Shown here one piece after another: positions 1 to 64,000 of a DNA stretch of 64,000 nucleotides. The notes beneath the pieces were generated by a model. The model was not told where the DNA came from, did no database searches, and saw only the letters and a list, made by a program, of their open reading frames with translations. The position numbers and the translations under genes were made by a program. The DNA is from a virus. The stretch is from the IMG/VR virus record IMGVR_UViG_3300000956_000001, positions 1 through 64,000 of that record; one strand, written 5' to 3'. Numbering within the stretch: the stretch's first letter is position 1; every line of letters starts with the position of its first letter.

Positions 1-3000
1 AGCGCGCCACGGCGACTCTCTCCGATGGCTCCGTTGTTGCAATGGTTCCTGACACGAACATCGCAGCTATGGCTGGTGATGACGCCACGGGCACCCCAAA
101 GATTCGGTTCTACAAGTCTGACACGACTCGTACGACCTGGACGTTGAATTTCACCTACACTCCAAGTCCGCAGGCAATGTCCAGCACGAAGGCTTTTGTT
201 GGCAGCATGGTGTTGGACACTTCGAATAACATTCACCTCGTCTACCAGGGTACAGACAACAGTCTGAACTACGTGCCATTCACTTCCGGTTCAGGTACGT
301 GGTCAGCTGGAACTCTACAGTCGGTTGTTGCGGCAAACGCAGTCACCAACCGTTATCGCTCGATGGACATCGACGTTACGAGCACAAACCGACCTGCGAT
401 TATCGTATACGAGTCGAAGGCGTCTGCTGGTCCGTCGGCGTGGACTCGTGTGTATATTCGTAACGACAACGGCACCACCTGGCGCAAGGCGCATGAGTAT
501 GACCATGCAACAGGCGCCGGTGGTAGCATCCCGATCTACACTGGCTCCGAAGATGTTTCCATCAGTTGGAACGCAGCTGGCATTTCAAGTAACGTCGGAC
601 AGCTTCTCATCTACTACACTCGAATTGGATTCTTCTACGACCACGGCGACATTATCGCCGAGCTGAGTTACAACGTCAATACTGGCACGGATAACAGTGC
701 GACGGTGCTCGGCACGTGGCCGAAGTTCAATCAGGACCAGGGTGGCGGTCGGCGCGGCTGGATCTTCAAGACTAACAATGACAAGTGGCAGGTGGCACTC
801 GTTGTTGGTCAGGTGCGTCCCTCGTTTCAGACCGCACGCTTGACTCATGGTGCATACAGTGCTCCATACGTGAACAAGACAACGACGAACATCTGGAATG
901 CAGAAGATCTGAATGGTGTCAGGTATACCATTACGCCTCGCATTCCTCAGATTGATTACAGCATCAATGCATACAATGCCATTGGCTGCGTTTATGCTGA
1001 CAATCGAGTGATGTTCGGCTTCCTCACGTCACGCACATATACTGTCGATTCTACGACGAGTTGGTCGCTGTCTAGCGTTGTTTTCAGGTACGACGACGCA
1101 GTGACAACCCAGGCCAGCTACGTCGACAACCAGACGCGACCGCTGGATAATTACTTCACCTACGGGCAGCAGCCTATCGGCGTCTATGGAGGTGGCAACA
1201 ACAGGAACCAGGCTGGTGACCTGAAGTTCAACTTCATGGGCCTGTATGGTTACTCTGGAAACAGTCAACTCAGTTCGGCTCGGAACATTATGCGAGCTGT
1301 TATTGACACCTTCTACGATCCGCCGACGAATGTTGGACCCACTCTGTCGGTTGGAAACGATACGCCAGTACTCCAGGTTCGCGTTCAGAATACCGCTCTT
1401 TACCCCAACATCAAGGGGAAGATCGAGTGGACACTGGCGCGCGACTCTGGATTTACTACGGATGTTCGACAGATCCTTCAGCCAGATAGCGAGTATCAGA
1501 ACTACGGTTCGAGTAACGCACTTGTTCCGCCAGCGTTCAATATCTCAATTCAGTTGAGTGGCGTTGGTGCGCAGAAGCTTTACAGTGGCACCTGGTACAT
1601 GCGTGCGCGCGTTGTGTCTGATCTGGGACAGGCGTCCTCGTGGTCGAGCACAACTTCATTCGTAGTGGCGCATGCACCATCAGCGCTGGCAAAGATTCCA
1701 TCTGCTGGCTCTCTTGTGCCATATGGATATTCTGGATCAATTGCTTTCAGTTGGAACATGAGTGACACGGAACCAACTGATGCACAGACTGCATATCGGC
1801 TTGTTATTCTTCGTCTTGACACCGGCGCGACGGTTCTGGATACTGGCAAAGTCCTGTCTAGTGTACAGTCGTCAGTGCAGACGATTTCGTCCGGACTTCA
1901 GGATGTAACGCTTCAGTGGAGCGTGTCGTTGTGGGATACAGATGACGTTCAGGGTCCATTCTCTAACCCTATCCAATTCACTACATCGGCGGCCCCCGTT
2001 GTCCGCGTGACGTCGCCTACGGACGGCGCAACCATCACCGCGGCGGCCCCCGTTGTTGCATGGTCCGTGACGTTTTCCGGCTCGCGCACGCAGAGGGCAT
2101 ACAAGGTATCAGCGATCATTGCTAATGCCCTTGACGTGTTTACGCGAACAGTTGGATCTGGCAGCTGGGGCAGTACATCAGATGGAAAGGCGTGGACTAC
2201 TGTAGCTACTGCCGATGGTAGCTACAGTGTTAACGGAACCCAGGGTGTACACACGCGATCAGCAATTGGTGCGTCCCTGGTTTCACTGCTCCCGTCAACC
2301 TATCTTAATAGTGACCAAGAGGTGAGCGGAACTACTGCTGCGCTTACTACTGGTTCTGGTGTGCAGCGATTTGGTCTTATCGCGCGCTACGTGAACAGTA
2401 GTAACTACTTCTCTGCTGATGTACAGTTTAATGCTGACAACAGTATGGGGGTGCGAATTGTCAAGGTTGTTGGTGGCGTAGAGACTCTTCTTGGTGCTGT
2501 CAATCCTATCTCTGGATTTACTTACGTTGCCGGTGTCCGATACAACCTTCGATTCAAGGTGTCTGGCGAAAACCTGTACGCAAAGGTGTGGCCAACAACT
2601 GGCAGCCAGCCTGCCTATTGGCACGTCTCGGTTACGTCGTCGGTGCTGTCTGCCGCTGGGTATGTGGGTCCATTCTCGCGTTGGGACGCTGGCGTTACGA
2701 CCGCCCTGCCCTCGACCACCAACTTCGATAACTACTCAATGTACGACTCGGACAATCCCGTTGTTCTTGCAACGAGTAATTGGATTCAAGATACTGCTGG
2801 GACCTACGCATTCCCAACCAATATCTTGGCGAATAACGGTTACTACCTTCTCTCGGTTGACGTGCAGGACTCTAATGGCATGCAAGGCCAGGATTCAATT
2901 GGAGTACTGACTTCCTGGACACCGCCAGTAGACGCTACGTTCGGTGTTTCAACTGATGCTTTCGGTGCGACAGTAACCTGGACCAATGCCGGTGTGGATG

Positions 3001-3656
3001 TTGACTTTGTTGCATGGCGTGTGTATCGTCGGTATATGGTCACAGAACTTGCTGACCTAGACGATGACGACACAGCTAACACCTGGGTTCTCATATACGA
3101 GAACACTGACGCGGCATCGAGCTACAGTTACAAGGACTATCTTATTCCCTGTAACACGGCAGTTGACTACACGGTAGTGCAGGTCGTCGACCGATTCGGT
3201 AGCATTATCGAGTCGCCAATTAGCTCCTTTACTACGGTAACGTCGCCATCTGATCGTTACTACTTCATCCCAACCGTTCCAATCGGAACGATCGCAGCAT
3301 ACGAAGCTTCAAACGTTATCGACGATAACTATACAGACGAAGTCGAGAACGAGACGCTTCATATCCTTGATCGCGGACGACAGGTTCAGGTGGGTGACGA
3401 TCTGGGAGCTACTGGAACACTCCAGATCCAACTGCGCAATCCAGTGTCTGCGCGCGGGGACCGACAGTTCCTCCAGAGGCTCGCCAGCACGAAGAACCTT
3501 GGCGTGTGGATGAAGACTCCATTCGGGGATGTCCGTTGCGTAAAGTTCCTCCCAATTCAGGTTCGATACCTGGCCGGAACTGGTACGACGGAACTTTCTG
3601 ACCTCACCATTCCATATGTCGAGATCATCACTGACCCTTCAATCACTCGATCGTAG
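1..3656 (+). CDS. Large minor tail / receptor-binding structural protein, 5'-truncated by the window
   Basis: Frame is open from position 3 to the stop at 3656. Thr/Ser/Gly-rich beta-sandwich-like sequence (e.g. GTWYMRARVVSDLGQASSWS, FN3/Ig-like). Lies upstream of other tail genes and the lysis cassette. Confidence 0.75.
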   Translation, partial: RATATLSDGSVVAMVPDTNIAAMAGDDATGTPKIRFYKSDTTRTTWTLNFTYTPSPQAMSSTKAFVGSMVLDTSNNIHLVYQGTDNSLNYVPFTSGSGTWSAGTLQSVVAANAVTNRYRSMDIDVTSTNRPAIIVYESKASAGPSAWTRVYIRNDNGTTWRKAHEYDHATGAGGSIPIYTGSEDVSISWNAAGISSNVGQLLIYYTRIGFFYDHGDIIAELSYNVNTGTDNSATVLGTWPKFNQDQGGGRRGWIFKTNNDKWQVALVVGQVRPSFQTARLTHGAYSAPYVNKTTTNIWNAEDLNGVRYTITPRIPQIDYSINAYNAIGCVYADNRVMFGFLTSRTYTVDSTTSWSLSSVVFRYDDAVTTQASYVDNQTRPLDNYFTYGQQPIGVYGGGNNRNQAGDLKFNFMGLYGYSGNSQLSSARNIMRAVIDTFYDPPTNVGPTLSVGNDTPVLQVRVQNTALYPNIKGKIEWTLARDSGFTTDVRQILQPDSEYQNYGSSNALVPPAFNISIQLSGVGAQKLYSGTWYMRARVVSDLGQASSWSSTTSFVVAHAPSALAKIPSAGSLVPYGYSGSIAFSWNMSDTEPTDAQTAYRLVILRLDTGATVLDTGKVLSSVQSSVQTISSGLQDVTLQWSVSLWDTDDVQGPFSNPIQFTTSAAPVVRVTSPTDGATITAAAPVVAWSVTFSGSRTQRAYKVSAIIANALDVFTRTVGSGSWGSTSDGKAWTTVATADGSYSVNGTQGVHTRSAIGASLVSLLPSTYLNSDQEVSGTTAALTTGSGVQRFGLIARYVNSSNYFSADVQFNADNSMGVRIVKVVGGVETLLGAVNPISGFTYVAGVRYNLRFKVSGENLYAKVWPTTGSQPAYWHVSVTSSVLSAAGYVGPFSRWDAGVTTALPSTTNFDNYSMYDSDNPVVLATSNWIQDTAGTYAFPTNILANNGYYLLSVDVQDSNGMQGQDSIGVLTSWTPPVDATFGVSTDAFGATVTWTNAGVDVDFVAWRVYRRYMVTELADLDDDDTANTWVLIYENTDAASSYSYKDYLIPCNTAVDYTVVQVVDRFGSIIESPISSFTTVTSPSDRYYFIPTVPIGTIAAYEASNVIDDNYTDEVENETLHILDRGRQVQVGDDLGATGTLQIQLRNPVSARGDRQFLQRLASTKNLGVWMKTPFGDVRCVKFLPIQVRYLAGTGTTELSDLTIPYVEIITDPSITRS

Positions 3657-3662
3657 GCGAGT

Positions 3663-4889
3663 ATGGCTACTACTGTTACCACCTACGTTCCACCTGTTCA
3701 TACAGTTGGACTGCCACCTGATGATGTGATCAATGCGCTTACCGCAGGTGTTGTTAACATCAAACGATACGCTGCCCTCTATGAGGCAGATGCTGTGACT
3801 CCGTTTGCCATTGACAACTTTGATCGTCGTCTTGCGGATGGCAGTATTACAGTTGACATGAATCGTGACGAACGTCGCATGTGCGACTTCATGTTCGACA
3901 ATAATGACTTTGCGTTGAATCTTGACCCATTCGGAGGATTCTACTACGACAAGATTATCAAGGCGTTTTGGGGTATCGAGTATTATGACTCGACAAATAC
4001 TCTACAGCGTTGGGAGACTCAAGTCGGAGAGTTCATGATCGACAGGATCGATCAGGATAACTTCCCAAATGCAGTCAAAGTTACTGGTCGAGACTACACA
4101 AAGAAGTGTCTTGTCAGTCAGATCTTGAACTCCGTTCAGTTCAATCCAGCGACGCCGGTCGAGGAGATCATTCGTGCGCTGGCTGCAAATTCTGGCGTCA
4201 CGAAGTTTCGACTTCCGTATACTGGCCTTTCGTTTACCGAGCCAGTAGTATTCGATCCTGGCACCGCGCGCTGGGAAGTAATGAAGCGCATCTGCGATTC
4301 CGTTGGTTATGAAGTTTACTTCACGGCGGACGGATATCTCACCATGCGTCCCTATCAGGATCCAACCACAAGTCCAGTCACCTGGGTGTTCAAGACTGGC
4401 AGTGCTGGTACCCTTGTCAAGTACAAGAAGTCCACAGAAGATTCTCTAATCAAGAATCACTGCGTTGTCATTGGTGCCGCACAGACTGATGATACTGGTT
4501 TTAGTACTGTTGCATTCGGCGAGGCGCGCAATGATGATCCAGCCTCGCCTACGCGTATTGGAGTCCCCGGAACTCCTGGCGGTCTTGGTGACAGGGTTGA
4601 TCTGTTCAAATCGCAGTACATCACCCAGCAAGATCAGGCGCAGGCGGTAGCCGAGGCGCGCTTGAGTATCTCCGGACTTGAGCAGTTTAATATTTCCTTC
4701 GAGTCAATGACCATTCCGTTCATTGACGGTGGAGATATCATTCACATCGAAACTGACAATGAGAGCATCTACACTCCGGTTCGCTTCCTGCTAGCAAGCT
4801 TTGCATTGCCCATGCAGCTCGGAAGTATGAGTGGCACGGCTAGGCGTGTAACTCTTGTTGGCACCAAGCGTAAGTATGGGACTTACTAA
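3663..4889 (+). CDS. Minor tail protein (baseplate hub-like)
   Basis: 408 aa with hub-like pattern (VKVTGRDYTK...RWEVMKRICDSVGYEVYFTADGYLTMRP) and tail-module position. Confidence 0.7.
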   Translation: MATTVTTYVPPVHTVGLPPDDVINALTAGVVNIKRYAALYEADAVTPFAIDNFDRRLADGSITVDMNRDERRMCDFMFDNNDFALNLDPFGGFYYDKIIKAFWGIEYYDSTNTLQRWETQVGEFMIDRIDQDNFPNAVKVTGRDYTKKCLVSQILNSVQFNPATPVEEIIRALAANSGVTKFRLPYTGLSFTEPVVFDPGTARWEVMKRICDSVGYEVYFTADGYLTMRPYQDPTTSPVTWVFKTGSAGTLVKYKKSTEDSLIKNHCVVIGAAQTDDTGFSTVAFGEARNDDPASPTRIGVPGTPGGLGDRVDLFKSQYITQQDQAQAVAEARLSISGLEQFNISFESMTIPFIDGGDIIHIETDNESIYTPVRFLLASFALPMQLGSMSGTARRVTLVGTKRKYGTY

Positions 4890-7327
4890 TGACGAGTTCA
4901 TTTGCCCACCTTGGTGTTGCCGCAGAGGTTCGCGACATCATTGGCGAGGTTGCCAAGAGGGTAGTTTCACAGCAGGCTCCACGTCCCAACTACGGGCGAG
5001 TCATCAGTGTTAACTCTTCTGCACTGACGGCTACAGTATGGTTCCCAGGCGACGAGGCTCCTGTCTCGGTAAACCTGTTTCCGAACACAATCCCAGGTCA
5101 GTGGCACGAGCGCTTCGGCTTGGGTTCCGGTGCTGGTATTACAAACACGTCGTACTTCGGCTACGGATCACAGGTTGCCGTTCAGGACTTTGACGGCAAG
5201 GTGTTTATCACCCAGGTGTTGACGGGTGGCGTGCTGTCAGCAGATGCCAAGATGTTCAACGCGAGTGTAGTCAGCCAGGAGGCAACAGAGATTGCTGCCG
5301 ACCAGGCCGGCTTCCCGGTACAGGTCATTGGCGAACCTTACGAGACGCTGATTAACTGTCACGTGAATAACGATTCGCTGCCCGATGGTGGAGCAATCTC
5401 GTTTGGGCCATTCACGACCCTCAACTCCGAGCTTCCTGGAATTGGCTGGATTGAGATCTCAGTAACAGAACTTGCTGGAGCTTCAAAGTACTTCAAGTTG
5501 CCAATCAATGCAATCAGAGACTTCGAGCATACTGGCGGTACAGGTTTTCTTGACTCTTGGTTCAGGGTTGTTCCAGAGCAGTCAGTAACTGACAATGCCG
5601 GTGTGGTTGTCGACTTCGACTTTGACTTCTCCATTAAGCGTACCGTCTACGGCAACGTCGACGAGTTCTTCCCTGACAACGAACTCTGGATGCGTGTCGT
5701 CAAGCGAGGCGCGGCATGGACTGGACTCAATTGTAAAATTACAATTCGGGCCACCAATATACAACGAGGACGCTCGCTATCTGGTCGCGAGTTGTTCATG
5801 CAGGAATCACTCTCGTCTCCTCCGGACGCGAAGGGTTACGTTGGATTCCATAATGCGCAGATGGTTTTCCGTGACTTTGATGACTACGGAGTACTTGACG
5901 ACTTTGGTCGCACTGTTGCCGGAACCTGGGGAACATCAGATTCTGGTCCAACGTGGCTAGTGCGCACGGGCGTCGCAAGTAACTGGGGAGTTGATGGATC
6001 GGCTGCGTATATGAGTTTCAATGGAAACTTCTCGCAGACGATTACGCTACAGCAGAGTAACATCCTGAACACCGACACATACTTTGACGTATGGTCTGCC
6101 GTGGTTCCGACTGGTGCTGAAATTCAGTTCATTCACACTAGTCGGTGGGTTGACAGTAACAATCATTACGAGTTCAAGATAATCTTCCAGACGGCAGGAA
6201 CAATTACTCTTAGTTTCATTAAAGCTGTCGCTGGCGTCTTTACGGCTATCGGATCTGATCTCAACACTGGCATCACGTTTACTGCGAATGAACGGCTTCG
6301 CGCAAGAGCCCGAATTAACGGATCTGCGCTGTTCATGAAGATCTGGAAGCCTGCATCACAGCGCGAACCCGACTGGATGAAGATCGAGATTGACTCTAGC
6401 CTTGGAGCTAATGCTGGTAACTTTACTGGCTTCATTGCATTCCCAGGTGGAGCTAACAGCAATACGAAACCATTCAAGGTGTTCGTTGACAAGGTTCGCG
6501 CTTCACTGTACGACAAGGGTCAAGACAACAGCGGTGCCCAGTGGCATACCGGCCCGTGGCGGAGCGGCCTGCTCCGTATAGCCGACAGCCTGCAGAAGAC
6601 ATGGATCTCCAAAGGCAGTATGAGCTGGGATGGCTCATACTTGAAATGGACGCAGAGTCTGTACTTTGGTGGGATTGGTCAGCATCGTCTTGGTCTAGGA
6701 GCTGGCTCGACAATGATGCAGTCACCGCCATCAGGGTTCGGCATTCCTGTCGTACCAAATGGTGGCAGTGTAACCGTCACGGGCTCTGGTATTCCGCTCG
6801 CGGTAGGCGAGGCCTTGTATTGTGCGATTCAACCAGGGCAGACCTGGGAAAACCTATACGAGTATTTGTTCATTGTTAGTGCAACATCAACACTGAATTT
6901 TGATCTACCAGAATGGGCAGTACTGATTGCATCGCGAAGTGATTCGTCTTCGCTTGGTCCTGACCTTCGTCTAGGCAACGGTCAGGTTCTTGACAGGTGG
7001 CGCACGCCTTCCTTTGCTACTAACTGGTCTGACTACGGTAGCCCTTTTGAAGTTGGTGGCTATCGAATGGAAGCCGGCAATATAGTAAGACTCAGAGGAC
7101 TCATCAGGCACACTACCTCCTCGGCTACGGGCACCATGTTTACTTTGCCATCTGGATTCCGTCCAGCAAATACTCATCTCTTTACTGTGACATCCGCTGC
7201 GACTATCAACGGCAGCAGCCGTGTCGATGTGGACTCAAGTGGTAACGTTACTGTAATTACACACAATGCAAACGGTGGATCTTCTTATGTATCACTTGCG
7301 GAGATATCATTTGAAGCAGCATTCTAG
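4889..7327 (+). CDS. Minor tail / tail fibre protein
   Basis: 812 aa, TAATG overlap with the previous gene. C-terminal fibre-tip-like motif VRLRGLI...MFTLPSGFRP. Internal domain shared with ORF 1-3656. Confidence 0.7.
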   Translation: MTSSFAHLGVAAEVRDIIGEVAKRVVSQQAPRPNYGRVISVNSSALTATVWFPGDEAPVSVNLFPNTIPGQWHERFGLGSGAGITNTSYFGYGSQVAVQDFDGKVFITQVLTGGVLSADAKMFNASVVSQEATEIAADQAGFPVQVIGEPYETLINCHVNNDSLPDGGAISFGPFTTLNSELPGIGWIEISVTELAGASKYFKLPINAIRDFEHTGGTGFLDSWFRVVPEQSVTDNAGVVVDFDFDFSIKRTVYGNVDEFFPDNELWMRVVKRGAAWTGLNCKITIRATNIQRGRSLSGRELFMQESLSSPPDAKGYVGFHNAQMVFRDFDDYGVLDDFGRTVAGTWGTSDSGPTWLVRTGVASNWGVDGSAAYMSFNGNFSQTITLQQSNILNTDTYFDVWSAVVPTGAEIQFIHTSRWVDSNNHYEFKIIFQTAGTITLSFIKAVAGVFTAIGSDLNTGITFTANERLRARARINGSALFMKIWKPASQREPDWMKIEIDSSLGANAGNFTGFIAFPGGANSNTKPFKVFVDKVRASLYDKGQDNSGAQWHTGPWRSGLLRIADSLQKTWISKGSMSWDGSYLKWTQSLYFGGIGQHRLGLGAGSTMMQSPPSGFGIPVVPNGGSVTVTGSGIPLAVGEALYCAIQPGQTWENLYEYLFIVSATSTLNFDLPEWAVLIASRSDSSSLGPDLRLGNGQVLDRWRTPSFATNWSDYGSPFEVGGYRMEAGNIVRLRGLIRHTTSSATGTMFTLPSGFRPANTHLFTVTSAATINGSSRVDVDSSGNVTVITHNANGGSSYVSLAEISFEAAF

Positions 7328-7417
7328 CATTGGAAAGAATGGCAAGTAAAAGCTGTACGGATGCCCATGATGCACCTATCCTAGATATGCGTAAGCCCAA
7401 CGGACTAGGAGGTCTAC

Positions 7418-7771
7418 ATGGGTAGCGTTGAAGGTATCCCGAGTGATCCAGGCTTCTGGTGGAAGCTGGTTAATCTCAATCCGACGTTGTGGCGAGCATT
7501 GATTGTTGCCACCATCGCGCTGCTTGGCGCGGCGGGCATCGCGGTGAATGGGTCTATCGAGGATTCACTATTCCTGTTTATCACTGCATTGGCAGCGATC
7601 ATTCAGGGTGTATGGACTCGCGGTTCTGTGACCGCAAACCAGAAGGTGGTTGTCTACAAGCCGGATCCAATCGGCGAGCCTCGCAATCTTCAGCCCGGTC
7701 CGTCGGTAAGTTACGAGGAGACGCGAGTCAATGCTGCTGCGCAGGCAACAGTAGATCCGGCGAACATGTAA
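7418..7771 (+). CDS. Holin-like membrane protein (2 TM)
   Basis: Two hydrophobic helices, GGAGG RBS, immediately upstream of the endolysin. Confidence 0.6.
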   Translation: MGSVEGIPSDPGFWWKLVNLNPTLWRALIVATIALLGAAGIAVNGSIEDSLFLFITALAAIIQGVWTRGSVTANQKVVVYKPDPIGEPRNLQPGPSVSYEETRVNAAAQATVDPANM

Positions 7772-7780
7772 GGGAGCGCC

Positions 7781-8782
7781 ATGGCATCTCAGGCGTACTA
7801 TGACTGGGTCAGGGCGGGCAAGCCGTACAATCGGTCAGCCCCTGTCATGCAGCTTCGTGATGTTTTGCGAAGCCATGGCTACACTGTCTACGACTACCCT
7901 GACGAAGCGCATCAGAAGGCCAACCTTCCACAGGACCACACTGCGTACTCGGCTACAGGTTGGCCGGTCTCATCGCCTCGCTGGTGGGCATTCGGGATTG
8001 ATCAGATGCCCGGCAAGGGTGGCATGAGTGACCTCGCTGATGTCGCCATGCAGATCATCAAGGACAAGGACGCTGGCGTTCCTGGGACCGAGTGGATCAA
8101 GTACATCAACTGGACTGACAAGTCTGGCAAGTGCTGGCACACATCCTGGAAGCCGAATAAGTCAACAGTTCCGAGTGACGACAAAGGCCATAATCATATC
8201 AGCGGACGATCGGACTTTACGTCCCGCACGACTGTGAAGTATGATCCAGTTGCTCGTATGCGTGGCCAGGTAACAACAGGAAGGCAGGACGAGGATATGG
8301 CGATCATCGCACGCGGACCTGACGGCAAGGTGTATTTCTGCAGTGCAAATCGATCGTACCCCATCCCCGAGACTTCGGTTGGCGACAGGGTCTACCTCGC
8401 AGGTCAGGGTGCGTATTTCCTGGCTCGTGGTCCGGTTGCTGGCGATGCCGAGTGGGAGAAGGGCGGCATCATTCGCAAGGGCTGGTCAGAGAACATCTTC
8501 GGGATCGTCGACACCGGCGATCTTCAGTCAACGCGTCCTCACGGGTGGGCACTTGCCACGCGCGTTGAGGCGATGGCTAAGATGATGCCAAAGTCGCAGA
8601 CTGGCGAGGATATCAAGATGGTGTCAGCCATCGAGGCGGGTGCCAGCGGTGGTGACGCAGCCCTTCCGGTCGACGTCGCAACCGTGAAGGCTGGCGTGAC
8701 GGCAGCGCTCAAGGACGAGGAAAACCAGGCTGTTCTGGTGGATACCGCTTTCCGCGGTTCACAGAAGGCTGAGCAGGAGTAG
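7781..8782 (+). CDS. Endolysin, probable Zn peptidase N-terminal domain
   Basis: DH...GID...HNHIS metal-ligand pattern resembling M15-type peptidases; flanked by holin-like genes. Confidence 0.6.
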   Translation: MASQAYYDWVRAGKPYNRSAPVMQLRDVLRSHGYTVYDYPDEAHQKANLPQDHTAYSATGWPVSSPRWWAFGIDQMPGKGGMSDLADVAMQIIKDKDAGVPGTEWIKYINWTDKSGKCWHTSWKPNKSTVPSDDKGHNHISGRSDFTSRTTVKYDPVARMRGQVTTGRQDEDMAIIARGPDGKVYFCSANRSYPIPETSVGDRVYLAGQGAYFLARGPVAGDAEWEKGGIIRKGWSENIFGIVDTGDLQSTRPHGWALATRVEAMAKMMPKSQTGEDIKMVSAIEAGASGGDAALPVDVATVKAGVTAALKDEENQAVLVDTAFRGSQKAEQE

Positions 8783-8784
8783 TC

Positions 8785-9207
8785 ATGATTCTCTTGCGGT
8801 CCGGAGAGTGGATACCACTCAAGGAACACCTCGAAGCTCTCCGGACCGCGGAGCGTCGATTCCAGGAAGAACGCGATAGGCGATATGCCGAGGTTAACAC
8901 AGAGCGCGAGAAGGCACTCAAGATCAAGGAGACGGCCGATCTCGCTGCACTACAACTCGCGCGCGAGATCCAGACATACAAGGACGAGAAGGCAAACGAG
9001 TTGCGAGAGCAGATCTCGTCCGAGCGTGGATTGTATGTCACCAAGCAGGAACTTGGAGCTCTTGGCGAAAAGTTTGATGCAACGATAACACCCCTTATGG
9101 CATATGTGAATGCGAATCAGGGGCGTGGAGCGGGAATCAGTACAATTATAAGTTACGCGATTACCGTCGCGAGTCTTGTTGTTGCGGTGTTTGCTGTACT
9201 TAGATAG
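8785..9207 (+). CDS. Coiled-coil protein with C-terminal TM helix (lysis accessory)
   Basis: Charged helical region followed by ISTIISYAITVASLVVAVFAVLR. Confidence 0.55.
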   Translation: MILLRSGEWIPLKEHLEALRTAERRFQEERDRRYAEVNTEREKALKIKETADLAALQLAREIQTYKDEKANELREQISSERGLYVTKQELGALGEKFDATITPLMAYVNANQGRGAGISTIISYAITVASLVVAVFAVLR

Positions 9208-9228
9208 AAGTGTTGCGGGGAGGGGTTC

Positions 9229-9573
9229 GTGGGCGAGACCCTGAAAATTCTACTGGTAGGAAGTGGGTTTCTCGGGGGAATCGTTGGGCTAGCGATCTAT
9301 GCAGCACGACTCATCTACACAGGCAGACTGGTGCCACGTAGTGCGCTGGAAGATCGAAAGAACGACTTTGCCGACCAGATTGCTCGCGAACGTGCAATCA
9401 GTGATAGCTACAAGCTTGCATCCGAGAACAACGCCGCTGCACTCCAGAAGCAGGCGGAACTCATGGAGAAAGTTCTGGACGAGCAGAAGCTCATTAAGGA
9501 CTTCATCATGGGACTCAAGCGAGCCATGGAGCTGAACCAGCAGGAACAGCGACGGCTCCAAGGGAGACCCTGA
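9229..9573 (+). CDS. Membrane protein, N-terminal TM plus coiled coil (lysis cassette)
   Basis: LLVGSGFLGGIVGLAIYAA then GRLVPRS and a coiled coil; GGGAGG RBS. Confidence 0.55.
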   Translation: MGETLKILLVGSGFLGGIVGLAIYAARLIYTGRLVPRSALEDRKNDFADQIARERAISDSYKLASENNAAALQKQAELMEKVLDEQKLIKDFIMGLKRAMELNQQEQRRLQGRP

Positions 9574-9575
9574 AT

Positions 9576-9818
9576 ATGAGATTATGGCCTTGGCGAACGA
9601 AGACGGATAAGGAATCCGCCGTGATCGTTGATCCAGAGGATCAGGAAACTCGCAGGCAAGAAGCTCTGCGCGCGGTAGAGGCATCAAGGCACGCCGTCGC
9701 CAGGGTACACCAGGCAGTCCCAAAGGTTGAAGCGCACAGGCGCTCAATGTCACAACTAAGAGCGGACAATGGCCTCGCCGCCATTATCCTCGATGGGTTT
9801 CGTAAAGGGCACGCATGA
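9576..9818 (+). CDS. Small lysis-cassette hypothetical protein
   Basis: 80 aa, tightly packed with neighbours (ATGA overlap downstream). Confidence 0.55.
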   Translation: MRLWPWRTKTDKESAVIVDPEDQETRRQEALRAVEASRHAVARVHQAVPKVEAHRRSMSQLRADNGLAAIILDGFRKGHA

Positions 9819-10156
9819 GCACGGTTGATCTCGTACTGAAGTTACAGCCAGTAGTGGCTGCTACATTTGCGCTGGGCTTCGTGCTCATCTACGCGTTCCG
9901 TGGCAGGTGGTGGAAGTCAGCTATTGGACGTCACATGATGGCGTTCATGATTGGCGTACTCGTCATCCTGGCGGTTGGCGTTCTCGTAAGGTTCTTCCCG
10001 GACCTGGAAAATATCAAGTGGATCAGATTTTGGTGCTGGAATCTCATAATCGTCATCATGGGGTGGCGGTTCTGGCTGGCGTTCCGAGTGTTCGTACTGA
10101 AGAACTATCCAGACTTTGCCGATCAGGATGCCGAGAAGGCCACAGAGCACGAGTAG
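9815..10156 (+). CDS. Putative holin (3 TM)
   Basis: Three hydrophobic segments with WWKSAIGRHMM between TM1 and TM2. Confidence 0.6.
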   Translation: MSTVDLVLKLQPVVAATFALGFVLIYAFRGRWWKSAIGRHMMAFMIGVLVILAVGVLVRFFPDLENIKWIRFWCWNLIIVIMGWRFWLAFRVFVLKNYPDFADQDAEKATEHE

Positions 10157-10163
10157 CAAGAAG

Positions 10164-10207
10164 CAAGAAAACGCCGACCCTCATGGCGAGGAGTCGGCGT
10201 TTTCTTG
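10164..10207. terminator. Bidirectional intrinsic terminator between the convergent arms
   Basis: Perfect 15-bp stem CAAGAAAACGCCGAC / GTCGGCGTTTTCTTG at the point where + and - genes converge. Confidence 0.8.
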
Positions 10208-10474
10208 TATTGCTTTGCCTGCTTTAGCTGCGGTGTATGCGGCTAGGTGACTAGCGATATTGGCCCACAGCGACATCAACGCGACCCATAGAACGCTATC
10301 CTTCCACCACACCAATGTCGGTATGATGGCGATAGTCCAGAAGATGGTCAGTATTAGATGCGCCTGCGGTTCGTACTTCTTCAGAAGTTCTGCTGGTCCC
10401 GAACGGGCGATGCGCTGGGCTGCTGATGCACGATGGCGACCACAAGTTCCATCGGGGTCTGACACATCAGACAC
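10181..10474 (-). CDS. Small membrane protein (start uncertain)
   Basis: Two TM segments (HLILTIFWTIAIIPTLVWW; VLWVALMSLWANIA). Confidence 0.55.
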   Translation of the reverse strand: MSDVSDPDGTCGRHRASAAQRIARSGPAELLKKYEPQAHLILTIFWTIAIIPTLVWWKDSVLWVALMSLWANIASHLAAYTAAKAGKAIQENADSSP

Positions 10475-10569
10475 GTGAAGTCCTGCTGCATGACGCCCTT
10501 GACTTTCCGTGTGTGAATTTCGTAGCTACCCTTGCAGCCATTCGGGCACCTCATGTTTGATTCATTCAT
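10381..10569 (-). CDS. Small Zn-ribbon protein
   Basis: CPNGC...CLMC; ATGA overlap with the nuclease stop. Confidence 0.5.
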   Translation of the reverse strand: MNESNMRCPNGCKGSYEIHTRKVKGVMQQDFTCLMCQTPMELVVAIVHQQPSASPVRDQQNF

Positions 10570-11729
10570 GTCTTCTTCATCACCTTTACTTGAGGATCGC
10601 CCTGCTTGTAGCTGATCGCCGTATTCATGAGGCTAGCCTGTGCTGGACCGAGTCGCGGATCCTTGCGCAACGCATCCAGATCCCCCAGGTTAAGTCTACC
10701 GTAATCCTTCATCAGTTCCGGACCAATGATTGCAGACATGAGATCTCGATCGATGACTCGCTTTTTTGGAGCAACCACAGTTACCTTGTGGCGATCGAGA
10801 TCGAACTCAGTCATGTCCTCTTCGAGTGCATGCTTCATCATTGCAAGCTCGACGTCATCAATCGTTGACTTGATCGCTTCGACTTGACCCTTGAGCTGGT
10901 ACAGGAGTTCAGCCAGCTGTTCGATCGACAGCGTGAAGATGCCGCCCGCGCGCAGGTTGGATTGCAGTGCTTCGCACGTAAACCGCTTCGGACAGTACCG
11001 GCAGCCCTCGTTCAGTGTTTCCGGCGGATCCTCGAACGGAGTGTCTACGATGCGCTGAAGTTCCGCCATGAGGAACTTCCAGGTGTTGATGTTGTCCTGT
11101 TTGGTGAACAGTACGGCGACCCGCTCGTAGCGGAGGAAGTCGAACTGAACCCAGATTTCCTTTGCGTCAGGGAACTTGATCTGAACAGCGAGTGCGTACA
11201 GCTTCGGTTGGATCTTGTACTTCAGATCTTCCGGCTTGAGTGGCGTACGTTGCGACTTGTAGTCTACTACTCGGTAAACTCCTTCATCAAGCTTGTCTAG
11301 GCGGTCAATGATGAAGTTGCACGGCATTTCATAACGGACGTTATCAATCCAGTAAGGAACAACAAAGGTTTCCTTGATTTCACGAGAGATGATCTCGTTG
11401 TCAAGGATGTCATTCTGGATGTCGTTGCGGCCGTACCACTTCTGAAGGATGGCAAGACCATCATGCCACCATTCACCCTCCATGGGCTGACCCACGAATG
11501 TGAGTGCCCAGCCCTTCATGTAACCTTCGAGGAGGCGCTCCCATTCCCAGGCCATCGTTGCGACGTATTCTGGTTCGAGGAAGTACTCGAGTGCATAATG
11601 GAGCGTGGTACCAAGCCAGGCAGGCTCGCTGCCCTTGCCGGTACCACGCTCCATTGCTGTGGCCTTGAATCGGGCCATGCATTCGGCGGCGGTAGTCAGC
11701 GACGATGCACTGATGGACTTAGGAATCAC
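10566..11729 (-). CDS. Cas4/RecB-like PD-(D/E)xK exonuclease
   Basis: SASSL..AAEC, GTTLH, IIDRLD...VVDYKS, QPKLYA and CRYCPKRFTC (Fe-S-type Cys pattern). Confidence 0.85.
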   Translation of the reverse strand: MIPKSISASSLTTAAECMARFKATAMERGTGKGSEPAWLGTTLHYALEYFLEPEYVATMAWEWERLLEGYMKGWALTFVGQPMEGEWWHDGLAILQKWYGRNDIQNDILDNEIISREIKETFVVPYWIDNVRYEMPCNFIIDRLDKLDEGVYRVVDYKSQRTPLKPEDLKYKIQPKLYALAVQIKFPDAKEIWVQFDFLRYERVAVLFTKQDNINTWKFLMAELQRIVDTPFEDPPETLNEGCRYCPKRFTCEALQSNLRAGGIFTLSIEQLAELLYQLKGQVEAIKSTIDDVELAMMKHALEEDMTEFDLDRHKVTVVAPKKRVIDRDLMSAIIGPELMKDYGRLNLGDLDALRKDPRLGPAQASLMNTAISYKQGDPQVKVMKKT

Positions 11730-11959
11730 TGACCCACGTACCCATTGCGCTTGTCGTAGAGTGCGGCTCCGACACTGCGACGGTCGACACCTTCAGGTAC
11801 GTCGCACATCCCGAACTCTCCCTCATGGTCGTGCCACGGGTCATTAGGATTCTCGCCTGACTTGAGTGGATGTGCGTGATACACGCCACTCAGTGCCTTA
11901 CCGTGGCGGTGAAACATCTCCTCGGGGTATGCGACAACTTCGACGCGTTCGACTTTCAC
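11726..11959 (-). CDS. Hypothetical protein
   Basis: 77 aa, GTGA overlaps on both sides, GAGGAG RBS. Confidence 0.55.
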   Translation of the reverse strand: MKVERVEVVAYPEEMFHRHGKALSGVYHAHPLKSGENPNDPWHDHEGEFGMCDVPEGVDRRSVGAALYDKRNGYVGQ

Positions 11960-12135
11960 TTCTCCTCATCCTCCGGAACGAACTCGATCGAGAGGATCTG
12001 CGACGTCGGGATCATGAGCATGGTGCCTTCATCCTGATCGAAGGAGGTGTAGGAACCATTCTCGGTGATGAGCGTGCAGTCAACCTCGTAGGTCCTGTAC
12101 ATCGGACCTGCGGTCATGACGCTGTATTTTCTCAT
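11956..12135 (-). CDS. Hypothetical protein, 59 aa (not in ORF track)
   Basis: Translated by hand: MRKYSVMTAGPMYRTYEVDC...EFVPEDEEK*. Fills the gap exactly with 4-nt overlaps at both ends. Confidence 0.6.
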   Translation of the reverse strand: MRKYSVMTAGPMYRTYEVDCTLITENGSYTSFDQDEGTMLMIPTSQILSIEFVPEDEEK

Positions 12136-12383
12136 ACTGTATTCTCGTTTCCGTGCGCATGCAGAACAGTACGCTCGAGTTCTGCACGAAGATCTGATGC
12201 GAGTTGTGGTAGGTCATTCTCGCATGCGTCTGCATACGCAGAGAGTGCTATTCTGGCGTACGGGTCCTGAGCATAGTCAAGAACAAAGTAACTTGCTCCA
12301 TCTTTGTCGCCACCTGGTAGATCGCGACCATCAAGACGGCGAGTTTCAAATTTCGCGTACATTCCGTCGCGAGGCTTTTTCAT
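12132..12383 (-). CDS. Hypothetical protein
   Basis: 83 aa, AAGGAG RBS, 4-nt overlaps. Confidence 0.6.
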   Translation of the reverse strand: MKKPRDGMYAKFETRRLDGRDLPGGDKDGASYFVLDYAQDPYARIALSAYADACENDLPQLASDLRAELERTVLHAHGNENTV

Positions 12384-12823
12384 GCCTGTTGCTCCTTGGG
12401 CTCCAGCTGATTTCCGTGTGTGGAGCGAGTGCGACGCTTGCCGCCCCAGATGCCAACTCTCGCACCCGCCCTGTCAGCGTAGTCATTACATTCGGATCGT
12501 ACCGTGCATCGCATGCAGTACTGAAGTACTGCTAGTTCGCTGGTTTCTCCGCGTCCTGGGAAGAAGAGATCAGTGCTGCTGGAAGCGGCTCCAACTCCCA
12601 GGCAGGCGGCGGCTGAAATCCAAGGCTCGTCGACAAGCTGAGGGACGGATCCGACGGGCTCGATTCCTTCTCCGCAGATGCAGGGGTGACCGGCTCGGCC
12701 GACAGGGAACTCGGATGTGTTGGGTTCGCTGGCTCCGTCGGGGACGGGGGCGTCTCTGAGGAACCGCTTCCGGAGTCGCTCGCACTGTCGGTTGCAGACG
12801 AGGTCACAGCTTTTGGGTCCACA
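12380..12823 (-). CDS. whiB: WhiB-family Fe-S transcription factor; open frame lacks an upstream ATG/GTG/TTG (not in ORF track)
   Basis: Hand translation gives W-ISAAAC-LGVGAASSST-DLFFP-GRGETSELAVLQY-CMRC-TVRSE-C-NDYADRAGARV-GIWGG-KRR: four Cys plus the G[IV]WGG signature. Its stop overlaps the next ATG. Confidence 0.85.
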   Translation of the reverse strand, partial: CGPKSCDLVCNRQCERLRKRFLRDAPVPDGASEPNTSEFPVGRAGHPCICGEGIEPVGSVPQLVDEPWISAAACLGVGAASSSTDLFFPGRGETSELAVLQYCMRCTVRSECNDYADRAGARVGIWGGKRRTRSTHGNQLEPKEQQA

Positions 12824-13101
12824 TCAGCTGGAGTCTCAGCTTCCTGCGTCTCTGCTGCATACTTCGCTGCGTTCTCGGCGATGATCTCGTGGGCCGTCTT
12901 CTTCTCGATCACTGGTTCGACCTCAGCCAGAACCCGAGGACGCACGTCGCGCACTGCATCAGCAGTGCGCGACGGCGCGAAGATCATGATGGGGATAACC
13001 TCTGTCGCCTTTTCGGAGGGTGGCGGCGTTGGCACCGTACTGCCCGTTGCGACTGATACTGCCATGCTGTACGGCTTGAGTTCACGCGGCTCGTTATCCA
13101 T
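12532..13101 (-). CDS. Hypothetical protein; likely N-terminal partner of WhiB via -1 frameshift
   Basis: 189 aa. The C-terminal Ser/Pro-rich half overlaps the WhiB frame. Contains C CCA AAA at 12817-12811. Confidence 0.55.
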   Translation of the reverse strand: MDNEPRELKPYSMAVSVATGSTVPTPPPSEKATEVIPIMIFAPSRTADAVRDVRPRVLAEVEPVIEKKTAHEIIAENAAKYAAETQEAETPADVDPKAVTSSATDSASDSGSGSSETPPSPTEPANPTHPSSLSAEPVTPASAEKESSPSDPSLSLSTSLGFQPPPAWELEPLPAALISSSQDAEKPAN

Positions 13102-13110
13102 GATGCTTCC

Positions 13111-13860
13111 CTAGAACATTGCCTCCTCTGCCGTATCGAACTTCTTCTTCGCGATCTCATAGTTGTGCGCGCTCAGTTCGATTGACACGCAGGAGCGCTT
13201 TTCTGCTCTCGCTGCGCGTACCGTACTTGAACTGCCACCGAAGGGATCAACGATGAAGTCGTTGGGCGAGGTGCTGTGACGAATGAGTTCGCCAAGGAGT
13301 GCGAGTGGCTTCTCGTGGGGATGGATGAGGTCCTGCGGTCGCACCTGTGGATACCGGAGTACCCCGTTGCGACGTTCTGTGGATCTGGGCCGATTCCCCT
13401 TCTTAAGGAAGATGATGAACTCGTACCCAATGCCCCATCCATCGAGGTACCCCATCCCCGGGCCATCTTTCTCCCAGATCAGCGGGCTGCCTACTCGACG
13501 AAATCCGTGACGCCCCAAATCATCCGTTACCTGAAGCCATTCCTTCAATACCTGCCCAGACGTGAACACGTACAGATCCGCGTTATCGGCGGTTTTTGGC
13601 AACAGGCTATCCATCACGGAATTAAAAGTTGCGATGGCAATTTCAGGAGTCTCGTCATTCGCGATCTTTCGTGCGTTCGCCTTCCCCTCTGCTGTTGTCG
13701 CCATGTTGCTCTGATTGTTCACTCCGAATGGCGGATCGGTAATCACGCAGTCCACTGAGCCCGGGTGGAAGCGCTGACATAGCTCGATCGAGTCGCCGTT
13801 CCAGATCTGTTGGAACAGGGGCTTGGGTCTTGGCGTTGTCGGCTCTGCCAGTGTCGTCAT
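13111..13860 (-). CDS. DNA methyltransferase (N6A/N4C, beta class)
   Basis: Motif IV VITDPPF precedes HPHEKP and motif I VDPFGGS. Likely start MTTLAEP at 13860. Confidence 0.9.
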   Translation of the reverse strand: MTTLAEPTTPRPKPLFQQIWNGDSIELCQRFHPGSVDCVITDPPFGVNNQSNMATTAEGKANARKIANDETPEIAIATFNSVMDSLLPKTADNADLYVFTSGQVLKEWLQVTDDLGRHGFRRVGSPLIWEKDGPGMGYLDGWGIGYEFIIFLKKGNRPRSTERRNGVLRYPQVRPQDLIHPHEKPLALLGELIRHSTSPNDFIVDPFGGSSSTVRAARAEKRSCVSIELSAHNYEIAKKKFDTAEEAMF

Positions 13861-14104
13861 CTTCGGCTCCGAGGGTTTCTTTTGGCAATGATCTGAGTGC
13901 GGCGCCCAAGAGGGCAAGCGGATTAAGTGCCTTGACTGGGAATCCCGTTATCCGTGTGCGCGCCAGTCCGAAGACTCCTTCTCCTCGGTCCGCGTAGGCG
14001 AGCACTGTATAATCAGCGAGTTCACCCTGGTTTCTGAGTTCAGTCTGTGTGATTTGGATATCACCAACGAATCTGCCGTTTTCATCGTGCAGTATGACTT
14101 TCAT
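13655..14104 (-). CDS. Hypothetical protein (C-terminus overlaps the MTase)
   Basis: 149 aa, ATGA overlap upstream. Confidence 0.5.
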   Translation of the reverse strand: MKVILHDENGRFVGDIQITQTELRNQGELADYTVLAYADRGEGVFGLARTRITGFPVKALNPLALLGAALRSLPKETLGAEDDDTGRADNAKTQAPVPTDLERRLDRAMSALPPGLSGLRDYRSAIRSEQSEQHGDNSRGEGERTKDRE

Positions 14105-14502
14105 GGAGTCACAACGTACCTGACGCTGCCGTTGACGTTCATCGACTTGATGATGTTGGCGTAAACAGATACCGCACCAGCGTAGGCAACGACAGCATAA
14201 CCATCGTCTGGGAACTCGACGGTCATCTGCTTGAGGTAAACAAGCAGATCGACAACCTCTTCCAGGGCATCCTGGCGCGAGTTGCGCCCGTTGTTGGCCT
14301 GAAGAATGGTGCCATGCTTGTTCAGGCCATACGCTTTCCGGTAGCGTAGGTAGTCGAGCATCTGGGCCTTTGTCATGTCGCTAACCCTTAGGTGTGCGAG
14401 CATGTGTCCTCGAAGGTCAATGCACACCAGGTCATGCATTGAGGCACCGCCATTGGGCACCGGAGCGGGTTCGCCGTTGACGTAGTCAGGAGTGTCAGCC
14501 AT
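14101..14502 (-). CDS. Hypothetical protein
   Basis: 133 aa with helical DALEEVVDLLVYLKQ (loosely MazG-like pattern); operon packing. Confidence 0.55.
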   Translation of the reverse strand: MADTPDYVNGEPAPVPNGGASMHDLVCIDLRGHMLAHLRVSDMTKAQMLDYLRYRKAYGLNKHGTILQANNGRNSRQDALEEVVDLLVYLKQMTVEFPDDGYAVVAYAGAVSVYANIIKSMNVNGSVRYVVTP

Positions 14503-15020
14503 CAGATCATGTTCCCCAGGTCTGGAATGTCTTCGATTTCTGCGCGGGCGGCTACCCAGTTGTGACCAAGAATTGCAGGCTCGATGCCTCCGGATGTATC
14601 TGGACGATGTACGATGATGATGCCAGGGTTAACGTTACGATCCTGCTCCACGATCGTGGACTTGATTGTCGTTACCAGTCGGTCATTCTGGAACAGGATA
14701 CCCTGCAGGGCGTCCTCAAGTCCCTTCTGAAGATTCGTCGCGTCGGCAGCATGACGCCTACTGGTCCGTCCAGTGGGCGTCTGATACTCCTCCAGCTTGC
14801 GCCAGAAGTAGAATTCCAACTCTGAGCAACCATCGTGCAGTACTGTCATGTACTCTTTGCACAAGTAATCGCGCACGGCTCGTTGGTAGTCAGCAAGCGA
14901 CGAGTTCTCGCCTACATACGGTACGTGTTTGCCGCCGCGAACCGTTGTTCCAAGTGGACCGATAGCCCAGGGTTGCGGATTGATACCTGTGATTCTGTAG
15001 ATCATCTCACCTGTAAGCAA
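14502..15020 (-). CDS. rusA: RusA-like Holliday junction resolvase
   Basis: DATNLQKGLEDALQGILFQNDRLV matches the RusA D..N..K...D.L....D.. signature. Confidence 0.8.
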   Translation of the reverse strand: MLTGEMIYRITGINPQPWAIGPLGTTVRGGKHVPYVGENSSLADYQRAVRDYLCKEYMTVLHDGCSELEFYFWRKLEEYQTPTGRTSRRHAADATNLQKGLEDALQGILFQNDRLVTTIKSTIVEQDRNVNPGIIIVHRPDTSGGIEPAILGHNWVAARAEIEDIPDLGNMI

Positions 15021-15383
15021 TTACACCAGCTCCATCAACGGTGGTTTCTGATCAGGCAGGTAGTAGTATACACTATACCCGCATGATAGTGCAAGTTCGA
15101 GTTCGGTTCGCGCGCCTATCGATTTCGACCACCCAGGCATCAGAATAATGGAGTTGCACGTCATTAGAAGGTTGACAGCGTGCGCCATGTATGAACTGTT
15201 GCTTCGTGCGGCGCGCTGGAATTCAGTCTCGTCCTTGAACTTCGAGTGCGGCGAGGCAATTTCGAGCATGTGGTCTTCGAGTTGCCGCTTGGCCTTCTCA
15301 AATCCATCGTAGTTAAAGTTTGGCAGGCCCGTCATCGGACCTGCCAAATAGAACTTCTTTCTGATCATTTCACTCGCATTCAT
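15021..15383 (-). CDS. DUF4406 / nucleoside 2-deoxyribosyltransferase-like protein
   Basis: FYLAGPMTG...LMPGWSKSIGARTELELA. Confidence 0.75.
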   Translation of the reverse strand: MNASEMIRKKFYLAGPMTGLPNFNYDGFEKAKRQLEDHMLEIASPHSKFKDETEFQRAARSNSSYMAHAVNLLMTCNSIILMPGWSKSIGARTELELALSCGYSVYYYLPDQKPPLMELV

Positions 15384-17020
15384 TAACCCTCCAGTTCAGC
15401 TTCGATCACCAGCCTATCGAGACGAACCACGTAGACTGGACGTGTGAGATCTACTTCATAATGCGCGCGGTCGAGACGAATCTTGAATGTAGGAACTTGC
15501 GCTGCAACTACACTGCCGTCAACGAGGCTAGTGTATCCGAATCGTTCGGAGCTGTGAACCGCTCCAGGCGTAAGCGTCTGCGTTATCGGCGAACCGAGGG
15601 AGATGCTACCGAAGCGCTCCGTTGTGTCTGATGTGCCAGGTGATAGAGTCACCGCGCCTGGTGCGAGCGATGCCGATCCGAACCGCTCCTGGCCCGGAAT
15701 TGTGCCCGGCGTGACGGTCACAACGGGGGCGCCTAGAGCCACGCTCCCGAATGCTTCCCCCGATTGGGTAACACCGGGTGCCATGGATACAGCACCGGGC
15801 GCCAGCAGTGCTGAACCCGTACGCTCCTGCGATGCAGACGAACCAGGTGATAGCATCAATACGCCGGAGTTGAGAACCGACGTACCGAACTGCTCGCCTA
15901 CGGGCGCCACTCCTGGTGTCAGTGTCACTGATCCGGGTGCGAGTGCAGAACTACCGAACCGCTCGCATGACCTACTCGTGCCCGGCGCAAGGTTGACAGC
16001 ACCCGGCGCAAGTACCAGAACTCCGAATCGCTCGCCCGACCCAGACCCACCGGGGGAAAGGTTTACAGTACCAGGCGCAAGAACGTTTGTGCCGAATCGC
16101 TCGCCCGTAGCCGAGACACCTGGCGTTACTGTTGCTGCGCCCGGCGTTAGCGTCGGACTGTTGGCTCGCTCCTGACTGCGAACACTTCCAGGAACAAGCA
16201 GGGCTGTTCCAGGTACAATGACAGGCGATCCGAAGCGCTCTTCCGTACGAGCAGTTCCAGACAGAATTGTTACGAGTCCTGGAACAAGGATCCCACCAGT
16301 GGTGCGCTGGTCGCCACCATCCATCGTGCCTGGTGTTACCGTCTGACTTCCGCCACCCGTTACTGCAGGCGTGACAACAATGCGGATGATGATGGATTCT
16401 TCAAAGACATCGCTGTTCGTCCACACCGCCGTTGAGATCGCACCAGCAGTAGCCTGAACTGCCCTGCCGAGTGCAAGTCTCATGTTGTTGTTGCCGTCCG
16501 CACCCTGGATGTCCTGAACTTCAGTCCAGGTCAGTCCAGATGCGGGAACAGTCCAATTAGCAACATCAGGACTGAACTGCCGAAGGGCAGCGAAGTCCAT
16601 AACGAGGCCATCGTCAGTAGTGGAAGTAACCGACGGCGGTGTATGGTTGGTGCCAGGCGCGCTCTGCAGTGAGGCTACAGCGTTTGTGAATGTAGTTCCA
16701 TCTGCACCACGAACGAGAGCGCCAATGCACGACGTTCGACCAGAACTGCATGTCCAAGTATACGTCGTACTGGCAGCTGGATTCTTCTTCCACCAAGCAC
16801 GAATGGCTCCACCGCCTGTGGCGATAGAGTTATCTGAAACGCTAAATTCGGTCCAGGTAGCATCAGGCTTTGTCATGGCATCTGCATTTGCAGACCCAGC
16901 AATACAGACTACAAGATAGTCATTCGTTGTTGGGTTTGCATCTGTGGTGACGCCCTTGCCAATGTTGCCACCGTCGCCTTGTACTGAGGTATACGAGGTG
17001 ACGACACTTGCTGCAGTCAT
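15383..17020 (-). CDS. Virion-like fibre/decoration protein with ~20-aa tandem repeats
   Basis: N-terminal beta-rich domain, then roughly 13 repeats of T-x-x-PG-x4-ERFGS. Confidence 0.6.
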   Translation of the reverse strand: MTAASVVTSYTSVQGDGGNIGKGVTTDANPTTNDYLVVCIAGSANADAMTKPDATWTEFSVSDNSIATGGGAIRAWWKKNPAASTTYTWTCSSGRTSCIGALVRGADGTTFTNAVASLQSAPGTNHTPPSVTSTTDDGLVMDFAALRQFSPDVANWTVPASGLTWTEVQDIQGADGNNNMRLALGRAVQATAGAISTAVWTNSDVFEESIIIRIVVTPAVTGGGSQTVTPGTMDGGDQRTTGGILVPGLVTILSGTARTEERFGSPVIVPGTALLVPGSVRSQERANSPTLTPGAATVTPGVSATGERFGTNVLAPGTVNLSPGGSGSGERFGVLVLAPGAVNLAPGTSRSCERFGSSALAPGSVTLTPGVAPVGEQFGTSVLNSGVLMLSPGSSASQERTGSALLAPGAVSMAPGVTQSGEAFGSVALGAPVVTVTPGTIPGQERFGSASLAPGAVTLSPGTSDTTERFGSISLGSPITQTLTPGAVHSSERFGYTSLVDGSVVAAQVPTFKIRLDRAHYEVDLTRPVYVVRLDRLVIEAELEG

Positions 17021-17052
17021 CCACGCTCACCTACCTTCGAGGCGAGAGCGGA

Positions 17053-17922
17053 TTAGAGCTTGAAGATCTTGTACGGACCGTTGTCGAAGGTGACGCCAAC
17101 CGGTCCGCCGTTCGTGGTCAACGGGAAGTTCGAGCTGGTAATCGGTGCGAGCGCGCGATTACCAGCTGCGAGAGCGTTCGCCAGGGCCGACACCGTCAGC
17201 GTGCGATCACCAGCGTTTGCGCCTGCGGTAAGTGTTGCTGTGCGACCATTGCTGAATGCCAGTACGGCACCGTTAGGGATCGCGTTGGTCAGCGGATCGA
17301 CGGCGACGCTGGTTGCGGAACCAGCCGCAGCAGCAGCAACGGTCACGATGTGCTTGCCGGTCAGGTATCCGATGATGCGTGAGGTTGACGGAGTGCCGGT
17401 GTCCTTGTAGATGACAATCAGTCGCACGACGTTGCCACCAGCTACAACAGACCATGACGGGTCAGCAGCGTCAGCGACACCAGCAACAACTGTCTTGGTA
17501 CCCAGTGTCTGGTCGGTACCGACGATGCAGGCGCTCACGTCATCGTACATGTCGCTGACGGTCGAGGGTCCGTAGTTGACGGCATAGCCGCCGGAAGTGT
17601 ATGCGCTGATGCCGACAACGTTGGTACCCAGAACGGGATCGGTCAGTTCGAACGTGTTCGCTGCCTGGTTCGCGATCTTCCAGAGACCGTTCGCGGCAGT
17701 GTTGCCGCCGACGTTGTCGATGTAGACGAGGTCACCGTTTGCAAAGCCATGCGCCGTGCAGGTGACTACGATCGGAGTCGCAGCGGTTGCGCCAGTGATT
17801 GCCTTGATCGCAGTGTCAGTGGTTGCGACCGGATCGAGCAGGCCGATCTTAATGGTGTCCGTGTCCCAGTCGATAGATCCATCCAGGAACCCCTGGCGAC
17901 CAAGCTCTGTCAGTCCGTTCAT
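17053..17922 (-). CDS. Virion-like structural protein
   Basis: IDWDTDTIK N-terminus; ITGATAATPIVVTCTAHGFANGDLVYI (FCCH-like beta domain seen in phage structural proteins); ends in IFKL. Confidence 0.6.
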   Translation of the reverse strand: MNGLTELGRQGFLDGSIDWDTDTIKIGLLDPVATTDTAIKAITGATAATPIVVTCTAHGFANGDLVYIDNVGGNTAANGLWKIANQAANTFELTDPVLGTNVVGISAYTSGGYAVNYGPSTVSDMYDDVSACIVGTDQTLGTKTVVAGVADAADPSWSVVAGGNVVRLIVIYKDTGTPSTSRIIGYLTGKHIVTVAAAAAGSATSVAVDPLTNAIPNGAVLAFSNGRTATLTAGANAGDRTLTVSALANALAAGNRALAPITSSNFPLTTNGGPVGVTFDNGPYKIFKL

Positions 17923-17924
17923 GC

Positions 17925-18281
17925 TTATGCTCCTACCGGGCGCGTGGTCGAGAGACTGATAAGTACGTTGCCTTCCATGATCCTGAAAGGCTCGCCGGTT
18001 CCGTCAATGACATACAGGTCGTATACGCCAGATGTCACGTTAAGTTCTGCTGTTCGCGCACCTGGAACATCAACGAGTACCTCGCCCAGTGCACCATTAA
18101 TGGAGATTGTACCATCTTCGGTGGTATACTCAGCCAGAACGGTCGCCGACAACTTCTTGGTGCGGATCTGCATCTTGGCGGTCCAGCCAGTCAGTGGCTT
18201 GGCAACGCCAGCGACCAGTACGGCAACTGTGAATTCCAGTTTGCCGTACTGGTCGACCTGAAGATTTCTGGTTTCCGCCAC
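17925..18281 (-). CDS. Virion-associated adaptor-like protein (BppU N-terminal-like fold suspected)
   Basis: PLTGWTAKMQIR...GVYDLYV...RIMEGNV pattern typical of small phage structural beta proteins. Confidence 0.55.
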   Translation of the reverse strand: MAETRNLQVDQYGKLEFTVAVLVAGVAKPLTGWTAKMQIRTKKLSATVLAEYTTEDGTISINGALGEVLVDVPGARTAELNVTSGVYDLYVIDGTGEPFRIMEGNVLISLSTTRPVGA

Positions 18282-18287
18282 GCAATC

Positions 18288-18316
18288 AGGTTAGTGCTGT
18301 GTCACGGTACGGTCAA
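18288..18316 (-). promoter_or_regulatory. SigA-type promoter giving a leaderless transcript for the 3-gene structural module
   Basis: TTGACC-N17-TAACCT-N6-GTG(18281). Confidence 0.65.
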
Positions 18317-19434
18317 CTACTGGACGGTGCCATTTCCCTGCGCGGAGCAACCCAGGCCTCATACCCAGAATCTCCGTCGATGCACACTGGAATCATGACA
18401 TTGCTTGGATTATACTTGAGCTTCACACTCGCATTTGGCGCGTGATTGAGCGCATCAATGAGCATTCTTGGTGTGAATAGGATCTTGATGCGAAGATGAT
18501 CGGCCTGTCCAGTAAGATCAATCTCGTCGCCGAAGAGTCCGATGTCCTCGTTCTGCATGAATACGGCGAGACCGCCACGTCCGATGTAGATACTGAGGAT
18601 TGGAGCACGATCTGCACCAGCGAATTGAACTGCCCTGTTAATGCGATCCAGCAGATCGGTACGATCGAAGCTCACCTCCTCCTCGTAGGCGAGCGAGGTG
18701 ATCCTGTGAACGGGAGGCATTTCGCCACCGAGCTTAACGACTTGGATCTGTGTGTAGTCGTCAGGCATAGCGACGAACATATTACCAGTACTGCCAACCA
18801 GCACGTCACCCATCTGCTTCATGAGCGAGCCGATACTCCATGCTGGGATGACCATTGGTTCCTTGAGGTCAATCTCGCATGGAACGCGCGCGACCTTGTA
18901 GCGATCTGTCGCAAGCATGTGCTGCCCGTCGATGAGCACGCCGTTCAGTGGTGCTGGACCTTCCTTCGACGCAGCCCACTCTACGCGAGTGATGTTGCCA
19001 CCGAAGTTCGGCGCATTGACGAGTTCGAGCGCATCTACCACCGACCACTCGGGATAGAACGGGTTCTGGTTTAGATTGAGCTGAACCTTCATTCGACCCG
19101 ATGTGATAATGACAGGCCCCTTGCCGTCCCAGGTAAAGGTAACCTGCTTGCCGGTCGTGGCTGGGAGTGTGCCGATGACGCCAGCAAGAAGCTGACTTGG
19201 AAGGCGCCAACGACAAGGATCACCTTCGCACACGTTCGTGTCGATTACCTCGACGTAGAACGTCTCGACATCAGTTGCGCGGATGACACAGGGAGCATCA
19301 GTTCCAGGTGCGATGTCGAAGATAATGCCAGCTGCCTTGTCGAATGAGCTGCCCACCTTTGCTGGGGCCACGCGCGCAGCACGTTTCAAGGCATCCGCGA
19401 TTGTTCCAGCTTCGAACGTGACCCTTGTTGTCAT
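18313..19434 (-). CDS. dnaN: DNA polymerase III beta sliding clamp-like protein
   Basis: ~373 aa with IRATDVE, LNGVLI...LATDRYKV and ILFTPRMLIDAL. Start MTTRV at 19434 (ATGA overlap). Confidence 0.85.
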   Translation of the reverse strand: MTTRVTFEAGTIADALKRAARVAPAKVGSSFDKAAGIIFDIAPGTDAPCVIRATDVETFYVEVIDTNVCEGDPCRWRLPSQLLAGVIGTLPATTGKQVTFTWDGKGPVIITSGRMKVQLNLNQNPFYPEWSVVDALELVNAPNFGGNITRVEWAASKEGPAPLNGVLIDGQHMLATDRYKVARVPCEIDLKEPMVIPAWSIGSLMKQMGDVLVGSTGNMFVAMPDDYTQIQVVKLGGEMPPVHRITSLAYEEEVSFDRTDLLDRINRAVQFAGADRAPILSIYIGRGGLAVFMQNEDIGLFGDEIDLTGQADHLRIKILFTPRMLIDALNHAPNASVKLKYNPSNVMIPVCIDGDSGYEAWVAPRREMAPSSS

Positions 19435-19664
19435 ACCTGGGTTTCGTCTTTCTGGTCGATGACCGGCTCTTCTACTGTGCTGCGTATGGCCACGACGCAC
19501 ACAATCTCGTCTACGCTGATCGTGTGAAGTTTACGCGTCCAGTCTTCCGGCGTGTTCCACTTCATTCGAGTGAGATCGCCAGTCATCTCGTTGCGAACTG
19601 TGCCGATGTAGTCGCTGTCCACGACTACCTTGGCGCCGCTCTTGAATGTGATTTCGAGCTTCAC
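19431..19664 (-). CDS. Hypothetical protein
   Basis: 77 aa, 4-nt overlaps. Confidence 0.6.
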   Translation of the reverse strand: MKLEITFKSGAKVVVDSDYIGTVRNEMTGDLTRMKWNTPEDWTRKLHTISVDEIVCVVAIRSTVEEPVIDQKDETQV

Positions 19665-19978
19665 GTGTTGCTCCGTCCCGCCGTTGCTTGACTAAGCCAT
19701 CCCTTAATTATCTCAGGAGTAGGAATAACCTTGCCCTCCTCTACGTCTATGAGCAGGTAGCACGCCGACACTTCTTTGTGACCTAGAGGATCACCACAGA
19801 AGTGACAGGTGTGTCGATCGTAGTTGCATCGATCGCAACAATTATACGAGGGATGCTCGCCACCACACACCTGACAAAGGCCGAGAATCCACATAGCCTT
19901 GTCGTATTGAAGACCGCGAGCCTGAGCTTCTACGGCAGCAGCCACAACTTCGACGGCAATCTTGAATTCGCTAGACAT
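19661..19978 (-). CDS. Cys-rich Zn-finger protein
   Basis: CQVC...CDRC...CHFC. Confidence 0.55.
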   Translation of the reverse strand: MSSEFKIAVEVVAAAVEAQARGLQYDKAMWILGLCQVCGGEHPSYNCCDRCNYDRHTCHFCGDPLGHKEVSACYLLIDVEEGKVIPTPEIIKGWLSQATAGRSNT

Positions 19979-20660
19979 CGAGACCAGGCAGTGGATCCAT
20001 ACTACTCACGTCCTCGGGAATGCTGCAGTTGAGGAAATTCTCGTAGTAAAAGGTCAGCTCGCGAAGTGTCGCCATCATGTCGTCGCGCACGCGGTGTTTG
20101 GCGTTGGCCTTCTGGAACTGAGGCATGAGCTGCATCTCTGCGAACAGGCCGGGGTTAGCCTGACGACAGACTTCCTTGATGGCGCTGACGTCAGCGTTGC
20201 GGTAGGTGAAGAATTCGTGCGCAACGCTGAGATCGGCAGCCCAGAAGTCCCTGTCGAATGCGACCGACGATCCGGTCATAGGAAACTTTCCAGCTTCAAG
20301 ACCGCAGATCTCTGTGAGCCATTCCCAGATAGCCAGAGACACGAAGGTGGGACTGTAGTCTCCGTACTGCTTTCCGAGTCGGTGATGAATGAACTCGTAA
20401 CCTTCGGGAAGTGCGCGAACCTCGGCGGCAAGTCCGTTCTCGACATGCATCTTTCGCACGAGATCAGAAGCGGTTGCGAAGGCGTCCTCCCAGCCCTCTG
20501 GGGCAACCAGCCACGAATTGACCGCCAGAGGGCTCAGCCACCGGTCGACGATCGTGACGCCGACTTCCAGAATGGCGTCCGTAGTCCAGTCGAGACCTGT
20601 GGTTTCGGTGTCGACGACAACATATGCCGCCTTGCTCGGGTCAATCAGATGTGTTGTCAC
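19971..20660 (-). CDS. DEDDh 3'-5' exonuclease, oligoribonuclease-like
   Basis: VVVDTETTGLD, GSSVAFDRDF, HRVRDD. Likely GTG start at 20660. Confidence 0.85.
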   Translation of the reverse strand: MTTHLIDPSKAAYVVVDTETTGLDWTTDAILEVGVTIVDRWLSPLAVNSWLVAPEGWEDAFATASDLVRKMHVENGLAAEVRALPEGYEFIHHRLGKQYGDYSPTFVSLAIWEWLTEICGLEAGKFPMTGSSVAFDRDFWAADLSVAHEFFTYRNADVSAIKEVCRQANPGLFAEMQLMPQFQKANAKHRVRDDMMATLRELTFYYENFLNCSIPEDVSSMDPLPGLDV

Positions 20661-20889
20661 GGGGTTTGTTTGGTCCTTCCGCAAGGTATCGGTTGACTTC
20701 TGCCTTGGAGATTCGCCAGCCCTTACCTGGCTTGATTGCAGCGATGCGTCCGTCTCGACACATCCGCTGCACAGTGGCCTGCTGAAGACCGAGGATAAAT
20801 CCAACTTCCACGGGTTCGTAGAGTCTATCCTTGCCCGATAGCAGGTCTTGCGGGTCAGGTCCGGTGCTGGCAGTCACAACTTGCTCCAC
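20641..20889 (-). CDS. Excisionase-like HTH DNA-binding protein
   Basis: LYEPVEVGFILGL...TVQRMCRDGRIAAIKPGKGWRIS. Confidence 0.75.
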   Translation of the reverse strand: MEQVVTASTGPDPQDLLSGKDRLYEPVEVGFILGLQQATVQRMCRDGRIAAIKPGKGWRISKAEVNRYLAEGPNKPRDNTSD

Positions 20890-21043
20890 CCCTGCATGAG
20901 CTGTGGTCGCCCATCTTGCAGGCTTCGCAGATGAACTTCAGAATTCTCTTCATGTCACGGCCTGTCGTAGATGAGGAAGTAGCACGGAGTTGTCACGATA
21001 ATAGCAACAAGAAGAAACCACAGGAACATCCTCAGTGCTCTTA

Positions 21044-22585
21044 TCATGTGACGTACTCCTTTGTACGAAGTGCCTTCAGAATTGCGCGCGTTACCTGGGC
21101 ATCTTCGATAACCCTGTCGAACTCTTTTGACTTTGCCTTATTGATTGCTTCGACGCGTTGCTCTGCGGTGCCGCGTGTGATGAAGTCAGTTACCTGAATC
21201 GGCTGCGTGAGGTCCGCTCCGATACGGTGTAGCCTGTCAACTGCCTGCTGGTTCAAGCCAGGAACAAATAGGCGATCTACACGGAAGGCGTTCCTCGACC
21301 ACGTCATGTTGAGCCCTACGCCAGCAACCTGCGTCATGCAGATAAGAACGCCAGCCTGCGGTAGACTGCCCATCTTCTTGACGATATCTTGTCGCTCGTT
21401 CGGCGGAACATCACCGTGGAGCTGCATATTAGGAATGCCGACCTTTGTGAATCTATCAACAAGACACTGAATCACTGGTCGAAAGCGTGTGAAAATGACA
21501 ACCTTCTCGTCACGCATAACCAGTTCGCTTGCGCGATCCACCACCGCGTCGAGCTTGTAGCTATCGTCGGGGTAGCCGAGGGTCGCTGGCGTAGCGCAGA
21601 TCTGAAGAATCCGCATAAGGCGCAGCATGGGATCTTCGGTGTCGAAGTTCTTTTCGCTTGGATCAACATTGGCGATCTCAAATTCTTCCTCTGCCTGTTC
21701 GTACAATGCAAGCTGCGCTGGGTGCAGATCCACAAGCACCTGAATGTACTGAACTTCGGGGAGGTCGAGAACATCCTTTTTGAGTCTACGAAGCATAACC
21801 TGATTCAGGATGCCGTGGAGCTGCTTTCCGTTCTTGTGGCCCGTGACAGTCCTATTTTTGAAACCACCCATTACACAGTAACGGTTCCTGTATGCGTAAT
21901 AGTTGGGGAAGAACTTCGGCGCGATGCGATTCAGCATCGGCCACAGTTCGGATACGTTGTTGAGCACCGGCGTACCTGTGAGGCAGATAGAACGATCGCC
22001 TTTTAGTGCGAGGCATGCCTTTGTGCGCTTGGCCTCGGGATTCTTGATCGTATGCGCCTCGTCGAAGATGAGCATTCGCGCGTTGAGCACATTCAGTTCG
22101 GCGAGATGGGTTTCAACCTGCTCGTAATTGACAATCAGGATCTTCGGCTTTTTCCACAGTGCGAACTCGACGATCTGAGCGGTGCGTTCGATTGAGGTAA
22201 GAGTACGTGGTCGTCCAGTTCTCGGGCTGTACTCTTGTCCCAGAATCTTGTACGGGATGCGCGTGAACTTTTCGATCTCGTCGGCCCAGTTACCACGAAG
22301 CGAGACAGGACATACCACGATGCACGTGTCACCCTGACCGGTAAACACGTCACCGATGAAGACAGTCAGAGCCTGGAGCGACTTCCCTAGTCCCATGTCA
22401 TCGGCCAGCAGGGAGCTGTTCCAATGCATGAGCTGACGGATGCCCTCGACCTGATGGGGGTAGTAGACTACCTCATCCTTCAGGTAGGGCTCCATCGACT
22501 TCCGGGGGGCTGCCACTGGGTGTCCTCCATGTTCCGATGTGCCAAGTTCCGCAGAAGTTGTCGTAGTAGGCACTCTTGCTTCCAT
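21044..22585 (-). CDS. SNF2-family helicase
   Basis: LLADDMGLGKS, FDEAH, LTGTP, GVGLN, QQAVDRLHRIG. Confidence 0.92.
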   Translation of the reverse strand: MEARVPTTTTSAELGTSEHGGHPVAAPRKSMEPYLKDEVVYYPHQVEGIRQLMHWNSSLLADDMGLGKSLQALTVFIGDVFTGQGDTCIVVCPVSLRGNWADEIEKFTRIPYKILGQEYSPRTGRPRTLTSIERTAQIVEFALWKKPKILIVNYEQVETHLAELNVLNARMLIFDEAHTIKNPEAKRTKACLALKGDRSICLTGTPVLNNVSELWPMLNRIAPKFFPNYYAYRNRYCVMGGFKNRTVTGHKNGKQLHGILNQVMLRRLKKDVLDLPEVQYIQVLVDLHPAQLALYEQAEEEFEIANVDPSEKNFDTEDPMLRLMRILQICATPATLGYPDDSYKLDAVVDRASELVMRDEKVVIFTRFRPVIQCLVDRFTKVGIPNMQLHGDVPPNERQDIVKKMGSLPQAGVLICMTQVAGVGLNMTWSRNAFRVDRLFVPGLNQQAVDRLHRIGADLTQPIQVTDFITRGTAEQRVEAINKAKSKEFDRVIEDAQVTRAILKALRTKEYVT

Positions 22586-22829
22586 TGCGCCTGGCGGCTT
22601 CGAGTCCCTCTTCGAGGGAGAAGTAGTGACGCTTCTCCTTCAGCGGGAACTTCCACTTTACGACGTGCTGGCGAGGCCATTGCTCCTGTGGGATGTCCAG
22701 AGGGTCTATCATCCCAGCGCACTTATAGCTACAGTACAGACCCTTGATGATATACAGACAGAGATAGTTCCGGCACTTAAAGCATCTAATCCTGTTCGGA
22801 TAGCGGTGTGCCGAGCCGGTCTTTTGCAA
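22473..22829 (-). CDS. Hypothetical Cys-containing protein
   Basis: CFKC...YCSYKC; GGAGG RBS. Confidence 0.5.
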   Translation of the reverse strand: MQKTGSAHRYPNRIRCFKCRNYLCLYIIKGLYCSYKCAGMIDPLDIPQEQWPRQHVVKWKFPLKEKRHYFSLEEGLEAARRNGSKSAYYDNFCGTWHIGTWRTPSGSPPEVDGALPEG

Positions 22830-23373
22830 TGCGTGCCTCCTCTCCGTCAGAATGACCCTCGTAGTACTCGTCCAGGTTGGCTTCGAGCTTCTCCAACTCT
22901 ACAGGGGAAAGGGTAGATTCTCCATCCAGTCCCTGCCGGTACCCGAGATCATAGGAGACGTGACGATCACTGAAGATGCCGTCGACGTACGCTGTCTTGG
23001 GATCTTCGGCGAGCAGCGTTTCGTAATCCGGCTGGTCGATCGCAAGACCAGCGCGCATCTTCGAGATGCAATCCCGACACGCCAGGCGTCCACTACGTGA
23101 CCGCAGGACAGCGCTATCCTTTTTCTTCCCATGCACCCACGAAGTAATTTCCTCGTGCGTGTCGGGATCGCTTGGATCGACACGGCGCTGACAAAAGCAG
23201 CACTGGTGCCGTGTCGTAAGATCAGGTTCCTCTTGTGTAACAGCGTTTTCTTCATGTGCCTCGTCTCCGGAGGGAGGATCAAACAAGGCTTCCTGGCAAG
23301 TTTCCAGTACCTGATGGTATCCAGTACCGATGTCAATCGTGGGCGAGTCCGTCGGTCCAGTGGACGGTTCCAT
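22786..23373 (-). CDS. Hypothetical protein (start uncertain)
   Basis: CCFC...CRDC with an acidic C-terminus. Confidence 0.5.
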   Translation of the reverse strand: MEPSTGPTDSPTIDIGTGYHQVLETCQEALFDPPSGDEAHEENAVTQEEPDLTTRHQCCFCQRRVDPSDPDTHEEITSWVHGKKKDSAVLRSRSGRLACRDCISKMRAGLAIDQPDYETLLAEDPKTAYVDGIFSDRHVSYDLGYRQGLDGESTLSPVELEKLEANLDEYYEGHSDGEEARIAKDRLGTPLSEQD

Positions 23374-23518
23374 CAGCGTCTACTCTCATCCCAGGTCCGA
23401 TTACTGCTTCAGTGAATGGATCGCGCACCTGCTGGAGGACAGGCTCGCCGGACGGTGCGTCGGGATCGAAGAACTGACTTACGTCAAAATCCCTTTGTTC
23501 GGGCGTCAGCTCGGCCAC
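23333..23518 (-). CDS. Hypothetical protein
   Basis: 61 aa, 1-nt overlap with the upstream stop. Confidence 0.45.
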   Translation of the reverse strand: MAELTPEQRDFDVSQFFDPDAPSGEPVLQQVRDPFTEAVIGPGMRVDADGTVHWTDGLAHD

Positions 23519-23880
23519 TAGATGCCGTGCATCGAGGTCTCGTGCGCCGTGCTACCACAGGTCAGGCACGCCTTGTGCTTGAGTTGCAGGTAGACCGACA
23601 GCTGGCCCGACAGGTAGTGCGGAAACACTGTGTCAGCTTGCGTTGCAAGATGCTGCATGAGCGTGAACAGCGTGTACGTGTGTTCAGCGTTCATCTCTCT
23701 CATCATGCGGTCGATCGAGGCGCGCAACTCTTGCGCCTGTGCATGCGCGCGATCGTGGGCTTCTTGCTGAGCCTTGATGAATGCAGCTGGTCCCACGATT
23801 ACCATTTCTCCGTCACTGTGCGTCTCGATGTCTTGATCATTCTCTTCGTTTTCATCTGGAACGTCGGCATCTTCGCTCAT
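23518..23880 (-). CDS. Hypothetical protein
   Basis: 120 aa, acidic N-terminus, CLTC near the C-terminus. Confidence 0.55.
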   Translation of the reverse strand: MSEDADVPDENEENDQDIETHSDGEMVIVGPAAFIKAQQEAHDRAHAQAQELRASIDRMMREMNAEHTYTLFTLMQHLATQADTVFPHYLSGQLSVYLQLKHKACLTCGSTAHETSMHGI

Positions 23881-23909
23881 GATTTCCTGTCTTGTATGGT
23901 ATCATAGAG

Positions 23910-23947
23910 GCTGGCCCGGTAGCCACACACTCGACTACCGGGCCAGC
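23910..23947 (-). terminator. Hairpin / terminator after the SSB-like gene
   Basis: 13-bp stem GCTGGCCCGGTAG / CTACCGGGCCAGC. Confidence 0.6.
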
Positions 23948-23965
23948 TTTACCTTGCAGTGCGAA

Positions 23966-25111
23966 CTAGAAGGGCAGTGCCTCGTCGTCTCGGGCACTGC
24001 CAACGACTGGCGTTGAAGGTGCCGAAGTCGTCGGGAACGGCATACCAGCAGGCTCGACCACCAGGCCAGTAACTACTGGCGCCGGAGTCACGACGACGGG
24101 CTGTGCCGCCTGCGCTGCCTGTGCAGCAGCCTGGTCCCGCTGCCACTGCTCGAATGCCGCGCGCTGTGGATCGACGGCGGGCTGGGCGGGCTGGACAGGT
24201 GCTGCCGTCGACGGTTGCACGACGGTCTGCTGTCCAGGAGCCCAGCTGTTGTTGCCGAAGCCAGCATTGACGTTCTGCTGAGCGATGTTCTGACCGGTCA
24301 CGTTCTCCTGCTGCTTGTCGTCGTCGTCGTTGCGCGGCGGACGAGTCACATAGCCTCGAACCTGAAGATAGTTCTGCTGGTACATCGGCCAGAGTCCCTG
24401 GTCGGTGCGCCCTGTTGCCACCATGGTCGGAACGTAGTACTTGTTCTTACCACGCATCTGTGCAGTAAGGCCCCACCTGCCGCGGATGGCAAAGGCGGGA
24501 AGCTCCTGTCGGTGGATGCTTCCGAAGAACGACTTGCTGATGTTGATACTGGAGCGCTGGGCAGTGAACAGCGCGAGCATCGATGGCTCGTTACCCTCGG
24601 ATGCGTAGAGGAGTACGATGGCGTGCTGCTGGCTGCACCAGGTCTTCTTGCCGTCTGGGTGACTTCCCCACGTAGCGAGGCGACAAGTTGAGCAGGGAAG
24701 CGTCGTGCGTCCCGCCTCGTTCTTGGCGAAGTCGTTCGGATTCCAGCCGGTTGCCTGCCAGGGGAAGGCCTCCAGCGGGTCTTTGCTTGTGGTGTTCGGG
24801 TAGCCAGCCGAGTTGTCGACCGAGCGACACATCGGCTTCTTCTTGGTGCTGTCGTCCATGATGGCGGGCCACAGCACCCGCTGCTTCACGAGACCCAGCG
24901 GAATGACCTCGATAACCGGGTAGGCCAGCTCCGGTGCAAGGCTGTCGACGTAGCCACCCATCTCGTGATTGATCGAGAGTCGTGGGAGCTTGAGGTCTTC
25001 GACACCGAAGTCCTCAAGGCCGGTCACAGAGTCGTCATACACTCCGGGACCAACCAGATCGGTACCTGGCTCTGTCACGTTTTGTCCGTTCTGCCGTTTT
25101 GTCTGTTTCAC
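23966..25111 (-). CDS. ssDNA-binding / recombination protein (SSB-like)
   Basis: Q/A/P-rich linker and acidic tip DDEALPF, typical of SSB C-termini. Confidence 0.55.
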   Translation of the reverse strand: MKQTKRQNGQNVTEPGTDLVGPGVYDDSVTGLEDFGVEDLKLPRLSINHEMGGYVDSLAPELAYPVIEVIPLGLVKQRVLWPAIMDDSTKKKPMCRSVDNSAGYPNTTSKDPLEAFPWQATGWNPNDFAKNEAGRTTLPCSTCRLATWGSHPDGKKTWCSQQHAIVLLYASEGNEPSMLALFTAQRSSINISKSFFGSIHRQELPAFAIRGRWGLTAQMRGKNKYYVPTMVATGRTDQGLWPMYQQNYLQVRGYVTRPPRNDDDDKQQENVTGQNIAQQNVNAGFGNNSWAPGQQTVVQPSTAAPVQPAQPAVDPQRAAFEQWQRDQAAAQAAQAAQPVVVTPAPVVTGLVVEPAGMPFPTTSAPSTPVVGSARDDEALPF

Positions 25112-25146
25112 AGGACTTGTGTGGTTCTGGCGTTACTGTACGCGGA

Positions 25147-25605
25147 TTAGTACGGCCATTCCTGAGCGCCGACCTGTGCGACCGTTGAAGCTTCCTTCAC
25201 GGCAGAGAGGTACTTGAAGTACCCACCCAGTTCGTTAAGGCGAGCAACATGCGCGCGGTGGTTGTACTCCACCGACTTCACCTGAGCGTTGATAGCGTCA
25301 CGCCGCGCCATGGCGTCGAGCCGGAGCCGGTTGAGATCCACCAGTTCCTGGCTGTGTGCGTAGGCGAGCTTGATGTGACGCTCGAACTCCGTCGGACGCA
25401 TCTCCGGATTGTTGAGCGACTCGTAGACGAGGATGTCCTGGCGCTTCCGCTCAATGTCGGCATCCAGGTTCCGCGTCTCGGTCTCGAAGTTTGCCTGCGT
25501 ACGGTAGAGATCCGCGAGCTGCGAGGTAAGCTGCTCCGCCTCAATCCAGGTGCGATGGACTCCGAGCTTGTCTTCCGCGTACGAGATTGCCCTGTTGCTT
25601 CCCAT
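25147..25605 (-). CDS. Hypothetical coiled-coil protein, leaderless
   Basis: 152 aa helical protein; ATG lies 6 nt after a -10 box. Confidence 0.6.
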   Translation of the reverse strand: MGSNRAISYAEDKLGVHRTWIEAEQLTSQLADLYRTQANFETETRNLDADIERKRQDILVYESLNNPEMRPTEFERHIKLAYAHSQELVDLNRLRLDAMARRDAINAQVKSVEYNHRAHVARLNELGGYFKYLSAVKEASTVAQVGAQEWPY

Positions 25606-25611
25606 GCGCCT

Positions 25612-25641
25612 ATCCTAGATCGCAGGATACCGGCATGTCAA
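25612..25641 (-). promoter_or_regulatory. SigA-type leaderless promoter
   Basis: TTGACA-N18-TAGGAT-N6-ATG(25605). Confidence 0.75.
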
Positions 25642-25684
25642 CCTATCGCCACGAAAAGCATGTTATCGGCGCGGCTCGGCTACG

Positions 25685-25978
25685 TCAAGCAAAGTGGGTC
25701 ATCGTTTGAATCTTGATACCACGACGCTTACACCAGCGGACGAACTCGCTAACATTGACACGCCAGTCAGGTCTCTCGTCCGCCGGTGCGATGTTGACTG
25801 CGTCCATCTGATGTGACGCCTTGATGCCAGACGATCTGCCTGCGTAGTACAGGTAGGTATTCATGAGGTGCGTTTCACTGATGTTCAGCATCGAAGCAAG
25901 CTGGTCCGTAGTGAACAGGAAGATCACTGGCGGTAGGCCGACGCTTTGGCCGGTCATTCCCGAGTCAGGCCTGCCCAT
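25685..25978 (-). CDS. HTH DNA-binding protein
   Basis: LFTTDQLASMLNISE...WRVNVSEFVRW (excisionase/MerR-like pattern). Confidence 0.55.
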   Translation of the reverse strand: MGRPDSGMTGQSVGLPPVIFLFTTDQLASMLNISETHLMNTYLYYAGRSSGIKASHQMDAVNIAPADERPDWRVNVSEFVRWCKRRGIKIQTMTHFA

Positions 25979-27003
25979 CAGAAGAAGCCCTTCATGCGCT
26001 TATCTGCCTCGCGCTTCGTGCGGTAAGTTGCGACTTCGAGTCCGAGCTTCAGGACGTTGTCATTGAAGCCCATAAATCGCATTGGCTTGGTGCCGATCAT
26101 GGCGAACCCCTTGTCGGCCCAGCGATTGAGGACTGAATAAATCGCGCCTTGACTCGGGGAGTTCTCTGCGTCGATCATGAGCGAGATTGCGTCAGTAGTA
26201 AGCAACTCCCAGGGAAGGAACCCGTCCAACCAGAGCTTACAGACGATCTCAACGTTCGAATCCAGCTCGCCGCGTCGTCGACGCTCGCCCGTCTCTTCGC
26301 GCTGCGACTCGTCGGCCTCCTCGCCAAGAACCCTCACGCGCACGAGGTTTGCCAGCTGGTCAGACACCTTCGGAGATGCAATCAACTGGCGGTACATGTG
26401 GTACGGGTCTGGCGGAATCACCGTGACGTCATTACCGGCGGGCAGGATTGTCACGCGCCCGGTGCCCGATTTAACGGCCTCCACGATGTCCCTAACGGCC
26501 GTATCCGGCATGTCGTTGGGTAGGGTGACCGGCGATGAAGCAACGGCCTCCATGGCCCGTACCGTGGCAGCCAATGCATGACACCAGCAAGTACATGTTG
26601 CTCCACTGAATCGCCAGACGTATTCTCCCTGGCAAGACTGCATGAGTGTACCCAGGTAGCTGAACGTTTTGCTTCCCTCGTGGGCACCGTTGGCACAGTG
26701 TCCAGTCACGTAAGGGAACTTAGTCCCCGGAGGATACTCGTCTACGGGCGCGGTCTTCTTCGACTTCGCGGGCGGCGTTGAATCCACTGCAAATGCCTGT
26801 GATGGGATATTCGACGAGAGGTCCGGTAGCGGGAGAAAGGTCGAAGGTTGTGTCGGCGTGGGCAGAGGAAAGTCGAGTACTACCTCCGTCAGCCTCTCGT
26901 CCGTCGACACCGAGCTGTCCACCGGAAACGGGAACATCGTACTCCCCAGGGATTGACTTGATGAAGAAGATCTCTTCGATGCGAGTGACGTGCATGCCTT
27001 CAT
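25978..27003 (-). CDS. Hypothetical protein, possible C-terminal winged helix (true start probably ~26937)
   Basis: The N-terminal Ser-rich stretch looks like a shadow of the overlapping ORF; SPSQGAIYSVLNRW. Confidence 0.55.
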   Translation of the reverse strand: MKACTSLASKRSSSSSQSLGSTMFPFPVDSSVSTDERLTEVVLDFPLPTPTQPSTFLPLPDLSSNIPSQAFAVDSTPPAKSKKTAPVDEYPPGTKFPYVTGHCANGAHEGSKTFSYLGTLMQSCQGEYVWRFSGATCTCWCHALAATVRAMEAVASSPVTLPNDMPDTAVRDIVEAVKSGTGRVTILPAGNDVTVIPPDPYHMYRQLIASPKVSDQLANLVRVRVLGEEADESQREETGERRRRGELDSNVEIVCKLWLDGFLPWELLTTDAISLMIDAENSPSQGAIYSVLNRWADKGFAMIGTKPMRFMGFNDNVLKLGLEVATYRTKREADKRMKGFF

Positions 27004-27172
27004 GTGTTGCCCACTCGCGAATGTTCTCGTAGTTCAGAGCATCCATTACAATGCTGTGATGAGCGCCCGCTCGGTCCGTGCACGTAGGCGAGAAGGCGCA
27101 CGCACCAGCCTTTTTATCGTCAGGGCTGTGCATGACTGGCGGTAGCAGCTTGAATGTCACGATGAAATGCAT
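26720..27172 (-). CDS. Hypothetical protein
   Basis: TAATG overlap with the recombinase stop. Confidence 0.5.
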   Translation of the reverse strand: MHFIVTFKLLPPVMHSPDDKKAGACAFSPTCTDRAGAHHSIVMDALNYENIREWATHEGMHVTRIEEIFFIKSIPGEYDVPVSGGQLGVDGREADGGSTRLSSAHADTTFDLSPATGPLVEYPITGICSGFNAAREVEEDRARRRVSSGD

Positions 27173-28014
27173 TACTTGTTTCCACTCTCGCGCATCTCAT
27201 CGAACGTCATGCCGATGTAGCGCATTGTCGTGTTGACGTCAGCGTGACCGAGCCATCGCTGAAGAAGTGTGATGTCTCTTGTTTGCTTGTACAGAACCGT
27301 CGCGAATGTCGCGCGCAGGTCATGACTAGCAACTGGACGAGATATGCCAGCCCTGACGCCCAGCTCCGTAATGAATGATCGCGCACCACGGTCACTGTAG
27401 TTAATCAGTCGCTCACGTCCGGAAATCTGAACGGCGATGATCTGCGGTGCCAGGAACGTGAAAGCTCGATTCGTCACCGGGATGACTCGAAGCTTCTGCC
27501 CCTTACCCCACACGCTGATCGATAGTCCCGAAAGATCGATGTGACTATCTTTCAGCTCTAGAGCTTCATGCATGCGAAGTCCCTCGCACCCGAGTAATGC
27601 GACAAGTGCTCGCTTCTCGTCAGTGTCGCATGCAGCGAGCATCTTGTTGAGATCATGTTCGCGATTCGGAAGGGGGTGCGCCTCTGCGGTTGGAACGGCT
27701 GGAAGCTTGTAACGCTTCAGGACGTCGCCCTCAAACCCCAGGTATTCCTTCAATGCCAGGATGCTCGCCTTGCGTCGACGAATCGTCATCGGAGCCAACT
27801 CGATATCCGTCGACAGCTTCAGCCATGTCGCTGCCAGCCTCGGCAGGTCCTCCACCTGAAAGGACTTGACCCCCAATTCCTTGAAGAGCATCTTGATATC
27901 GCTGGAGTACGCCTTCACTGTGTGCACCGACCGGGAGAACTGAACGTCGGACAACCAAAGTCGGAAGCCCTCGATATCCTCGGTCGTCAGAGTCGTCACC
28001 TGTGGCATAGTCAT
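27172..28014 (-). CDS. Tyrosine recombinase (XerC/D-like, 280 aa)
   Basis: Catalytic set GLR, GKG.K.R, HDLR, LGH, RY. SAM-like N-terminal domain (TVKAYSSDIK); no arm-binding extension. Confidence 0.92.
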   Translation of the reverse strand: MTMPQVTTLTTEDIEGFRLWLSDVQFSRSVHTVKAYSSDIKMLFKELGVKSFQVEDLPRLAATWLKLSTDIELAPMTIRRRKASILALKEYLGFEGDVLKRYKLPAVPTAEAHPLPNREHDLNKMLAACDTDEKRALVALLGCEGLRMHEALELKDSHIDLSGLSISVWGKGQKLRVIPVTNRAFTFLAPQIIAVQISGRERLINYSDRGARSFITELGVRAGISRPVASHDLRATFATVLYKQTRDITLLQRWLGHADVNTTMRYIGMTFDEMRESGNK

Positions 28015-28297
28015 TCCGTGCTTTCTCGTCTAGAGCCCTTACGATAGGCTCGGCTAGATCGGTGGCAACAAGCACTGCGAATCTGAATGCAGCAAGCTCT
28101 GGCAAGGTCAGCCGCGATAGGTCGATTACCGTGGTCGAGTTCCCTCGCGTGAGCGCAACGCAGATATGATCGTAATCGTCTTTGTCTATCTTGGGAATAT
28201 TGACAGAGACCTGATGCCAGGGAAGTCTACACCAAACGGCACGAGAGGCCTTGCTGAAAACATTGCCAGGTTTACGCTGTCCATTACTGATCTTCAC
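27731..28297 (-). CDS. Hypothetical protein (C-terminal ~95 codons overlap the recombinase)
   Basis: 188 aa, GTGA overlap upstream. Confidence 0.5.
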   Translation of the reverse strand: MKISNGQRKPGNVFSKASRAVWCRLPWHQVSVNIPKIDKDDYDHICVALTRGNSTTVIDLSRLTLPELAAFRFAVLVATDLAEPIVRALDEKARNDYATGDDSDDRGYRGLPTLVVRRSVLPVGAHSEGVLQRYQDALQGIGGQVLSGGGPAEAGSDMAEAVDGYRVGSDDDSSTQGEHPGIEGIPGV

Positions 28298-28548
28298 TTC
28301 ATGTTCCCTTCGGCGGCGCGAACACGCTCAAGTGCTGGTGACTGCATGCCCGGTGCGCCACTGTATGCAGGACGTATGTAGTCCTCGTCTACCTCGATGC
28401 ACTCGTCGCACAACCATCCGACGGTTCGAGTTCGAAGCGTCTTGGCGCCAGCACCCATGGTTGTGAACGCGATCTTCTTGGCAGTTAGAAGCTCGCGGAG
28501 CGTTTTGCGAAGACAGACGGAACACTTATACTCTGAATAGCCAGGCAT
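28294..28548 (-). CDS. Zn-ribbon protein
   Basis: CSVC...CDEC. Confidence 0.55.
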   Translation of the reverse strand: MPGYSEYKCSVCLRKTLRELLTAKKIAFTTMGAGAKTLRTRTVGWLCDECIEVDEDYIRPAYSGAPGMQSPALERVRAAEGNMK

Positions 28549-28562
28549 GACTTCCCTAGGGA

Positions 28563-29687
28563 TTAATCGATGTCAATCAGGGCGAGTGCCAATTCGCTAG
28601 CCCTGTAACAGGGGACGCACTGATTATAGTACATGGTGGTCATCACCTGCGCGAAGACTTCATTCAACGGATCGGGCTGGTTTCGATTCAGGAAGTTCCT
28701 GAGCATCTTTGTTGTTCCGTAGTTGTGAATCGGTGCCGTGCAGCCGTGATTTCCGCCAGCAGTCAGATCTAGGAACGCGCTCACGACATCGATCTGCTGT
28801 TTTGCAGCTGGCTCTGTGAGCATGTCGTTCTCGATCATATCAAAGACCCAACCGAGAGGGTCTACACCGTACTCTATTACTTCCTGCTTCGTGAAGTACT
28901 GTGTCACAGGATCCGGACGGAACGTCTGAAGGCAGACAGTCAGCTCTCGATAGTCGTTCCCCTCCCAGTCGGACACTGTACCGATAGTACAGGCGACACG
29001 GTGGAGGATATTACCAAAGAAGGGTAGAGCGACCTTCATCCAGCCAAGACCAGCATTGTGCTGGATGGTGTTCCAGAGCATCTCTACACCGCCGCGCGTA
29101 CGAATGAAAGATCTCACTGTTTGGCAAAAGTAAGCATCATTGCACGAGCACTTAAATGCAACCTCTGGAAGTTCAACGTTTGCGGGGGTGGGTAGGACTT
29201 GGGGCGAGACTATGTGTTTGCCAGGCAATGCAGGTGACCGTGCGCTGGGTGGCGGCATGATTGGTTTGTCCTTTGGCAACTGAGTTTCTATGTAAGGCTT
29301 GAAGCGCAGTGCCGAGACTGCACGTGTGACCTTGCCAGTACGTTCGAGTTGTTTGAATTCCTTGTCAAGCCTGTCATACATTGCTGACCTGTACTCGTCT
29401 ACCAACCGAGAATCAGCTCCATACGGGACCACGTGACTTGAACGTAGAACCTCCCAGACGGCTCTGTACTCTGCCAGCTCGCGATGACCGAGGAGCCAGT
29501 ACCTGACTGCAGGCTCGCCAGGGAAAGCATCCGTTTCGATGTAAGCCTCAAAGCGCTGTCCTACCTCATTAACCCAGTATCGATTAATGTCGCGAGGGCC
29601 GATGACTGTCGATTTGGTAGTGCTGAACGATACTGCGAGAACTTCCTTTAGATCCTCCTCGGTGTGGTACTTGCGTTTAATTGCCAT
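28563..29687 (-). CDS. Hypothetical protein
   Basis: 374 aa, contains FKCSC...FC. Confidence 0.6.
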   Translation of the reverse strand: MAIKRKYHTEEDLKEVLAVSFSTTKSTVIGPRDINRYWVNEVGQRFEAYIETDAFPGEPAVRYWLLGHRELAEYRAVWEVLRSSHVVPYGADSRLVDEYRSAMYDRLDKEFKQLERTGKVTRAVSALRFKPYIETQLPKDKPIMPPPSARSPALPGKHIVSPQVLPTPANVELPEVAFKCSCNDAYFCQTVRSFIRTRGGVEMLWNTIQHNAGLGWMKVALPFFGNILHRVACTIGTVSDWEGNDYRELTVCLQTFRPDPVTQYFTKQEVIEYGVDPLGWVFDMIENDMLTEPAAKQQIDVVSAFLDLTAGGNHGCTAPIHNYGTTKMLRNFLNRNQPDPLNEVFAQVMTTMYYNQCVPCYRASELALALIDID

Positions 29688-30064
29688 TCCAGTCGCCTCT
29701 GTTTCCAGATTAGAATGCGAAGTCGGTCCGGAGGGATCAACATCAGGTCTTTATACTTCTCCATGTCATCAGCGCACATCAGTCCGCCCATGCATAGAAC
29801 TTCCAGCGCGCGTCCGAGTTCAGCGTCCTCGGCGGCAGCTTCCTGCACCTTCGACGTTTGCTGTAGAGCAGTTCGTGACGGCAGAGTTGGTGGCGATACC
29901 ACTGTAGGCAGCGCCCTCATCACGAACTTCTTTGGTTCCGGAGGTGTCTCGGATTTCACAGTCTTAGCGGGCGCCCTGATGACCTTCGTCTTTGGCTTTG
30001 TAGCTATGCACGTACAGGGCATGCTACCGCAGAACATGCACGGATCGACCGTCATGCGTCCCAT
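29648..30064 (-). CDS. Hypothetical protein, leaderless
   Basis: CMFCGSMPCTC; TGcTAGGAT at 30079-30071 lies 6 nt before the ATG. Confidence 0.55.
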   Translation of the reverse strand: MGRMTVDPCMFCGSMPCTCIATKPKTKVIRAPAKTVKSETPPEPKKFVMRALPTVVSPPTLPSRTALQQTSKVQEAAAEDAELGRALEVLCMGGLMCADDMEKYKDLMLIPPDRLRILIWKQRRLEWQLNASTTPRRI

Positions 30065-30079
30065 ACGGGTATCCTAGCA

Positions 30080-30439
30080 CTACCTATCGTAATATGCAAG
30101 CCCGTCCTTATCGCGACGTTCGTATAGCACTTCATCGCTAGCTCGCAAAACTTCGAGACGATCAATCTCGTCGCAGATCCTTGTAGCCCAGGCGGCCCTC
30201 TTGTCTGCAGGTATTCTGTTCATAGAGCCGTACATAAGCTTGCGTTCGAGTCGTTCGATATCGCGAGAGATCTTCCATCGCATATGCTGTTGCGGATGTT
30301 TCTTCGTGTCGAACTGTGGACACACGCGAAACCTGCCGATCTCGCATTTGCACTGATTGCACTGTTCGCACCATTTGCCGCAGTACAGACACAGTCCGAT
30401 TCCAGACTGGACAACGTGATAGCGTTCCATCACGAACAT
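30080..30439 (-). CDS. Cys-rich hypothetical protein
   Basis: CLYC..WC..C..C.C. Confidence 0.5.
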   Translation of the reverse strand: MFVMERYHVVQSGIGLCLYCGKWCEQCNQCKCEIGRFRVCPQFDTKKHPQQHMRWKISRDIERLERKLMYGSMNRIPADKRAAWATRICDEIDRLEVLRASDEVLYERRDKDGLAYYDR

Positions 30440-31317
30440 CAGAACATCGCAATCGGGAACATCGCCTCGTCATCCTCACTCGGCGTAGGGCCAGCGATAG
30501 TGTTGATGCGATTCACGGTGACTCCAAACATACTGGCCAGATCCTCAGGGCGCATGCCCTGCTTGTGAATGCCGTCCTGGATCATCGTGCGCTCGGCTAC
30601 GGTGAAGTCTCGGACTGGCGTAAGGATATCGGCCTTAGGCTTCACAGTCTTCTTGGCTGCCTTCAGCGGCGCGCGTGTCTTAACCGGCTCAGGTTCGGGC
30701 TTGGCGTAGGCGAGCGGCGCCGCGGGGTAGTAGTTGTAGCCAGGCGTTGCCTCCCAGGGGATTTGCCCTGTGCGCATCTGCCAGCGCTTGTGCGCATGAA
30801 GAAGGATGTCGTCACGTGAACGGAAGTATGGAATCGACATGAATGCAAGGCACATTGCGGTTCCGAATGCCTCATGCTTTGCTTTGAGTTGACCCATCTC
30901 GGGAAGATTCAAATCCAGAATCCTGTCGATCTGCCCATCCAGTAGATCCCACATCTTCTGCAGGACGGTCTTGCCGGACGGCATCATATCCGGCTTAACT
31001 TCAGCAGGACAGATATGACCATCCAACTCGCGACATGCCGACTCCTCGGTGCTGCCGTACGCGACAGCCATACACTCAGTGTTGGCATCACAGAAGTACG
31101 TGTAGTGATATCGAACGTCAGGGCCAATCCTGACAGTCGATTTGGTGATGCCCCTGGGAGGAGTTGCCCAGAAGGTCTCGCGGTCGAATCCCATTCTCAT
31201 CTCCCAGAACATCTTGCTTGGCTTGCCGCAGGAAGGGTGGACCCACCATTGATCTCCAATGTGAGCCCACCCCGACTGGGTATCGCATGTGCAGTACATC
31301 ATCCCAGCAATTTCCAC
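30439..31317 (-). CDS. Hypothetical protein with C-terminal HTH
   Basis: GMRPEDLASMFGVTVNRINTI. Confidence 0.6.
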   Translation of the reverse strand: MEIAGMMYCTCDTQSGWAHIGDQWWVHPSCGKPSKMFWEMRMGFDRETFWATPPRGITKSTVRIGPDVRYHYTYFCDANTECMAVAYGSTEESACRELDGHICPAEVKPDMMPSGKTVLQKMWDLLDGQIDRILDLNLPEMGQLKAKHEAFGTAMCLAFMSIPYFRSRDDILLHAHKRWQMRTGQIPWEATPGYNYYPAAPLAYAKPEPEPVKTRAPLKAAKKTVKPKADILTPVRDFTVAERTMIQDGIHKQGMRPEDLASMFGVTVNRINTIAGPTPSEDDEAMFPIAMF

Positions 31318-31382
31318 GCCGCCGCCACGAGAACGATAACCAGTGCGGCCAGCTGTAAGAATCCACGCCAGTGTCCCATTAC

Positions 31383-31598
31383 CTACTCCGTCCTATCCCT
31401 GCGCGCGTCCAGTACGCGACACCGTGCTGCCAGAATTTCGGACGGGCTGGCGCTGAGAAGGATTCGCCGTGCCGAACGGCGGGCCATCATGCCATGGAAC
31501 TTCTTGCTTGCAGCATCAACTGACCAAATGAAACCGAGAACGACGAACATCCAGACGATGACGATGAGATACCAGATGAGTTCAGGTGCGGTCGGCAC
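31383..31598 (-). CDS. Small membrane protein
   Basis: LIWYLIVIVWMFVVLGFIW; AGGAGG RBS. Confidence 0.55.
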   Translation of the reverse strand: MPTAPELIWYLIVIVWMFVVLGFIWSVDAASKKFHGMMARRSARRILLSASPSEILAARCRVLDARRDRTE

Positions 31599-31607
31599 GA
31601 CTTCCTC

Positions 31608-32066
31608 CTATTCCAGTTCGTCATCCTCGGCGAACTCGTCCTGCGGTTCCTGTTTCTCGAGATCTTTGATGCGATCCTCGGCACTGCGGTGTCGGTGGCC
31701 GAGGTCCACGTGCGAGATGTTGTCGTGCATGAGTCGTGCTGTTGGCTCGTCCACCGCATTCAGAACACTCACCAGGATGCCGTGTCGATCCGCGAGGTGC
31801 TGCTTCACGCTTGCGTCAGCAGGAATGACGCGAACCCAACGCTTTACGACACGCTTTTTGCGGATGCGTGGGCTCTCGACGCACGATTCAATCTCGATAA
31901 GCCTGACGATCTGGGTGTTGCCGTGAACACGAATAGCAACGCCATCCGCGCTCACGGCCAGAATCTTGCCTTCGATCTGAACCGCGTCGTCAGCCTGACC
32001 GAGGCTGAGGCGCATCACCACGTACTTCTTGAAGTACCGGTGCAGGTCATTGATGTGTACTGGCAT
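31608..32066 (-). CDS. Hypothetical protein (Sm-like N-terminus possible)
   Basis: IEGKILAVSADGVAIR; acidic tail. Confidence 0.55.
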   Translation of the reverse strand: MPVHINDLHRYFKKYVVMRLSLGQADDAVQIEGKILAVSADGVAIRVHGNTQIVRLIEIESCVESPRIRKKRVVKRWVRVIPADASVKQHLADRHGILVSVLNAVDEPTARLMHDNISHVDLGHRHRSAEDRIKDLEKQEPQDEFAEDDELE

Positions 32067-32067
32067 T

Positions 32068-35010
32068 CTACCTCGCTGTCAGGATTTTTCCGATGAATTC
32101 AATCACCTTGATGACGTCTTCGTCGGAATCCACTCGAACTGTAGGCAAGCCATACCTCGATGGTGAATCAGTCTGGATGCCGACGCAGACGAGGTGAATA
32201 CCCTGTCGCTTGTATTCCTTGATCTCACGCTCAAGAATGACGAGTTCTTCATCCTTGTTCGCGGCTGGCATCTGACCATCCGTGAAGTAGATCACGATTC
32301 GGTCGGTTGCCCTGTGCTGCATTGCGATTTTGCGGTAGTACTCGAAGCTGTGACCGTCGAGGTTGTCACTGATCGGAAGTACGCTCGCCAGCTTCTCCTT
32401 GGCGGCATCATTCCACGCCTCGTGTTCCTCCTTGAACGGAAGGAAGTAGTTGTAGAACTGCGTACCGCTACCCATGGGCCGGAATGGCTTCAACGGAGAA
32501 GGGAATGCGCTGTGCATATAGCCAGCCCACGGCACGCCGACGCGAGTCAACAGATCCGACAGGCCGTGCATAATGCGCTTGATCTTCTCGTTCCGCATGT
32601 TGCGGTCCGTGCTGAATGAAGCGTCGCCACCCAGGATCACGAAGTAGTCTCGCTTTGCAGGGACGACCTTCTTCTGGAACAACCTTGGATCATTGACCGG
32701 CGCTCGTCTACCCAGCACGCGGGTGTTGATGCGACCAGACTTGCGGTTGCGGTCGTGTGCTGCGCGGAGGTTGTCATCGAAGACGCGGCGTGACTGTAGT
32801 ACGACACGTCCGATGAGTGATTCCGCAGGGGCGAATAGCTCTGGCAAATCCTCAATGGCGCAACCGTGATGCTGTGCCGCCATGGTCGGATCCCACTTGA
32901 TCCCCCAGTGTGGGTACTCTGCTATCTCGTTGCCAGCGACTTCGATGCTGGGCGCATCGAACTGCCCAACCTGGTTGATCGCCAACTCGAGAACCCGTAG
33001 GATCTTGTAGTCGTAGTCCTTGCCATCCTCGTAGCCGAGGATCTCGGTCAGATCGTCGTCGGATAGCGTGTCCAGTAGGCCGTCACGATCGCCAGCACCG
33101 TGAACCAAGAACTTGGATAGGTCCCGTGCTACATCGTCCGGGGTGCCGTGATCCATGTCGGATGAAGCATCCTGCGCCTGGCTCTGCGTTGGGGTCGGCA
33201 TCGGACCGTGCTGCTGCGAGCCAGCACTGCCGAAGATGTCCTCCTGGTTGTCGATATCCCAGGGGTTGTCCGACTCTAGATCCAGAGGGTAGTCAGGCTC
33301 CCCATCTTCGGCCTCGACCTCAGCATCAGAGTCGCTATCGCCGTCTGAGGCCACAACCTCGTCACTTCGATCATCTCTTGCTGTCGGCTCGACATCCCGT
33401 CCAGCGCATGACTCTGATGGAATGATCTCTCCGTCAGCACCCACTTCCGATGGCGCCTCGTTCCCGGCATTGCCGACTTGACTTTCCAGTTCACCGCTCC
33501 CCTGAACTGTCGCACCTTGCTCACCCGACCCACTGATACCAGCAGCGTCGGTCGAGTTGGATTGCGCATCAGATGACGAATCAGCCATGCCTGCTTCAGG
33601 GCTGGAACCCTCTCCAGGAACGTCTCCTCCAGCTGATGCGCTGTCAGACACGGACGGATCGCCTTCACTGACCTGATCGCCAGGTGATCCCCCGGAGGAA
33701 GGAAGTGATGTACCGTCATCTAGTCCTTCACCTCCACTACCAGCCCCCGCTCCTTCAGATCCTCCAGTAGAATCTGCATCGCCCGAATCGCTTCCCCCTG
33801 GACCTGAATCAGTTCCGTCGCTTCCCGAATCGCTGTCGCTTGTTCCTGGATCAGCTGATCCTTGCTCGCCAGCTTCGCTCTCAGGTCCTCCAGAGCCATC
33901 ACTGACCGAGTCATCGGTACCGGAGGAGGATCCGGAATCTCCTTCGCCGGTGCCGGAATCCCCAGGATCCCCGCCGGACTCAGGCCCGCCCTCGCCATCG
34001 CCTGCCTCATCGCCAGACCCCTCGGCGTCTCCATCGTCGCCAGTTTCGCCATTTCCCTCAGGCTGAGGCTCGGCTGGGGGGTCCACAGGATCCTCAGGTT
34101 CGCGGACACACTTCGGAACCAAGCAGAAACCAAGTTCCTGCGCACGTCGGAACACCTCCAAACTCAATACGAAGATGCCGTGCGCATCCTCGACAAACAG
34201 TGCTCGATTGCAGATGTTGATGATCTTACTGTCAGCCAGCGCAATCTGCACATCAGGATGCAGTGTGTCCTGCGTCTGATAGTTTGCGGCTACCATCTGC
34301 AGGCCGATCATGAACTGCGAGTCGAGTGGCGCCTCTGACCAGGACAGATACTGATCGATACCGACCTCGGAGCCCTCAGTAAGGAGGCGCTCCATGTTCA
34401 TCGTGAAGATGTGCTCCATGCCGGGCCGCGCCGTGAACGTCATCCGATTGACTCGACAGTCCTCAAGTACATTGAAGATCATCGGAAGGTACGGATTGAG
34501 CACGTTCAACAGGGTCATCGAGTCGCACGTCCGGCTGCGCACGTAGCCGAGTTCGTTGCGAACAAAGCTCCAGTGCTCGCAGTCATAGTGATGCCACTCG
34601 TTGATGTATTCTTGAGTCAGATCGAAGGACTGTCTTGAAGCCTCAATCTGCGTCTTGCCAGCAATATGCGCAATCTCATGGAACAGGTAGAAATCGATAA
34701 CCTCACGGATCTGGCACGCCTGACATACCTGTTTGCCAGAAGCATCTCGTTCACCACACTTCGAGCGAAGATGGGGCGTCTTGGACGCAAGCCCCAATGG
34801 CGGCCGAATGAAGATCTTGTTGCCCTTGGTGTGCGGAGTGTCGGTTGTGATCTCAACCTGCACCTTGGCGTTACCCGTCGCAGTGCGCGCGAAGTGAACG
34901 AGCTGTGGCATCATGCCACGAAGAACCTGAACGGCCTTCCATGCAGTCTCTTGTGCGGTAGGATCAAATCCAGGCACTCCCCTACCGCTCCTAGACCTTG
35001 CCCTTGCCAT
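32068..35010 (-). CDS. CobT-like vWA-domain partner of the MoxR ATPase
   Basis: N-terminal HEIAH...LEDCRV, a long acidic Gly/Ser linker, and a C-terminal vWA domain (DASFS...FTDG...CVGI). Start MARAR at 35010 after AAAGGGAGG. Confidence 0.8.
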   Translation of the reverse strand: MARARSRSGRGVPGFDPTAQETAWKAVQVLRGMMPQLVHFARTATGNAKVQVEITTDTPHTKGNKIFIRPPLGLASKTPHLRSKCGERDASGKQVCQACQIREVIDFYLFHEIAHIAGKTQIEASRQSFDLTQEYINEWHHYDCEHWSFVRNELGYVRSRTCDSMTLLNVLNPYLPMIFNVLEDCRVNRMTFTARPGMEHIFTMNMERLLTEGSEVGIDQYLSWSEAPLDSQFMIGLQMVAANYQTQDTLHPDVQIALADSKIINICNRALFVEDAHGIFVLSLEVFRRAQELGFCLVPKCVREPEDPVDPPAEPQPEGNGETGDDGDAEGSGDEAGDGEGGPESGGDPGDSGTGEGDSGSSSGTDDSVSDGSGGPESEAGEQGSADPGTSDSDSGSDGTDSGPGGSDSGDADSTGGSEGAGAGSGGEGLDDGTSLPSSGGSPGDQVSEGDPSVSDSASAGGDVPGEGSSPEAGMADSSSDAQSNSTDAAGISGSGEQGATVQGSGELESQVGNAGNEAPSEVGADGEIIPSESCAGRDVEPTARDDRSDEVVASDGDSDSDAEVEAEDGEPDYPLDLESDNPWDIDNQEDIFGSAGSQQHGPMPTPTQSQAQDASSDMDHGTPDDVARDLSKFLVHGAGDRDGLLDTLSDDDLTEILGYEDGKDYDYKILRVLELAINQVGQFDAPSIEVAGNEIAEYPHWGIKWDPTMAAQHHGCAIEDLPELFAPAESLIGRVVLQSRRVFDDNLRAAHDRNRKSGRINTRVLGRRAPVNDPRLFQKKVVPAKRDYFVILGGDASFSTDRNMRNEKIKRIMHGLSDLLTRVGVPWAGYMHSAFPSPLKPFRPMGSGTQFYNYFLPFKEEHEAWNDAAKEKLASVLPISDNLDGHSFEYYRKIAMQHRATDRIVIYFTDGQMPAANKDEELVILEREIKEYKRQGIHLVCVGIQTDSPSRYGLPTVRVDSDEDVIKVIEFIGKILTAR

Positions 35011-35103
35011 GCGATCACCTCCCTTTTCACTGACACTCGGTACTGACACTCTAGGGGGTGCCACGGAGCCTGCCGATCCGTGGCACCTGACTAGTGGGTC
35101 AGG

Positions 35104-35370
35104 CTACATGTTTGCGACGGCGCCGAGCGTGTCGGTTGTCGGAGCTTCGTCGTCGTCCTCGGACTCGACGTCGTCATCCTCGTCATCTTCGTCATCCGCC
35201 TGGGGCACGTCGGCGAAACGTCCGATGAGGTCGATCTCCTCGTCGGTGTAGACGGGATGGCCGTCCTCGATCGCCAGTCGGTCGAGGCCGCCGACGAGGT
35301 CCCCGAGGGTCTGCAGCTCGTCCTCGCCGAGGTCCTCGATCAGTTCGTTGAGTGCGCGCGGATCCTTCAT
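35104..35370 (-). CDS. Acidic hypothetical protein
   Basis: High GC3, GAGGAG RBS, start MKDP. Confidence 0.55.
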   Translation of the reverse strand: MKDPRALNELIEDLGEDELQTLGDLVGGLDRLAIEDGHPVYTDEEIDLIGRFADVPQADDEDDEDDDVESEDDDEAPTTDTLGAVANM

Positions 35371-35542
35371 TCCATCTCCTCGTTGGTTGATGTGTCCACC
35401 TCGTAACCGGAGGGTACGGGTGCGTACGGGTCCAGGCACCAGGCCAGTTCGGGCGTGATCTCCGGCTCGGCCTTTGGCCTATGAAGTCTGGGCTCCCGGT
35501 CGTCGGGAAGGTCGCCCAGGATGTGCACGATACGAGGCATTC

Positions 35543-37171
35543 TTACTCCGTGAAGTGAGAGTTGATAGTAGTTGTCATCGCCTCCCACTGCGCGGGTTCG
35601 AGCGCGTCTCCGATTGCCCGACGATAAGCCGTGACTGGATCGAAGTACCTCAGGGAGCGGACGAGTTTGATCTGATGACGAAGGCCCCAACTGGTGTGCA
35701 GAACGCCATTTGCGGCCGATTCACGAAGCTCCTTGGCGGCTGCCATGACGGACTTCATCTGCTTCTCCGGGACCACCCAACGGTCGCGCTCAACACGACG
35801 CTGGAGAATCTTGATCTCCAGCTCCTCGGGCGGATAGTCGAAGAACACATGGGACATGCGACTGTTATCGGCATCGGCAATCATCTGTGCGCCGACATTC
35901 AGTACGCCCCACTGAGGATTCATCGCCATGAAGAAGTAGCAGTCATCATGACGGTAGTACTTCTGGTCGTGCAGGTGGGCGAGCTTCAGGGTCTTCCGAT
36001 TGTCCATGAGTGGACGGAAGAGTTGCCAGATCTCTGCAGGTGCAGTGTTGGGCTCGTCGGCAAGCAGGATACCCGGCCTCGACCACCCGATTGGCAGCTC
36101 CCCGAGGTGAGCTACCGTCTCGCCGTTCTCGAAGAGCATCTTTCCTGCAACGCTATCGATCTCGGAGCTACCGTCGAGGCCGATATACCGGAATGGCGCC
36201 TGCATTTTCCAGGCGATCCATCGACCCATTTCGGTCTTGCCAGTACCGGCCGCTCCCCACGCAGCTGGCACCTCGTCCAGTTTCATGAACAGAACGGCGA
36301 AGGTGTACAGCAGTCCACCGTGATCTGCGTAGTCCTCAGGAGCCTCGCGATCACCAGTGTTCGGGATCAAGTCAAGGTCGTCATCATCGAACAGACGCTT
36401 CTTTGACTTGCCATCAGGCGTCAAGACCATGGCATCACGATCGAAGATGGGCAGGTATACAGGCTCCCCGTACCCCTTGGGGTCTTCGACCTTGCGCCAA
36501 GCGCGGATGCCTCGCTTGAGGCGCATTGCATCACTGACTGGACGATCGGTCTGGTAATCCTTGGGGTCGACGAAGTGTGTGAGTGATGACTCGTACTGTT
36601 GCGCGACGTCGATCTCGCCGAATGTTGCACTGTACTGCGGAAAGAAAACAAACGTCTTCAGTGGGTCAACCGGGCGGATGCCAACCTGACGTCGGAAGGT
36701 GCCGCACTTCTGTGCGTACAGATTCAGACGCGCGTTGGGCATAAGCGATCCGGTCGCTCGGCACAGACTGCCAGTCCAGCCGGTAACCTTCTTGACCTCA
36801 ACCTGGTCGACGTAGTTCACGCAGCTGATACAGTTCGGAGCGTCGCTTGCGTCCGGGAAGGATCGATGTGCCGACGCTGCCTCTGCATCCATGCCGACTC
36901 GCAGAATCGGTGCAGAGTTGGGACCAAGCGGCGTGATCTCGCCAGAGTATCCGAAGTCGCCACAGTTAGCGGCAATCTTCTTCAGAACCCTGCGACTTGT
37001 GTCGGCACCCTGCACTGGCTGGATGAGGGGCAGCATCTTGAGACCACAGACAGGCGAGGCGATGTTCGTCGACAGCGCATTCGTTTGAGCAGCGCCCGTG
37101 AGGAACGAGGGACACGTACGGCACGTGCGCTCGACTGTCGTTGGTCCAGTGGCGGTCGTGGCAGTAGTCAC
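35543..37171 (-). CDS. MoxR/CobS-family AAA+ ATPase with Cys-rich N-terminal extension
   Basis: Walker A GAAGTGKT, Walker B LLADEPN, FFMAMNP; adjacent to the vWA gene. Confidence 0.85.
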   Translation of the reverse strand: MTTATTATGPTTVERTCRTCPSFLTGAAQTNALSTNIASPVCGLKMLPLIQPVQGADTSRRVLKKIAANCGDFGYSGEITPLGPNSAPILRVGMDAEAASAHRSFPDASDAPNCISCVNYVDQVEVKKVTGWTGSLCRATGSLMPNARLNLYAQKCGTFRRQVGIRPVDPLKTFVFFPQYSATFGEIDVAQQYESSLTHFVDPKDYQTDRPVSDAMRLKRGIRAWRKVEDPKGYGEPVYLPIFDRDAMVLTPDGKSKKRLFDDDDLDLIPNTGDREAPEDYADHGGLLYTFAVLFMKLDEVPAAWGAAGTGKTEMGRWIAWKMQAPFRYIGLDGSSEIDSVAGKMLFENGETVAHLGELPIGWSRPGILLADEPNTAPAEIWQLFRPLMDNRKTLKLAHLHDQKYYRHDDCYFFMAMNPQWGVLNVGAQMIADADNSRMSHVFFDYPPEELEIKILQRRVERDRWVVPEKQMKSVMAAAKELRESAANGVLHTSWGLRHQIKLVRSLRYFDPVTAYRRAIGDALEPAQWEAMTTTINSHFTE

Positions 37172-37428
37172 TGGAACCTCTCGGCTTGAGTTATATGGCT
37201 ATCAGGCGTGCAGGGCAACGTGAAGCAGACTCGGCTTGCGGGAACTCGGGTGAAGCTTGCCGAAGATCACGCGACCGAGGTAGTCGAGCTTCTCGATCAG
37301 CGTACCCTCCTCGCGCTTGACTACGAGCAAGACGGTTGCGGCAGCGGCCAGTACCAGGGACAACTTCAGCATAGCTTCTCCAAAGAAGGGTTACCGTTGT
37401 TGCATCGCAGGTGTTTCGCGATACGCCT

Positions 37429-37458
37429 ATCCTAGCACTAGGATCGACGGCAGTGCAA
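37429..37458 (-). promoter_or_regulatory. SigA-type promoter upstream of the AAA/vWA operon
   Basis: TTGCAC-N18-TAGGAT with extended TG. Confidence 0.55.
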
Positions 37459-37511
37459 ACGGATAAAACGGACAAAAGGGGTGCGTTACCGTTCCGTTAT
37501 AAATCACTGAG

Positions 37512-38003
37512 TTACAGAGTGAACGGATCGAACAAAATACCGCTTGCGTTTTGCGCCCCTAGCGTTGCAATGGGTGGTCGGACTATCGATGCGGGGATAT
37601 CGGCCGTCACCGTTGATTCTACCGGGCTAGCGGGGGGTGCCGTCGCGTACCGGTTGACGGGTGTCATGACGGATCGCGCTCTGGTCATGATGGTTTCCGA
37701 CATGGCACCGAAGGTAATGATTTCAGTGTCGCCAGGGTCATCGTAGGCGAGCAGTGCTGCGTACGACATATGGCCCCTGACGTACGTTACGATTGCCCCT
37801 TCGATGATTCGCTTGAAGGTCTTCCACAGGTTGAGATGAGACTGGCACGCCCATGCAGGCACGCCACTCTTGAACATGCCGACGGCTAGACTGTTGCACT
37901 CGGGCACCTCGCATGTGAGGTTCCGAATAGCAAACTCACGCCTTAGCTGGTCATCATCAACCAGGTCAAGTGTGTGTGCTCTTGATGGACGTGCGTATCC
38001 CAT
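37512..38003 (-). CDS. Hypothetical protein
   Basis: 163 aa, CEVPEC...CQSH; AGGTGAG RBS. Confidence 0.55.
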   Translation of the reverse strand: MGYARPSRAHTLDLVDDDQLRREFAIRNLTCEVPECNSLAVGMFKSGVPAWACQSHLNLWKTFKRIIEGAIVTYVRGHMSYAALLAYDDPGDTEIITFGAMSETIMTRARSVMTPVNRYATAPPASPVESTVTADIPASIVRPPIATLGAQNASGILFDPFTL

Positions 38004-38006
38004 TGC

Positions 38007-38564
38007 TCACCTACCGAGTGCGGTATTGCAGACTTTGACCTTGCTGTCGTACGCGTTCTGTAGTTCCATGAACTCGTTCGTTGCTGTTCGAGTCTTTGAC
38101 AGTGCTGCATGTAGCTCGTTGCCTGCGCGGATAAGACCCTGATGATCTTTCTCAACGATGGCAACGCGTGCACGGCTGATGATATCGGTGACCTGACTGC
38201 TCTGCGTGTTGACAGAGTTCATCAGTGGCACCATCTTTAGTGCAGTGTCGAGTGCGTCTATGCAGTCTTGTGGTACGGATGGAGCTGTGACCGTGACCGT
38301 TATCGTCTTGGTTACCGTGACTGCTGGTGCCGGTTGACGATCTGGAAGTTCGGTTGGCTTGCAACCGCGACCACAGAAGAAGAACAGGATCGCGGTGAGG
38401 ACTAACAGAATGAACGCGAGGCAGCCACGCCCGTTTGAGGCAGATTGAGGTACCGTTTGATACTCTACGGTAGGAATGACGACTGTCGGAACATCACTGA
38501 ATTCAGGCGGCGTACTGTTCGCATTAGACCGGCGAAGATCATCGATGTTGAAGTCGTCATTCAC
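38007..38564 (-). CDS. Membrane-anchored protein
   Basis: TM segment LAFILLVLTAILFFFC, Thr-rich stalk, helical ectodomain. Confidence 0.65.
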   Translation of the reverse strand: MNDDFNIDDLRRSNANSTPPEFSDVPTVVIPTVEYQTVPQSASNGRGCLAFILLVLTAILFFFCGRGCKPTELPDRQPAPAVTVTKTITVTVTAPSVPQDCIDALDTALKMVPLMNSVNTQSSQVTDIISRARVAIVEKDHQGLIRAGNELHAALSKTRTATNEFMELQNAYDSKVKVCNTALGR

Positions 38565-38566
38565 GC

Positions 38567-39679
38567 CTACTCCTTTGGTGCGTCGACCTGGTCATCGGCC
38601 TTGTCATCAGACTCCGGGGTCTGAAATGTCGGCAGGTCGATCCGCGTTGCACTGACACTCGTATCCCTTGGCGGATGAACCGCACCGAGTTTGCCGTCCT
38701 TGCTGAACACCTCGGGCACCACCGGCAGATCGTCTGGGTTATCGAAGAAGGTGTTGCCCTCCGGGACCTTGAATTCCACAGTCGGATCAGCCAGAGACCG
38801 ATACTGACCCGACGGCCAACCGTACCCCGGACGGTTGAGGCGAGCGAAGTCATCGACGCCCAGGTCTACGCCCAGCTCTGTTGCATCAAAGGGCTCCAGA
38901 TTACTTACCTCGATGTGTGTGTCGTGCTCGGTCACCCGACGATGAACCTCAAAGAGTTCCCTGGGAAGATCCAGATCGGCAGGGAACTTCTTGTCAAGGT
39001 CAAGGTTATCTGATACGTAGTTCTGTGCCAGACTGTTCTTGACCTTTTTGTCATGGGGCTTTTCGGGCCGTTCTGCCTTGGGAATCGGAGGCCTCGGAGT
39101 GAACTCCAGCTTGTTAAGCCTTCCGATGTCAATCATGCGCGGCTCCACAACGAGCCTGCTTGTATATTCGCCTGACGGCATGTCATCTGGTTCATTAACG
39201 GTGACAACCTCCACCTCAGCTTCGGGTTCAGGCTGGTCTTCCAGGTGCGTCACCTCTGCGCGCGCAATCAGCAGCTCGCCGTGCTCGCCCGTGTCGGACG
39301 CACTGTCCAGCGGCGCCAGCTCCGGACCATCGTCGTGACGCAGCGAATCAGTATCGACGGGCGCCTCGGCTACCGGGGCCGAGGCGACAGCGTCAGGATA
39401 CTCCTCCATCTCCTCCCACACCTTGGCGTACATACCGTTCTGGATGACGGTGTGAATACCCCGACCCCCGAATCCGATCTCGATATCACCCCTATCGTTG
39501 ATGTGCCAGTGGTTAAACTCGTGAGGCTCCCAGATGACGTGCACTGGCGGGTGGCTAGACGGCTTGCCGTGCAGGAACGGATGCTCCAGTACGTGGAGCT
39601 TCGTGACCTTCATCGCATTCTCCTGTCTCGTTTTGACAGACTGCCGATAACAAGTGCCTGGATAGATCCTGTTTGCCAC
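38567..39679 (-). CDS. Acidic hypothetical protein (start uncertain)
   Basis: Long ORF; an alternative start MKVTK follows AGGAG. Confidence 0.55.
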   Translation of the reverse strand: MANRIYPGTCYRQSVKTRQENAMKVTKLHVLEHPFLHGKPSSHPPVHVIWEPHEFNHWHINDRGDIEIGFGGRGIHTVIQNGMYAKVWEEMEEYPDAVASAPVAEAPVDTDSLRHDDGPELAPLDSASDTGEHGELLIARAEVTHLEDQPEPEAEVEVVTVNEPDDMPSGEYTSRLVVEPRMIDIGRLNKLEFTPRPPIPKAERPEKPHDKKVKNSLAQNYVSDNLDLDKKFPADLDLPRELFEVHRRVTEHDTHIEVSNLEPFDATELGVDLGVDDFARLNRPGYGWPSGQYRSLADPTVEFKVPEGNTFFDNPDDLPVVPEVFSKDGKLGAVHPPRDTSVSATRIDLPTFQTPESDDKADDQVDAPKE

Positions 39680-39800
39680 GGCCCCCGGTGCACGCTACCA
39701 TAGAAGCACGCAAGCGGTACACGGTCGTAAGTGCCTAATGCGTGTCCGCTCTTTGGCGAGCAGCGGACGGTAATCTCGTTGATGTGCAGGGGTGCGCAAG

Positions 39801-39835
39801 GGCCCCCGTCAGGTCGTGGCAGCCTGACGGGGGCC
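39801..39835 (-). terminator. Hairpin / terminator
   Basis: 13-bp stem GGCCCCCGTCAGG / CCTGACGGGGGCC. Confidence 0.6.
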
Positions 39836-39969
39836 TCGCTCTCTTAAAGGAGAAGGAGCATGACTGGAATTACGACAAATACTGCGCACGCCAGGGCGAC
39901 AATCGTAATTACGATGGCGAGCAAGATGCTGTCGATACTTGGCTGCTCGTCATCATGTCCAGTCACTGG

Positions 39970-40768
39970 TTACGCCCGAGTCAGGACGCCAGCCGCGAGA
40001 GCGGCCTGGGTCCAGGATGCCCACTCGACCAGCATGGCGTCGGCGAACTCTGCCTCAGAGCATGCCAGCAGGTCACGCTGGTACGTGCTGCGCTGGGTGT
40101 TGATGTTGTCGAGCAGACGCTTCGGGCCGGTGTATCGGTCCACGTAGTCGAACAGCTCGACGTGCCTGACGACGATCGGCTTGATGAAGATCGGGTAGCG
40201 CGACGTCTCCCAGAACAGGTCGAGCGTCTCGTCGTCGTACCGACGGTTCGAGTTGTCGCCGTCCGACAGGATCGCAGCGTGGATCGGCGCCTTGGCCTTC
40301 TTGCCGAGCTTGATGAGCGCCTTGAGTGGCTGACGCAGGTCCGTGCCGCCCATCCGTCGACGACCACCGAGTCGAAGCTCCCGCTCGATGATGCCTCGAT
40401 AGTTGCTCACGGAGGCTGTGATGCCCTCGTAGATATCCCCATCGAAGCCGATGACCGGAACCTGTCCGTCAACATCGATCTGGAGAACGAATCCCAGGTA
40501 GCGCTCCGCCATACGCTGGACGGCGCCCGAACTGTACTCGTTGGCCATTGAGCCGGAGTGGTCGACGATCAGAACGCCGTCCGCCTTGACGCCATTCTGG
40601 CCAGCCTTCTTGAGGCTGATGCCAGCGGCGCGCGCGTTCTTGGCGAGACCCTCGTGACCGGTCTTCTCCAGTGCCTCCAAGTCGATTGCCGACTCGTCGA
40701 CGTTGGGCCGGTAAATCAGCGGTGCCGAGTGGGCGACCGTGATCTTGTTGCCTGGCATGCCGAACATG
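39970..40768 (-). CDS. vWA-domain protein (TerF-associated type)
   Basis: LIVDHSGSM, GGTDL, ILSDG; very high GC3; GAGGAGG RBS before MFGMP. Confidence 0.75.
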
Positions 40769-40932
40769 TTCCTCCTCGTTGGGTATGGGGAACGCGATAG
40801 CCGAGACACCTCCTGAAACAGGCGGCCTCTTCCAGTCTCGACTACCGCCGCACTGGGCCTAATCCCTCCCAGTACAGACTCTAGTCACTGCTGCGTCAGC
40901 TTGACGGCCCAGGTTTCTCACGCCTGGTGTGA

Positions 40933-41274
40933 CTAGGGCTGCTTGTTGTTACCTTTACCGTTCCCGTGGGGCAAGCTCTCGGGAGCGATGCCGCCAGGAA
41001 CGTTGAGCCCCAGCATAGTGTTGACCACCTGCTGGATGCTGGCGTTCAGGATCGTGAATGGATCCTTGCGGAAGGATTCGGTACCAGGGTTCATGTACCG
41101 AAGTTCAACACTGCATGAGTCGACTGCACCTTCTGCGACACTCAGGGTATTGAGCAGGCCTCGAACCGTCTGGATATCGTTCGACTGGATCCGAATACCG
41201 CAGTTCTCAGTCTCGCCGGACTGAGCGCTCGGGTACCGGAAGTGCAACGTGCGCACGTTGTTCGGCTCGGTCAT
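40933..41274 (-). CDS. Hypothetical protein
   Basis: 113 aa, ATGA overlap. Confidence 0.55.
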   Translation of the reverse strand: MTEPNNVRTLHFRYPSAQSGETENCGIRIQSNDIQTVRGLLNTLSVAEGAVDSCSVELRYMNPGTESFRKDPFTILNASIQQVVNTMLGLNVPGGIAPESLPHGNGKGNNKQP

Positions 41275-41651
41275 GATGTCTCCCGGTCTGGCGCGTCAAC
41301 CAGCTCGGACCAGACCGTGCCCTCTTCGTCCACGAGCTGGAAGTCCCAGTTCGTGTCGACTGATGGCTCGGCGTCGACGACGCCGAGGATGTCGTACGGA
41401 CTGGTGTCGTTGTGGATGAGCATGAGTCGCTCTTCGTTGACGGCATCCAGAATGTTCTCGACGTCGTGACCGATGCGACACGGAATAGTGGCGCTGTTCG
41501 CCCTTTCGGCCGACAGGTAGTTTCCCTTGTCGAAGTGCATGCGCTCCCGCATTACGAACTGCATGCTAAGCTCTTCGAGCGGAGGCGCACCATCTTTCAG
41601 CACGATGTGCTTGCCGAGGCGCTCCCGGAGGATCTTCTCGTAGTCCGTCAC
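41271..41651 (-). CDS. Hypothetical protein
   Basis: 126 aa, GTGA overlap. Confidence 0.55.
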   Translation of the reverse strand: MTDYEKILRERLGKHIVLKDGAPPLEELSMQFVMRERMHFDKGNYLSAERANSATIPCRIGHDVENILDAVNEERLMLIHNDTSPYDILGVVDAEPSVDTNWDFQLVDEEGTVWSELVDAPDRETS

Positions 41652-41755
41652 TTAAGTCCTTCCATCTGATTTAGTACGATGCCGAGCCAGATCAGTGCGA
41701 CGCCGAGGACGATCACACACAGTGCAAGGAAGAAGTTTCCTCCGTCACCTCGCAT
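41648..41755 (-). CDS. 35-aa membrane micro-protein (not in ORF track)
   Basis: MRGDGGNFFLALCVIVLGVALIWLGIVLNQMEGLK*; AGGAGG RBS. Confidence 0.55.
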   Translation of the reverse strand: MRGDGGNFFLALCVIVLGVALIWLGIVLNQMEGLK

Positions 41756-41763
41756 GTCGCCTC

Positions 41764-41967
41764 CTAGAAGTTAAGCTTGCCAGCCATCATGAGTGCAATG
41801 AGTACAAGCACGACGATTACCCACTTCGGCAGTGACACCCAGATGCGCCACCCAAGAACTGCGATAAACAGACATCCACCGACTACGCCCCAGAACCTCA
41901 TGCTTTCGTAGAACGGGACGTCTGGAGTGCCGATGGTGATGTCAGCCAGATACTGAATCTGGTTCAC
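41764..41967 (-). CDS. Small membrane protein (2 TM)
   Basis: Two hydrophobic segments. Confidence 0.55.
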   Translation of the reverse strand: MNQIQYLADITIGTPDVPFYESMRFWGVVGGCLFIAVLGWRIWVSLPKWVIVVLVLIALMMAGKLNF

Positions 41968-42120
41968 CGGAGGAAAGCTCCCTACTTGGTAGCGGGTACG
42001 CAGGTCTCGCGCTTCGCTGAATCTTTACCTGCATTGTACCCGATGACTGCACCTGCGCCAAAGAAGATGATCAGAAGGATTCCAATCATCGTGGCAGGTG
42101 ATCCGTGCCGTTTCGTCATG

Positions 42121-42582
42121 TCACACCTTCAGGGGTTCGCGCCACTCGGGCCACACGTACGGAAGACCTGGCTTGACCTCTGGCCAGATGGCGCCGTAGT
42201 AGTTGGCGTCTTTCAGCACGAGGTTACTCTTGTGGCTCTGGTGGAATCCTTCGTGGCCGAGCCACCAGGGGGTGCCAGTATTGTTGGCCGGAGTCCAGAT
42301 CTTCTCGTACATGGCATCCTGGCACAGGTCTGCGATCTTGCCGCCCATGTTGTCTTCGTAGCCACGAACTCGCCACTCAGCGCACATTGTGAGGCCGTAC
42401 TCCATGAGTAGCCACTCGCAACCGCGCCACATGTTTATGACTGGATGGTTAGCCCAGCCACTCGTCAGACCCGCGAGTGTTTGCAGAATCTGATACGTCT
42501 CCACTCGCTGCTTCCCCAACCTCTGCCGGTCGAGAATAGTCGCTGTCTCGGAGAAACTCGCAACCGGGAGAAAAGTCTGCAT
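42121..42582 (-). CDS. Pyrimidine-dimer DNA glycosylase / endonuclease V family (MSMEG_6728-like)
   Basis: MQTFLP...LDRQRLGKQRVETYQIL...HPVINMWRG...HQSHKSNL...YVWP. Confidence 0.85.
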   Translation of the reverse strand: MQTFLPVASFSETATILDRQRLGKQRVETYQILQTLAGLTSGWANHPVINMWRGCEWLLMEYGLTMCAEWRVRGYEDNMGGKIADLCQDAMYEKIWTPANNTGTPWWLGHEGFHQSHKSNLVLKDANYYGAIWPEVKPGLPYVWPEWREPLKV

Positions 42583-43126
42583 GTGCAACCTCCGTGTTGC
42601 CGAGGAAGGTCTGGCCGCTATCACCAGCCCAGCGGTCGAGATCGCTGAGGTACTGGTTATTCAGCCACGTGTTGATGCGCAACTTCAGATCTTCGGCCAT
42701 GTGGATTGGTACCGGCATGAGATAGAACCCCAGTGCGCCAGCCCATTCTCGCAACGCACCGATGTACGGACGCGAATGACCAACCTCGTAGGCCGTGAAC
42801 TGATGAACCGCAAGGGTGGTCCACTGTGCCAGTGTTGTCAGGCGAATGAAACGCTTCCGTCGATACACTGTGAGGAAGTTCACGATCGGATCCAGCCTGT
42901 GTCTGACTCGATTCTGAGATGAGCCAGCAGGTTTTGTTTTCACCTCTTCGTTCGCATCTGGTCTGCGTGTTCCGCGCGCACTGACAACGCCTTCAGCCCT
43001 GAAGTGTGCGGTCACGATCATGCGGATTCTCTTCAGATCCTCTTGGCTAAGATCTTCGCCATCTTTGCGAGTGATGACAATCTTGCCGGAAGAACTGAGA
43101 TTGATCAGCCAGGCAGGAAAGGTCAC
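42449..43126 (-). CDS. Hypothetical protein, possible XRE-like HTH
   Basis: FTAYEVGHSRPYIGALREWAGALG resembles an XRE C-terminal helix pattern. Confidence 0.5.
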   Translation of the reverse strand: MTFPAWLINLSSSGKIVITRKDGEDLSQEDLKRIRMIVTAHFRAEGVVSARGTRRPDANEEVKTKPAGSSQNRVRHRLDPIVNFLTVYRRKRFIRLTTLAQWTTLAVHQFTAYEVGHSRPYIGALREWAGALGFYLMPVPIHMAEDLKLRINTWLNNQYLSDLDRWAGDSGQTFLGNTEVAHADFSPGCEFLRDSDYSRPAEVGEAASGDVSDSANTRGSDEWLG

Positions 43127-43230
43127 CAGTCGTTCCTTCCTCCGCCGCCCTTGCCTCGTCCGAAGATGAGGATCAGAACGATACCGAGAAGTCCGATACC
43201 ACCCAGGATGGCAGCAACTTCTGTCGGCAT
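43123..43230 (-). CDS. 35-aa membrane micro-protein (not in ORF track)
   Basis: MPTEVAAILGGIGLLGIVLILIFGRGKGGGGRNDW*; AAGGGAG RBS. Confidence 0.55.
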   Translation of the reverse strand: MPTEVAAILGGIGLLGIVLILIFGRGKGGGGRNDW

Positions 43231-43318
43231 AACTCTCCCTTCGTTCGGTAATCCAGTGCGGTGCGTAGACGGAGGCTAGTCTCGCCTACGCACCGGGTCT
43301 GAGTCACCGACCGTCTTG

Positions 43319-43687
43319 TTACAGTGCAGCCAGCTTTGCGTCGAACTTTGCGATGCTGGCCTGCACCGATCTGACGATATCGCCGGGGTGATATACCTCA
43401 ACCTTACCAGCGAGCACGTCGATCAACATGACTTCCGTGTCGTGCTTGAGCTTGTTATCCTTCCAGACAAGCTGGCAGGCGCGGTATCGGTGACTGGCAA
43501 TCCTGCGCGCCTTGTCCAGTACGGCGACCACCTCGTCGGTGGTCTGGATAATCCAGGTCACGCCATACTCGTCGATGACGATGTCATCCTTGACGAGAGA
43601 TTGCGAATCTCGCACGACGAGGGGTTTGGGCTTCTCGTCTTCATCGAAGTGCATGTTCATCTCCTTGCAAACAGGACGATGCCCCAA
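43319..43687 (-). CDS. Hypothetical protein (start probably MNMHF)
   Basis: AAGGAG precedes the internal ATG. Confidence 0.5.
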   Translation of the reverse strand: MGHRPVCKEMNMHFDEDEKPKPLVVRDSQSLVKDDIVIDEYGVTWIIQTTDEVVAVLDKARRIASHRYRACQLVWKDNKLKHDTEVMLIDVLAGKVEVYHPGDIVRSVQASIAKFDAKLAAL

Positions 43688-43938
43688 CAGATCACGGCAA
43701 TCACCCAGATGACTTTCGCGCCTGTCGGGATATCATGCGACAGTTGGCCAGTGATTTCTACCTCCAGGGCTGATAGACAACGATAATGAAGAATAGGACG
43801 CACAGTGCAGTCAAAATGAGGAACGTCTTGACTGCACGCTTCAGCTCGTCCACGATCAGGCAGTCCAGGCCACGATCAGAACGATGGCGACCACGACCGC
43901 CAGCCCGCAGAGAATCTTGAATGCAGTGTACGGGCGCA

Positions 43939-44298
43939 CTACTTGTCACCCCGCGTCCGGAAGATACTGTTCAGGATGGTACGGCGACGCTTGCTGAATT
44001 TGTTGTTCAGTCGCCGATCCTCGCGGTTCTGATCGTCCGGCTCCACTGTCTCGGTGTGCGTGTGGCTGTCGTGCTCGGGAACCGTCAGGAACACGTCGGA
44101 CCGCGTGAAGATAGCGTTCAGTCCCTCGCGGCTGATCGAGCGAGCCTCGTGGTTGGGCTTGATGCCCTCGCCGCGACGAATTCGGTGACTGATGTCCGAC
44201 TGCTGGGTCTTGCCGTGCAGACCCTTTTTGTTCTTCGCCGTACGATCCTTGGCTCGCGTCCGCTCGGTGCACGGCTTGGCCTTCTTGGGGGTGTTCAC
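43939..44298 (-). CDS. Basic hypothetical protein
   Basis: 119 aa, K/R-rich, GGAGG RBS. Confidence 0.5.
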   Translation of the reverse strand: MNTPKKAKPCTERTRAKDRTAKNKKGLHGKTQQSDISHRIRRGEGIKPNHEARSISREGLNAIFTRSDVFLTVPEHDSHTHTETVEPDDQNREDRRLNNKFSKRRRTILNSIFRTRGDK

Positions 44299-44472
44299 TT
44301 GGTGATCCTCCAGATGATGACGAACATACCCGCACAGAAGGCGACTGTACAGATGATACCTTCGATCTCAATGGCTGTCATCTGTGACCCTTCCGATCGA
44401 GATAGATGACAACGCCAGCACCAGCCAGGGCAACGATAACGCTACCAATGCAGATGTACTGCCAGGTGTACA

Positions 44473-44934
44473 TCAGGCGTCTGCCTTAAGTCCATCCCTG
44501 CGACGACGCGCGTTGACGATGGCAGCGGCATTCTCACGCTCACGCTCGACCAGGCGGGCACGCTCTGCCTTGTTGTGCATGCGTCGCGTCTCGTTGCGCC
44601 GGTCACGCTTCGCTCGAAGTTCGGCCTTCGCCGACTCCAGGCCGCTGGGGTGCGCGGCCAGACGCTTGATACTCACGCCCAGGAAGGACTTGCCGGAGGG
44701 CTTACCTTTGCCGGTCAGCTTGTTGCCGTCGGCGCTGTACCGGCGAGTCGTCGTCGTGTTGACCTTCTCCAGGACGAAGATCTTCTCGCTGTCCTTGTTG
44801 CTCGGGTCACGTGGCAGCCAGATACCACGGGGGTCCTGGATGACGGCCATTTCCTGCTTGAACGCCTTGCCATTACGACGCTTGGAGTTCCGCGCGCCCC
44901 GCTCTTTCTTGGGCTTCTGCTGCGCACTCGCCAT
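44473..44934 (-). CDS. Basic hypothetical protein
   Basis: K/R-rich, high GC3, GGAGGT RBS. Confidence 0.55.
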   Translation of the reverse strand: MASAQQKPKKERGARNSKRRNGKAFKQEMAVIQDPRGIWLPRDPSNKDSEKIFVLEKVNTTTTRRYSADGNKLTGKGKPSGKSFLGVSIKRLAAHPSGLESAKAELRAKRDRRNETRRMHNKAERARLVERERENAAAIVNARRRRDGLKADA

Positions 44935-45151
44935 GACGAGTCGCACCTCCCTCTCTTGTCTGCTCTTGACCGCTTGCTAGTTGGGTCGACCAACCAGGAC
45001 GCCTGCCAGAAAGATACATATGGCCAGACATACTGAACCTGATCCAATCAGGTACCAGCATACCATCTCGTTGTTACCGAGGGCGTCGAGCATCTTGTTC
45101 ACTGTTTAGTTGGCCTTCCCACCGCTTGCGTCTGTAGCTGAGCTGGCTACG

Positions 45152-45275
45152 TACCGTCGCGAGGAGTCGAACCTCACCTCCTGGTCGCACTCGCCTACCC
45201 CGAACTTATAGGCGAGCGACTGCACCCTGCTAACGCTGACAGGGCGACCAGTGTTTTGCTACTAAACTAGACGGC
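45152..45275 (-). ncRNA. tRNA-like RNA whose anticodon loop is replaced by two hairpins
   Basis: Acceptor GCCGTC/GACGGT, D arm GTTT-AGTAGCA-AAAC, stem CTGGTCG/CGACCAG enclosing a ~55 nt insert, T arm GTGAGG-TTCGACT-CCTCGC. Confidence 0.6.
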
Positions 45276-45464
45276 TACCCTGGGTTTCGCGTCGCCGATC
45301 AGGACGCGCTACACCCAGATAGGAATGAGTGTGACGGACAGATTGACGGCGAGCCAGATGATTATGGCTGTGTCAACCTTGATCCGAGTTGCCGTGCTGA
45401 TTTGCCAGTTTTTCATGACGATCCTGACTAGAACGCCTGAACAGAGTATTTTTTCGGATACAGA

Positions 45465-46700
45465 CAAGCCCTGGCACTCGCTTGGGAGACGTTGTGCCAG
45501 GGCTTACCCTCGTGCCGCTACATGTGCCTGACGGACTGTTACGCTTCACAGGCTTCCACTCAGGCTAGCCATAGAGGCCGTGCCGACTCGTACGGCGACC
45601 GGTTCCCCTTGCTGCTTGTGGTGCTCCCTTGGTTGTAACCCGACTTGGATGCGTACCTCGGGATTGCGCCTCCACCAGTCCGTCAGGACTTGTCTTGCCA
45701 CATAGCCAATACCCCGCAGTGGGCATTGATGGGCTGACCAATCAGAGTCAGAGGTTTGATCAACACACTGACTAAACGTGACTGGTCCGCAGGTGTGTCT
45801 ACTTGCTAGCTCGCCAGGGTGACGCCAGTCAAGGCGCCGCTTTGCGCAGGTAGCCGCCAACTGGTCAGCCCGAGGGTTGCATCACGCTGGTGTAATGCGC
45901 TGACACTTCAACCTAAACAGGCCCTACCCGTCTGCAATAGTCGGTGCACGCCTGCCGTTTGTCGCTGGCCCGTTCGGGGTCCAGCCCAGGTGGTCTGCCC
46001 ATTTCCCAGTTTTTTCGTTGGCCCTGACTAAGGCCGGTTCATCCTTCCTGTTCTCGGACGTTTCCGTCTCCGAATACAGGGGTCCAACCAGACGCCTTGA
46101 TCAGGGCCGTACGCGTGATGCAACCTTCGCGCTAACCAGGTGCTCGTCTACCGGCTAACCGTTCCGTTGTGCGATGCGTGATGGTGCCTGTAGCCCGCTA
46201 GGATCGACGCTGACGACCGTTTGTGGCGGTTGCTAGGGTGGGTAACCCCCGTGCGGTGTAACGCGCTACGGGCGATCCTAGCGGGCTTTGTGCAGTGTTA
46301 CTGTGCGGACTCGACCAGTCACGTTTGGTAACCTCACGTGACAGAGGTAAGCGCGGCAGGATTCCGGCCTGTCGTTCTCAGGACTGCTGGACTCCGGGGG
46401 TCGCAATGACCCATACTCCGGTTTTCCCAGGCGGAACCCTGCCGCTGGTTGGACCCATCGTGAGTCAGTCACGTAGCGTTGCGTCGAGTGCGTGCGGGAC
46501 CTAACCGATGATAGCGCGGGAGCTATGTCGATCAGTACGGACGCACTGGGAGGCGCGGCTTGATGGCTGGCGTTGATGTGTCCGCTGACGGGACATCGGC
46601 TGGGAAAGGTGGGTAACCCTGACCGATGTACCGCCAGCGCACACATCACACTGTGTTGTTAGGCAGCGTGATGGTGCCCCTGGACGCCTGATCCTGCATG
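45465..46700. ncRNA. Candidate large structured non-coding RNA region
   Basis: No convincing ORF. Nested long-range stems 45527-38/45676-87, 45872-87/46113-28, 46020-27/46101-08 and a 15-bp stem around 46192-46287. Confidence 0.5.
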
Positions 46701-46734
46701 GGCCAGGCGTCCAGGTTTGTTGCCGTGGTGCGGA

Positions 46735-47850
46735 CTAGGCGACCTTGCGAGCGCCGCCCACGCCGCCATCCTGGGCGGGCACGATGCCTTCCAGGTTGAA
46801 CTTGGGGCTGGACAGGGCGGCCGTGATGGCACCCGAGCTGGCGTTGCCGTCCGGGTACTCTTCCGTGCGAGTCTTCGCAATCTGGCCCGTCTTCAAGAAG
46901 GTGCCGACCGGCACGCTCGCGAAGACCTCCTGGATGTGCGACTTCACGCTGCGCTTCGGACCCGTGTAGGCGTCACGCGTACCCGTGCTGGTGGCGGTAC
47001 CGGCTGCCTTCGGCGCACGAACCTTCGCGACGTTGCCGCCACGACCGTGCGCGATCTTGGCCGCGTTCTTCACGACGACGTGGACCTCGGGCGCCTTCGG
47101 CTCGCGGGCCGCGTACGCCTCGTCCGTCTCGTCGGTCTTCTTGCCCTCGGTCGCCCAGGAGTTGTGGTCGACCTCGTACGCCTGCCACGCCTTGACCTCG
47201 GGGGCCAGCGACTTCGACAGCTCCTGGACCTTCGCGGTCCAGTCGGGGCTCACGCCCTCGCCCGGGGTCAGCATGGAAACCGCCAGGTAGAACGCGGAGA
47301 CCTTCTCGACGTGCGCCTGCGTCGGATCGACCGGAGGCTTGACGACCTGCTCGCGCTGGGCGGTTGTGGTCTTGACCTCGGCACCGAGATCCATGTAGAC
47401 CTTCGCCTTGGAGGCGTTCAGCTCCTTGGTGAGCGAGGTCTTCATCCCGGTTTCGAGGAAGTCGCGGGCCTTCTTCTTCAAGCCCGGGGTCGGCAGGGCC
47501 GCGTAGGCCAGCTTGACCGGTGCGACGTTCACCGTGGGGACGTCGCCGGTCGTCTGGTCGCGCGCCTCGACGGCCTCGTTGACCTTCGCCTCGAACTCGG
47601 CGAACAGCTTCGCGTGCTCCGCCTCGGTGGCAGCCTGCTCGGCGGCCAGCTCCTCGGGGGTCTTCGTCGGGCCGGTCGCGGTGTTGGCGTCCGGCGTCTC
47701 GGGGGCCTGCGGGGTTTCCAGGTTTTCGACCGGAGTCGCAACCTGCTCGGGCTGCGACTCGGTGGCCATGCCCGGAAGGCTGGACATCTGCTCGGTGGGC
47801 TGCGTGACCTCTTCGGCCGAAGCCGTGGTCACGTCATCCTGGTCACGCAT
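46735..47850 (-). CDS. Probably abundant early protein with a C-terminal putative DNA-binding domain
   Basis: 371 aa, extreme GC3, GAGGAG RBS, own promoter; C-terminal domain resembles ORF 51335-51595. Confidence 0.7.
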   Translation of the reverse strand: MRDQDDVTTASAEEVTQPTEQMSSLPGMATESQPEQVATPVENLETPQAPETPDANTATGPTKTPEELAAEQAATEAEHAKLFAEFEAKVNEAVEARDQTTGDVPTVNVAPVKLAYAALPTPGLKKKARDFLETGMKTSLTKELNASKAKVYMDLGAEVKTTTAQREQVVKPPVDPTQAHVEKVSAFYLAVSMLTPGEGVSPDWTAKVQELSKSLAPEVKAWQAYEVDHNSWATEGKKTDETDEAYAAREPKAPEVHVVVKNAAKIAHGRGGNVAKVRAPKAAGTATSTGTRDAYTGPKRSVKSHIQEVFASVPVGTFLKTGQIAKTRTEEYPDGNASSGAITAALSSPKFNLEGIVPAQDGGVGGARKVA

Positions 47851-47891
47851 GATGACTCCTCGTCGATGTGATGTGGTGTGCGTCGTTTGAA

Positions 47892-47920
47892 ACTGTAGTG
47901 CATCGGGTCTGTTCCGTCAA
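47892..47920 (-). promoter_or_regulatory. SigA-type promoter
   Basis: TTGACG-N17-TACAGT. Confidence 0.65.
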
Positions 47921-48194
47921 CCCCCGTGGCAGGGATTGTGGATCCGATCTAGCAGGCCGACGGTATGGCTCCCCGTTATCGGCTCGCTGTTCCCGTCCCG
48001 ATGCATTCAGTCTAGCACATCGTTTCGGGTAGTGCAACTGGCGTGTTGTGCAATTTCAGGGTTTTTCATGGCTCCCCTACTAGGCCGAAGTCTAGCACAC
48101 CATGCGATGCTAGTCAACTGGGCCGTTGTGCTGTGTTGCTGTGTGCATGCGCCAGGTAACGCTGCCCGTAGGCGAGCGTGCTGGGTCATGCTGC

Positions 48195-48260
48195 GCACCG
48201 TAAACAGGGATCGAACCTGCCTGCTGGGTACCAGCCAGCGCCCCACCAGGGGTCACGATG
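48195..48260 (-). tRNA. Compact non-canonical tRNA-Thr(GGT)-like element
   Basis: CATCGTG/TACGGTG acceptor, CCCC-TGGT-GGGG D arm, GCTGG-CTGGTAC-CCAGC anticodon arm, GCAGG-TTCGATC-CCTGT T arm; ~66 nt, no encoded CCA. Confidence 0.55.
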
Positions 48261-48310
48261 TCACCTGAACGGACGGATAGGCGTCCAGATGAAGGTCTGA
48301 CAGTGAAGGT

Positions 48311-48655
48311 CTAGCCGTACAACCCGTCACGATTGTTGGGCCAATTGGGGCTCATGACTGCGGCCATGGCATCACGACCTGCCTGCTCGGCAGCGGGTGA
48401 CATGCGAGGAGGCTCGTTGATGGCTTCGATGTCGGTCTTGTTCATGTCGCGAATCACCCAGGGCCAGTTGCCGTGGGCGAGTCCGTCTGCAATCGCACGG
48501 GCCAGGTAGATCGCCTGCGTTCGCAGAGACATGCCGTCGGCAGCCATCCGGTTGACCTGCTCGGCGCAGTACGCCTGGTCACTGCCCTTCGGCGCGTACG
48601 ATTGCAGAATCGTCAGCAACTCGTACATACGATCGTGATCTGTCTTCATGCCCAC
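48311..48655 (-). CDS. Hypothetical protein
   Basis: ~112 aa, AAAGGTGGG RBS, upstream promoter. Confidence 0.6.
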   Translation of the reverse strand: MGMKTDHDRMYELLTILQSYAPKGSDQAYCAEQVNRMAADGMSLRTQAIYLARAIADGLAHGNWPWVIRDMNKTDIEAINEPPRMSPAAEQAGRDAMAAVMSPNWPNNRDGLYG

Positions 48656-48696
48656 CTTTCCCGTTAGACGCGGTGCTGATCGGCTGTGCTACCGCA

Positions 48697-48822
48697 ACAC
48701 TAGCAGGTGTTTCCCGTTTTGGCAACTCCCCGGATATTGCGTACCCGGCTCCTCGTTACCTGCGTAACGCACCCGCCTGTGTGGCGTGCGTCTAGTATGG
48801 CATCAGGTGGACGCGTTGTCAA
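48697..48822 (-). promoter_or_regulatory. Two tandem SigA-type promoters
   Basis: TTGCCA-N17-TAGTGT (48725-48697) and TTGACA-N17-CATACT (48822-48794). Confidence 0.6.
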
Positions 48823-49045
48823 CGTGTCCTAGTGGATAGATTGCCCGTTGGCACATATGGCATCTGACCTGCTGTTATGCTAGACCAGGCGCCGGTAATG
48901 TCCGAATTGCCAGATTTTACCGTCTTGCCCGACTAAGAGGGCTTTGCGTAGTGAACGCCACCTTTGAGTGAGAGTGCCTCACTTGTGACGACATGCACGT
49001 AGATGCCCTGTGCAGGTGCAATTGCCTCTTTGCAGTGTATACAAG

Positions 49046-49447
49046 TCATTTGTCCGTTTTGTCCTTCTTGCGGGTCTTTCTGGGCTTAGTTGACTTTGCG
49101 TGCTGTAGCCGCTGCAATGTGTTCTTTTCGATCTCAATCATCATCAAAGCGGCATTTCGGACTTCCGGGGTAAAGGGTCCAGTGTACCCCATAGTGAACA
49201 GAACGGCTTTTGCAGCCATATCGTTCTGTTCGCGGCGAGAGAGAGACTTCTGCACCGGAGCCGAACTTTTGCGCTCAGACTTCCCATCCTTGGATGCCTC
49301 ACCACGGATGATGACAACTCGGCTACAGGGGAGCGAATCGTCACCATCCGTGGTAAGGCGGACAACGATACCAATTGGGGCAGAGCTAGACTCGCGCACC
49401 AATTCGTAGTATCTCGCCTTATCAGGATCAAAGAGCATATCGCGCAC
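49046..49447 (-). CDS. Hypothetical protein
   Basis: 133 aa, basic C-terminus; first gene downstream of the stem array. Confidence 0.55.
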   Translation of the reverse strand: MRDMLFDPDKARYYELVRESSSAPIGIVVRLTTDGDDSLPCSRVVIIRGEASKDGKSERKSSAPVQKSLSRREQNDMAAKAVLFTMGYTGPFTPEVRNAALMMIEIEKNTLQRLQHAKSTKPRKTRKKDKTDK

Positions 49448-49534
49448 CTTTCAGGTTTTACCAGTCATGTGGCACTAACAGGGTAAAACATTACAGTTGC
49501 ACCATATCAGGGCATATGACTCAAAAAGGACATA

Positions 49535-49804
49535 CTACCTGGTAACTACTTCCATGACCTCAGTCTGGCGAGCGATCTCAAATTCGGCAATGTTGCGCTT
49601 TCCAGGCGTACCGGGCGAAGCGGACATACACTGCGTAACGGCTTCAAGTGCATCCTCGTACGTATCCCAGGAACACTTCCGATTCCAGTACAATTCCCAC
49701 CAGATGCCACTTCCGTCCCCATCCAGGTAATTCACCCGGAAGCAGACATCAGGTTGATACTTGCGCAAAACGCGCAACTCGGGCTGTTCAGACATCTCGG
49801 ACAT
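49535..49804 (-). CDS. Hypothetical protein (cassette A)
   Basis: 89 aa, AAGGTGGG RBS. Confidence 0.6.
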   Translation of the reverse strand: MSEMSEQPELRVLRKYQPDVCFRVNYLDGDGSGIWWELYWNRKCSWDTYEDALEAVTQCMSASPGTPGKRNIAEFEIARQTEVMEVVTR

Positions 49805-50099
49805 AACCCACCTTCCCAGACTTTCGGGGTAGACGAGACATATGCCCCCATAAGGTACAACTGTGATGTTAATCTGGAATCGTCATAGATGCACCTGATG
49901 CGCGCATTCCGGAGGTTACAGACTAAACGGACATACTACTTAGATGCGTAGTAACCAGTCACGATGACTGCAAATACGACCCAAGCGACGATGAAGCCAA
50001 ACCAGAACTTCTGGCCATTTGTCATCTTGTCACCACAAACAACACGAAGGCCGCCCATAGTACCATCAGTACAAAGGCGGCAAAAAGAAGCTTAATCAC

Positions 50100-50642
50100 T
50101 CATTCCTCCTCAAAACGGACAACCTTCGCGCCGCCGTCATCTGTCTCCATTACCGTAGGAAGCAACAGATGGCCACGAACCGTAATGCTCTGGTCATCCT
50201 TGCCCTTGTTGCGCAACTGCCACTTTTTGTTAGCAACGCGACAAGAAGGGCACCTGCACCCATACATGGAGTAAGACAGGTAATTGCCGTGACTCGTCCA
50301 ACTCGGTTCGAAACGGATAAACCAGTCCCAGCACCAGGTTTCGATGCATTTCGGGCAGATACTCTGGTAATCCGCATCGGCGTCATGAGCACACGTAGTG
50401 CACACATCTGTCGAGACGATGACATTACGCCCGTAAGGCGCGATAATGCGCCTTCTGGGCGCATTCACCGAAGGGGGACGAACGTCCTCATTCAGTGCAA
50501 TGTGCACGATCTGCCCAACTTGGACATTACGCCAGTCAATCTGGCGATTCACTCCGCCGATGACAAACTGGTCGTACTCGCCCTTCACGTCAGATTTCGG
50601 GGCAATCGTCTGGTATTGAACAGATGACGATCCTTTTCCCAT
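50100..50642 (-). CDS. Zn-binding hypothetical protein (cassette B)
   Basis: CTTC, CPKC and HG..SY..YGCRCPSC motif; AAAGGTG RBS. Confidence 0.6.
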   Translation of the reverse strand: MGKGSSSVQYQTIAPKSDVKGEYDQFVIGGVNRQIDWRNVQVGQIVHIALNEDVRPPSVNAPRRRIIAPYGRNVIVSTDVCTTCAHDADADYQSICPKCIETWCWDWFIRFEPSWTSHGNYLSYSMYGCRCPSCRVANKKWQLRNKGKDDQSITVRGHLLLPTVMETDDGGAKVVRFEEE

Positions 50643-50753
50643 TTTACACCTTTACCCTTTATCAGGCATCAGGTGCATTTATGACGATTCCAGATTATTA
50701 GTGCCAACTACACTGAACCCACTATTAGGGGCAGAACGGACATCGCAGACATG

Positions 50754-51299
50754 TCAGTCTTTCGTGTCGTACCAGACATGACCGTGCTCATCTACGTGAG
50801 CTGGCTCATCCAGGACATGCTGTGCATCAGCGTTGCATTGCGTCTCATATGGTGACATTGCACCACACAGTGACGTTTGGGGCGCTTCGACACATTTGGA
50901 CACGGGAGTCATGCGGTAGCTTACGTGCATCAATACGAGGATTTCGCACGCATTGCGCAACTGCCGCAGAAGGGGCAACTGTTCCGAAACGTAAAACCGT
51001 CGCAGAGTGTCATCATCGTCCTCATTCATGCGATACGACACATAGTCGACACCGCTCTCATTTGTGACGATTCGGACATACCCGACGATGTGCTCCATCT
51101 GGTTTTGGTCCGACTCGTGCCAGATGCACGTATCAGACCAAACGCCCGCCCATGGGCCCTCTTGTACGGTTACGATCGGCTTTGCCCAGATTGCACCGTA
51201 ACGCGTCATTTGACGGACTGCGGTATCTTTGTCGTCAATGACCCTGTTGTGCGAGTTGTGCGAGTTGTCCATCTCTCCACCTTTTTCAGGTTTTAGCAC
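50754..51299 (-). CDS. Hypothetical protein (cassette C; start probably 51272)
   Basis: AAAGGTGGAG precedes MDNSH. Confidence 0.55.
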   Translation of the reverse strand: MLKPEKGGEMDNSHNSHNRVIDDKDTAVRQMTRYGAIWAKPIVTVQEGPWAGVWSDTCIWHESDQNQMEHIVGYVRIVTNESGVDYVSYRMNEDDDDTLRRFYVSEQLPLLRQLRNACEILVLMHVSYRMTPVSKCVEAPQTSLCGAMSPYETQCNADAQHVLDEPAHVDEHGHVWYDTKD

Positions 51300-51334
51300 T
51301 GGATGCCCTACTAAGGGACGAGACGCGCGGTTGC

Positions 51335-51595
51335 CTACGGTTGTACCTTTCGTCCGCCCTGTGGCGATTTGTCGTCGTCTGCTACCTTGTGTCCGTATTG
51401 GATCACAAAGTCGTAGATGTCCGATTTAATCAGCGTGCGGCTAAGCAGTAGGTGCGCCAGAATTGCACCTCTTCCGGGCCTTTTGTCCTGATCAGGGTAT
51501 TCTGGGGTGATTGCGTTACAAATCTGCGCAACCGTCATGAAGTGCCCGTATTCGTGACCTTTGAACGCATTGAGAATGTGGTCCCGGATTGTCAT
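51335..51595 (-). CDS. Small putative DNA-binding protein (cassette C)
   Basis: Similar to the C-terminus of ORF 46735-47850. Confidence 0.6.
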   Translation of the reverse strand: MTIRDHILNAFKGHEYGHFMTVAQICNAITPEYPDQDKRPGRGAILAHLLLSRTLIKSDIYDFVIQYGHKVADDDKSPQGGRKVQP

Positions 51596-52029
51596 CAGAT
51601 GTGCGGTCCGTCCAGATGGTCGAAGATGTCCGATTTGAGGTAAACCGCCATCATCAGGACCGATTGGAGTAGTCCACCCACGTTCTGGCCGTGATCGTCC
51701 ATTGATCCCTGTTCGGCACCACTGTCCACGATGAGGCTAATTGCCTGCTCTGCGGCCTTTTCGTAGTTAAGGTGCATGTCTCCGGTTTGGACCAATTCGC
51801 CCAGTTCGTTCGGATCAAGAAGATTGTCCGGAAGAGGCTGATTGTCCAGATCGCGCCGAAGGACCAACAACGCACCATATGCGGTGAAAATGGCCTTTTC
51901 GATGTCATCGCGGAGAAGCTCACGTTCTGATGCGGTAAGACGCGAGTTGCGTGTGTTTCCCATTTTGCCCACCTTGGCGACTAAGTGTGAAATGCGCACC
52001 TCGTCCCATAGTAGGGCATCCAGTACCAT
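51595..52029 (-). CDS. Hypothetical protein (cassette C; start probably 51963)
   Basis: AAGGTGGGCAAAATG start motif. Confidence 0.55.
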   Translation of the reverse strand: MVLDALLWDEVRISHLVAKVGKMGNTRNSRLTASERELLRDDIEKAIFTAYGALLVLRRDLDNQPLPDNLLDPNELGELVQTGDMHLNYEKAAEQAISLIVDSGAEQGSMDDHGQNVGGLLQSVLMMAVYLKSDIFDHLDGPHI

Positions 52030-52173
52030 TCTTGACAGAATATGACGTTACCTTACATATTTTGACATATGCCAGTTATGTCCGATTCTGCCCCTAATGG
52101 TGGGTTCAGTGTGATTCATACGGCTTGTTAGTAACATCCCAAATCGTCTGCTATGCACCTGATGTCTGATTTG

Positions 52174-52371
52174 CTAAACAGTGACCGGTTTGCCCGTTTT
52201 CAGGTCAATCATCTCGGTTTGTCGTGTTAGAGGTGCAACTGTCCGCTTCGGGGGATTCTTCCCATTTACCCGCTGCGTGAATGTCTGACCGCATGTGTCA
52301 CACATTCTGCGGATATGGGTACCTGTGCCCGGTAGGTGAGTCACCTCCCTATTGCAGTGCATGCGTACCAT
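52174..52371 (-). CDS. Small Zn-ribbon protein (cassette D)
   Basis: HC...CDTC. Confidence 0.5.
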   Translation of the reverse strand: MVRMHCNREVTHLPGTGTHIRRMCDTCGQTFTQRVNGKNPPKRTVAPLTRQTEMIDLKTGKPVTV

Positions 52372-52417
52372 TCTCGCCTACCCGTGCTAGTTGGTGCCGT
52401 TTGTCCAGTTTGTGACG

Positions 52418-52612
52418 TTACTTGGTGATACCTTTCGGTATCCACCGAGGTGTGGTGCAAACGTAGCATTCGCCACACTTGTACCACGTGTCCGAGTATC
52501 CGCAATCCTGGTCGAAATCCCACCATCCAGGCACTTCGCCCAGTTTGATGGACTTGTCCGTTTTGCGGTTCCTGACAACGTTTCTGATAGCATTGCGCAG
52601 ATTGATACCCAT
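52418..52612 (-). CDS. Hypothetical protein (cassette D)
   Basis: AAAGGTGG RBS before MGINL; Cys cluster. Confidence 0.5.
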   Translation of the reverse strand: MGINLRNAIRNVVRNRKTDKSIKLGEVPGWWDFDQDCGYSDTWYKCGECYVCTTPRWIPKGITK

Positions 52613-52750
52613 TGTACTGATTCCACCTTTTGTCCGTGTTGCCCGTTTTAAGGGGTTTGTGAACACCAGGTGCATAGCAGACGATTTGGGATGTTGCAGA
52701 CTGAATCACCATTTACGTGCCAGTTGTCGCACATTATGCTGGTTTGTCCG

Positions 52751-52963
52751 TTAGTTCACAATCTGGATAACTAAGGACGTTATCCAGAGAATGACTAGAA
52801 CTACCCAGATTGCTAGGGCTATCCCGGTGTGTGGCTTCATGTCCGTTTTGGTCCTTATGTTACCGAGTGTACAGTTTGCGACCCTTGCGCACCAGGTACA
52901 CATACATACCGTTAGCCCGCTGAAAACGCAAATGCGTGACTTTGGGTCCGATGAGGTATCCAC
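52751..52963 (-). CDS. Small membrane protein (cassette E; start uncertain)
   Basis: C-terminal TM helix. Confidence 0.4.
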   Translation of the reverse strand: MDTSSDPKSRICVFSGLTVCMCTWCARVANCTLGNIRTKTDMKPHTGIALAIWVVLVILWITSLVIQIVN

Positions 52964-53030
52964 CCCAGTTGGTCCATTGGCACGTCATGCACTCATTGTC
53001 TGCGATGTCCGAAATGCTAGACATGTGCGA

Positions 53031-53480
53031 TCAGAGCGCCTTGCACACGTTCTGGGCGAACCATTCCCATGCGTCCCGTTGCCAGGCGACAGGTCCGAAG
53101 TGGTACGTCCAGTGCGGAAGGTACGGTTCGGCCATCTCTGCCACGATTCCGGTAAAGCTGTGCGCGTATGCACCGATACCGATCAGATCGCCCGGCATGT
53201 CGATAATGCCCTTGGATGCCCGATATGAGGGGTTGTATTCCGAGACGACCCAAAAGACCAGTGCGGTATTGATTGCCCGCATTGCACCTCTTGGGTCGGT
53301 TGCGTGGAAGAGCTGGAATGCCCGTCCCATGCGACCTTCGCACAGTGCGTGATACATTGCGGCATTTTCCCGCATTGTCGCACCTGAGTGCATTTCCAGG
53401 ATTACGCCTTTTGGCTGGTTCGTCCCGTTGGCACCGTTCGCGAAGGTTTCCTTGATTGTCACAGTTGCCATGATTCCCAC
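53031..53480 (-). CDS. Hypothetical protein (cassette E)
   Basis: ~146 aa, AAAGGTGGG RBS. Confidence 0.6.
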   Translation of the reverse strand: MGIMATVTIKETFANGANGTNQPKGVILEMHSGATMRENAAMYHALCEGRMGRAFQLFHATDPRGAMRAINTALVFWVVSEYNPSYRASKGIIDMPGDLIGIGAYAHSFTGIVAEMAEPYLPHWTYHFGPVAWQRDAWEWFAQNVCKAL

Positions 53481-53600
53481 CTTTTGTGTGTCTTGCCCGT
53501 TTTAAGGACAACTGGCACATAAAAGGTGATTCAGTCTGCTATGGTTCAAACGCCCTACTAGGTGCCTGATGAGCTGAATGTGCTGGATGTCTGGGTTGTG

Positions 53601-53987
53601 CTAGTCCATCCAGAGTGCGAAGTTTCCGTCGATAACGCCATAAACAGCCTGGTGTGTACGGTTCTGTCCGTATTTTTCCAGTTTGTCGTATTCGAGCGTT
53701 ACGACCCAGTCTGAGTCGTCACAGTGCCTTAGGCACCCATAACCGCACTTATCATCGTGAATGTGCCGTCCGTTACCATCTGTGACGTTTAGCACCCTTA
53801 CGGACGTGATGTCGTAAAGGGGCCAGTTGTCACGAAAGTACTGAACGGGCCACATGTCCGAATACTCCGGATCGCACCGAAGTTCCAGACTGTACACATT
53901 GCGCTGAATGAGGTCTTTGCGGTAATGTTCCAGAATGTCCCCGAAAGGTGCATCTGGCCGCTCCGCCACCGTCCGCGTAGCCTGCAT
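53601..53987 (-). CDS. Hypothetical protein (cassette F)
   Basis: 128 aa. Confidence 0.55.
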   Translation of the reverse strand: MQATRTVAERPDAPFGDILEHYRKDLIQRNVYSLELRCDPEYSDMWPVQYFRDNWPLYDITSVRVLNVTDGNGRHIHDDKCGYGCLRHCDDSDWVVTLEYDKLEKYGQNRTHQAVYGVIDGNFALWMD

Positions 53988-54000
53988 CGGTTTGTCCGTT

Positions 54001-54426
54001 TCAGCCCGTGATGGTGTTGATGTCTTTGTTGCCCATCACGCGCACACTGCGTGCAAGGTCCGAAAGGAGCTGCTTGACCGTTGCGACCGGAAAGCCCTCA
54101 TTGAACGGACTGTCCATCAATTTCCGATTGTCCGAGATGAACCATTCGTCCAACATGACCCCGTAATCCCAGAATGTCCGGTTATACACCGGGCCGCTCG
54201 AAGTGTGACCGTATGTCCGGCCGTAAGGGAACATGTAGAGAGTGTCCCTTTCGTCCGTAATGTACGTGAAGTCGCCGATCGTCACAAAAGCCCGATCGAT
54301 GACAGTTTGCGAGTCACATCCCATTCCAGCCAGATTGGCCGCAATGTAGACTTCGTCCGCATAGTCACGCTTCATGGTGCTAAGTGCGCTATGCGTCGGG
54401 ATGGTCGACTTGTCCATTTTGCCCAC
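54001..54426 (-). CDS. Hypothetical protein (cassette F)
   Basis: AAAGGTGGGCAAAATG start motif. Confidence 0.6.
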   Translation of the reverse strand: MGKMDKSTIPTHSALSTMKRDYADEVYIAANLAGMGCDSQTVIDRAFVTIGDFTYITDERDTLYMFPYGRTYGHTSSGPVYNRTFWDYGVMLDEWFISDNRKLMDSPFNEGFPVATVKQLLSDLARSVRVMGNKDINTITG

Positions 54427-54593
54427 CTTTGATGATGTCTGATCTAGTTTGCCCGATCAGGCACCTAGTAGGGCGTTTGAACCATATAAGCCGTATGGGT
54501 AGTTTCGCGCTGAATGACCTATTAGTGGTCGAATGTCTGTATTACCTGTATTGCGTGTAATGCCAGTTTTTACCGTGATGTCCGACTAAGATG

Positions 54594-54953
54594 CTAGTCG
54601 ACCCCGTTTTCCGATCCGTCGTAAACGCGCGAGATGTCCTGCATGTCCTCAATGGACTCGATGACCTGCATGCGTGCCATGTCGCGCTTGTTGGTTTTGA
54701 TCCATTCCACGCAGTACTTCACGGTTTCGCCGTTGTCGACCCAGATTTCGTAAATGTCCGTTGCGAGTTGGTCTGGGTAGGCGATGGCGATTGCAGCCAA
54801 GAACGCCGCATGTGTCACCTTGTAGGCGTTTCCACCCGCAATGTCACCATCCGGGCTGAATGCCACAGATGAGTGGACCTGTCGCATAAGTTCCGCGAAG
54901 TCGGTCTTGCGCGTTTCGCCACCAATGACCGGAATGTCCAGTTCTCGCATGAT
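54594..54953 (-). CDS. Hypothetical protein (cassette G; start near 54950)
   Basis: AAGGTGGG precedes MRELD. Confidence 0.55.
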   Translation of the reverse strand: MMRELDIPVIGGETRKTDFAELMRQVHSSVAFSPDGDIAGGNAYKVTHAAFLAAIAIAYPDQLATDIYEIWVDNGETVKYCVEWIKTNKRDMARMQVIESIEDMQDISRVYDGSENGVD

Positions 54954-55199
54954 GCCCACCTTGTGTGTGATGTCCGAATTGCCAGTTTTAAGGCATTCGA
55001 CCACTAATGGGCCATTCAGAGCGAAATGCCCCCTAACATTCCAGAATCACCCGCTTCGGCCCGTGTAGAGCCGTAATGTCTGTCCGGTCCCGAAATGAGG
55101 GGACCTAAGCACATTTGGGTGATTCTGGATGCCTTGGGGGTAGTATGCGCTGAATGCCCTATTAGATGACGGTTGGGGTGGGTGAGTCCGTTTTGCCTG

Positions 55200-55754
55200 T
55201 TAGATGCCGTATCCGTTGTCTGTCGCGATTGTGTCGATCAGTTCGACAAAGGTACAAAGCCCTTTTTGGTAGTTCTGGTACATCTTGCGGATTGCGTCAC
55301 CGTTCGGACCGTCTTCGCCCGTTTTGCGCAACCAGAACCCAATTGCCATACGAACAGACCATTCGTACCAATAGTGCGAACTGTGCACATGGTCCGTGAT
55401 GTCCGTCTGTTCCCACAATTCGTACATCTGGTCCCACTCGTTACCTTCGTCCCAGATTTCCTCGGATGAGACGTAAAGGGCCAATGCGCCCGTTTCGCAC
55501 CAGATGTTGTACTGCTCCCGATCCATGACGTTCTGGATGATTTTGCCCTCATCGCCCATATGCCAGACGGTTCGGGTGCCTTTGTCCAGAACGTAACGGA
55601 ATGTCCCCAAGGGACCGTCTTGTCCGATTTGGCCCAGAATGACCAATTCCTTGACGAATGAGACGGGAGGAGTCATAAGACCCGTGTTGCCCATTTTGCC
55701 CACCTTTTCCCTACTAAGTGCGGTTTTGTCTAGATAAGTCCGTTTTGTACTCAT
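55200..55754 (-). CDS. Hypothetical protein (cassette I; internal start MGNTG likely)
   Basis: AAAAGGTGGGCAAAATG motif near 55694-55710. Confidence 0.6.
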   Translation of the reverse strand: MSTKRTYLDKTALSREKVGKMGNTGLMTPPVSFVKELVILGQIGQDGPLGTFRYVLDKGTRTVWHMGDEGKIIQNVMDREQYNIWCETGALALYVSSEEIWDEGNEWDQMYELWEQTDITDHVHSSHYWYEWSVRMAIGFWLRKTGEDGPNGDAIRKMYQNYQKGLCTFVELIDTIATDNGYGI

Positions 55755-55845
55755 CTACCCTAACCGTCACCTAATGAGGCATTCAGTGCATACCTACCGG
55801 TTCGTCATGATGTGCCCTATTAGGGCCTGGATGTCTGTTTTCGTG

Positions 55846-56268
55846 TCAGTTGTACTTTTCGTCCGTGACGTCGCAAATCAGCGGGTTCTCACCGTTCGTC
55901 CCGATTGCCCATACCTGAGCACGATACGGGTCAGTATTGGTGATTACGCGCCCGAATGTCGCATCTGACTTGTATTCGCCATACACGTGGATTTCGGTGA
56001 CTTCGACCGTTTCGCACGTCTTGACCAGTTCTTCCAGTTTGTCCAAATTGACCGCTACGTACCCACATGCCCAGCATGACTGACACACCCGGATAAGTCC
56101 CATTGTGCCGGAAATGACTGGAATGCCCGCGAAGTCCGTTTTGAACTCTTCGAGGCAAAGGCCGCATTCGTCGTGGTAAGTCCGAATTCCGTCTTCCGCG
56201 TTGAAATCGACGGAAGTGACCGTAATGACTGTCATGATAGCTGTGCCCACCTTTAGGTTGTTTTGCAC
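55846..56268 (-). CDS. Hypothetical protein (cassette J)
   Basis: CGLC...CQSC; AAAGGTGGG precedes MTVIT. Confidence 0.55.
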   Translation of the reverse strand: MQNNLKVGTAIMTVITVTSVDFNAEDGIRTYHDECGLCLEEFKTDFAGIPVISGTMGLIRVCQSCWACGYVAVNLDKLEELVKTCETVEVTEIHVYGEYKSDATFGRVITNTDPYRAQVWAIGTNGENPLICDVTDEKYN

Positions 56269-57342
56269 TGGAATGTCGCTGATGTCCGTTTCGGTCTTTC
56301 ACAAGATGGACATTCCAGGCCCTAATGGGGCACACCATGCCGAACCATCGGCAATCTATCCACTATGGACAAGTCAAACAACAATGTGACACAAGCCCCT
56401 AAAGGCGCCTAAACCGCATAATTGCAACTGATACACCCTTATATGGGGCAATTTCAGTCTAAAACGGACATTTCCCAGTTTTACCGTCTTTGCCCACTTT
56501 AGTACCGTCTACCCACCTTTGTCGCGTTTGCCCGTCTTTGGTGCCGTCTTGTCGTACTTGTCGGCTACGCGGCATCTGGGGGCCTTTGCCCGGGATGTCC
56601 GTTTCAGTGCGGTTTAGTTGTCAATCAACCCGTGTCGCCAAGCGTGGCGCCTAGCGGCCGTGCTGTCGTGCGGGTGGTGCCCCACTAGCCTAGCACCCCC
56701 CTAGGCGCAGAGCTCGGACAAATCGGACTTATCACGATAAGAACGCCCGCCTGAAATGTCCGTTCTGGCCCACCTTGCCCCGGTATGACATCGGCCGAAA
56801 GTACGATATAGGTCTGACCGTTCGGGGGATGGACGAACTAATGCGGCATCTCGGCTACGCCCGCCCATATCGGCCCAGAATCGGACATAAAGACGGCCGG
56901 ATAAGTCACGATAAATCGTCTTAAAACGGACAGGGACATATCACCTCAAACCGTCTCAAAACGGGCACGGACATACCGCCTGATAGCACCTCAAAACGGA
57001 CGTGATGGCCCTAACCCCGGTTGACCTGCGAAAACGCCGTAGGATCGCCGTAGGGGCGCTAGAATTGGCCGATGCATACCCGTGCCCCCAACGGGCGTGT
57101 AGGCGCGTCAGCGGCGGCGCTAGGGGCCTTAAATGGCCGATTCCGCTAGCCCCCACGGGTGGGCGGGTAGGTGGGCAAACGGGGGTGTAGTAGGCCAGAT
57201 GGGGCAGTGTCGTGATATATCATCTTAAATCGGACATCTGACGATATAGCGCTGAATGGTACGAGATTGGGGGAAAGAGGGGAATGTCCGATTTATCATC
57301 TTATGTTGTAAGGGGGCGTAAGATAGGGGGCTATGCGCGCAA

Positions 57343-57546
57343 GTCCACTGTGGACAGATGGGATTCATGATCTTCTATATTCAAGATCATGAGAGCGTGA
57401 CGATCTTGAATATAGAAGATCGTAAGAGTGTGACGATCTTCTATATTCAAGATCGTCTATCATCACTGATCTTAGATATTCAAGATCATGAGAGTGTGAC
57501 GATCTTGAATATAGAAGATCATGAATGAGATCTGTCCACTGTGGAC
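57343..57546. repeat. Five GATCTT-N8-AAGATC pseudo-palindromes at an exact 33-bp period, bracketed by GTCCACTGTGGAC
   Basis: Units start at 57369, 57402, 57435, 57468 and 57501; bracketing palindromes at 57343-55 and 57534-46. Confidence 0.92.
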
Positions 57547-58141
57547 TCACGCATAGACGATCATGGATGGCTCAGCTACGGGCAAGTCGGACATTGGGGA
57601 CTTAGGTGGAGATTGTGGGGGATAGGGTGATATTGAGGTGAAAAGTCCTAGGTTTCGGGAATCTGGGGCTATTTGTGTATAAGGGGTATCTGGGGGACAA
57701 GTCGGAAATTACATATCATATGGCATATATCGCTCTTTGTCGTTGATCTGGTAAATGTCCTGGTTTGGGTGAAAATGGCGTTTTCGGTAGACTTGTCGCT
57801 TGTGTGCAGAATGCCCGCATAAAGGCGACATATACGGTATATACGTCATGGGCCTTATATCGGACTTGTGCCCTATGACTGATAATGACCTTTTATTACA
57901 CTTTGTCCGTTTAGGGCCCGGCTAGACTCGGACAAGTCGGACATGTCGCATATAGGCGCTCATCTGGGGCAAATGCGACAGGGGCGGGCAAAGGGTGCCG
58001 ATAACTTATATTATCGGCAGACGGATATATCGTGACAAAGTAGGACAAATCGGACTTGTCCACCATGCCCGAGTTGGGGGGTATGAGAAAATTGTCGGGG
58101 GGGTGCGCGCGAGCGCCCTCTGTGCCCTGTCGCTACTTATG

Positions 58142-58232
58142 AAATTTTTACGAGGGCATGATCAACATAAATCTGGCTATACCATCTGTCACCTCCCGAT
58201 ACACACAAAATTTTTACGAGGGCATGATCAAC
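58142..58232. repeat. 25-bp direct repeat
   Basis: AAATTTTTACGAGGGCATGATCAAC at 58142 and 58208. Confidence 0.85.
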
Positions 58233-58374
58233 TATACCTGTCAAATCTTTGTCCACCTGCCCAGAAGGCGAAACCAGCTCAGCCACCTAGGATTCGCACT
58301 GAAGTACGTAACGCCACGTAATGAGTAACGGAGACGATAGGGGGTATCGGTGACGGTCCCATGATCGTTTGCCA

Positions 58375-58915
58375 CGAAACCTAAATGGCCTGTGACCTGC
58401 ATATATATAGGGTTTAGGGGTTTAGGGGGTTTTAATTTTAAAAATCTAATATACCTAGCTCTGACTTGGTTTTCGTCACTGTCCGTAGACGCTGGGTGGT
58501 GGGGGAGCATCTTGGGGTATAGACCCGTATAAGATGGTTTGCCAATCTGGTTGGGTGTGGGGGCTTATAGGCGAAAAAAACCCCGGAACCCCTAAACCCC
58601 TATTTGATCTATGTTTTCGCAGGTCAAAACCCCTCCCGAAACCTCCGCCGAAACCCCCCCCGAAACCCCCCTATGATCATCTAGACAGCGTCCCCGAAAC
58701 CGATAACGTCCCCGAAACCCCTCGGCAAACGGAAAAAACGGACAGAGCGATGGCCCGGTCCGTGAGATCTGCAGTGTCTCGCGCGGCCGGGCCATCGTCT
58801 GAAATATGTAGTTATCAGGGGTTGTGGGGACGATCCCCGAAACCTACGAAACCTATCCTAGCACTACGGTTTCGGGGATTCGGGGGTTTTGGATTGCGTC
58901 CCCGAAACCCCCGTG
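58375..58915. repeat. Cluster of CCCCGAAACC-like repeats in both orientations (candidate origin iterons)
   Basis: About ten or more CGAAACC/CTAAACC copies around an AT-rich patch (58400-58455), next to the primase/helicase genes. Confidence 0.6.
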
Positions 58916-59640
58916 ATCGTTGCGTTGACGTACTCGGGTACGTCGGGTCGGTAGGTGAGGTGCAGGAACCTGTAGAGTTTCAGGGGGGTATCCAGCTGAA
59001 TATAGGGGGTTGACTCTTGGGTTGGAAGTACTGGACGGTTCGTCTGATGGGTATAGACCGTCCAGGCAAACAAGAGTGGTTCGATCGCTGCGTACTGAGG
59101 AACCGACAGCTTCAGCTGGCTGTAGCGTGCAGTACGGGAGCTAACTGTCGGCTTCAGGCCCATTCTGACCAGGCGAAGCTGGGATGTTTCGTTCTGTGCA
59201 TCACGTCTCGCACGCCTGCAAAGAGGTCCCTTGCAGCCCTGCCTGTAGGTGAGTGACGTGCCATGCGTGCTGCTGTAGTCGGGATCTGCCAGCTCTGAGG
59301 CAATCAGATCCAGAACGATGACGTGTCGTTCTGGAATATAGAACCCCAGTTTCGGTACCCTGACACAGCGTTCGTGTTCTGTGAAACGGATGCTGAGTTC
59401 GTTCGGTGCGAGCTTAAGCGTCCTAGGAAGCCGCTCTGCTTTTCCAAGAGGTGGTTGGATCACGAGCATCTCTCTCAGTGGAATTGATGAAAGACTGACT
59501 TGAGTAGTGACTGGCTTGTGGTTGTGACGCGCGCCAACTGAGTTAAGGTCGAAGTGCGGATTCGCGAGACTCGTGAAGTCAGTCATCTCGTCCATCGTGC
59601 CATACTCGGCCCGGTAGCCCTGCATGCCCTTACTCATCAC
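58864..59640 (-). CDS. Hypothetical protein with HG..Y..GC...C Zn motif
   Basis: THGTSLTYRQGCKGPLCR; GTGA overlap with the helicase gene. Confidence 0.55.
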   Translation of the reverse strand: MMSKGMQGYRAEYGTMDEMTDFTSLANPHFDLNSVGARHNHKPVTTQVSLSSIPLREMLVIQPPLGKAERLPRTLKLAPNELSIRFTEHERCVRVPKLGFYIPERHVIVLDLIASELADPDYSSTHGTSLTYRQGCKGPLCRRARRDAQNETSQLRLVRMGLKPTVSSRTARYSQLKLSVPQYAAIEPLLFAWTVYTHQTNRPVLPTQESTPYIQLDTPLKLYRFLHLTYRPDVPEYVNATITGVSGTQSKTPESPKP

Positions 59641-61613
59641 GCACTCACCGCCACTCCCGGAGCAAGTGTATAGGCAGACGTCGGGCGGCCTCCGTTGGGT
59701 CCGGGCGGCACCTTCATCTCGATCAACATCCCCAAAACTACAAGATTCTCGAGATTTTTGCGGAACTTCCCAATAGAACTGTTTTTGCGCTTCATTACCT
59801 TGTAAAGCTCGTTTGCGGTTGGTCCTCGGCCAGGTCCTGTCATTCTCATCACATGACGCAGAATCAGATCATTCTCGTCCGACTCCTGAGACGCTGCGAT
59901 CTCGGTCTCGACGATTCCGTAGGTCTCAATCACGTGCGGGAACAGGCTGAGAACGCGAATCACGATGTCAGCAGTGATGACGTCGCTGCCTTCGTTAATT
60001 GCGAAGAGCAAGAACAGCTTCTTCATCATCAGATCGAGACGCTGTGTGATCGCTACGTCATTACGCTCACGCTGAGGTACGTACACTTTGTGAAAGAAGG
60101 TGTCCCATGCGTTCTCCCCGAGGCGCTCCCAGGTGACAACTTCGTGTGCGCGCGTCTTCATGTTGATCCCGGTCAGGATACTAGCCGCCCTGTCGAGATC
60201 AATTCGAGTGCGGTTAATGCTGAACGGCTTCTTTGGAGTGCCTGAAACGAATGCCCAGCGGTTGGCAAAGCCGCTATTGTCGTCCCCCTGGGTAATGAGC
60301 GTCCGAATCGACTTGAACTGCGTCGTAGTGATTGCGCTACCGAAGGGGCGCTCCGCACCGATGTTGCCGTGCGTCATCGACGTACTGGACAGCCAGCGCG
60401 GCGAATCGTACAGATCCATCAGTGTGGTCTTGAGTGTTGACCCTTGACGGTTGTTCTTGCCGATCAGGGTCGCAAGTTCCTCAAAGTCGACCAGTGCACG
60501 AATGAATGGCCAGCTACCGATAACCTTACCGGTGCCAGGGTCCACCATATCGTGCTGGAACTGCTTGATGAGTACCTCGCCCGACTGGATGCCGTTAAGA
60601 TACTGAGCACCGAACGGCGGCTGGTCGTCCCGCCTGTAGGGGAGCGCCTCGTGAATCAGGTTCGTCAGGTGTCGCTTCGACTTGGACTTGCCGGTACCGG
60701 TGCCGCCGACGAGGCAGACAAAGAGGTTACCGGCAACCTGAGGACTATCTTCGAGGGTTCGCATCCCCCCAACGGCCAGTCCGAGACCGAGAAGGCCGTT
60801 CCAGAAGTGAAATTCTTCCGGACTGTCATCCACACTTGTGGCGTCGAGATAAGTTCGGAGGAACGTATCCTCTGGAACAATATCCCGCCAGGCGATTCCT
60901 GGGTGCTGTCGGTTGGCGTTGAGGTCATTTGTGAGCTTCAGCTCCTCCGCTTCAGACCCTTCGGCCGTGTAGATGACGTTCTCGTTGTTGCTCTGGTCAG
61001 ATCCGGGCTCCGTGACGGTTGTTACTGCAATTGGCAGCTGTGGCGTCTGAACTACGAACGGATCGCCAGCAATGCCCTTTTCGATCCTAAGACCGAAGAA
61101 GTCGCCAATCGCCTCACGAAGAGCCCTGAAGCTGGCAGGATCGGCCTTATAGCCAGGCACCGGGTAGCCGAACCGCCACGCAGCGATATCCCAGATGTCT
61201 CCACCGCCACACTTGGCACAGTTGAAGACGTTCTTCTCGGTGTTGAGCCAGCAGCTTGGGTCGTGGTCGGGGTGTGCAGGGTTCGGACACCGAACCTTGA
61301 TGCTGTCTTTGCGGCCGCCGGGATTACAGTGGCCCTTGTCGGCCCACTGGTTGTAAGCGTCCACGATGCTGATCATCGCGATAAAGTCGTCCAGAACGCG
61401 CTGCTCTGGACTGATCTGCGAAACCTTGTCTTCTTCTTCGCTCATATCGGGAATGAACTCCCGATACTGAGCCATGAACATGTCGCCCTGCTGAGCTTCA
61501 TATTCTTCATAGCCACGCTTCAAGCGCAGCTTGTACGCAAACGTCGTCTCGCCATCGAGCTGCTGCTGCTCAGCTTCCCATTCGGCGCGGGACTTGTGGT
61601 CCAACCATCCCAC
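59637..61613 (-). CDS. Primase-associated Zn finger plus P-loop helicase-like (DUF3987-type) replication protein
   Basis: CPNPAH...FNCAKCGGGD (CHC2-like), Walker A GGTGTGKS, GFANRW, C-terminal wHTH ending GGRPT..Y. Confidence 0.75.
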   Translation of the reverse strand: MGWLDHKSRAEWEAEQQQLDGETTFAYKLRLKRGYEEYEAQQGDMFMAQYREFIPDMSEEEDKVSQISPEQRVLDDFIAMISIVDAYNQWADKGHCNPGGRKDSIKVRCPNPAHPDHDPSCWLNTEKNVFNCAKCGGGDIWDIAAWRFGYPVPGYKADPASFRALREAIGDFFGLRIEKGIAGDPFVVQTPQLPIAVTTVTEPGSDQSNNENVIYTAEGSEAEELKLTNDLNANRQHPGIAWRDIVPEDTFLRTYLDATSVDDSPEEFHFWNGLLGLGLAVGGMRTLEDSPQVAGNLFVCLVGGTGTGKSKSKRHLTNLIHEALPYRRDDQPPFGAQYLNGIQSGEVLIKQFQHDMVDPGTGKVIGSWPFIRALVDFEELATLIGKNNRQGSTLKTTLMDLYDSPRWLSSTSMTHGNIGAERPFGSAITTTQFKSIRTLITQGDDNSGFANRWAFVSGTPKKPFSINRTRIDLDRAASILTGINMKTRAHEVVTWERLGENAWDTFFHKVYVPQRERNDVAITQRLDLMMKKLFLLFAINEGSDVITADIVIRVLSLFPHVIETYGIVETEIAASQESDENDLILRHVMRMTGPGRGPTANELYKVMKRKNSSIGKFRKNLENLVVLGMLIEMKVPPGPNGGRPTSAYTLAPGVAVSA

Positions 61614-61619
61614 CCATCT

Positions 61620-61850
61620 TCAGTTGTTGGTGCTATTCCTTAGCTCTTCGTACTTTTCAAGTATCTCAGCTAGCGTTTTAACAACTGTACCGTTACGGCT
61701 GTGCTTCTTGCCAGCTCGCTCGTCAAGTATGTCGATGAGCTCTTGTGGGATATCTTCTGGACTCATCTTATCCCCAGGTGATACGAGTGCCCATTGCCCG
61801 GTGGCCGATCTTTTTACGGCCCTTGTGTGGGTTTCGAAGAATGGCGCCAA
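61620..61850 (-). CDS. Hypothetical protein
   Basis: 76 aa; start uncertain. Confidence 0.4.
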   Translation of the reverse strand: MAPFFETHTRAVKRSATGQWALVSPGDKMSPEDIPQELIDILDERAGKKHSRNGTVVKTLAEILEKYEELRNSTNN

Positions 61851-62022
61851 GCAAGATGACTGACTTGATCCGACCGTTGATCTTGCGCGTACTCCAGAGG
61901 AATCGACGGCACGGCTTCTTCTCTTCGGCAGTGCAGATCGGGCAGGCCTTGAAGACCTCCCAGCTTGGCTGCTCGAAGTCTGGTTTATTCTTGTAGCCAG
62001 GGAGTCGTCTAGTTGTTGCCAT
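61768..62022 (-). CDS. Basic Zn-finger-like protein
   Basis: CPIC....PC...H; GAGGA RBS. Confidence 0.5.
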   Translation of the reverse strand: MATTRRLPGYKNKPDFEQPSWEVFKACPICTAEEKKPCRRFLWSTRKINGRIKSVILLGAILRNPHKGRKKIGHRAMGTRITWG

Positions 62023-62028
62023 TCCTCA

Positions 62029-62913
62029 TCACTTCCAGTAATTCGTAGTAGTAAGCGCGTCGAGAGCGTCGCGCGGCGTCAGAGCCTGTGAACCATAGTT
62101 GGTACGAAAGTCGAGGAAGAACGTCGGATCCAGGGGATTCTTGAGGTTCCGACCCAGAGGGAGCCGACAAAGGTTCCCGAAGCCCTTCTTCTCCAAGGCA
62201 ACCTGCTTGGGGAAGACTTCGACCGTCATGCACTGGTAGCTGAGTTCCTCGTCGATGGTTCCGTTGTGAGCGTTGACGATCTTGTGCTTAAAGAAGTTAT
62301 TGCCCCTACTCGGGGCAAAACAGCCGAGATTGTCCAGAATCATCTGTGCGCCATCGCGAACATCTTTGGCTGGCATGAGGCCAGTGAAGCCGTACACATG
62401 CACACCCTTGTTGCCGGTGTACGTGGCAGCAACTGGGATCTCAAGCTCGCGAGATACTGCGCTGGCGAGCTTCTCGGCAAGCATGCGCATCTGCGTCTTG
62501 AGGTACTGCCGCTGAAGTCCCAGACTCCGATTGAGCCAGTCTTCGCGCGGGTTGGTCGGGAAGAAGTTCTTGTACACGCCGTCCGAGTCACAGTCGACCG
62601 GCAGTACCAGCTGTTCGTACGTCTCTGGATGCTGAGGGTCCGGCTTGTCCAGATCGATATCAAAGACGAACAGCTTGCACTGGTCATCCTTGTTGAGCAG
62701 ATAGTGACCGTAAGTTGCATCACTGTTGATATGCGCCAACAGATGCTTCATACCGAAACCACTGTCCGGAGTGATGACTGCCGTTCCGTCCGCAGTCCGA
62801 TCCACGGCTGGCTGGTATGCGCCATCAGCTCGCTGCGTTGCGCGCACATCAGGTCGTGCGATGAAATTCTTAGCGAACAGCTTTGCGATTTCTTTCTGCT
62901 GATCGATGTCCAT
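62029..62913 (-). CDS. Archaeo-eukaryotic primase (AEP / prim-pol) catalytic protein
   Basis: FVFDIDLD, TGNKGVHVY, VEVFPKQ, GNLCRLPLG. Confidence 0.85.
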   Translation of the reverse strand: MDIDQQKEIAKLFAKNFIARPDVRATQRADGAYQPAVDRTADGTAVITPDSGFGMKHLLAHINSDATYGHYLLNKDDQCKLFVFDIDLDKPDPQHPETYEQLVLPVDCDSDGVYKNFFPTNPREDWLNRSLGLQRQYLKTQMRMLAEKLASAVSRELEIPVAATYTGNKGVHVYGFTGLMPAKDVRDGAQMILDNLGCFAPSRGNNFFKHKIVNAHNGTIDEELSYQCMTVEVFPKQVALEKKGFGNLCRLPLGRNLKNPLDPTFFLDFRTNYGSQALTPRDALDALTTTNYWK

Positions 62914-63064
62914 GGATCTCCCAGGTGCATTCCGGAGGTGCCCGAAAAATCGCTACTTCGGACTGGGTTTATCGGGCAATATGGCCGTTGACGTGCGAAA
63001 ACGTCGCGGATCAGTAGGTTACCATGCGTCAATATCCACATGCAACTCTCGGGGTGTTATCGGC

Positions 63065-63093
63065 TGGACAGAACAGAGTTTATGGTGTATAGT
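63065..63093 (+). promoter_or_regulatory. SigA-type rightward promoter
   Basis: TGGACA-N17-TATAGT in the divergent intergenic gap. Confidence 0.55.
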
Positions 63094-63176
63094 GGCCGAT
63101 GACGGAGCAGCCCAGGTGCGACGTCGCTTGGTGCCCACTGCCGACCTCCCCAGGACCCTGCAGAAGCGCGCGCCAC

Positions 63177-63220
63177 GAAACGCCGGTCAACCCTTCCGGA
63201 GGGGGGAAGACCGGCGTTTC
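63177..63220 (+). terminator. Hairpin followed by a T-rich tract
   Basis: 12-bp stem GAAACGCCGGTC / GACCGGCGTTTC then TGTCTTT. Confidence 0.55.
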
Positions 63221-63335
63221 TGTCTTTCAAGCTAGTCGTTAACTACGCGCTTATGTGCGCGCGTCATGTGTTAGCGGTAGCGTTGCCGTCGGGGTAACCT
63301 ATGCCAAAGGTCCCTATAGCCCGTAAAGGCCAACA

Positions 63336-64000
63336 ATGACCGACCTCTGGTTTCGTAATCCACAGTCTTGCCTTTCCGTTCTGGCCGAAGAAGGTATCTC
63401 TAAGATCACTTGGACCAGGCAGCATCTCGGAAGACTCAAGACGGACGGCATCATGCCTGTTCGTCAGTTCTACATGAGTACGCCAGTGCGACCAAGGATC
63501 ATGCTGATCGGTATTCAGGGAAGTTCTGAGTACACCATATGGGATCGCTTTGATAAGCCTACGGCGGTGTATCCTACATGGTCTGGCAAGGAAGACCCAA
63601 TCGAGGACCTGTACGACTTCATTCGGCGTCCGGTGGGCGAGAATGAAGTGATGTGCTCGAATAGGGAGATTCCTTCTAGCATGAGGCCCGTTCTGGGTCA
63701 GCCGCACAGGGTAGTTTTGCATAACTGTCCGTCTAGCGTCTCGGGCGTTGGCAAGCAGTTCTGGCTCCGCATGTCAGGGATCCAGCAGGAGTTTCCGAAT
63801 GTCGAGCTATTTGTCAACGGAAGTAAGTCTTTCAGTACGGTGTTTGGCCTGAGGTTCAAGGCCGGAGATATTGGGCTATCGGATCTCGGTGATTCGAATC
63901 AGCACATCACTCTTCCAAATGGCATGACGATCAAGTTGAACGAAGGAGAGCTTCGAAAGCTATTCCAGTGGGAAGACTGGATCAAGGCGTTGGGCTTTAC
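63336..64000 (+). CDS. Hypothetical protein, 3'-truncated (not in ORF track)
   Basis: ATG at 63336 after AAAGG; MTDLWFRNPQSCLSVLAEEGISKITW... stays open to the window end. Confidence 0.7.
   Translation, partial: MTDLWFRNPQSCLSVLAEEGISKITWTRQHLGRLKTDGIMPVRQFYMSTPVRPRIMLIGIQGSSEYTIWDRFDKPTAVYPTWSGKEDPIEDLYDFIRRPVGENEVMCSNREIPSSMRPVLGQPHRVVLHNCPSSVSGVGKQFWLRMSGIQQEFPNVELFVNGSKSFSTVFGLRFKAGDIGLSDLGDSNQHITLPNGMTIKLNEGELRKLFQWEDWIKALGF

Follow-up and report, generated by a model that had tools for sequence, protein, structure and literature searches.

Comparison across related phages indicates that an uncultivated phage very probably uses a conserved programmed -1 ribosomal frameshift at the heptamer C CCA AAA to make a fusion protein carrying a WhiB (Wbl) domain. 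The stretch of DNA analysed (64,000 nucleotides, hereafter the window) covers the first 64 kb of an IMG/VR virus record that is 82.6 kb long and has direct terminal repeats, and the source sample was a soil metagenome. The first-pass annotation of this DNA had proposed that a -1 slip joins a 189-aa ORF (ORF189) to an overlapping WhiB frame, so that both a 189-aa product and a longer fusion would be made. This prediction is strongly supported by comparison with 27 related loci, which have the same layout as the window.

Layout of the locus

Every feature of the frameshift locus lies on the minus strand. ORF189, the zero-frame ORF (12532-13101), runs from an ATG at 13101 to a TAG at 12534-12532. 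Its codons at 12825-12808 read GAT GTG GAC CCA AAA GCT and, as GAC CCA AAA (12819-12811) is in the codon phase of ORF189, C CCA AAA (12817-12811) falls in the X XXY YYZ register. The 97 codons that end there (12811-13101, ending in ...DVDPK) encode the N-terminal part common to both predicted products, as recognized from the translations of 19 loci and of the IMG/VR loci. In the -1 frame, a TGA at 12826-12824, two codons 5' of the heptamer, fixes the place of the frame change, and from 12823 this frame (P0001) is open for 147 codons, up to the TGA at 12382-12380. Reading the codons in this way confirmed the earlier statement that an in-register heptamer lies two codons after the -1 frame opens. 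The continuation of the -1 frame from the heptamer (12380-12811) comprises 143 codons and the TGA, and encodes a four-cysteine module followed by the WhiB domain. A -1 slip would produce the junction ...DVDPK/SCDLVC..., which agrees with the junction peptide DVDPKSCDLVC given at the first pass, and a fusion of 97 + 143 = 240 aa.

The TGA of the WhiB frame overlaps, as ATGA, the ATG of a downstream ORF of 83 aa (12132-12383). This overlap and the lack of a promoter-like site in the scanned stretch 11900-14200 fit a single minus-strand operon. Two terminator-like matches were found in the same stretch, no more than in shuffles. The neighbours of the locus are a DNA methylase and a Cas4/RecB-like exonuclease, which place it in a DNA-metabolism and regulatory block.

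The WhiB domain

Pfam WhiB (PF02467) matches residues 68-130 of P0001 (E 4e-10, 40.5 bits against a cut-off of 23.6) and is the only Pfam match in the -1 ORF. The same domain (12434-12622) was recognized by a PDB profile search with the -1 frame, which returned WhiB (E 4.5e-16), WhiB1, WhiB3, WhiB4 and WhiB7, and by Foldseek, which returned WhiB structures only, matched solely via this domain. The hallmarks of the Wbl family are four invariant cysteines and a G[V/I]WGG motif (PMC6282962); P0001 has Cys74, Cys103, Cys106 and Cys112, with GIWGG at 124-128, and the domain retains every invariant residue. The fold of this part of the protein is similar to those of WhiB, WhiB1 and WhiB3 solved in complex with sigma-A region 4. 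On these sequence and fold matches the domain is a Wbl domain, in a gene whose predicted architecture is unusual for the family: Wbl proteins are typically free-standing, with 81-139 aa and a start codon of their own (PMC6282962), whereas the domain here has no start and is predicted to be part of a 240-aa fusion.

The first-pass claim of a complete WhiB domain in a start-less frame (12823-12380) was confirmed, both by the Pfam match and by the lack of any ATG, GTG or TTG before the first conserved Cys. The single canonical start in the P0001 frame is an ATG at codon 104, which lies within the WhiB domain. The nearest called WhiB proteins (P0002-P0006) and the related metagenome contig L035 have an ATG that aligns with an ATT in the window (Ile69 of P0001, 12619-12617). 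As the internal ATG of some relatives is thus replaced by ATT here, a complete WhiB domain could plausibly be made only as part of the fusion.

Conservation in related phages

We used the whole -1 frame as a tblastn query against 50,697 phage records. This matched 138 records, mostly from Gordonia, Rhodococcus and Tsukamurella phages of 72-84 kb, and many of the matches started from query residue 8 and crossed an annotated upstream "hypothetical protein" into WhiB. From across this diversity we took 18 phage loci, chosen by protein similarity alone. All 18 have a canonical heptamer at the same place (CCCAAAA, as in the window, in 10 and CCCTTTA in 8), in register with the upstream ORF as annotated by the depositors, and in all 18 the -1 frame is open from WhiB back to the heptamer. 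In Gmala1 and RobinSparkles the -1 frame stop abuts the heptamer; since the frame opens exactly at the heptamer in these phages, nothing 5' of it is readable in that frame. The stop lies one codon before the heptamer in GMA3 and Jumbo, compared with two in the window. The frameshift proposed from the window alone had implied that heptamer and frame offset would be conserved in relatives, and both are, the heptamer as either CCCAAAA or CCCTTTA.

The nearest relative is the metagenome contig L035, also found by protein similarity (50% identity over residues 2-135), in which the context GAC CCA AAA GC and the TGA two codons upstream are both as in the window. A pattern search of IMG/VR yielded eight further uncultivated loci with the full layout; as the pattern contained the heptamer, these show breadth and are not an independent test of its conservation. 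The window, the 18 phage loci, L035 and the eight IMG/VR loci make up a set of 28, and the heptamer is kept in 28/28. At the DNA level the locus had no blastn match in the phage collection, a search of IMG/VR with P0001 alone confirmed no relatives, and a GGGAAAA variant of the pattern gave chance matches only.

In 15 of the 28 loci the -1 frame has no ATG, GTG or TTG from the heptamer up to the first WhiB Cys, while the other 13 have an in-frame ATG or GTG just 5' of the WhiB domain. These 13 loci still keep the heptamer and, upstream of the internal start, the start-less conserved four-cysteine module. The first-pass annotation had counted homologues with a normal in-frame start and no conserved slippery site as evidence against the frameshift; the site proved to be conserved in all, and an internal ATG or GTG to be present in a subset.

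Past the heptamer, the -1 frame also bears marks of purifying selection. In the overlap, the synonymous fraction of substitutions is 0.34 for the -1 frame and 0.22 and 0.14 for the other two frames in Gmala1, GMA3 and Jumbo, and 0.44 compared with 0.21 and 0.15 in Perlina and ReqiDocB7. The CCCTTTA group showed no frame preference in its substitutions (0.29, 0.28, 0.33).

The frameshift was missed in all 18 public phage annotations examined, in which the gene is missing, is a 33-aa stub or is given an internal start. Among the loci in which no canonical start precedes the first WhiB Cys, WhiB is absent from the annotation of Camerico, TIN2, TIN4, Amore2 and Chelms, is annotated as a 33-aa stub in MrWormie, Jellybones and Gorko, and is annotated from after Cys1 in Mbo2.

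The heptamer as a nucleotide signal

The significance of the heptamer lies in its position and conservation and not in the rarity of CCCAAAA, of which the window has 4 copies (4.5 expected). With about 8 registers available between the -1 stop and the first conserved Cys, we estimate a chance of about 1.6% for such a placement in one genome. The codons in its A site are disfavoured locally. AAA accounts for 15% of Lys codons in the long ORFs of the window, 24% in the CCCAAAA loci and 11% in the CCCTTTA loci, and TTA accounts for 0.4% of Leu codons in the long ORFs of the window and 1-3% in the fetched loci; every locus has one of these two codons at the heptamer position. Between the two groups of loci, the switch from AAA to TTT replaces Lys by Leu in one frame and by Phe in the other, and the slippery pattern is kept. 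These codon choices point to selection on the heptamer as a nucleotide sequence.

In E. coli, the heptamers that shift most efficiently are those of the V_VV.A_AA.R class, of which C_CC.A_AA.A is one, and C CCU UUA is outside the top efficiency class (PMC4066793). Even with no stimulator present, about 61% of heptamers are prone to shift (PMC4066793). A stimulatory element is not obligatory for an X XXY YYZ -1 frameshift site. We found no conserved RNA structure 3' of the heptamer by single-sequence folding (z-scores of -1.8 to +1.4) or with RNAalifold (consensus energy of -0.22 kcal/mol). A Shine-Dalgarno (SD)-like stretch lies 1-15 nt 5' of the heptamer in 13/19 loci (4-15 nt in 12) and is absent in the window.

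A window-wide scan for in-register heptamers with long -1 extensions returned a second candidate, CCCTTTG at 23491 on the plus strand. It was rejected because its ORF is spurious, being antisense to minus-strand genes.

The four-cysteine module and the zero-frame product

In the -1 frame, a CX3C motif comes right after the heptamer and is followed about 30-60 residues on by CXCGEG and then by the WhiB domain. The module thus delimited (12665-12796) has its Cys codons at 12796-12794, 12784-12782, 12682-12680 and 12676-12674, with Gly-Glu-Gly at 12673-12665, and these residues are invariant in four alignments. The invariance holds in 17-18 sequences that are 30-49% identical to the window. In more distant uncultivated members the spacing of Cys3 and Cys4 varies (CXC, CX3C, about CX15C) and the four Cys are kept. 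Among loci, the module Cys codons alternate between TGT and TGC with the residue fixed. At the junction, the window has Pro-Lys-Ser-Cys-Asp-Leu-Val-Cys where most relatives have Pro-Lys-Arg-Leu-Val-Cys.

No start codon in the -1 frame is able to reach this module, and no called protein covers it (among 1.8 billion representatives and in a collection of 5.8 billion clusters); the called proteins returned by searches with the -1 frame are WhiB domains of 65-123 aa only. The module matched no solved structure, and a protein atlas search with it gave scores of at most 0.76. AlphaFold2 modelled the -1 frame with a mean pLDDT of 71.9 and, as values over the module were only 57-73, we claim no fold for it. 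Considering the lack of a structural match and this low confidence, it is from its four invariant cysteines that we presume the module to be metal-binding.

Ribosomes that do not slip would make ORF189, which consists of the 97-aa N-terminal part and a 92-aa tail rich in Ser, Pro, Thr and Glu, and which matched no Pfam or PHROG family. The N-terminal part ranges from 32 to 106 aa over 19 loci, so that of the window is among the longer ones. Its motifs RELKPY and DVRPR correspond to RELQPF in phage Reynauld and to DFRPK/R in relatives, respectively, and nothing was matched in a protein atlas search with this part. Past the heptamer the zero frame continues for 44-124 codons, at least 44 in 28/28 loci, while the density of stops further downstream in this frame is 0.024 per codon. 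The length of the tail, set beside this stop density, suggests that the short product is also kept.

Alternative explanations

We considered whether the WhiB domain could instead be made alone by non-canonical initiation, from the ATT (12619-12617) or from an ATC (12664-12662) that follows GGAGAAGG, with the upstream -1 frame left untranslated. The ATT is exactly at the position of the ATG start of the nearest called WhiB proteins, the ATC is preceded by the SD-like GGAGAAGG, and 13/28 loci have a canonical internal start. Nevertheless, we consider this reading improbable: it leaves both the start-less, invariant CX3C ... CXCGEG module and the conserved heptamer unexplained, the ATT has no good SD sequence upstream, and GGAGAAGG simply encodes the invariant Gly-Glu-Gly. 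The ATC start, which the first-pass annotation had listed as an alternative, is not conserved, as relatives have other codons after the Gly-Glu-Gly. Non-canonical initiation may still act as a minor extra route to WhiB. It is rather less probable again that the heptamer is conserved only as coding sequence for Pro-Lys or Pro-Leu, with the four-cysteine frame an untranslated by-product or reached in some other way. The N-terminal part is itself a conserved protein segment, and the CCCTTTA group lacks a frame-specific substitution bias, both of which would fit. Against this, the Pro and the Lys or Leu are always in slippery, locally disfavoured codons, the pattern persists through the AAA-to-TTT switch with its residue changes in both frames, and the Cys residues of the -1 frame stay constant while their codons vary between TGT and TGC.

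Transcriptional slippage, with a base gained or lost at the A4 or T3 run during transcription and the frames joined in the mRNA, would yield an identical protein, and it too would favour the conservation of a run. However, productive transcriptional slippage needs runs of about 6-9 identical bases and those here are only A4 and T3; moreover, it is the full X XXY YYZ pattern that is conserved in codon register, which is relevant to tRNA re-pairing and not to a polymerase. We regard this route as highly improbable. The least credible explanation is an assembly or sequencing indel, or a decaying pseudogene, in what would otherwise be a gene in a single frame. The sequence comes from an assembled metagenome, homopolymer runs are prone to errors, and a single-base assembly error had been raised at the first pass. 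Yet Logan contigs of four runs showed no indel or changed letter across 12300-13200 (word depth of about 7-13). These runs are from the probable source sample and so are not independent of the assembly, which makes them weak evidence alone. None of the public sequencing runs listed as carrying the sequence was an RNA run. What settles the question of an assembly error is that the two-frame layout recurs across relatives, in 18 isolate genomes from several laboratories and in 9 other uncultivated loci. The intact set of invariant residues in the WhiB domain likewise argues against a pseudogene.

Proposed mechanism and significance

For the programmed frameshift, we propose that translation begins at the ATG at 13101 and proceeds through 97 codons to the C CCA AAA site, where a fraction of the ribosomes would slip back by one base, with tRNA-Pro changing its pairing from CCA to CCC and tRNA-Lys pairing with AAA before and after. 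The slip may be aided by ribosome pausing at the rare A-site codon (AAA or TTA). Ribosomes that slip would make the fusion of about 240 aa, in which the N-terminal part is followed by the four-cysteine module (CX3C ... CXCGEG) and a WhiB [4Fe-4S] domain, and those that do not would make the 189-aa protein with its low-complexity tail. The WhiB of phage TM4 (WhiBTM4) interferes with host WhiB2 (PMC6282962), and the fusion may bind sigma-A region 4 and redirect host transcription, as other phage and host Wbl proteins do.

As the A-site codon is always rare, the proportion of ribosomes shifting into the WhiB frame could follow the host's supply of the matching tRNA and hence its physiological state. 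We think it unlikely, if worth stating, that the slip is such a tuned sensor instead of a fixed leak. If it were, the phage would set the ratio of the 189-aa protein to a fusion of N-terminal domain, four-cysteine module and WhiB with two metal centres, and this ratio could time or gate the takeover of the host's sigma-A-dependent transcription.

Programmed -1 frameshifting is known mainly from tail chaperones in phages and from IS elements and dnaX in bacteria, and to our knowledge the tail assembly chaperone G/GT frameshift is the only one routinely annotated in actinophages. Here, it appears that a large group of actinophages controls the production of a transcription regulator by frameshifting. 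We found no description of a WhiB frameshift in the literature searched, so this class of recoding is apparently unpublished. It would also lend itself to direct tests of recoding in high-GC Gram-positive hosts, for which few cases have been documented, as isolated relatives grow on Gordonia terrae.

Comparison with known systems

The closest parallels in gene layout are the OrfA/OrfAB pairs of the IS3 family (IS911, IS3, IS150). In these, as predicted here, a short product and a fusion share an N-terminus and a DNA-related domain is found in the fusion only. The two systems are also alike in having a start-less -1 ORF that overlaps the first ORF, with an X XXY YYZ heptamer in the overlap (PMC13313380, PMC4066793). 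The locus here differs in that it has no DDE transposase, inverted repeats or mobile element, what the fusion gains is an Fe-S transcription regulator, and no downstream pseudoknot or hairpin was found. The zero frame also differs, as it continues for a long stretch past the site here and stops soon after it in the IS3 family.

In the tail assembly chaperones G/GT, too, a conserved -1 shift at a heptamer yields two proteins that share an N-terminus, and often no stimulatory structure is obvious. Nevertheless, G/GT sits before the tape-measure gene, whereas the gene here is between the DNA methylase and the Cas4/RecB-like exonuclease; its predicted product is a regulator and not a structural chaperone, and ORF189 matches no chaperone family. 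Because it has neither a transposase nor a tail context, we assign the locus to neither the IS3 family nor G/GT.

In E. coli dnaX (tau/gamma), a -1 slip occurs on a heptamer with Lys codons and involves a shift-prone tRNA-Lys, as we propose here, with an SD-like stimulator upstream. The SD-like stretch noted above in 13/19 loci, the window not among them, may be a counterpart of this stimulator. The outcomes differ, since the -1 frame of dnaX stops at once and yields the shorter protein, while here the slip would add 143 residues with two domains. Compared with typical Wbl proteins, the WhiB domain here would form the C-terminal third of a 240-aa trans-frame fusion, after a second module with four cysteines. 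With this extra, uncharacterised module on the regulator, the Wbl family would gain a new domain architecture.

Zero-frame tail and variants of the WhiB locus

In all 28 loci compared (the window, 18 fetched phage loci, one metagenome contig and eight IMG/VR loci), the zero frame, that is, the frame of the upstream ORF that carries the heptamer in register, stays open for 44–124 codons past the heptamer. This tail is rich in Ser, Pro, Thr and Glu, and in the group of loci with a CCCTTTA heptamer the zero-frame stop coincides with the codon for the first WhiB Cys. The four-cysteine module encoded in the -1 frame between heptamer and WhiB domain (CX3C, then CXCGEG) varies in four IMG/VR loci (L085, L097, L101 and L110), where the third and fourth Cys are spaced as CX3C or approximately CX15C rather than CXC, and where Gly-Gln-Gly or Gly-Leu-Gly replaces Gly-Glu-Gly; this variation in spacing and in the Gly-X-Gly helps to define the module. 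At L036:1440, a locus on metagenome contig JACCDR010027722.1, an in-register CCCAAAA is followed by a WhiB frame that has neither a usable start nor the four-cysteine module, and this may represent a second form of the WhiB recoding, simpler than that in the other loci.

Genomic context of the WhiB frame

The window's only further in-register heptamer with a long -1 extension, CCCTTTG at 23491 (plus strand), was rejected as a second frameshift site: its host, a most likely spurious 63-aa ORF (23330–23521, plus strand), runs antisense to genes on the minus strand. A search of the window (1–64000) with ARAGORN gave no tRNA genes, and hence no phage-supplied tRNA-Lys for the AAA codon in the A site, at least within the window.

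Among database families, phrog_11832 (33 positions) matches the WhiB frame over residues 104–128 only, and it appears to derive from the truncated, 33-aa WhiB annotations of these phages. Upstream of the locus lies an N6/N4 DNA methylase (13111–13917, minus strand) and downstream a Cas4/RecB-like exonuclease (10566–11729, minus strand). The order methylase, short ORF, WhiB, exonuclease recurs in 10/18 fetched phage loci, while the others have a RusA resolvase in place of the methylase. Directly after WhiB, an 83-aa ORF (12132–12383, minus strand) matches just a part of the 171-position profile of phrog_9572 ("sulfatase-modifying factor enzyme", E = 5.6e-23), a label that looks doubtful because the protein is so small. 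The TGA of the WhiB frame shares bases with the ATG of this ORF (ATGA at 12380–12383, minus strand), and stop/start overlaps of the ATGA type are a typical arrangement for translational coupling.

Follow-up and report, generated by a model that had tools for sequence, protein, structure and literature searches.

The window (the 64,000-nt stretch that was analysed) comes from an uncultured soil phage of actinobacterial type, which has a dsDNA genome of 82,629 bp that ends in direct terminal repeats. Within it, the block at 49487-56346 consists of ten consecutive inverted-repeat pairs with arms of 31-50 nt that are 83-100% complementary, and these carry 15 small ORFan genes, every one on the minus strand. 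The pairs (S1 to S10) and a possible outer pair (S0) are listed below in plus-strand coordinates, with the arms named in the sense of the mRNA.

48822-48845, minus strand: 3´ arm of the outer stem S0, pairing with 56350-56374 across 7.5 kb
49487-49522, minus strand: S1 3´ arm, 30/36 Watson-Crick with 49835-49870
49535-49804, minus strand: S1 cargo gene, 89 aa, with the Shine-Dalgarno sequence AAGGTGG upstream
49835-49870, minus strand: S1 5´ arm, abutting the S2 3´ arm with base 49870 in common
49870-49901, minus strand: S2 3´ arm, 31/32 complementary to 50666-50697
49936-50642, minus strand: S2 cargo, a hydrophobic ORF of 40 aa (49936-50058) and a Cys-rich ORF of 180 aa (50100-50642)
50666-50697, minus strand: S2 5´ arm
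50710-50743, minus strand: S3 3´ arm, 33/35 with one gap; S3 encloses gene 50754-51272 and all of S4
50754-51272, minus strand: S3 cargo gene, 172 aa
51298-51328, minus strand: 3´ arm of the nested stem S4, 28/31 Watson-Crick plus 2 G-U
51335-51963, minus strand: S4 cargo, genes 51335-51595 (86 aa) and 51595-51963 (122 aa)
51994-52024, minus strand: S4 5´ arm
52078-52112, minus strand: S3 5´ arm
52133-52165, minus strand: S5 3´ arm, 32/33 plus 1 G-U
52174-52612, minus strand: S5 cargo, genes 52174-52371 (65 aa) and 52418-52612 (64 aa, Cys-rich)
52663-52695, minus strand: S5 5´ arm, abutting the S6 3´ arm with zero spacer
52696-52728, minus strand: S6 3´ arm, 31/33
52751-53471, minus strand: S6 cargo, genes 52751-52963 (70 aa, GTG start, uncertain) and 53031-53471 (146 aa)
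53507-53539, minus strand: S6 5´ arm, abutting the S7 3´ arm with zero spacer
53540-53570, minus strand: S7 3´ arm (unit F of the first-pass annotation), a perfect 31/31
53601-54417, minus strand: S7 cargo, genes 53601-53987 (128 aa) and 54001-54417 (138 aa)
54456-54486, minus strand: S7 5´ arm
54503-54538, minus strand: S8 3´ arm, 32/36
54594-54950, minus strand: S8 cargo gene, 118 aa
54991-55026, minus strand: S8 5´ arm
55004-55165, minus strand: gene-less local hairpin between S8 and S9, with a perfect 17-bp inner stem (55036-55052 / 55117-55133) and a 64-nt loop
55139-55187, minus strand: S9 3´ arm, 42/50 Watson-Crick with 7 transitions
55200-55694, minus strand: S9 cargo gene, 164 aa
55749-55798, minus strand: S9 5´ arm, abutting the S10 3´ arm with zero spacer
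55799-55835, minus strand: S10 3´ arm
55846-56235, minus strand: S10 cargo gene, 129 aa
56309-56346, minus strand: S10 5´ arm
56350-56374, minus strand: S0 5´ arm, with 3 nt between it and the downstream S10 5´ arm

The cargo has few relatives. The S1 gene has no Pfam and no PHROG match, and no family could be assigned to the S2 cargo, for which every atlas lead scored <0.9. The S4 cargo has a profile match to phrog_6708 (E 7e-07), and a search of 5.8 billion proteins returned two homologues only of the S9 protein, at 72-73% identity.

The first-pass annotation had described inverted-repeat pairs enclosing small minus-strand genes, and this gene-enclosing array is confirmed as real and far above chance expectation. 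All ten pairs were recovered independently by a repeat search, by self-BLAST of the whole genome and by all-vs-all alignment of intergenic regions, in which the 10 top-scoring inverted matches among 11 intergenic regions are exactly the ten neighbour pairs. At E<0.01, self-BLAST of the 82,629-bp genome returned 8 inverted matches, every one of them within the block; with a laxer cut-off, 12 of the 15 medium-range inverted pairs of the genome sit there, and five shuffled genomes yielded 0 inverted pairs at this cut-off. The zero spacers claimed at junctions A/B, D/E, E/F and I/J are likewise borne out (49870, a base common to S1 and S2; 52695/52696; 53539/53540; 55798/55799). The description as ten abutting units holds for the ten gene-enclosing pairs and these four junctions, but not for S4, which is nested inside S3, and the segment at 55004-55165 is a local hairpin without a gene, the outer part of which stems from similarity between the S8 and S9 arms. 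The outer pair S0 encloses the entire block; it matches at 24/25 nt (score 37 vs a maximum of 30 in 200 shuffles), its duplex energy of -35.8 kcal/mol is weaker than that of the other stems, and its left arm does not abut S1, with ~640 nt and one gene in between. A literature search found no published description of such an array.

All arms are intergenic and bracket whole gene units, the 5´ arms lying 23-73 nt ahead of the first start codon and the 3´ arms 6-55 nt past the last stop. The first gene has a strong Shine-Dalgarno sequence of the AAGGTGG type in 9/10 units, with AGGTG in S2 and none in S3 at its 5´ end.

As had been claimed, each arm matches its own partner best, with duplex energies of -48 to -66 kcal/mol vs -5 to -38 kcal/mol for any other arm. 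The two halves within one gap are not mutually paired; the partner of each lies in a neighbouring gap. The pairs had also been described as different in sequence, and this is correct for the pairing, which is private to each pair, but the arms are not unrelated: all 20 arms of the ten stems can be aligned as a single family with a shared core of roughly CTGAAT-GCCC-TAnTAG-G, which is found mid-arm at a variable distance. No conserved sequence is seen at the stem bases and junctions in the alignment of the ten stems. Identity inside the arms is ~95% within a pair vs 41-44% across pairs, and at least two Watson-Crick pair types occur in 40/44 tallied aligned columns, a covariation that is among paralogous stems within one genome. 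Since the stems form one paralogous family and the cargo proteins are mutually unrelated, the frame is kept while its sequence and contents change. These private arms of one family and their covariation uphold the suggestion that the pairing itself is maintained, as opposed to a dispersed protein-binding motif. Furthermore, S3, S8, S9 and S10 have the same C (5´ arm) vs T (3´ arm, reverse-complemented) mismatch in the same central column, which is C-A in sense RNA and G-U in the antisense strand. This recurrence fits one ancestral stem followed by compensated divergence. Fresh inverted duplications are an unlikely source because the same mismatch would have to arise four times independently, and arm-to-arm gene conversion is disfavoured because it would erase it.

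Contigs of a relative from a different soil sample (run X12), 90-95% identical, were compared with the array. One joint skips 51345-51596, such that the S4 gene 51335-51595 is absent, and another skips 53979-54418, such that the S7 gene 54001-54417 is missing or replaced. Both gene-sized deletions are inside units, and the arms checked are unchanged; gene turnover at arm junctions is thus not what this relative displays. In the contig covering 55553-55875, 0/17 listed differences fall in the 87 nt of the S9 5´ arm and the S10 3´ arm, and the adjacent 133 nt hold 14/17, including 11 within the S9 gene (hypergeometric p about 0.005, with 17 of 18 differences listed). Third codon positions account for 8 of these 11. 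The left arm of S10 is unchanged, though similarity stops 40 nt further on, inside the S10 unit.

The nearest cultured relatives are the Rhodococcus phages ReqiDocB7 and Perlina, with a primase that is about 33% identical. They share with the source phage the order of primase, a ~2.5-kb non-coding region and a series of small same-strand genes with ~95-nt gaps. Unlike in the source phage, 8/8 folded gaps of ReqiDocB7 contain a local hairpin with a conserved TTGACA-type box after it. At the syntenic place, ReqiDocB7, Perlina and GordTnk2 have only local hairpins and no long-range private pairs; because the nearest cultured relatives have local hairpins only, the array layout is not ancestral to the group.

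We propose, from anatomy and with a probability of roughly 0.55, that the ten pairs are closing helices in a polycistronic early mRNA and are probably cut by host RNase III. Among the three mechanisms that the first-pass annotation put forward, RNase III-style stems in an early polycistron appear to be the best anatomical fit. The stretch from ~56374 to ~48822 would be read leftward as one early transcript. During transcription, folding predicts that a 5´ arm would pair with its 3´ arm into a helix of 31-50 bp whose loop holds the cargo. Each pair having a private sequence, a 5´ arm would wait for its own partner rather than pair with that of a neighbour, and the transcript would thereby fold into stem-closed modules that abut one another but are independent, possibly enclosed by one outer helix. 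Judging from established RNase III biology, such long regular helices should be substrates of the host enzyme, which may cut the polycistron into unit mRNAs with their ends clamped in residual duplex and shielded from exonucleases. The stems could also insulate unrelated, frequently exchanged accessory genes from one another's RNA folding. Neither promoter-like sites (9 vs 10.9 expected) nor terminator-like sites (8 vs 9.7 expected) are enriched in the block, which is thus compatible with a single transcript, and closing helices of 24-50 bp around loops that span 0.3-1.3 kb, or 7.5 kb in the case of S0, are natural for RNA, not for duplex DNA. However, G-U accounts for 10 stem mismatches on the sense strand and for 11 on the antisense strand, 7 more being of other kinds, and the summed duplex energies are equal on both strands. 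With no G-U preference for the mRNA sense and equal energies, sense RNA as the folding strand is unsupported; this absence of strand bias counts against the RNA helices, as do the recurrent central mismatch, which is G-U on the antisense strand only, the hairpins-only layout of the cultured relatives, and the search for a phage-encoded RNase III or dsRBD protein, which found none.

An unlikely alternative is that the units are DNA cassettes, each of which was or can be a circle whose joined arms form a palindromic recombination site. Serial site-specific integration at site centres would produce the order Q-P´ gene P-R´ gene R-Q´, with private repeats, abutting arms and an outer pair, and both the zero-spacer junctions and an outer inverted pair are present. 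The gene-less hairpin between S8 and S9 agrees with this, as do the strand-symmetric mismatches, which DNA would give, the X12 contig 49200-49491, whose alignment ends within S1, 4 nt in from its outer base, and the presence of a tyrosine recombinase gene. This recombinase had been called an orphan and tied to the array, but it is encoded 21 kb from the array, and an orthologue at 39% identity, gp059, is found in ReqiDocB7, a phage without such stems. The stem bases and junctions, where crossovers are expected, lack the conserved sequence, which is mid-arm; the S0 left arm stands apart from S1; both indels in the X12 relative are within units; and the recurrent asymmetric mismatch is at odds with arms freshly made from one palindrome. 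Integron-like capture is disfavoured on these grounds. Integrons resemble the array in having small, unrelated, same-strand, promoterless-looking genes between dyad-symmetric sequences, but attC sites are local imperfect palindromes with a conserved core at the cassette boundary and the intI-attI-Pc platform adjoins the cassettes, and all of these are absent from the array.

It is quite unlikely that the pairs are a functionless by-product of genes inserted into the centres of older intergenic palindromes, e.g. after hairpin breakage, with the split halves surviving. The local hairpin per ~95-nt gap at the syntenic place in cultured relatives, the empty hairpin between S8 and S9, and mismatches that look neutral, being mostly transitions and strand-symmetric, are all in line with such an origin. 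Relics would decay, however, and the stems stay ~95% complementary while the paralogues have diverged to 41-44% identity. The arms are also more conserved than adjacent coding sequence in the X12 relative, and ten abutting palindromes and the same asymmetric mismatch in four stems would have to be accounted for. Very unlikely is a set of invertible cassettes, in which recombination between the arms of a unit would flip its genes, turning them off relative to read-through transcription, with private arms confining recombination to the unit. Gene units flanked by inverted repeats of 31-50 bp are what defines invertons, recombination between the two arms would also keep them alike, and pair-private arms would block deletions between units. 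But 15/15 genes have the same orientation, no invertase adjoins the array, and the conserved central mismatch lowers recombination efficiency; weaker points, as contigs drop rare variants, are that contigs of four runs have no strand-changing joints and that one k=31 contig is unbranched through S1-S6 at ~12x depth. Folding of ssDNA during entry or replication, as a rosette beside a putative origin at 56.4-58.9 kb, is extremely unlikely: the array lies next to a non-coding, iteron-rich region of 2.5 kb, itself beside primase genes, and pairing favours neither strand, but the phage has a dsDNA genome of 82.6 kb with direct repeats at its termini, we know of no stage at which 7 kb would be exposed as a free single strand, and the respect of the arms for gene-unit boundaries and Shine-Dalgarno sites would be left unexplained.

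The proposed closing helices of an early mRNA have counterparts in known systems. In bacterial rrn operons, leader-trailer helices around 16S and 23S rRNA are cut by RNase III. As proposed for the array, complementary segments 0.3-3 kb apart form a helix of ~25 bp or more that flanks a functional unit, and successive units of one transcript each have a private pair; the array differs in its protein-coding phage cargo, the ten units in a row, the abutting helices, the nested stem and the possible outer helix, and in that cleavage is only proposed. The early mRNA of coliphages T7 and T3 has intercistronic RNase III sites, at which processing gives stable unit mRNAs. The array would similarly be an early polycistron of small host-takeover genes with dsRNA elements between genes, but the T7 sites are local hairpins in one gap, whereas the array halves pair across neighbouring gaps. 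In hok-family mRNAs, the 5´ end pairs with the 3´ end by fold-back (fbi), so that the coding region is enclosed and the message stabilised; such long-range pairing of mRNA ends would be shared with the array, but hok is a single gene with a short pairing in an antisense-RNA circuit, with no array and no long perfect helix. When two cassette RNAs of the phage were folded, the closing stem was part of both the minimum-energy and the centroid structures for S5 (z -7.4) and for S8 (z -7.0).

The block at 49487-56346 contains ten inverted-repeat pairs (S1-S10), the left and right arms of each lying on either side of small minus-strand genes, and this observation is confirmed. Three independent methods recovered the same ten pairs; when the 11 intergenic regions were aligned with one another in reverse complement in every combination, the ten best alignments were exactly the neighbour pairs. 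All eight inverted matches with E<0.01 in the genome fall within 49870-56346. At a laxer threshold, 12 of the 15 pairs spaced 100-3000 nt apart in the whole genome are inside the block, and five shuffled genomes yielded no inverted pair. The pairs measure 31-50 nt, and the tally over the ten stems is 324 Watson-Crick pairs, 21 transitions, 7 other mismatches and 3 gaps. The first-pass annotation had proposed private flanking pairs with zero spacer at four junctions (there lettered A/B, D/E, E/F and I/J); both features are borne out, the arms abutting at 49870, 52695/52696, 53539/53540 and 55798/55799. Its picture of a row of gene-enclosing units holds, but S4 is nested within S3, and 55004-55165 is a local hairpin without a gene, the sole local element of the array. 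An outer pair (S0; 48822-48845 and 56350-56374), weaker than the others and 3 nt beyond the last arm, surrounds the whole block together with the gene 49046-49438 and scores 37, where shuffled sequences reach at most 30. Outside the array and the stretch at 56.4-58.9 kb there is one clear medium-range pair (45861-45887 and 46113-46139; 27 nt, 89%, 225 nt apart), located at 45.5-46.7 kb in a stretch without an ORF of at least 150 aa.

The arms are private yet related. All 20 can be aligned as one family with a mid-arm core of approximately CTGAAT-GCCC-TAnTAG-G. Partners are about 95% identical inside the arms (324/355 aligned positions) and 86% identical when alignment columns 16-50, with some of the flank, are counted, whereas arms of different pairs share 41-44%. 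Cognate arm duplexes have energies of -48 to -66 kcal/mol, compared to -5 to -38 kcal/mol for all non-cognate combinations. Across the ten stems, which are paralogues in one genome, most tallied columns vary in Watson-Crick pair type, 40 of the 44 having two to four. Thus, among these stems complementarity is conserved and sequence is not, which agrees with the earlier claim of maintained pairing and rules out that the arms are mainly a dispersed protein-binding motif. S3, S8, S9 and S10 have a common mismatch in the same central column, with C in the 5´ arm (in mRNA sense, the right arm) versus T in the reverse-complemented 3´ arm; in the sense RNA, this is a C-A mismatch. Four independent fresh inverted duplications are unlikely to have given rise to it, and arm-to-arm gene conversion would erase it. 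The pattern fits a single ancestral stem from which these four descend and have since diverged with compensating changes.

A search for Shine-Dalgarno sequences and start codons identified 15 genes in the ten units, all on the minus strand and coding for 40-180 aa. The arms are all intergenic, with 23-73 nt from the end of the 5´ arm to the first start codon and 6-55 nt from the last stop to the start of the 3´ arm. Nine units have a strong AAGGTGG-type Shine-Dalgarno before their first gene and S2 has AGGTG; in S3, the nested S4 comes first, ahead of any gene. Pfam and PHROGs searches of the enclosed proteins returned no family except one weak match to phrog_6708, of unknown function, and revealed no transposase domain. 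No paralogy was found among these proteins, and an Atlas look-up of the 180-aa S2 protein gave scores that were all ≤0.80. The protein encoded by the S9 gene (55200-55694) matched only two homologues in a search of 5.8 billion protein clusters, both on 1.5-kb contigs. Compared to a relative of the phage in a sequencing run from a different soil sample (X12), 8 of the 11 listed differences in this gene are at third codon positions. By these sequence criteria, the enclosed ORFs look like real genes.

The reading we favour, with a probability of roughly 0.55, is that in a polycistronic early mRNA each pair forms its own closing helix. One leftward transcript would carry all units, and the two arms of each unit would pair around its gene or genes. 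Host RNase III would then probably cut the polycistron into unit messages with clamped, and thereby stabilised, ends, and the helices would shield neighbouring, unrelated accessory genes from one another. We arrive at this indirectly, from the geometry and by exclusion of alternatives. Loops of 0.3-1.3 kb on helices of 31-50 bp are ordinary in RNA, as in rRNA operons, and implausible in duplex DNA. Two unit RNAs were folded, and both have the closing helix in the minimum-energy and centroid structures, with z about -7. The array genes are all on one strand. Scans for sigma-70-type promoters and intrinsic terminators found no excess of either in the block, which is compatible with one leftward transcript. 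Tests of which strand folds were neutral, with 10 sense versus 11 antisense G-U-compatible mismatches and equal summed duplex energies (-573 versus -580 kcal/mol). A domain scan found no RNase III or dsRBD domain encoded by the phage genome, so stem cleavage would require the host enzyme. An Rfam scan returned only sub-threshold miRNA-like matches, on palindromic iterons.

Among the promoter-like sites in and beside the block, those at two places are of note. On the minus strand, a 10/12 match at 48822-48794 (TTGACA, 17 nt, TG-CATACT) begins exactly at the 3´ arm of S0, and the end of the stem-enclosed block may be the start of a new transcription unit. Two 5´ arms, those of S3 and S4, are separated by a long spacer, the only one of its kind (52025-52077). 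It has two plus-strand TTGACA boxes antisense to the genes, one of them with an 18-nt spacer and CATATT (10/12 promoter matches); this could be a promoter in the S3 loop, antisense or regulatory.

The stems are reminiscent of the leader-trailer stalks of rrn operons, where RNase III acts on a long helix (at least 20 bp) formed from complementary segments flanking a unit. They differ from T7-type intercistronic hairpins in that the halves within one gap are not complementary and the best partner is always in the neighbouring gap. They also differ from integron attC sites, which are local imperfect palindromes with a conserved core, since the arms here are non-local and their junctions have no conserved sequence; nor is there an IntI-type integrase with attI and Pc beside the array. 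By analogy, the stems may be classed as RNase III-type processing helices in a leader-trailer arrangement around phage genes; searches of the literature turned up no account of stems that enclose genes in phage mRNAs. Should the stems act in RNA, the processing logic of rRNA operons would be applied to messenger RNAs. Each accessory early gene would have its private helix, and one transcript would give rise to ten insulated, end-protected messages, a natural counterpart of the synthetic-biology RNA insulators built with RNase III or Csy4 sites. This would help to explain how unrelated early genes can be swapped without disturbing the expression of their neighbours, and would make early operons and unit boundaries in uncultured phages recognisable by a simple sequence signature.

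The whole IMG/VR virus record, from a soil metagenome, is 82,629 bp with direct terminal repeats, and the window covers its bases 1-64000. By protein similarity, the phage is distantly related to phages of Corynebacteriales. Its CobT-like 998-aa protein is approximately 32% identical, and its primase-helicase approximately 33% identical, to proteins of the Rhodococcus phages ReqiDocB7 and Perlina and of Gordonia and Tsukamurella phages. No tRNA genes were found in the phage. Two primase genes precede the array:

62029-62913, minus strand, AEP primase
59637-61613, minus strand, DUF3987/zf-CHC2 primase-helicase

In gene orientation, the minus-strand order is AEP primase, primase-helicase, a non-coding, repeat-rich stretch of approximately 2.5 kb (56.4-58.9 kb), and the array. 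The cultured relatives have the same synteny, with gaps of approximately 95 nt between small early genes and no long-range pairs at the syntenic place, so the long-range layout is derived in this lineage. In every ReqiDocB7 gap that was folded, a conserved TTGACA-type box comes after a local hairpin whose stem is variable. The stretches concerned are 6454-9946 in ReqiDocB7 and 8700-10450 in Perlina; the fixed module of the ReqiDocB7 gaps consists of GCGCGTTTGC, a local hairpin, a GTTGACATTCTCAGAATGTCA-like box, GGCTAGA and a ribosome site; the stem sequence of the ReqiDocB7 hairpin differs from gap to gap. The module looks like a terminator or processing hairpin combined with a reiterated promoter-operator.

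No close relative by DNA was found in the phage collection, and searches of IMG/VR with three enclosed proteins, the CobT-like protein and a primase alignment revealed none. A protein search found primase homologues of 57-87% identity. In JGI metagenomes the sole find was an 8-kb contig (L009), which ends in the non-coding region before any array, and GTDB genomes gave nothing. The X12 relative is represented by short, low-depth contigs, mostly of less than 95% identity. In one, 51344 is joined to 51597, deleting exactly the gene 51335-51595 inside S4. In another, 53978 is joined to 54419, and the gene 54001-54417 is absent inside S7 with its 5´ untranslated region and arm kept. A third (55553-55875; the alignment ends 40 nt inside unit S10) has 17 listed differences. 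Of these, 14 are at 55587-55719, with 11 in the S9 gene, and the 87 nt of the S9 right and S10 left arms have none. As far as these thin data go, the arms thus persist through changes of content, and arm boundaries were disregarded in at least two turnover events.

The main alternative, which we consider improbable, places the pairing in DNA: the arms would be split halves of unit-specific palindromic recombination sites, and the block a phage-borne array for gene capture or gene flipping. Such an array would work by structure, without a conserved core, as a DNA cassette system with no relation to integrons. For capture, elements would integrate serially at the centres of palindromic sites. 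This process would leave each unit between private repeats, with arms abutting and an outer pair around the array, exactly the pattern seen. It is opposed by the lack of a core at the junctions (no shared sequence was found at stem bases or junctions, the would-be crossover points), by a left outer arm that does not abut and by the recurrent asymmetric mismatch. The expectation that turnover would follow the junctions fared unevenly in the sparse X12 data, with one contig (49200-49491) stopping at the outer base of S1, 4 nt into its left arm, and the two gene losses lying inside units, part of what the first-pass annotation had named as counting against its capture idea. The first-pass annotation also pointed to the protein at 27172-28014 as an orphan tyrosine recombinase and possible partner of the array. 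It belongs to the Phage_integrase family and is the only such protein among the ORFs scanned, 21 kb from the array. Its syntenic orthologue in ReqiDocB7, gp059 (39% identity, E 5e-30), occurs in a phage without such stems, which makes it a gene of the lineage and not a partner of the array.

Flipping unit by unit between the arms of each pair would likewise use inverted repeats that flank the units, as they do here. All units, however, share one gene orientation, there is no adjacent invertase, and an unbranched k=31 contig through S1-S6 at approximately 12x depth argues weakly against it. No strand-changing joints were found in contigs of four runs, though contigs drop rare variants. A 945-nt k=31 contig (53541-54485) from two source-sample runs ends at the S7 arms and was rejected as evidence of inversion, being an assembly effect of a perfect 31-nt repeat. 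The orientation of S7 is unresolvable by k=31 assemblies and rests on the original assembly. As to folding of single-stranded phage DNA, we know of no stage of an 82.6-kb double-stranded DNA phage that exposes kilobases of free single strand. IS- or MITE-like elements were rejected, as arms differ between units and abut without direct repeats, and the enclosed genes lack a transposase domain.

The non-coding stretch between the primase genes and the array (56350-58900; approximately 2.5 kb without a convincing gene) has repeats of its own. Five copies of a 20-bp palindrome-like unit, GATCTTCTATATTCAAGATC, recur at an exact 33-nt period at 57368-57520, GGTTTCGGGG-type repeats are present at 58.4-58.9 kb, and there are repeated units of the form GTCCGTTTT...GATAT. 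By its sequence, the stretch resembles a replication origin and/or an early control region. An oriented 10-mer, A-[A/T]-N-CGGAC-[A/T], often AAAACGGACAT, is present in 37 copies genome-wide, and 34 of these fall within 48800-58900 (12% of the genome). The array has 20 copies in gene sense and 4 on the opposite strand (shuffle mean 0.46), and the non-coding stretch has both orientations (7 and 3 copies). Thirteen of the 20 sense-strand copies are within coding sequence, by which unrelated proteins share K-T/S-D-I/M/F. The CGGACAT core is also found 3´ of the primase gene in the 57%-identical relative on L009, and the 10-mer may serve a conserved phage protein as a binding site or signal.

Elsewhere, a vWA (TerF-like) protein (39970-40809), an AAA_5 ATPase (35543-37171) and the CobT-like vWA protein (32068-35064) sit in a row that is also present in Gordonia and Rhodococcus phages, a module conserved in this phage group. 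Around 46700-47900, the bin 46001-48000 has 64.6% G+C compared to approximately 52-59% elsewhere and includes a 371-aa ORF without a Pfam match. Within it, 47.5-47.66 kb is touched over 40-50 nt by many unrelated metagenome contigs and resembles a short G+C-rich segment that is of low complexity or widely shared.

Follow-up and report, generated by a model that had tools for sequence, protein, structure and literature searches.

A recurrent asymmetric mismatch in gene-enclosing inverted repeats of a soil actinophage operon

An imperfection that recurs at one position in several otherwise different stems raises the question of whether it is a trace of how the stems were made or a feature read by an enzyme, and whether it would be read in RNA or in DNA. 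Such stems are found in a DocB7-like uncultured soil actinophage, of which a window of 64,000 nt was analysed. An array of 11 inverted repeats of 27-45 nt each spans positions 49487-56346, in which small ORFan genes make up a single leftward (minus-strand) operon of roughly 7 kb. Ten of the 11 repeats each surround 1-3 unrelated ORFan genes, and stem H alone lacks a gene. The arms of one stem are separated by 452-1349 nt, with the gene(s) in between, which rules out reading the stems as local hairpins. The inverted repeats far exceed chance: 49400-56420 contains 10 pairs of ≥25 nt, whereas 100 dinucleotide shuffles gave 0.01 on average, and no further gene-spanning arm pairs of ≥20 nt were found elsewhere across the 82.6-kb genome. 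The cargo proteins, compared across units, are unrelated to one another, and the core shared by their stems therefore did not originate in duplication of whole units.

In four stems (C, G, I and J), the left arm contains CTATTAG and the right arm CTAATG (Table 1), which confirms the sequence and coordinates of the original prediction, and the imperfection recurs, as proposed there, at a homologous position and with constant polarity relative to the genes. The mismatch is T·G on the plus strand and C·A in the sense (minus-strand) RNA, with the C in the 5' arm and the A in the 3' arm. Counting both strands, the 64-kb window has four CTATTAG sites where 1.97 are expected, and all four are the left arms of these stems; their placement is unusual, their number alone is not. 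Stem F is indeed a fully paired variant (CTACTAG/CTAGTAG, 31 of 31 pairs), and stem E (CTACTA/TAGTAG) is paired at the C·A position and has a U·U mismatch one step further in. The conserved core, of about 16 nt and centred on the TATTAG/CTAATG asymmetry, is carried by six of the 11 stems (C, E, F, G, I and J), and reads in gene sense YUARUAGGGCAUYCAG in the 3' arm and CUGRAUGCC-C/U-AUUAG or CUACUA in the 5' arm. Beyond the shared core, each stem has private flanks that are fully complementary. Around the mismatch, 16 of the 27 columns covary between stems C, G, I and J; the C·A column is invariant, as are the five pairs that follow it (AUUAG/CUAAU), and together these form a 6-column core. The second core described for stems B and D, AATCGTC...ATGCACCTGATG, is likewise common to both, and B has a single A·C in the sense RNA, at a distance of 13 bp from its inner end. 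Stem H, together with the core of I (3' arm) and the core of G (5' arm), makes up a local inverted repeat of 49 nt (76%).

Table 1. Stems and units of the array, with arms named in gene sense (3' arm, left; 5' arm, right)
Feature	Coordinates	Strand	Remarks
Stem C, 3' arm	50710-50736	-	CTATTAG; mismatch base T50723 (A in sense RNA), opposite G52099
Stem C, 5' arm	52086-52112	-	CTAATG; mismatch base G52099 (C in sense RNA)
Stem C, contents	50754-51272		gene; also nested stem E
Stem G, 3' arm	54494-54538	-	CTATTAG; mismatch base T54520, opposite G55009
Stem G, 5' arm	54991-55035	-	CTAATG; mismatch base G55009
Stem G, contents	about 54594-54950		gene
Stem I, 3' arm	55143-55187	-	CTATTAG; mismatch base T55160, opposite G55776
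Stem I, 5' arm	55749-55793	-	CTAATG; mismatch base G55776
Stem I, contents	55200-55694		gene
Stem J, 3' arm	55799-55831	-	CTATTAG within 13-nt palindrome GCCCTATTAGGGC; mismatch base T55818, opposite G56327
Stem J, 5' arm	56314-56346	-	CTAATG; mismatch base G56327
Stem J, contents	55846-56235		gene; J is the first unit of the operon
Stem E, 3' arm	51298-51328	-	variant core UUAGUAGGGCAUCCAG; U·U one step inward, replacing C·A
Stem E, 5' arm	51994-52024	-	pairs with 51298-51328; E nested in C
Stem F, 3' arm	53540-53570	-	variant core CUAGUAGGG; 31/31 paired
Stem F, 5' arm	54456-54486	-	C>T at 54464 in related phage, run X12
Stem B, 3' arm	49870-49901	-	second core family, common to D
Stem B, 5' arm	50666-50697	-	partner of 49870-49901
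Stem D, 3' arm	52133-52165	-	second core family
Stem D, 5' arm	52663-52695	-	partner of 52133-52165
Unit A	49487-49870	-	arms 49487-49522 and 49835-49870; gene 49535-49804
Unit E2	52696-53539	-	arms 52696-52728 and 53507-53539; CTGAAT/ATTCAG in arms
Stem H	55020-55149	-	gene-less; arms 55020-55052 and 55117-55149

The arms are conserved in a related phage in sequencing run X12 (~5% diverged), where at most two of the 39 differences over 727 nt compared fall in 111 nt of arms. When the 11 stems are read as sense RNA, 328 pairs are Watson-Crick; of the remainder, G·U accounts for 11, A·C for 12 and transversion mismatches for 11. Both kinds of plus-strand mismatch first described, G·T and A·C, are present, and the near-equal wobble counts per strand give no strand signal, so that the folding strand is as undecidable by this count as it had been by eye. 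The pattern of RNA-type substitution, with G·U tolerated and A·C avoided, is not seen in the sense strand, and the mismatch spectrum is unlike that of helices selected in one RNA strand. It resembles neutral substitution (23 transitions and 11 transversions, no wobble bias), which favours the possible, if doubtful, explanation that the mismatch has no function of its own and that the core is an inherited or homogenised module whose two arm versions (CAUUAG and CUAAUA) are passed by copying from one unit to the next, a single mismatch in a 27-45-bp stem being too weak to be counter-selected. The module would perhaps stem from a palindromic promoter or hairpin box in the spacers of relatives, in which every spacer contains a CATTC...GAATG and TTGACATTCTGA box. 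The motif also occurs outside stems: an orphan UUAGUAGGG precedes the ribosome-binding site of gene I, and a similar CUUAGUAG lies upstream of the first array gene in the relative L013. E and F are paired at the position in question, indicating that pairing there is tolerated. However, compensated changes have occurred in 16 of the 27 columns nearby, and the C·A was kept in four of four stems, where a neutral site should drift or be repaired, and the unrelated cargo genes speak against recent duplication of whole units.

The reading preferred here, tentatively and as something short of probable, is that the stems are long-range closing helices in a polycistronic early transcript, and that the shared asymmetric core is a determinant for a duplex-specific factor, probably the host RNase III. 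Every arm is intergenic, co-oriented with the genes and adjoins the next arm, with a gap of 0-20 nt between neighbouring units. The stems, 82-100% paired, provide in silico a duplex of at least about two helical turns from the flanks of the unit, as expected of an RNase III stalk. The gene-enclosing pairs are thermodynamically dominant, with duplex energies of -37 to -61 kcal/mol compared with -3 to -21 kcal/mol for the local folds of abutting neighbour arms, and all 11 stems are kept in the minimum-energy fold of the entire 7-kb sense RNA. A scan found no enrichment of sigma-70-type promoters or intrinsic terminators within the array, a result compatible with one long transcript. What the analysis shows is the anatomy of the array, how it is conserved and covaries, and that the gene-enclosing pairs dominate thermodynamically; action at the RNA level, the enzyme and a role for the mismatch are inferred.

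In the proposed mechanism, the operon would yield one long early RNA, in which the 5' and 3' flanks of each unit would pair into a closing helix of 27-45 bp, like the leader and trailer of 16S and 23S rRNA. A duplex-specific factor would cut or bind at this helix; host RNase III is the simplest candidate because the phage encodes none (neither RNase III nor dsRBD genes were found in the phage, while a control run recovered the family in Corynebacterium glutamicum). In bacterial mRNAs, RNase III cuts duplexes of 10-36 bp with strands up to 505 nt apart (PMC11780869). The outcome would be single-unit messages, with both ends still clamped by the inner 13-15 bp. The invariant AUUAG/CUAAU pairs and the C·A mismatch may constitute a determinant of both sequence and shape, in which the C, always in the 5' arm, would give the helix a polarity and could set the cut site or limit cutting to one strand. 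A nuclease recognition feature, one of the roles first suggested, is the most plausible candidate role for the mismatch. Several points weigh against action as RNA. In sense RNA the conserved imperfection destabilises the helix as a C·A, but on the plus strand it is a benign T·G; RNase III requires no special determinant in a near-perfect duplex of 27-45 bp, and covariation between paralogous repeats would also follow from a DNA-level copying process that makes each repeat. An indel of unit A with end points at its arms, described below, also fits mobile DNA cassettes.

In the relatives Perlina and DocB7, the same spacers contain transcription- or RNA-type modules, a point in favour of the RNA reading. 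These consist of a local hairpin and a promoter-like TTGACA box that sits where the 5' arms sit here, and two spacers complete TTGACA-17-TAGACT. The DocB7-like lineage shows a switch of spacer grammar, between a local hairpin and promoter box per gene and gene-enclosing stems, which informs the evolution of phage accessory regions. The position of the box agrees with the idea that the cores act as ordinary signals in double-stranded DNA, either -10-like hexamers or half-sites of an operator recognised by a phage regulator, and that their inversion reflects convergent sites at gene ends. So do the TAG of the core, in place of the -10 TAGACT of the relatives, and the partly palindromic left-arm core (CTA-N-TAG, extended to 13 nt in J). 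This idea is nevertheless improbable: the core hexamers all lack the final T of a -10 box and a -35 box at 16-18 nt, the promoter scan gave no match at the arms, half-sites on either side of a junction are separated by anything from 0 to >100 nt, and protein binding needs no private complementarity of 27-45 nt around the core.

Among the observations that point to DNA is the indel of unit A. The X12 phage is without the whole unit, and the end points lie a few bases from the outer ends of the arms. The arms could accordingly be DNA-level sites of mobile gene cassettes, in which a circular or single-stranded form would fold into one recombinase-read hairpin, attC-like, with the T·G or A·C marking the strand. 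Related arms on unrelated cargo genes, the existence of gene-less stem H and nested unit E, and a tyrosine recombinase gene at 27172-28014 would suit such cassettes. We consider them decidedly unlikely, however, since two further indels in X12 lie inside units, away from the arms; the conserved core lies anywhere from 10 to 25 nt from the unit end, which cleavage at a constant distance would not allow; and the units have neither a local hairpin between them nor a conserved crossover triplet at their boundaries. The recombinase, the only one of its type, is Xer-like, lies 21 kb from the array, scores 69 bits against the integron integrase model TIGR02249 (cut-off 265) and is also present in relatives without the stems. 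No Y1 transposase was found in the phage and no target-site duplications at the flanks of A or E, and the private outer ends and internal core differ from the terminal inverted repeats of transposons and MITEs. The attC analogy, taken as membership, fails on the defining features. The arms are split around genes, where attC sites would form an imperfect local hairpin of 57-141 nt just after each cassette gene; RYYYAAC/GTTRRRY core sites (R''/R', crossover between G and TT) are absent, the nine junctions having no common triplet or heptamer; the recurrent feature is a base-opposite-base mismatch with no bulge, not extrahelical bases; and no IntI-type integrase lies beside the array.

The same recombinase matches a DNA-invertase family weakly (E 7.5e-5), and every unit lies between inverted repeats with a common core, as would be expected if units were inverted at their repeats in the manner of a shufflon or a Hin-like switch, with crossover in the asymmetric core. 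Such switching is very improbable. In three runs from the source sample, contigs cross all imperfect arms in one orientation and contain no strand-changing joints, a result that applies to common variants, as contigs drop rare ones, and excludes F, whose perfect 31-nt arms are unresolvable at k=31; the assemblies break only at these arms, as expected for that k. Flipped genes would, moreover, be cut off from the operon, and the recombinase is common to relatives without the repeats.

A broader proposal, which we regard as unlikely as a whole, is that of an early operon of plug-in units, in which unrelated genes would each be closed by a private long-range helix with a shared asymmetric core (AUUAG/CUAAU and the fixed C·A), read strand-specifically by a duplex-reading enzyme. 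That enzyme would either free single-gene messages with clamped ends or, acting on DNA, move gene-in-loop cassettes. If true, the cassette grammar would in both cases differ from that of integrons and from the intercistronic signals of T7 and T4. If the stems act in RNA, they would provide natural insulation and processing of many unrelated genes on one transcript, carry the principle of the rRNA stalk over to mRNAs, and suggest a rule by which synthetic operons for actinobacteria could be designed. The fixed C·A would in that case be a compact feature determining where, or on which strand, actinobacterial RNase III cuts, an enzyme about whose substrate rules little is known. If they act in DNA, they would represent a gene-cassette system unlike integrons.

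Among known systems, the leader-trailer helices around 16S and 23S rRNA in rrn operons are cut by RNase III, and resemble the present stems in that the two sides of a unit pair over ~25-40 bp across hundreds to thousands of nt, with serial units on one transcript. Here, by contrast, the units are protein-coding, 11 stems stand in a row with abutting arms, the helices are private with a shared asymmetric core, and cleavage is putative. In the polycistronic early RNA of T7, RNase III makes intercistronic cuts at sites such as R1.1, where an asymmetric imperfection limits cutting to one strand. The asymmetric internal imperfection that gives polarity is common to both, but the T7 sites are local intergenic hairpins with an internal loop of several bases, in place of the one C·A mismatch here. 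The array resembles attC sites in being read, if at all, by structure, with little sequence conservation, a short core, a strand-marking irregularity and unrelated small co-oriented cargo genes, and differs from them in having no local hairpin after each gene, R/L boxes, bulged bases or adjacent IntI. The long-range RNase III sites of Bacillus subtilis, cut on both strands with a 2-nt stagger (PMC11780869), are likewise duplexes formed from distant mRNA segments (10-36 bp, ≤505 nt; PMC11780869), but are scattered, single sites in cellular mRNAs, and that study describes neither an array nor a shared core or conserved mismatch (PMC11780869). The PeSL (promoter-early stem-loop) cassettes of T4-type phages are direct repeats of a promoter and a local terminator hairpin (PMC2839356, PMC4122927). 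As in the present array, the ORFan genes of a hyperplastic early region are flanked by regulatory modules that recur, and genes are gained and lost at these modules. An early promoter and local terminator in each spacer was not found here, neither being enriched in the array; the stems, without predicted promoters, pair with partners across the gene, and it is the spacers of Perlina and DocB7 that fit the PeSL description better.

The segment at 49487-56346 contains eleven inverted-repeat pairs (stems A, B, C with E nested within it, D, E2, F, G, H, I and J), with arms of 27-45 nt that are 82-100% complementary and separated by 312-1349 nt in ten of them; H, the exception, encloses only a gene-free 64-nt loop. 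Between one and three small genes, all on the minus strand, lie within each of the other ten pairs, every gene carrying the ribosome-binding site (RBS) AAGGTGG; all arms are intergenic, and the 3' arm of one unit (a stem with its enclosed genes) is followed by the 5' arm of the next after a gap of 0-20 nt. Dinucleotide shuffles of the region predict 0.01 pairs of at least 25 nt, compared to 10 observed, and no pair of at least 20 nt spans a gene elsewhere in the genome. No outer inverted repeat (at least 20 nt and 80%) encloses the whole array. The predicted stems thus exist, but not as hairpins, since their arms enclose genes instead of folding locally. A 28-nt inverted repeat (24/28) is also found between the coding regions of two array genes, with its copies 3.4 kb apart.

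Three of the cargo proteins gave no homologues in tblastn and IMG/VR searches, two searched against GenBank phages showed no similarity, and ten scanned against Pfam had no match. The fifteen cargo proteins also show no similarity to one another, and related arms therefore flank unrelated genes.

The original prediction described an asymmetric mismatch shared by stems C, G, I and J, and the combination of CTATTAG in the left arm (the 3' arm in gene sense) with CTAATG in the right arm (the 5' arm) was confirmed in all four. CTATTAG occurs at four sites on both strands of the window, all of them these left arms, and in gene sense the mismatch always places C in the 5' arm and A in the 3' arm. 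When the four stems were aligned with the mismatch as anchor and 27 columns were compared, 16 showed compensated double changes and three one-sided variation, while the eight invariant columns comprised the C·A, the next five pairs (AUUAG/CUAAU) and two others. Stems E and F carry a variant of this core (3' arm UAGUAGGG, 5' arm CUACUA), in which the 3'-arm A pairs with U, E having a U·U one step further inward. Thus a 3'-arm motif, UARUAGGG followed by a GCAUYCAG-like sequence, is common to six stems; the second core reported for B and D was likewise recovered.

The fact that each stem builds its own complementarity around a common core speaks for the importance of pairing between the unit flanks, because neither transposon ends nor sites bound by proteins on duplex DNA would require it, and on the same ground it is quite improbable that the cores are duplex-DNA signals. 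The core itself appears to be a portable signal and not a by-product of whole-unit duplication; that it is inherited and without function is somewhat unlikely. An exact core search of IMG/VR returned 31 single matches, judged to be chance, and no arrays. Orphan core variants directly upstream of an RBS, for which no pairing partner was found, occur in the window (CUUAGUAGGG) and in L013, a relative with 57% helicase identity (CUUAGUAGAC). Several other features of the arms were considered and rejected: tandem stops (UAAUAG/UAGUAG) as back-up stops, their frame being inconsistent relative to the upstream genes; a mini-ORF in the 5' arms, found in G and I only; and a constant 13-15-bp distance from mismatch to inner end (13 in B, C and J, 14 in E and I, 15 in G), which depends on the choice of mismatch.

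Coordinates of array features and of related features elsewhere in the phage and its relatives
Feature	Sequence	Position	Strand
Stem C, unpaired position	window	T50723·G52099	+
Stem G, unpaired position	window	T54520·G55009	+
Stem I, unpaired position	window	T55160·G55776	+
Stem J, unpaired position	window	T55818·G56327	+
Stem F	window	53540-54486	
Orphan core variant	window	55707-55719	
Orphan core variant	L013	7838-7850	
28-nt inverted repeat	window	50486-50513 / 53886-53913	
Sigma-70-like TTGACA-18-CATATT	window	52032-52061	+
Palindrome cluster	window	57337-57552	
Non-coding region with AAACGGACATAAGGTGTAT copies	L013	5600-7700	
Xer-like tyrosine recombinase, 280 aa	window	27172-28014	-
Primase-helicase	window	59637-61613	
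PeSL-like spacer row	L012 (Perlina)	12000-16200	
PeSL-like spacer row	L011 (ReqiDocB7)	7400-12500	
29-nt inverted repeat	L052 (GordTnk2)	7767-7795 / 10658-10686	

Sigma-70-type promoters and intrinsic terminators are not enriched in the array, nor does any of them fall on a core; promoter candidates are located upstream, in the non-coding region at 56.4-58.2 kb. The core hexamers do not end in T, as a -10 element would, and have no -35 partner, and the possibility that they are ordinary promoter elements, raised at the outset as an objection, is therefore unsupported. A resemblance of TAGGG to T7-type promoters was rejected, as no single-subunit RNA polymerase of this type was found in the phage, although a control search likewise found none anywhere. 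One sigma-70-like sequence is located antisense in a 61-nt AT-rich spacer that separates the 5' arm of C from that of E. Of the 21 ATGTCCG sites in the genome, 16 fall at 48890-58500, where the motif TGTCCG/CGGACA(T) is concentrated; most units have it immediately inside each end, in gene sense as AAACGGACAT or CAGACAT, and in the non-coding region of L013 AAACGGACATAAGGTGTAT is present more than 15 times, in either orientation. A lineage-specific factor probably binds this motif. Perfect palindromes of 20-25 nt (GATCTTCTATATTCAAGATC and relatives) are clustered in the gene-free stretch upstream of the array and could represent an origin, an operator or a recombinase site, and the Rfam search gave only spurious miRNA-hairpin matches at these palindromes (57.3-57.55 kb).

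The mismatch had also been likened to the determinants of integron attC sites or to a nuclease recognition feature. The polarity and the recognition-type core stand, but the attC comparison does not, all four defining features tested being absent, among them a fixed boundary triplet, a local hairpin and an integrase. The sole tyrosine recombinase of the phage is Xer-like, falls far below the integron-integrase cut-off, and is 21 kb from the array and unlinked to it. It is conserved in Reynauld, Perlina, ReqiDocB7, Mbo2, Jumbo, GordDuk1 and Gmala1, and is thus also present in relatives without stems. A search of the genome found no Y1 transposase. Arms serving as sites of cassettes in folded DNA are unlikely on these grounds.

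A related phage in X12, a 2025 run from another soil sample, is represented by contigs 90-99% identical to the array. Two contigs for which the list of differences is nearly complete have 39 of them in 727 nt, with at most two in 111 nt of arms (E2 left, I right and J left, including the I-right CTAATG and J-left TATTAG), compared to about six or seven predicted from the rate elsewhere. The one arm change listed is 54464 C>T in F, at which the contigs do not cover the partner position. X12 lacks unit A (49487-49870), one contig joining 49491 to the left arm of B, as well as the 86-aa gene (51345-51596), and in it 53979-54418 (138-aa gene) is replaced by a different sequence. Indels therefore occur both at arms and within units, and the array is a hot spot of gene turnover. 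Contigs from the source sample run through every imperfect arm in a single orientation, with no strand-changing joints, although rare variants are lost from contigs. That the stems are inversion sites is very unlikely. The only breaks in these contigs are at the arms of F, which match perfectly over 31 nt, as 31-mers would lead one to expect; k=31 assemblies are divided there into one contig of 945 nt and another of 31 nt at double depth, so that short-read graphs cannot fix the orientation of this unit.

In the sense strand, the eleven stems comprise 328 Watson-Crick pairs, 11 G·U, 12 A·C and 11 transversion mismatches. As had been anticipated, neither strand is favoured by the wobble counts, which tell against a simple model of RNA-helix selection. 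The stem duplexes have energies of -37 to -61 kcal/mol in the sense strand and similar values in antisense, 11/11 stems are retained when the 7-kb sense RNA is folded to minimum energy, and local folds of neighbouring abutting arms are far weaker than the gene-enclosing pairs. The most likely folding molecule is the early transcript, because the arms lie outside ORFs and are co-oriented with transcription, internal promoters are not enriched, and RNA-type modules occupy the spacers of relatives.

RNase III cuts long-range duplexes in rRNA precursors. Such cutting also occurs in bacterial mRNAs (PMC11780869) and, taken with flank pairing and folding of the early transcript, leads us to infer that the stems may be processing or clamping helices of this transcript, with the invariant AUUAG/CUAAU and C·A as a common determinant that would give them polarity. 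No RNase III or dsRBD was found in a search of the phage genome. Against a role as processing or clamping helices, the wobble statistics give RNA selection no support, and the conserved mismatch is a wobble only on the strand opposite to sense.

The phage record, of which the window is the first 64 kb, is 82,629 bp long in IMG/VR with direct terminal repeats, and the public runs holding it are soil metagenomes, with no RNA run among those listed. Its primase-helicase is 27-34% identical to those of DocB7-like actinophages of Rhodococcus, Gordonia and Tsukamurella, indicating a distant relative, and CobT/AAA genes and the Xer-like recombinase are common to both. The array has no blastn match among GenBank phages, and helicase-guided searches gave distant relatives only (28-35%) in IMG/VR and nothing in genome contigs. 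L013 comes from JGI metagenomes, and its 8-kb contig stops at the first array gene; helicase relatives of 57-87% identity are present in a protein collection, on contigs up to 88 kb.

No gene-enclosing stems were found in ReqiDocB7, Perlina, Mbo2 and Reynauld, and GordTnk2, the last of the five genomes examined, lacks per-gene stems and has a single 29-nt inverted repeat (26/29) around the five-gene block gp91-gp95, which adjoins a long non-coding region. A publication on DocB7-like phages mentions only a long non-coding region with many inverted repeats (PMC4563357), and the literature search found no paper on gene-enclosing stems in phage operons. ReqiDocB7 and Perlina each carry, in a syntenic position, a row of small leftward genes whose ~100-bp spacers have local repeats. 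Each spacer contains CAGACA, then a hairpin CATTCCC...GGGAATG (conserved base, variable top), and then a palindromic TTGACATTCTGA...GAATG box, which completes a TTGACA-17-TAGACT promoter in two Perlina spacers. In the present phage, the 3' arm occupies the position of this hairpin, preceded by CAGACAT or CGGACA as in the relatives, and the 5' arm occupies that of the promoter box; as a lead, the CTGAAT/ATTCAG common to several arms may descend from this box. No earlier description of the PeSL-like grammar of the ReqiDocB7 and Perlina spacers was found in the literature for these phages; in their combination of a hairpin with a promoter-like box, they resemble the promoter-plus-stem-loop cassettes of T4-type phages (PMC2839356).

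What the first reader, a model, noticed from the sequence alone, without database searches (positions are those of the whole stretch)
52115..54499. Second-level pairing: the linkers between cassettes pair with each other, giving a nested multibranch fold
The few non-zero linkers are not random. TTCATACGGCTTG (52115-52127, C|D linker) is complementary to TAAGCCGTATGGG (54487-54499, F|G linker) with a perfect 10-bp core, closing a junction around D, E and F. Likewise TGGCACTAA (~49470-49478) matches TTAGTGCCA (~50698-50706) around A and B. This suggests one continuous structured scaffold with genes inserted into its loops, which favours a single-strand folding model over independent mobile units.
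Basis: partly seen in the sequence, partly recalled or inferred. Interest (0 to 1): 0.85.

Follow-up and report, generated by a model that had tools for sequence, protein, structure and literature searches.

The report
Nested gene-enclosing inverted repeats in phage
In the small-gene region of an uncultured soil phage, the short sequences left between gene-enclosing inverted repeats pair with each other, so the repeats form a three-level nest; the nest is real and not chance, but the second-level pairs look like worn outer repeats rather than proof of one designed scaffold.

Summary
TTCATACGGCTTG (52115-52127) and TAAGCCGTATGGG (54487-54499) share a perfect 10-bp core around cassettes D, E and F. 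TGGCACTAA (49470-78) and TTAGTGCCA (50698-706) pair around A and B. Shuffled linkers reach 10 bp in 0.11% of trials, and both pairs together in 0 of 20,000.

The nest goes further than reported. An outer 21-bp repeat (48825-45/56350-71) closes the whole 7.5-kb array. Seven second-level frames tile its interior with 1-5 nt gaps. Cassette C holds an inner frame. Folds of up to 4.4 kb keep the DEF helix on both strands.

- The A/B helix has a rival partner (48847-54).
- Both short helices carry motifs of the arm family and look like eroded outer frames.
- Mismatches show no strand bias.
- A roughly 90-98%-identical relative in another soil sample lacks cassette A almost arm to arm and has swapped genes, so cassettes do behave as units.

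My best reading is long-range helices in the leftward early mRNA, built up frame within frame. A DNA-level role is not excluded.

This scan has noted similar arrays in three other uncultured phages.

The parts
48825..48845 (.). Outer frame, left arm (TGTCC + TAGTGGATAGATTGCC)
   Evidence: Pairs with 56350-56371: 16 perfect bp, one bulged base, then 5 bp. Carries the family core CTAGTGG.
56350..56371 (.). Outer frame, right arm
   Evidence: Lies 3 nt after the right arm of cassette I.
48847..48854 (.). GTTGGCAC, the alternative left partner of the B|C linker. It would close the X block plus A plus B.
   Evidence: Perfect 8 bp with 50701-50708. Lies 1 nt from the outer left arm, and its partner lies 1 nt from the left arm of C. 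Chosen over the A/B helix in the scaffold fold.
49470..49478 (.). Left arm of the A/B closing helix (TGGCACTAA)
   Evidence: Perfect 9 bp with 50698-50706. Resembles the right arm of G (GACCACTAA) with matched changes on both sides.
50698..50709 (.). B|C linker TTAGTGCCAACT, the right arm of the A/B (or X/A/B) closing helix
49487..49870 (-). Cassette A: arms 49487-49522 / 49835-49870, gene 49535-49804
   Evidence: 36-nt arms with 30 matches. Bases 49492-49873 are absent in the relative from run X12.
49870..50697 (-). Cassette B: arms 49870-49901 / 50666-50697, genes 49936-50058 and 50100-50642
   Evidence: 32-nt arms with 31 matches. The 180-aa protein has metagenomic homologues at 58-72% identity.
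50710..52112 (-). Cassette C: outer arms 50710-50736 / 52086-52112 enclose gene 50754-51299 and inner frame C' (51298-51322 / 52000-52024, two genes)
   Evidence: Arms match 26/27 and 24/25. This is a full-length example of a frame inside a frame.
52114..52127 (.). Left arm of the D/E/F closing helix (perfect core CATACGGCTT, 52117-52126)
54487..54500 (.). Right arm of the D/E/F closing helix (perfect core AAGCCGTATG, 54488-54497). Overlaps the weak outer extension of the left arm of G (54494-54502).
52133..52695 (-). Cassette D: arms 52133-52165 / 52663-52695, two small genes
   Evidence: Arms match 32/33
52696..53539 (-). Cassette E: arms 52696-52728 / 53507-53539
   Evidence: Arms match 31/33. 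No gap to D or to F.
53540..54486 (-). Cassette F: arms 53540-53570 / 54456-54486, two genes
   Evidence: Arms match 31/31. The k=31 contigs break exactly at these arms, which is an assembly effect.
54503..55026 (-). Cassette G: arms 54503-54535 / 54994-55026
   Evidence: Arms match 30/33
55028..55141 (-). Frame 'hp': arms 55028-55052 / 55117-55141 around a 64-nt structured insert with no gene
   Evidence: Folds at -59 to -61 kcal/mol, z-score -5.9 (+ strand) and -7.1 (- strand)
55143..55793 (-). Cassette H: arms 55143-55187 / 55749-55793
   Evidence: Arms match 38/45
55799..56346 (-). Cassette I: arms 55799-55831 / 56314-56346
   Evidence: Arms match 30/33. In the X12 relative the left arm and the shared 3' end of the gene are followed by different sequence after 55875.

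Best explanation
The two linker pairings are genuine members of the same inverted-repeat ('frame') family as the cassette arms. The array is a three-level nest:
- one outer frame closes the whole 7.5 kb;
- seven abutting second-level frames fill it (X/A/B or A/B, C, D/E/F, G, the gene-less 'hp', H, I);
- third-level frames sit inside three of them (A and B; C'; D, E and F).

I infer that the frames act as long-range helices in the leftward polycistronic early mRNA. Each helix loops out one to three cistrons and presents a 25-45 bp duplex at every gene junction. This would work like the RNase III processing stalks around 16S and 23S rRNA, or the RNase III sites between phage T7 early genes. I also infer that the nest arises because new frame-plus-gene modules are added, lost or refilled inside the loops of older frames.

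The short second-level helices (8-10 perfect bp, against 25-45 for first-level arms) are most likely outer frames partly overwritten by later arrivals. They can still close multi-cassette domains in the predicted fold, but nothing shows that they are selected on their own.

Shown: the sequences, their non-randomness, the tiling, the predicted folds, cassette-wise turnover, and conservation of the arms in a relative. Inferred: the RNA level, any processing, and the build-up history.
For: Non-random, strictly nested complementarity. Second-level frames tile the outer frame with gaps of 1-5 nt. Cassette C shows frame-in-frame with full-length arms.

The A/B helix carries the family core (CACTAA/TTAGTG) and differs from G by matched changes on both sides (GACCAC/GTGGTC against TGGCAC/GTGCCA).

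The D/E/F helix is in the minimum-energy fold of the scaffold (pair probability 0.98) and of the full 2.4-kb and 4.36-kb stretches.

All arms lie between genes. All genes are on the minus strand with AAGGTGG-type ribosome sites. Leaders are as short as 23 nt, so the genes are probably co-transcribed. No excess of promoters or terminators.

In the relative from run X12, 116 nt covering the H right arm and the I left arm show no listed difference. The adjacent 133 nt show 14 differences. Cassette contents are deleted or swapped.

Distant relatives carry structured elements at the same gene junctions. ReqiDocB7 and Perlina have local palindromes. IMG/VR contig L006 has 12 copies of a local hairpin in which 8 of 21 pairs show compensatory changes and G.U pairs are frequent on the gene-sense strand. 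GordTnk2 has a 29-nt repeat around five small genes.

The gene-less frame 'hp' shows that a frame can exist without a gene.
Against: No RNA data exist for this phage.

Mismatches in the stems show no bias towards G.U on the mRNA strand. On the + strand there are 10-11 G.T and 8-10 A.C mismatches. The mismatch conserved in four stems is C.A in the mRNA sense. Summed duplex energies are equal: -603.5 (+ strand) against -595.9 kcal/mol (- strand).

Helices of 8-10 bp that close 1.2-2.4 kb loops are weak kinetically and are shorter than the ~20 bp RNase III normally needs.

The A/B helix competes with another partner.

No covariation data exist for the second-level helices.
Confidence: 0.5

Rival explanations
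1. The roughly 1-kb set of arms and linkers is one designed scaffold (RNA or single-stranded DNA), with genes placed in its loops. The second-level helices are selected parts that hold groups of cassettes together, for example to order processing or to compact the transcript.
For: Strict nesting, tiling with near-zero linkers, and closure of the whole array by an outer frame. The D/E/F helix is predicted with probability 0.98 and survives in full-length folds. The joint chance of both linker pairs is below 1 in 20,000. On the + strand the D/E/F helix extends to 14 pairs through G.T pairs.
Against: Cassettes turn over one at a time in a close relative. The A/B helix is ambiguous. The second-level helices are three to four times shorter than first-level arms and leave core remnants unpaired on one side. 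No Rfam family matches. No conservation or covariation is available.
Confidence: 0.2
2. The repeats act at the DNA level. Each frame is the pair of ends of a recombining or mobile gene module, and the nest records successive insertions into earlier modules. Hairpin-stimulated slippage, homologous recombination or a phage recombinase would move or flip modules. Any RNA pairing is incidental.
For: Mismatch types and duplex energies are strand-symmetric. Cassette A is absent almost arm to arm in a relative, with only 2 nt of microhomology. A 6-bp direct repeat TGGCAC flanks the 615-bp X block. The phage encodes a tyrosine recombinase (27172-28014), RusA (14502-15020) and a PD-(D/E)XK nuclease (10566-11729).
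Against: The arms are private to each cassette, so no single protein could recognise all the ends. No cassette encodes a transposase or recombinase. No target-site duplications flank the cassettes. Other recombination breakpoints in the relative fall at gene borders, not at arms. The 5.6-kb contig of run X1 runs through cassettes A to E in one orientation, so inverted forms are not common. The hairpins in L006 covary with G.U pairs on the sense strand.
Confidence: 0.25
3. The linker complementarity is chance, or a by-product of short motifs shared by arm termini (TATG/CATA, TTAGTG/CACTAA), and has no meaning of its own.
For: Half of the 10-bp core (CATAC/GTATG) matches termini seen in cassette H and in the extended left arm of G. 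The A/B helix is mostly the family core.
Against: Shuffles give 0.11% for a 10-bp match and 0 of 20,000 for both pairs. Beyond the shared 4-6 nt, further matched bases are needed, and they sit exactly at nested, abutting positions.
Confidence: 0.05

Closest known systems
Leader-trailer processing stalks around 16S and 23S rRNA in bacterial rrn operons, cut by RNase III (my own knowledge; also the comparison chosen in scan notes e1-5927076 and e1-6035836)
   Same: Sequences before and after a long product pair over 0.3-3 kb into a duplex of 20 bp or more that loops the product out. Several such stalks lie in one precursor.
   Different: Here the looped-out products are protein genes. There are ten or more stalks that abut without spacers. 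The stalks are nested in three levels. No cleavage or transcript data exist.
RNase III sites between the early genes of phage T7 (my own knowledge)
   Same: Structured duplexes at every junction of a phage early polycistronic unit.
   Different: The T7 sites are local hairpins. Here the two halves of each duplex lie on opposite sides of a gene. The local form is what relatives ReqiDocB7, Perlina and L006 have.
PeSL (promoter-early stem-loop) cassettes of T4-type phages, Arbiol et al. 2010 (my own knowledge; named in scan notes e1-5944503 and e1-5885239)
   Same: Repeated structured junction elements flank small, fast-turning-over early genes and mark where genes are swapped.
   Different: PeSLs are near-identical direct repeats with a promoter. 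Here the flanks are inverted, private to each cassette and nested, and no promoter consensus was found.
Integron gene cassettes with attC sites
   Same: Abutting promoterless cassettes in one orientation. Imperfect inverted repeats that are cassette-specific apart from a conserved core. Folding of a single strand is proposed for both.
   Different: An attC is a local hairpin at the 3' end of a cassette, not a pair of arms around the gene. There is no adjacent integron integrase or attI, and no GTTRRRY core at the borders.
Non-coding, repeat-rich region of DocB7-like phages (GordTnk2, Gmala1, GordDuk1, GTE7, ReqiDocB7), PMC4563357
   Same: The same phage group by helicase similarity and gene order. 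The 56.4-58.8 kb region here corresponds to that region and lies directly upstream of the array.
   Different: That paper describes a gene-free region with multiple inverted repeats. It does not describe gene-enclosing or nested repeats.

Membership tests
RNase III-type long-range processing stalks | Complementary sequences on both sides of the product form a continuous duplex of about 20 bp or more | tested here: met
   First-level arms are 25-45 nt and 83-100% complementary. The outer frame has 21 bp.
RNase III-type long-range processing stalks | The same holds for the second-level (linker) helices | tested here: not met
   Only 8-10 perfect bp. The D/E/F helix reaches at most 14 pairs with G.U, and only on the + strand.
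RNase III-type long-range processing stalks | Both arms lie in one primary transcript | not testable with these tools
   No RNA run holds this DNA. One strand, short leaders and no terminator excess fit co-transcription.
RNase III-type long-range processing stalks | Cleavage within the duplex by RNase III | not testable with these tools
   Needs end mapping or an in vitro assay.
Integron cassette array | Integron integrase gene and attI next to the array | tested here: not met
   The only tyrosine recombinase found is at 27172-28014, about 21 kb away. Only 20 further proteins were scanned against Pfam. The cassette proteins give no hits apart from one sub-threshold match.
Integron cassette array | A local attC hairpin at the 3' end of each cassette, with R and L boxes (GTTRRRY core at the crossover) | tested here: not met
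   The arms enclose the genes. The borders read AACAT, TATGG, GTATG, GGTTC and so on. The shared core is CCCTAYTAGGG, inside the arm.
IS / MITE-type elements with terminal inverted repeats | The same terminal repeats in all copies, recognised by one transposase | tested here: not met
   The arms are private to each cassette. No transposase domain was found in the cassettes.
IS / MITE-type elements with terminal inverted repeats | Direct target-site duplications flank each element | tested here: not met
   Arms abut with gaps of 0-5 nt and no flanking direct repeats. Only the X block is flanked by TGGCAC.
Invertible-segment systems (shufflon, Hin/Gin type) | Common, cross-compatible recombination sites in inverted orientation, and orientation variants in the population | tested here: not met
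   The arms are private. The 5.6-kb contig of run X1 runs through cassettes A to E in one orientation. Rare variants cannot be excluded.
PeSL-type direct-repeat junction cassettes | Near-identical direct repeats with an early promoter at each junction | tested here: not met
   No long direct-repeat family lies at the junctions. Promoter-like sites are at the shuffle level.
Self-splicing introns or other catalogued RNAs with genes in their loops | A match to a catalogued RNA core | tested here: not met
   No Rfam family reaches its gathering score anywhere in the window.

The most novel reading that the evidence does not exclude
The whole 7.5-kb early region is read as one hierarchically folded molecule. 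An outer helix closes a ring of seven abutting helices, three of which close further rings. The second-level helices would be selected parts that set the order of processing or the co-regulation of cassette groups. This would be a plug-in RNA architecture for phage accessory genes with no described counterpart.
Probability: 0.2. Interest if true: 0.8.

Novelty: new variant of a known kind. Interest (0 to 1): 0.55.

Why it matters
If the frames work as inferred, phages of this group package their fast-evolving early genes (probably host-takeover or anti-defence genes) in standard self-pairing sockets. These sockets can be stacked side by side and inside one another. That would explain how single genes are swapped between relatives without disturbing their neighbours. 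It would also extend the rRNA-type long-range processing stalk to protein-coding operons.

The nesting studied here adds a record of how such arrays grow. It also offers a testable idea: groups of cassettes may be closed into domains.

The specific claim of one designed scaffold is not established. The short second-level helices may be no more than the remains of older frames.

Tried and rejected
- DNA search of the array against cultured phages found no match. tblastn of the cassette B protein found none either.
- Rfam at gathering thresholds found nothing.
- The cassette proteins have no Pfam or PHROG family. The exceptions are one sub-threshold Pfam match and 51335-51595, which resembles the C-terminus of 46735-47850.
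- Six scans of viral contigs gave only a chance hit (L004) and distant relatives without gene-enclosing arrays (L005, L006, L012). The queries were two DNA motifs, the flanking phrog_6708 protein, the helicase, the B-protein alignment and the helicase alignment.
- Two metagenome scans found nothing. Of two genome scans, the first found nothing. The second returned six distant loci, of which only L013 was scanned for repeats, and it has no array.
The contigs that carry the close homologues could therefore not be read. These are the B-protein homologues P0002-P0004 at 58-72% identity and the helicase homologues P0006-P0009 at 63-87%.
- No RNA holder is listed among the sequencing runs.
- Read laying printed only 40 of 174 base differences, so differences inside the two linkers in the X12 relative are unknown.
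- Orchid and Reynauld show no gene-enclosing arrays.
- Literature searches found no description of gene-enclosing or nested repeats in phages.
- Rejected: contig breaks at cassette F as evidence of inversion. They are the expected effect of a perfect 31-bp repeat with k=31.
- Rejected: the idea that the abutting arms are former halves of local palindromes that re-partnered across genes. The shared CTGAA...TTCAG motif sits in the same 5'/3' order as in the L006 hairpin, which fits genes lying inside a hairpin loop. This rests on short motifs only.
Full report
WHAT THE WINDOW IS. The window is bases 1-64000 of an 82,629-bp virus record with terminal repeats from a soil metagenome. By helicase similarity (27-34% identity) and gene order, it belongs with the DocB7-like siphoviruses of Rhodococcus, Gordonia and Tsukamurella. 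The shared order is CobT-like protein, AAA ATPase, a block of small genes, a long non-coding repeat region, then helicase and primase. A paper on these phages notes the long gene-free region with multiple inverted repeats (PMC4563357). Here that region is 56.4-58.8 kb, directly upstream of the array in the direction of transcription.

THE OBSERVATION.
- CATACGGCTT (52117-52126) and AAGCCGTATG (54488-54497) are perfectly complementary.
- On the + strand, three G.T pairs and one A-T pair extend this helix to 14 pairs, 52114-52127 with 54487-54500.
- TGGCACTAA and TTAGTGCCA form a perfect 9 bp.
- In 20,000 shuffles of the eight linkers, a complement of 10 bp or more appeared in 0.11% of trials. 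A 10-bp pair plus a second pair of 9 bp or more never appeared.
- A genome-wide scan finds long-range repeats of this kind only between 48.8 and 56.4 kb.

THE NEST IS LARGER THAN REPORTED.
- An outer frame closes the whole array: 48825-48845 with 56350-56371 (16 bp, one bulged base, 5 bp). The lead came from scan note e1-6083431.
- Inside it, seven frames follow one another with gaps of only 1-5 nt: X/A/B, C, D/E/F, G, the gene-less 'hp', H and I.
- Three of these contain further frames: A and B; C' inside C, both with full-length arms of 25-27 nt; and D, E and F with no gaps between them.
- All genes are on the minus strand with AAGGTGG-type ribosome sites, and all arms lie between genes. Leaders between the 5' arm and the start codon are 23-78 nt, too short for every cassette to have its own promoter.
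- Promoter-like and terminator-like sites are at the shuffle level.

FOLDING.
- The loop-deleted scaffold (1,148 nt) folds into the nested structure on both strands, with RNA or DNA parameters.
- The D/E/F helix has pair probability 0.98.
- The A/B helix has only 0.01-0.12, because GTTGGCAC (48847-48854) competes for the same linker.
- With the genes left in, the 2.4-kb D/E/F domain and a 4.36-kb stretch from C to G still keep 9-10 of the 10 closing pairs and all first-level stems, on both strands.
- Minimum-energy folds of kilobase RNAs are weak evidence. They show only that the nest is thermodynamically coherent.

WHAT THE SECOND-LEVEL HELICES LOOK LIKE. They belong to the same family as the arms.
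- The A/B helix contains the shared core (CACTAA/TTAGTG). It differs from the G arms by matched changes on both sides. On its left it is followed by an unpaired remnant of the core (CAGGGTAA). On its right the B arm abuts it directly.
- In the D/E/F helix, CATAC/GTATG matches the termini of cassette H and of the extended left arm of G. GGCTT/AAGCC resembles the termini of I (GGTTC/GAACC) with matched changes. The remnant GTTAGT stays unpaired on the left.
- TGGCAC occurs twice on the left, at 48849 and 49470, flanking the 615-bp X block.

This pattern fits older outer frames that later modules have partly overwritten. It does not fit helices shaped only for closure. These readings rest on short motifs and are inference.

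COMPARATIVE EVIDENCE. One run from a different soil sample (X12) holds a relative whose laid contigs are 90-98% identical across the array.
- Its contig runs to 49491 and continues with the left arm of B, so 49492-49873, almost exactly cassette A, is absent.
- It skips 51345-51596, a gene inside C'.
- It skips or replaces 53979-54418, the second gene of F.
- It runs on as different sequence after 55875, in gene I.
- It shows no listed difference across the 116 nt that hold the H right arm and the I left arm. The neighbouring 133 nt show 14 differences.

So the arms are under stronger constraint than the genes, and cassettes are lost and refilled one at a time.

Distant relatives carry structured elements at the same junctions, in other forms.
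- ReqiDocB7 and Perlina have local palindromes.
- IMG/VR contig L006 has twelve copies of a local hairpin. Eight of its 21 pairs show compensatory changes, and G.U pairs are frequent on the gene-sense strand.
- GordTnk2 has a 29-nt repeat around five small genes.
- Orchid and Reynauld have none.

RNA OR DNA.
- For RNA: the intergenic placement, a single transcription direction, the sense-strand G.U covariation in L006, and the gene-less 'hp' frame, which folds slightly better in the mRNA sense.
- Against RNA, or at least not for it: the stems here show no strand bias. There are 10-11 G.T against 8-10 A.C mismatches, and the mismatch conserved in four stems is C.A in the mRNA sense. Duplex energies are -603.5 against -595.9 kcal/mol.
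- For a DNA-level role: the loss of cassette A and the recombination genes the phage carries.
- Against a DNA-level role: the arms are private, there is no transposase, no target duplications, and the 5.6-kb contig of run X1 runs through cassettes A to E in one orientation.

I put the RNA reading at about one half.

RELATION TO EARLIER NOTES OF THIS SCAN. Three notes on other uncultured phages describe arrays of abutting, privately framed early genes (e1-5927076, e1-6035836, e1-5901843). They read the arrays as mRNA stems comparable to rRNA processing stalks, and one describes them as sockets for swapping genes. I could not check those genomes. They count here as leads only. None of the lines I saw mentions nesting.

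VERDICT. The nest is real and folds as drawn. It does not argue against modular cassettes, and the second-level helices are more simply explained as worn outer frames.

Noticed in passing
window 49492-49873, 51345-51596, 53979-54418, 55875 onward: A relative from a different soil sample (run X12), whose laid contigs are 90-98% identical across the array, differs by whole units. It lacks cassette A, lacks one gene of C', has the second gene of F skipped or replaced, and has different sequence after the shared 3' end of gene I. The arms next to these changes show no listed differences.
   Followed up: partly
L006:15646-20161 (IMG/VR contig, helicase 28% identical): Twelve copies of a roughly 57-nt hairpin lie before small genes: CTGATTAGCATTGCG, a variable stem, a 7-nt loop, then CGTTGTACTCATCAG. 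Eight of 21 pairs show compensatory changes, and there are many G.U pairs on the gene-sense strand. This is a local counterpart of the gene-enclosing frames.
   Followed up: partly
L009:17767-17795 and 20658-20686 (Gordonia phage GordTnk2, record 67766-67794 / 70657-70685): A 29-nt inverted repeat (26 matches) encloses the five small genes gp91-gp95 next to the non-coding region of a cultured phage. A second direct copy of part of the left arm lies at 17593-17613.
   Followed up: no
window 55028-55141: A frame without a gene. Its 25-nt arms enclose a 64-nt insert that folds on its own (z-score -5.9 on the + strand, -7.1 on the - strand). It may be an empty socket or a small RNA cassette.
   Followed up: partly
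window 48849-48854 and 49470-49475: TGGCAC occurs exactly twice in 48-51 kb. The two copies flank the 615-bp X block, which holds gene 49046-49447 and a 38-codon ORF. This gives the B|C linker two alternative partners and looks like a duplication made when the block arrived.
   Followed up: partly
window 51335-51595 and 46735-47850: The 86-aa product inside C' resembles the C-terminal part of the 371-aa phrog_6708 protein just outside the array (35% identity over 48 residues, E = 2e-6). It is a partial paralogue, and it is absent in the X12 relative.
   Followed up: partly
window 57337-57552: A block of palindromic units with a 33-bp period (GATCTTSWATATWSAAGATC) lies in the non-coding region upstream of the array. 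An exact-pattern scan of viral contigs found no other copy. Contigs of the source sample fold back on the opposite strand here, as expected for such repeats.
   Followed up: partly
window 27172-28014, 14502-15020, 10566-11729, 62029-62913, 39970-40809: The phage encodes a short tyrosine recombinase, a RusA resolvase, a PD-(D/E)XK nuclease, an archaeo-eukaryotic-type primase and a vWA-TerF-like protein. The recombinase has a counterpart annotated as integrase in GordTnk2.
   Followed up: no
window 52032-52061 (+ strand): A promoter-like site, TTGACA-18-CATATT, lies on the strand opposite to the genes, inside the 61-nt spacer between the right arms of C' and C. It would drive antisense transcription into cassette D. 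The count of such sites in the region is at the shuffle level.
   Followed up: no
window 48890-58100: The motif AAAACGGACA/AAAACGGGCA (CGGACA) recurs in leaders and trailers of most cassettes and densely in the non-coding region. It lies too close to start codons to be a standard -35 element.
   Followed up: no
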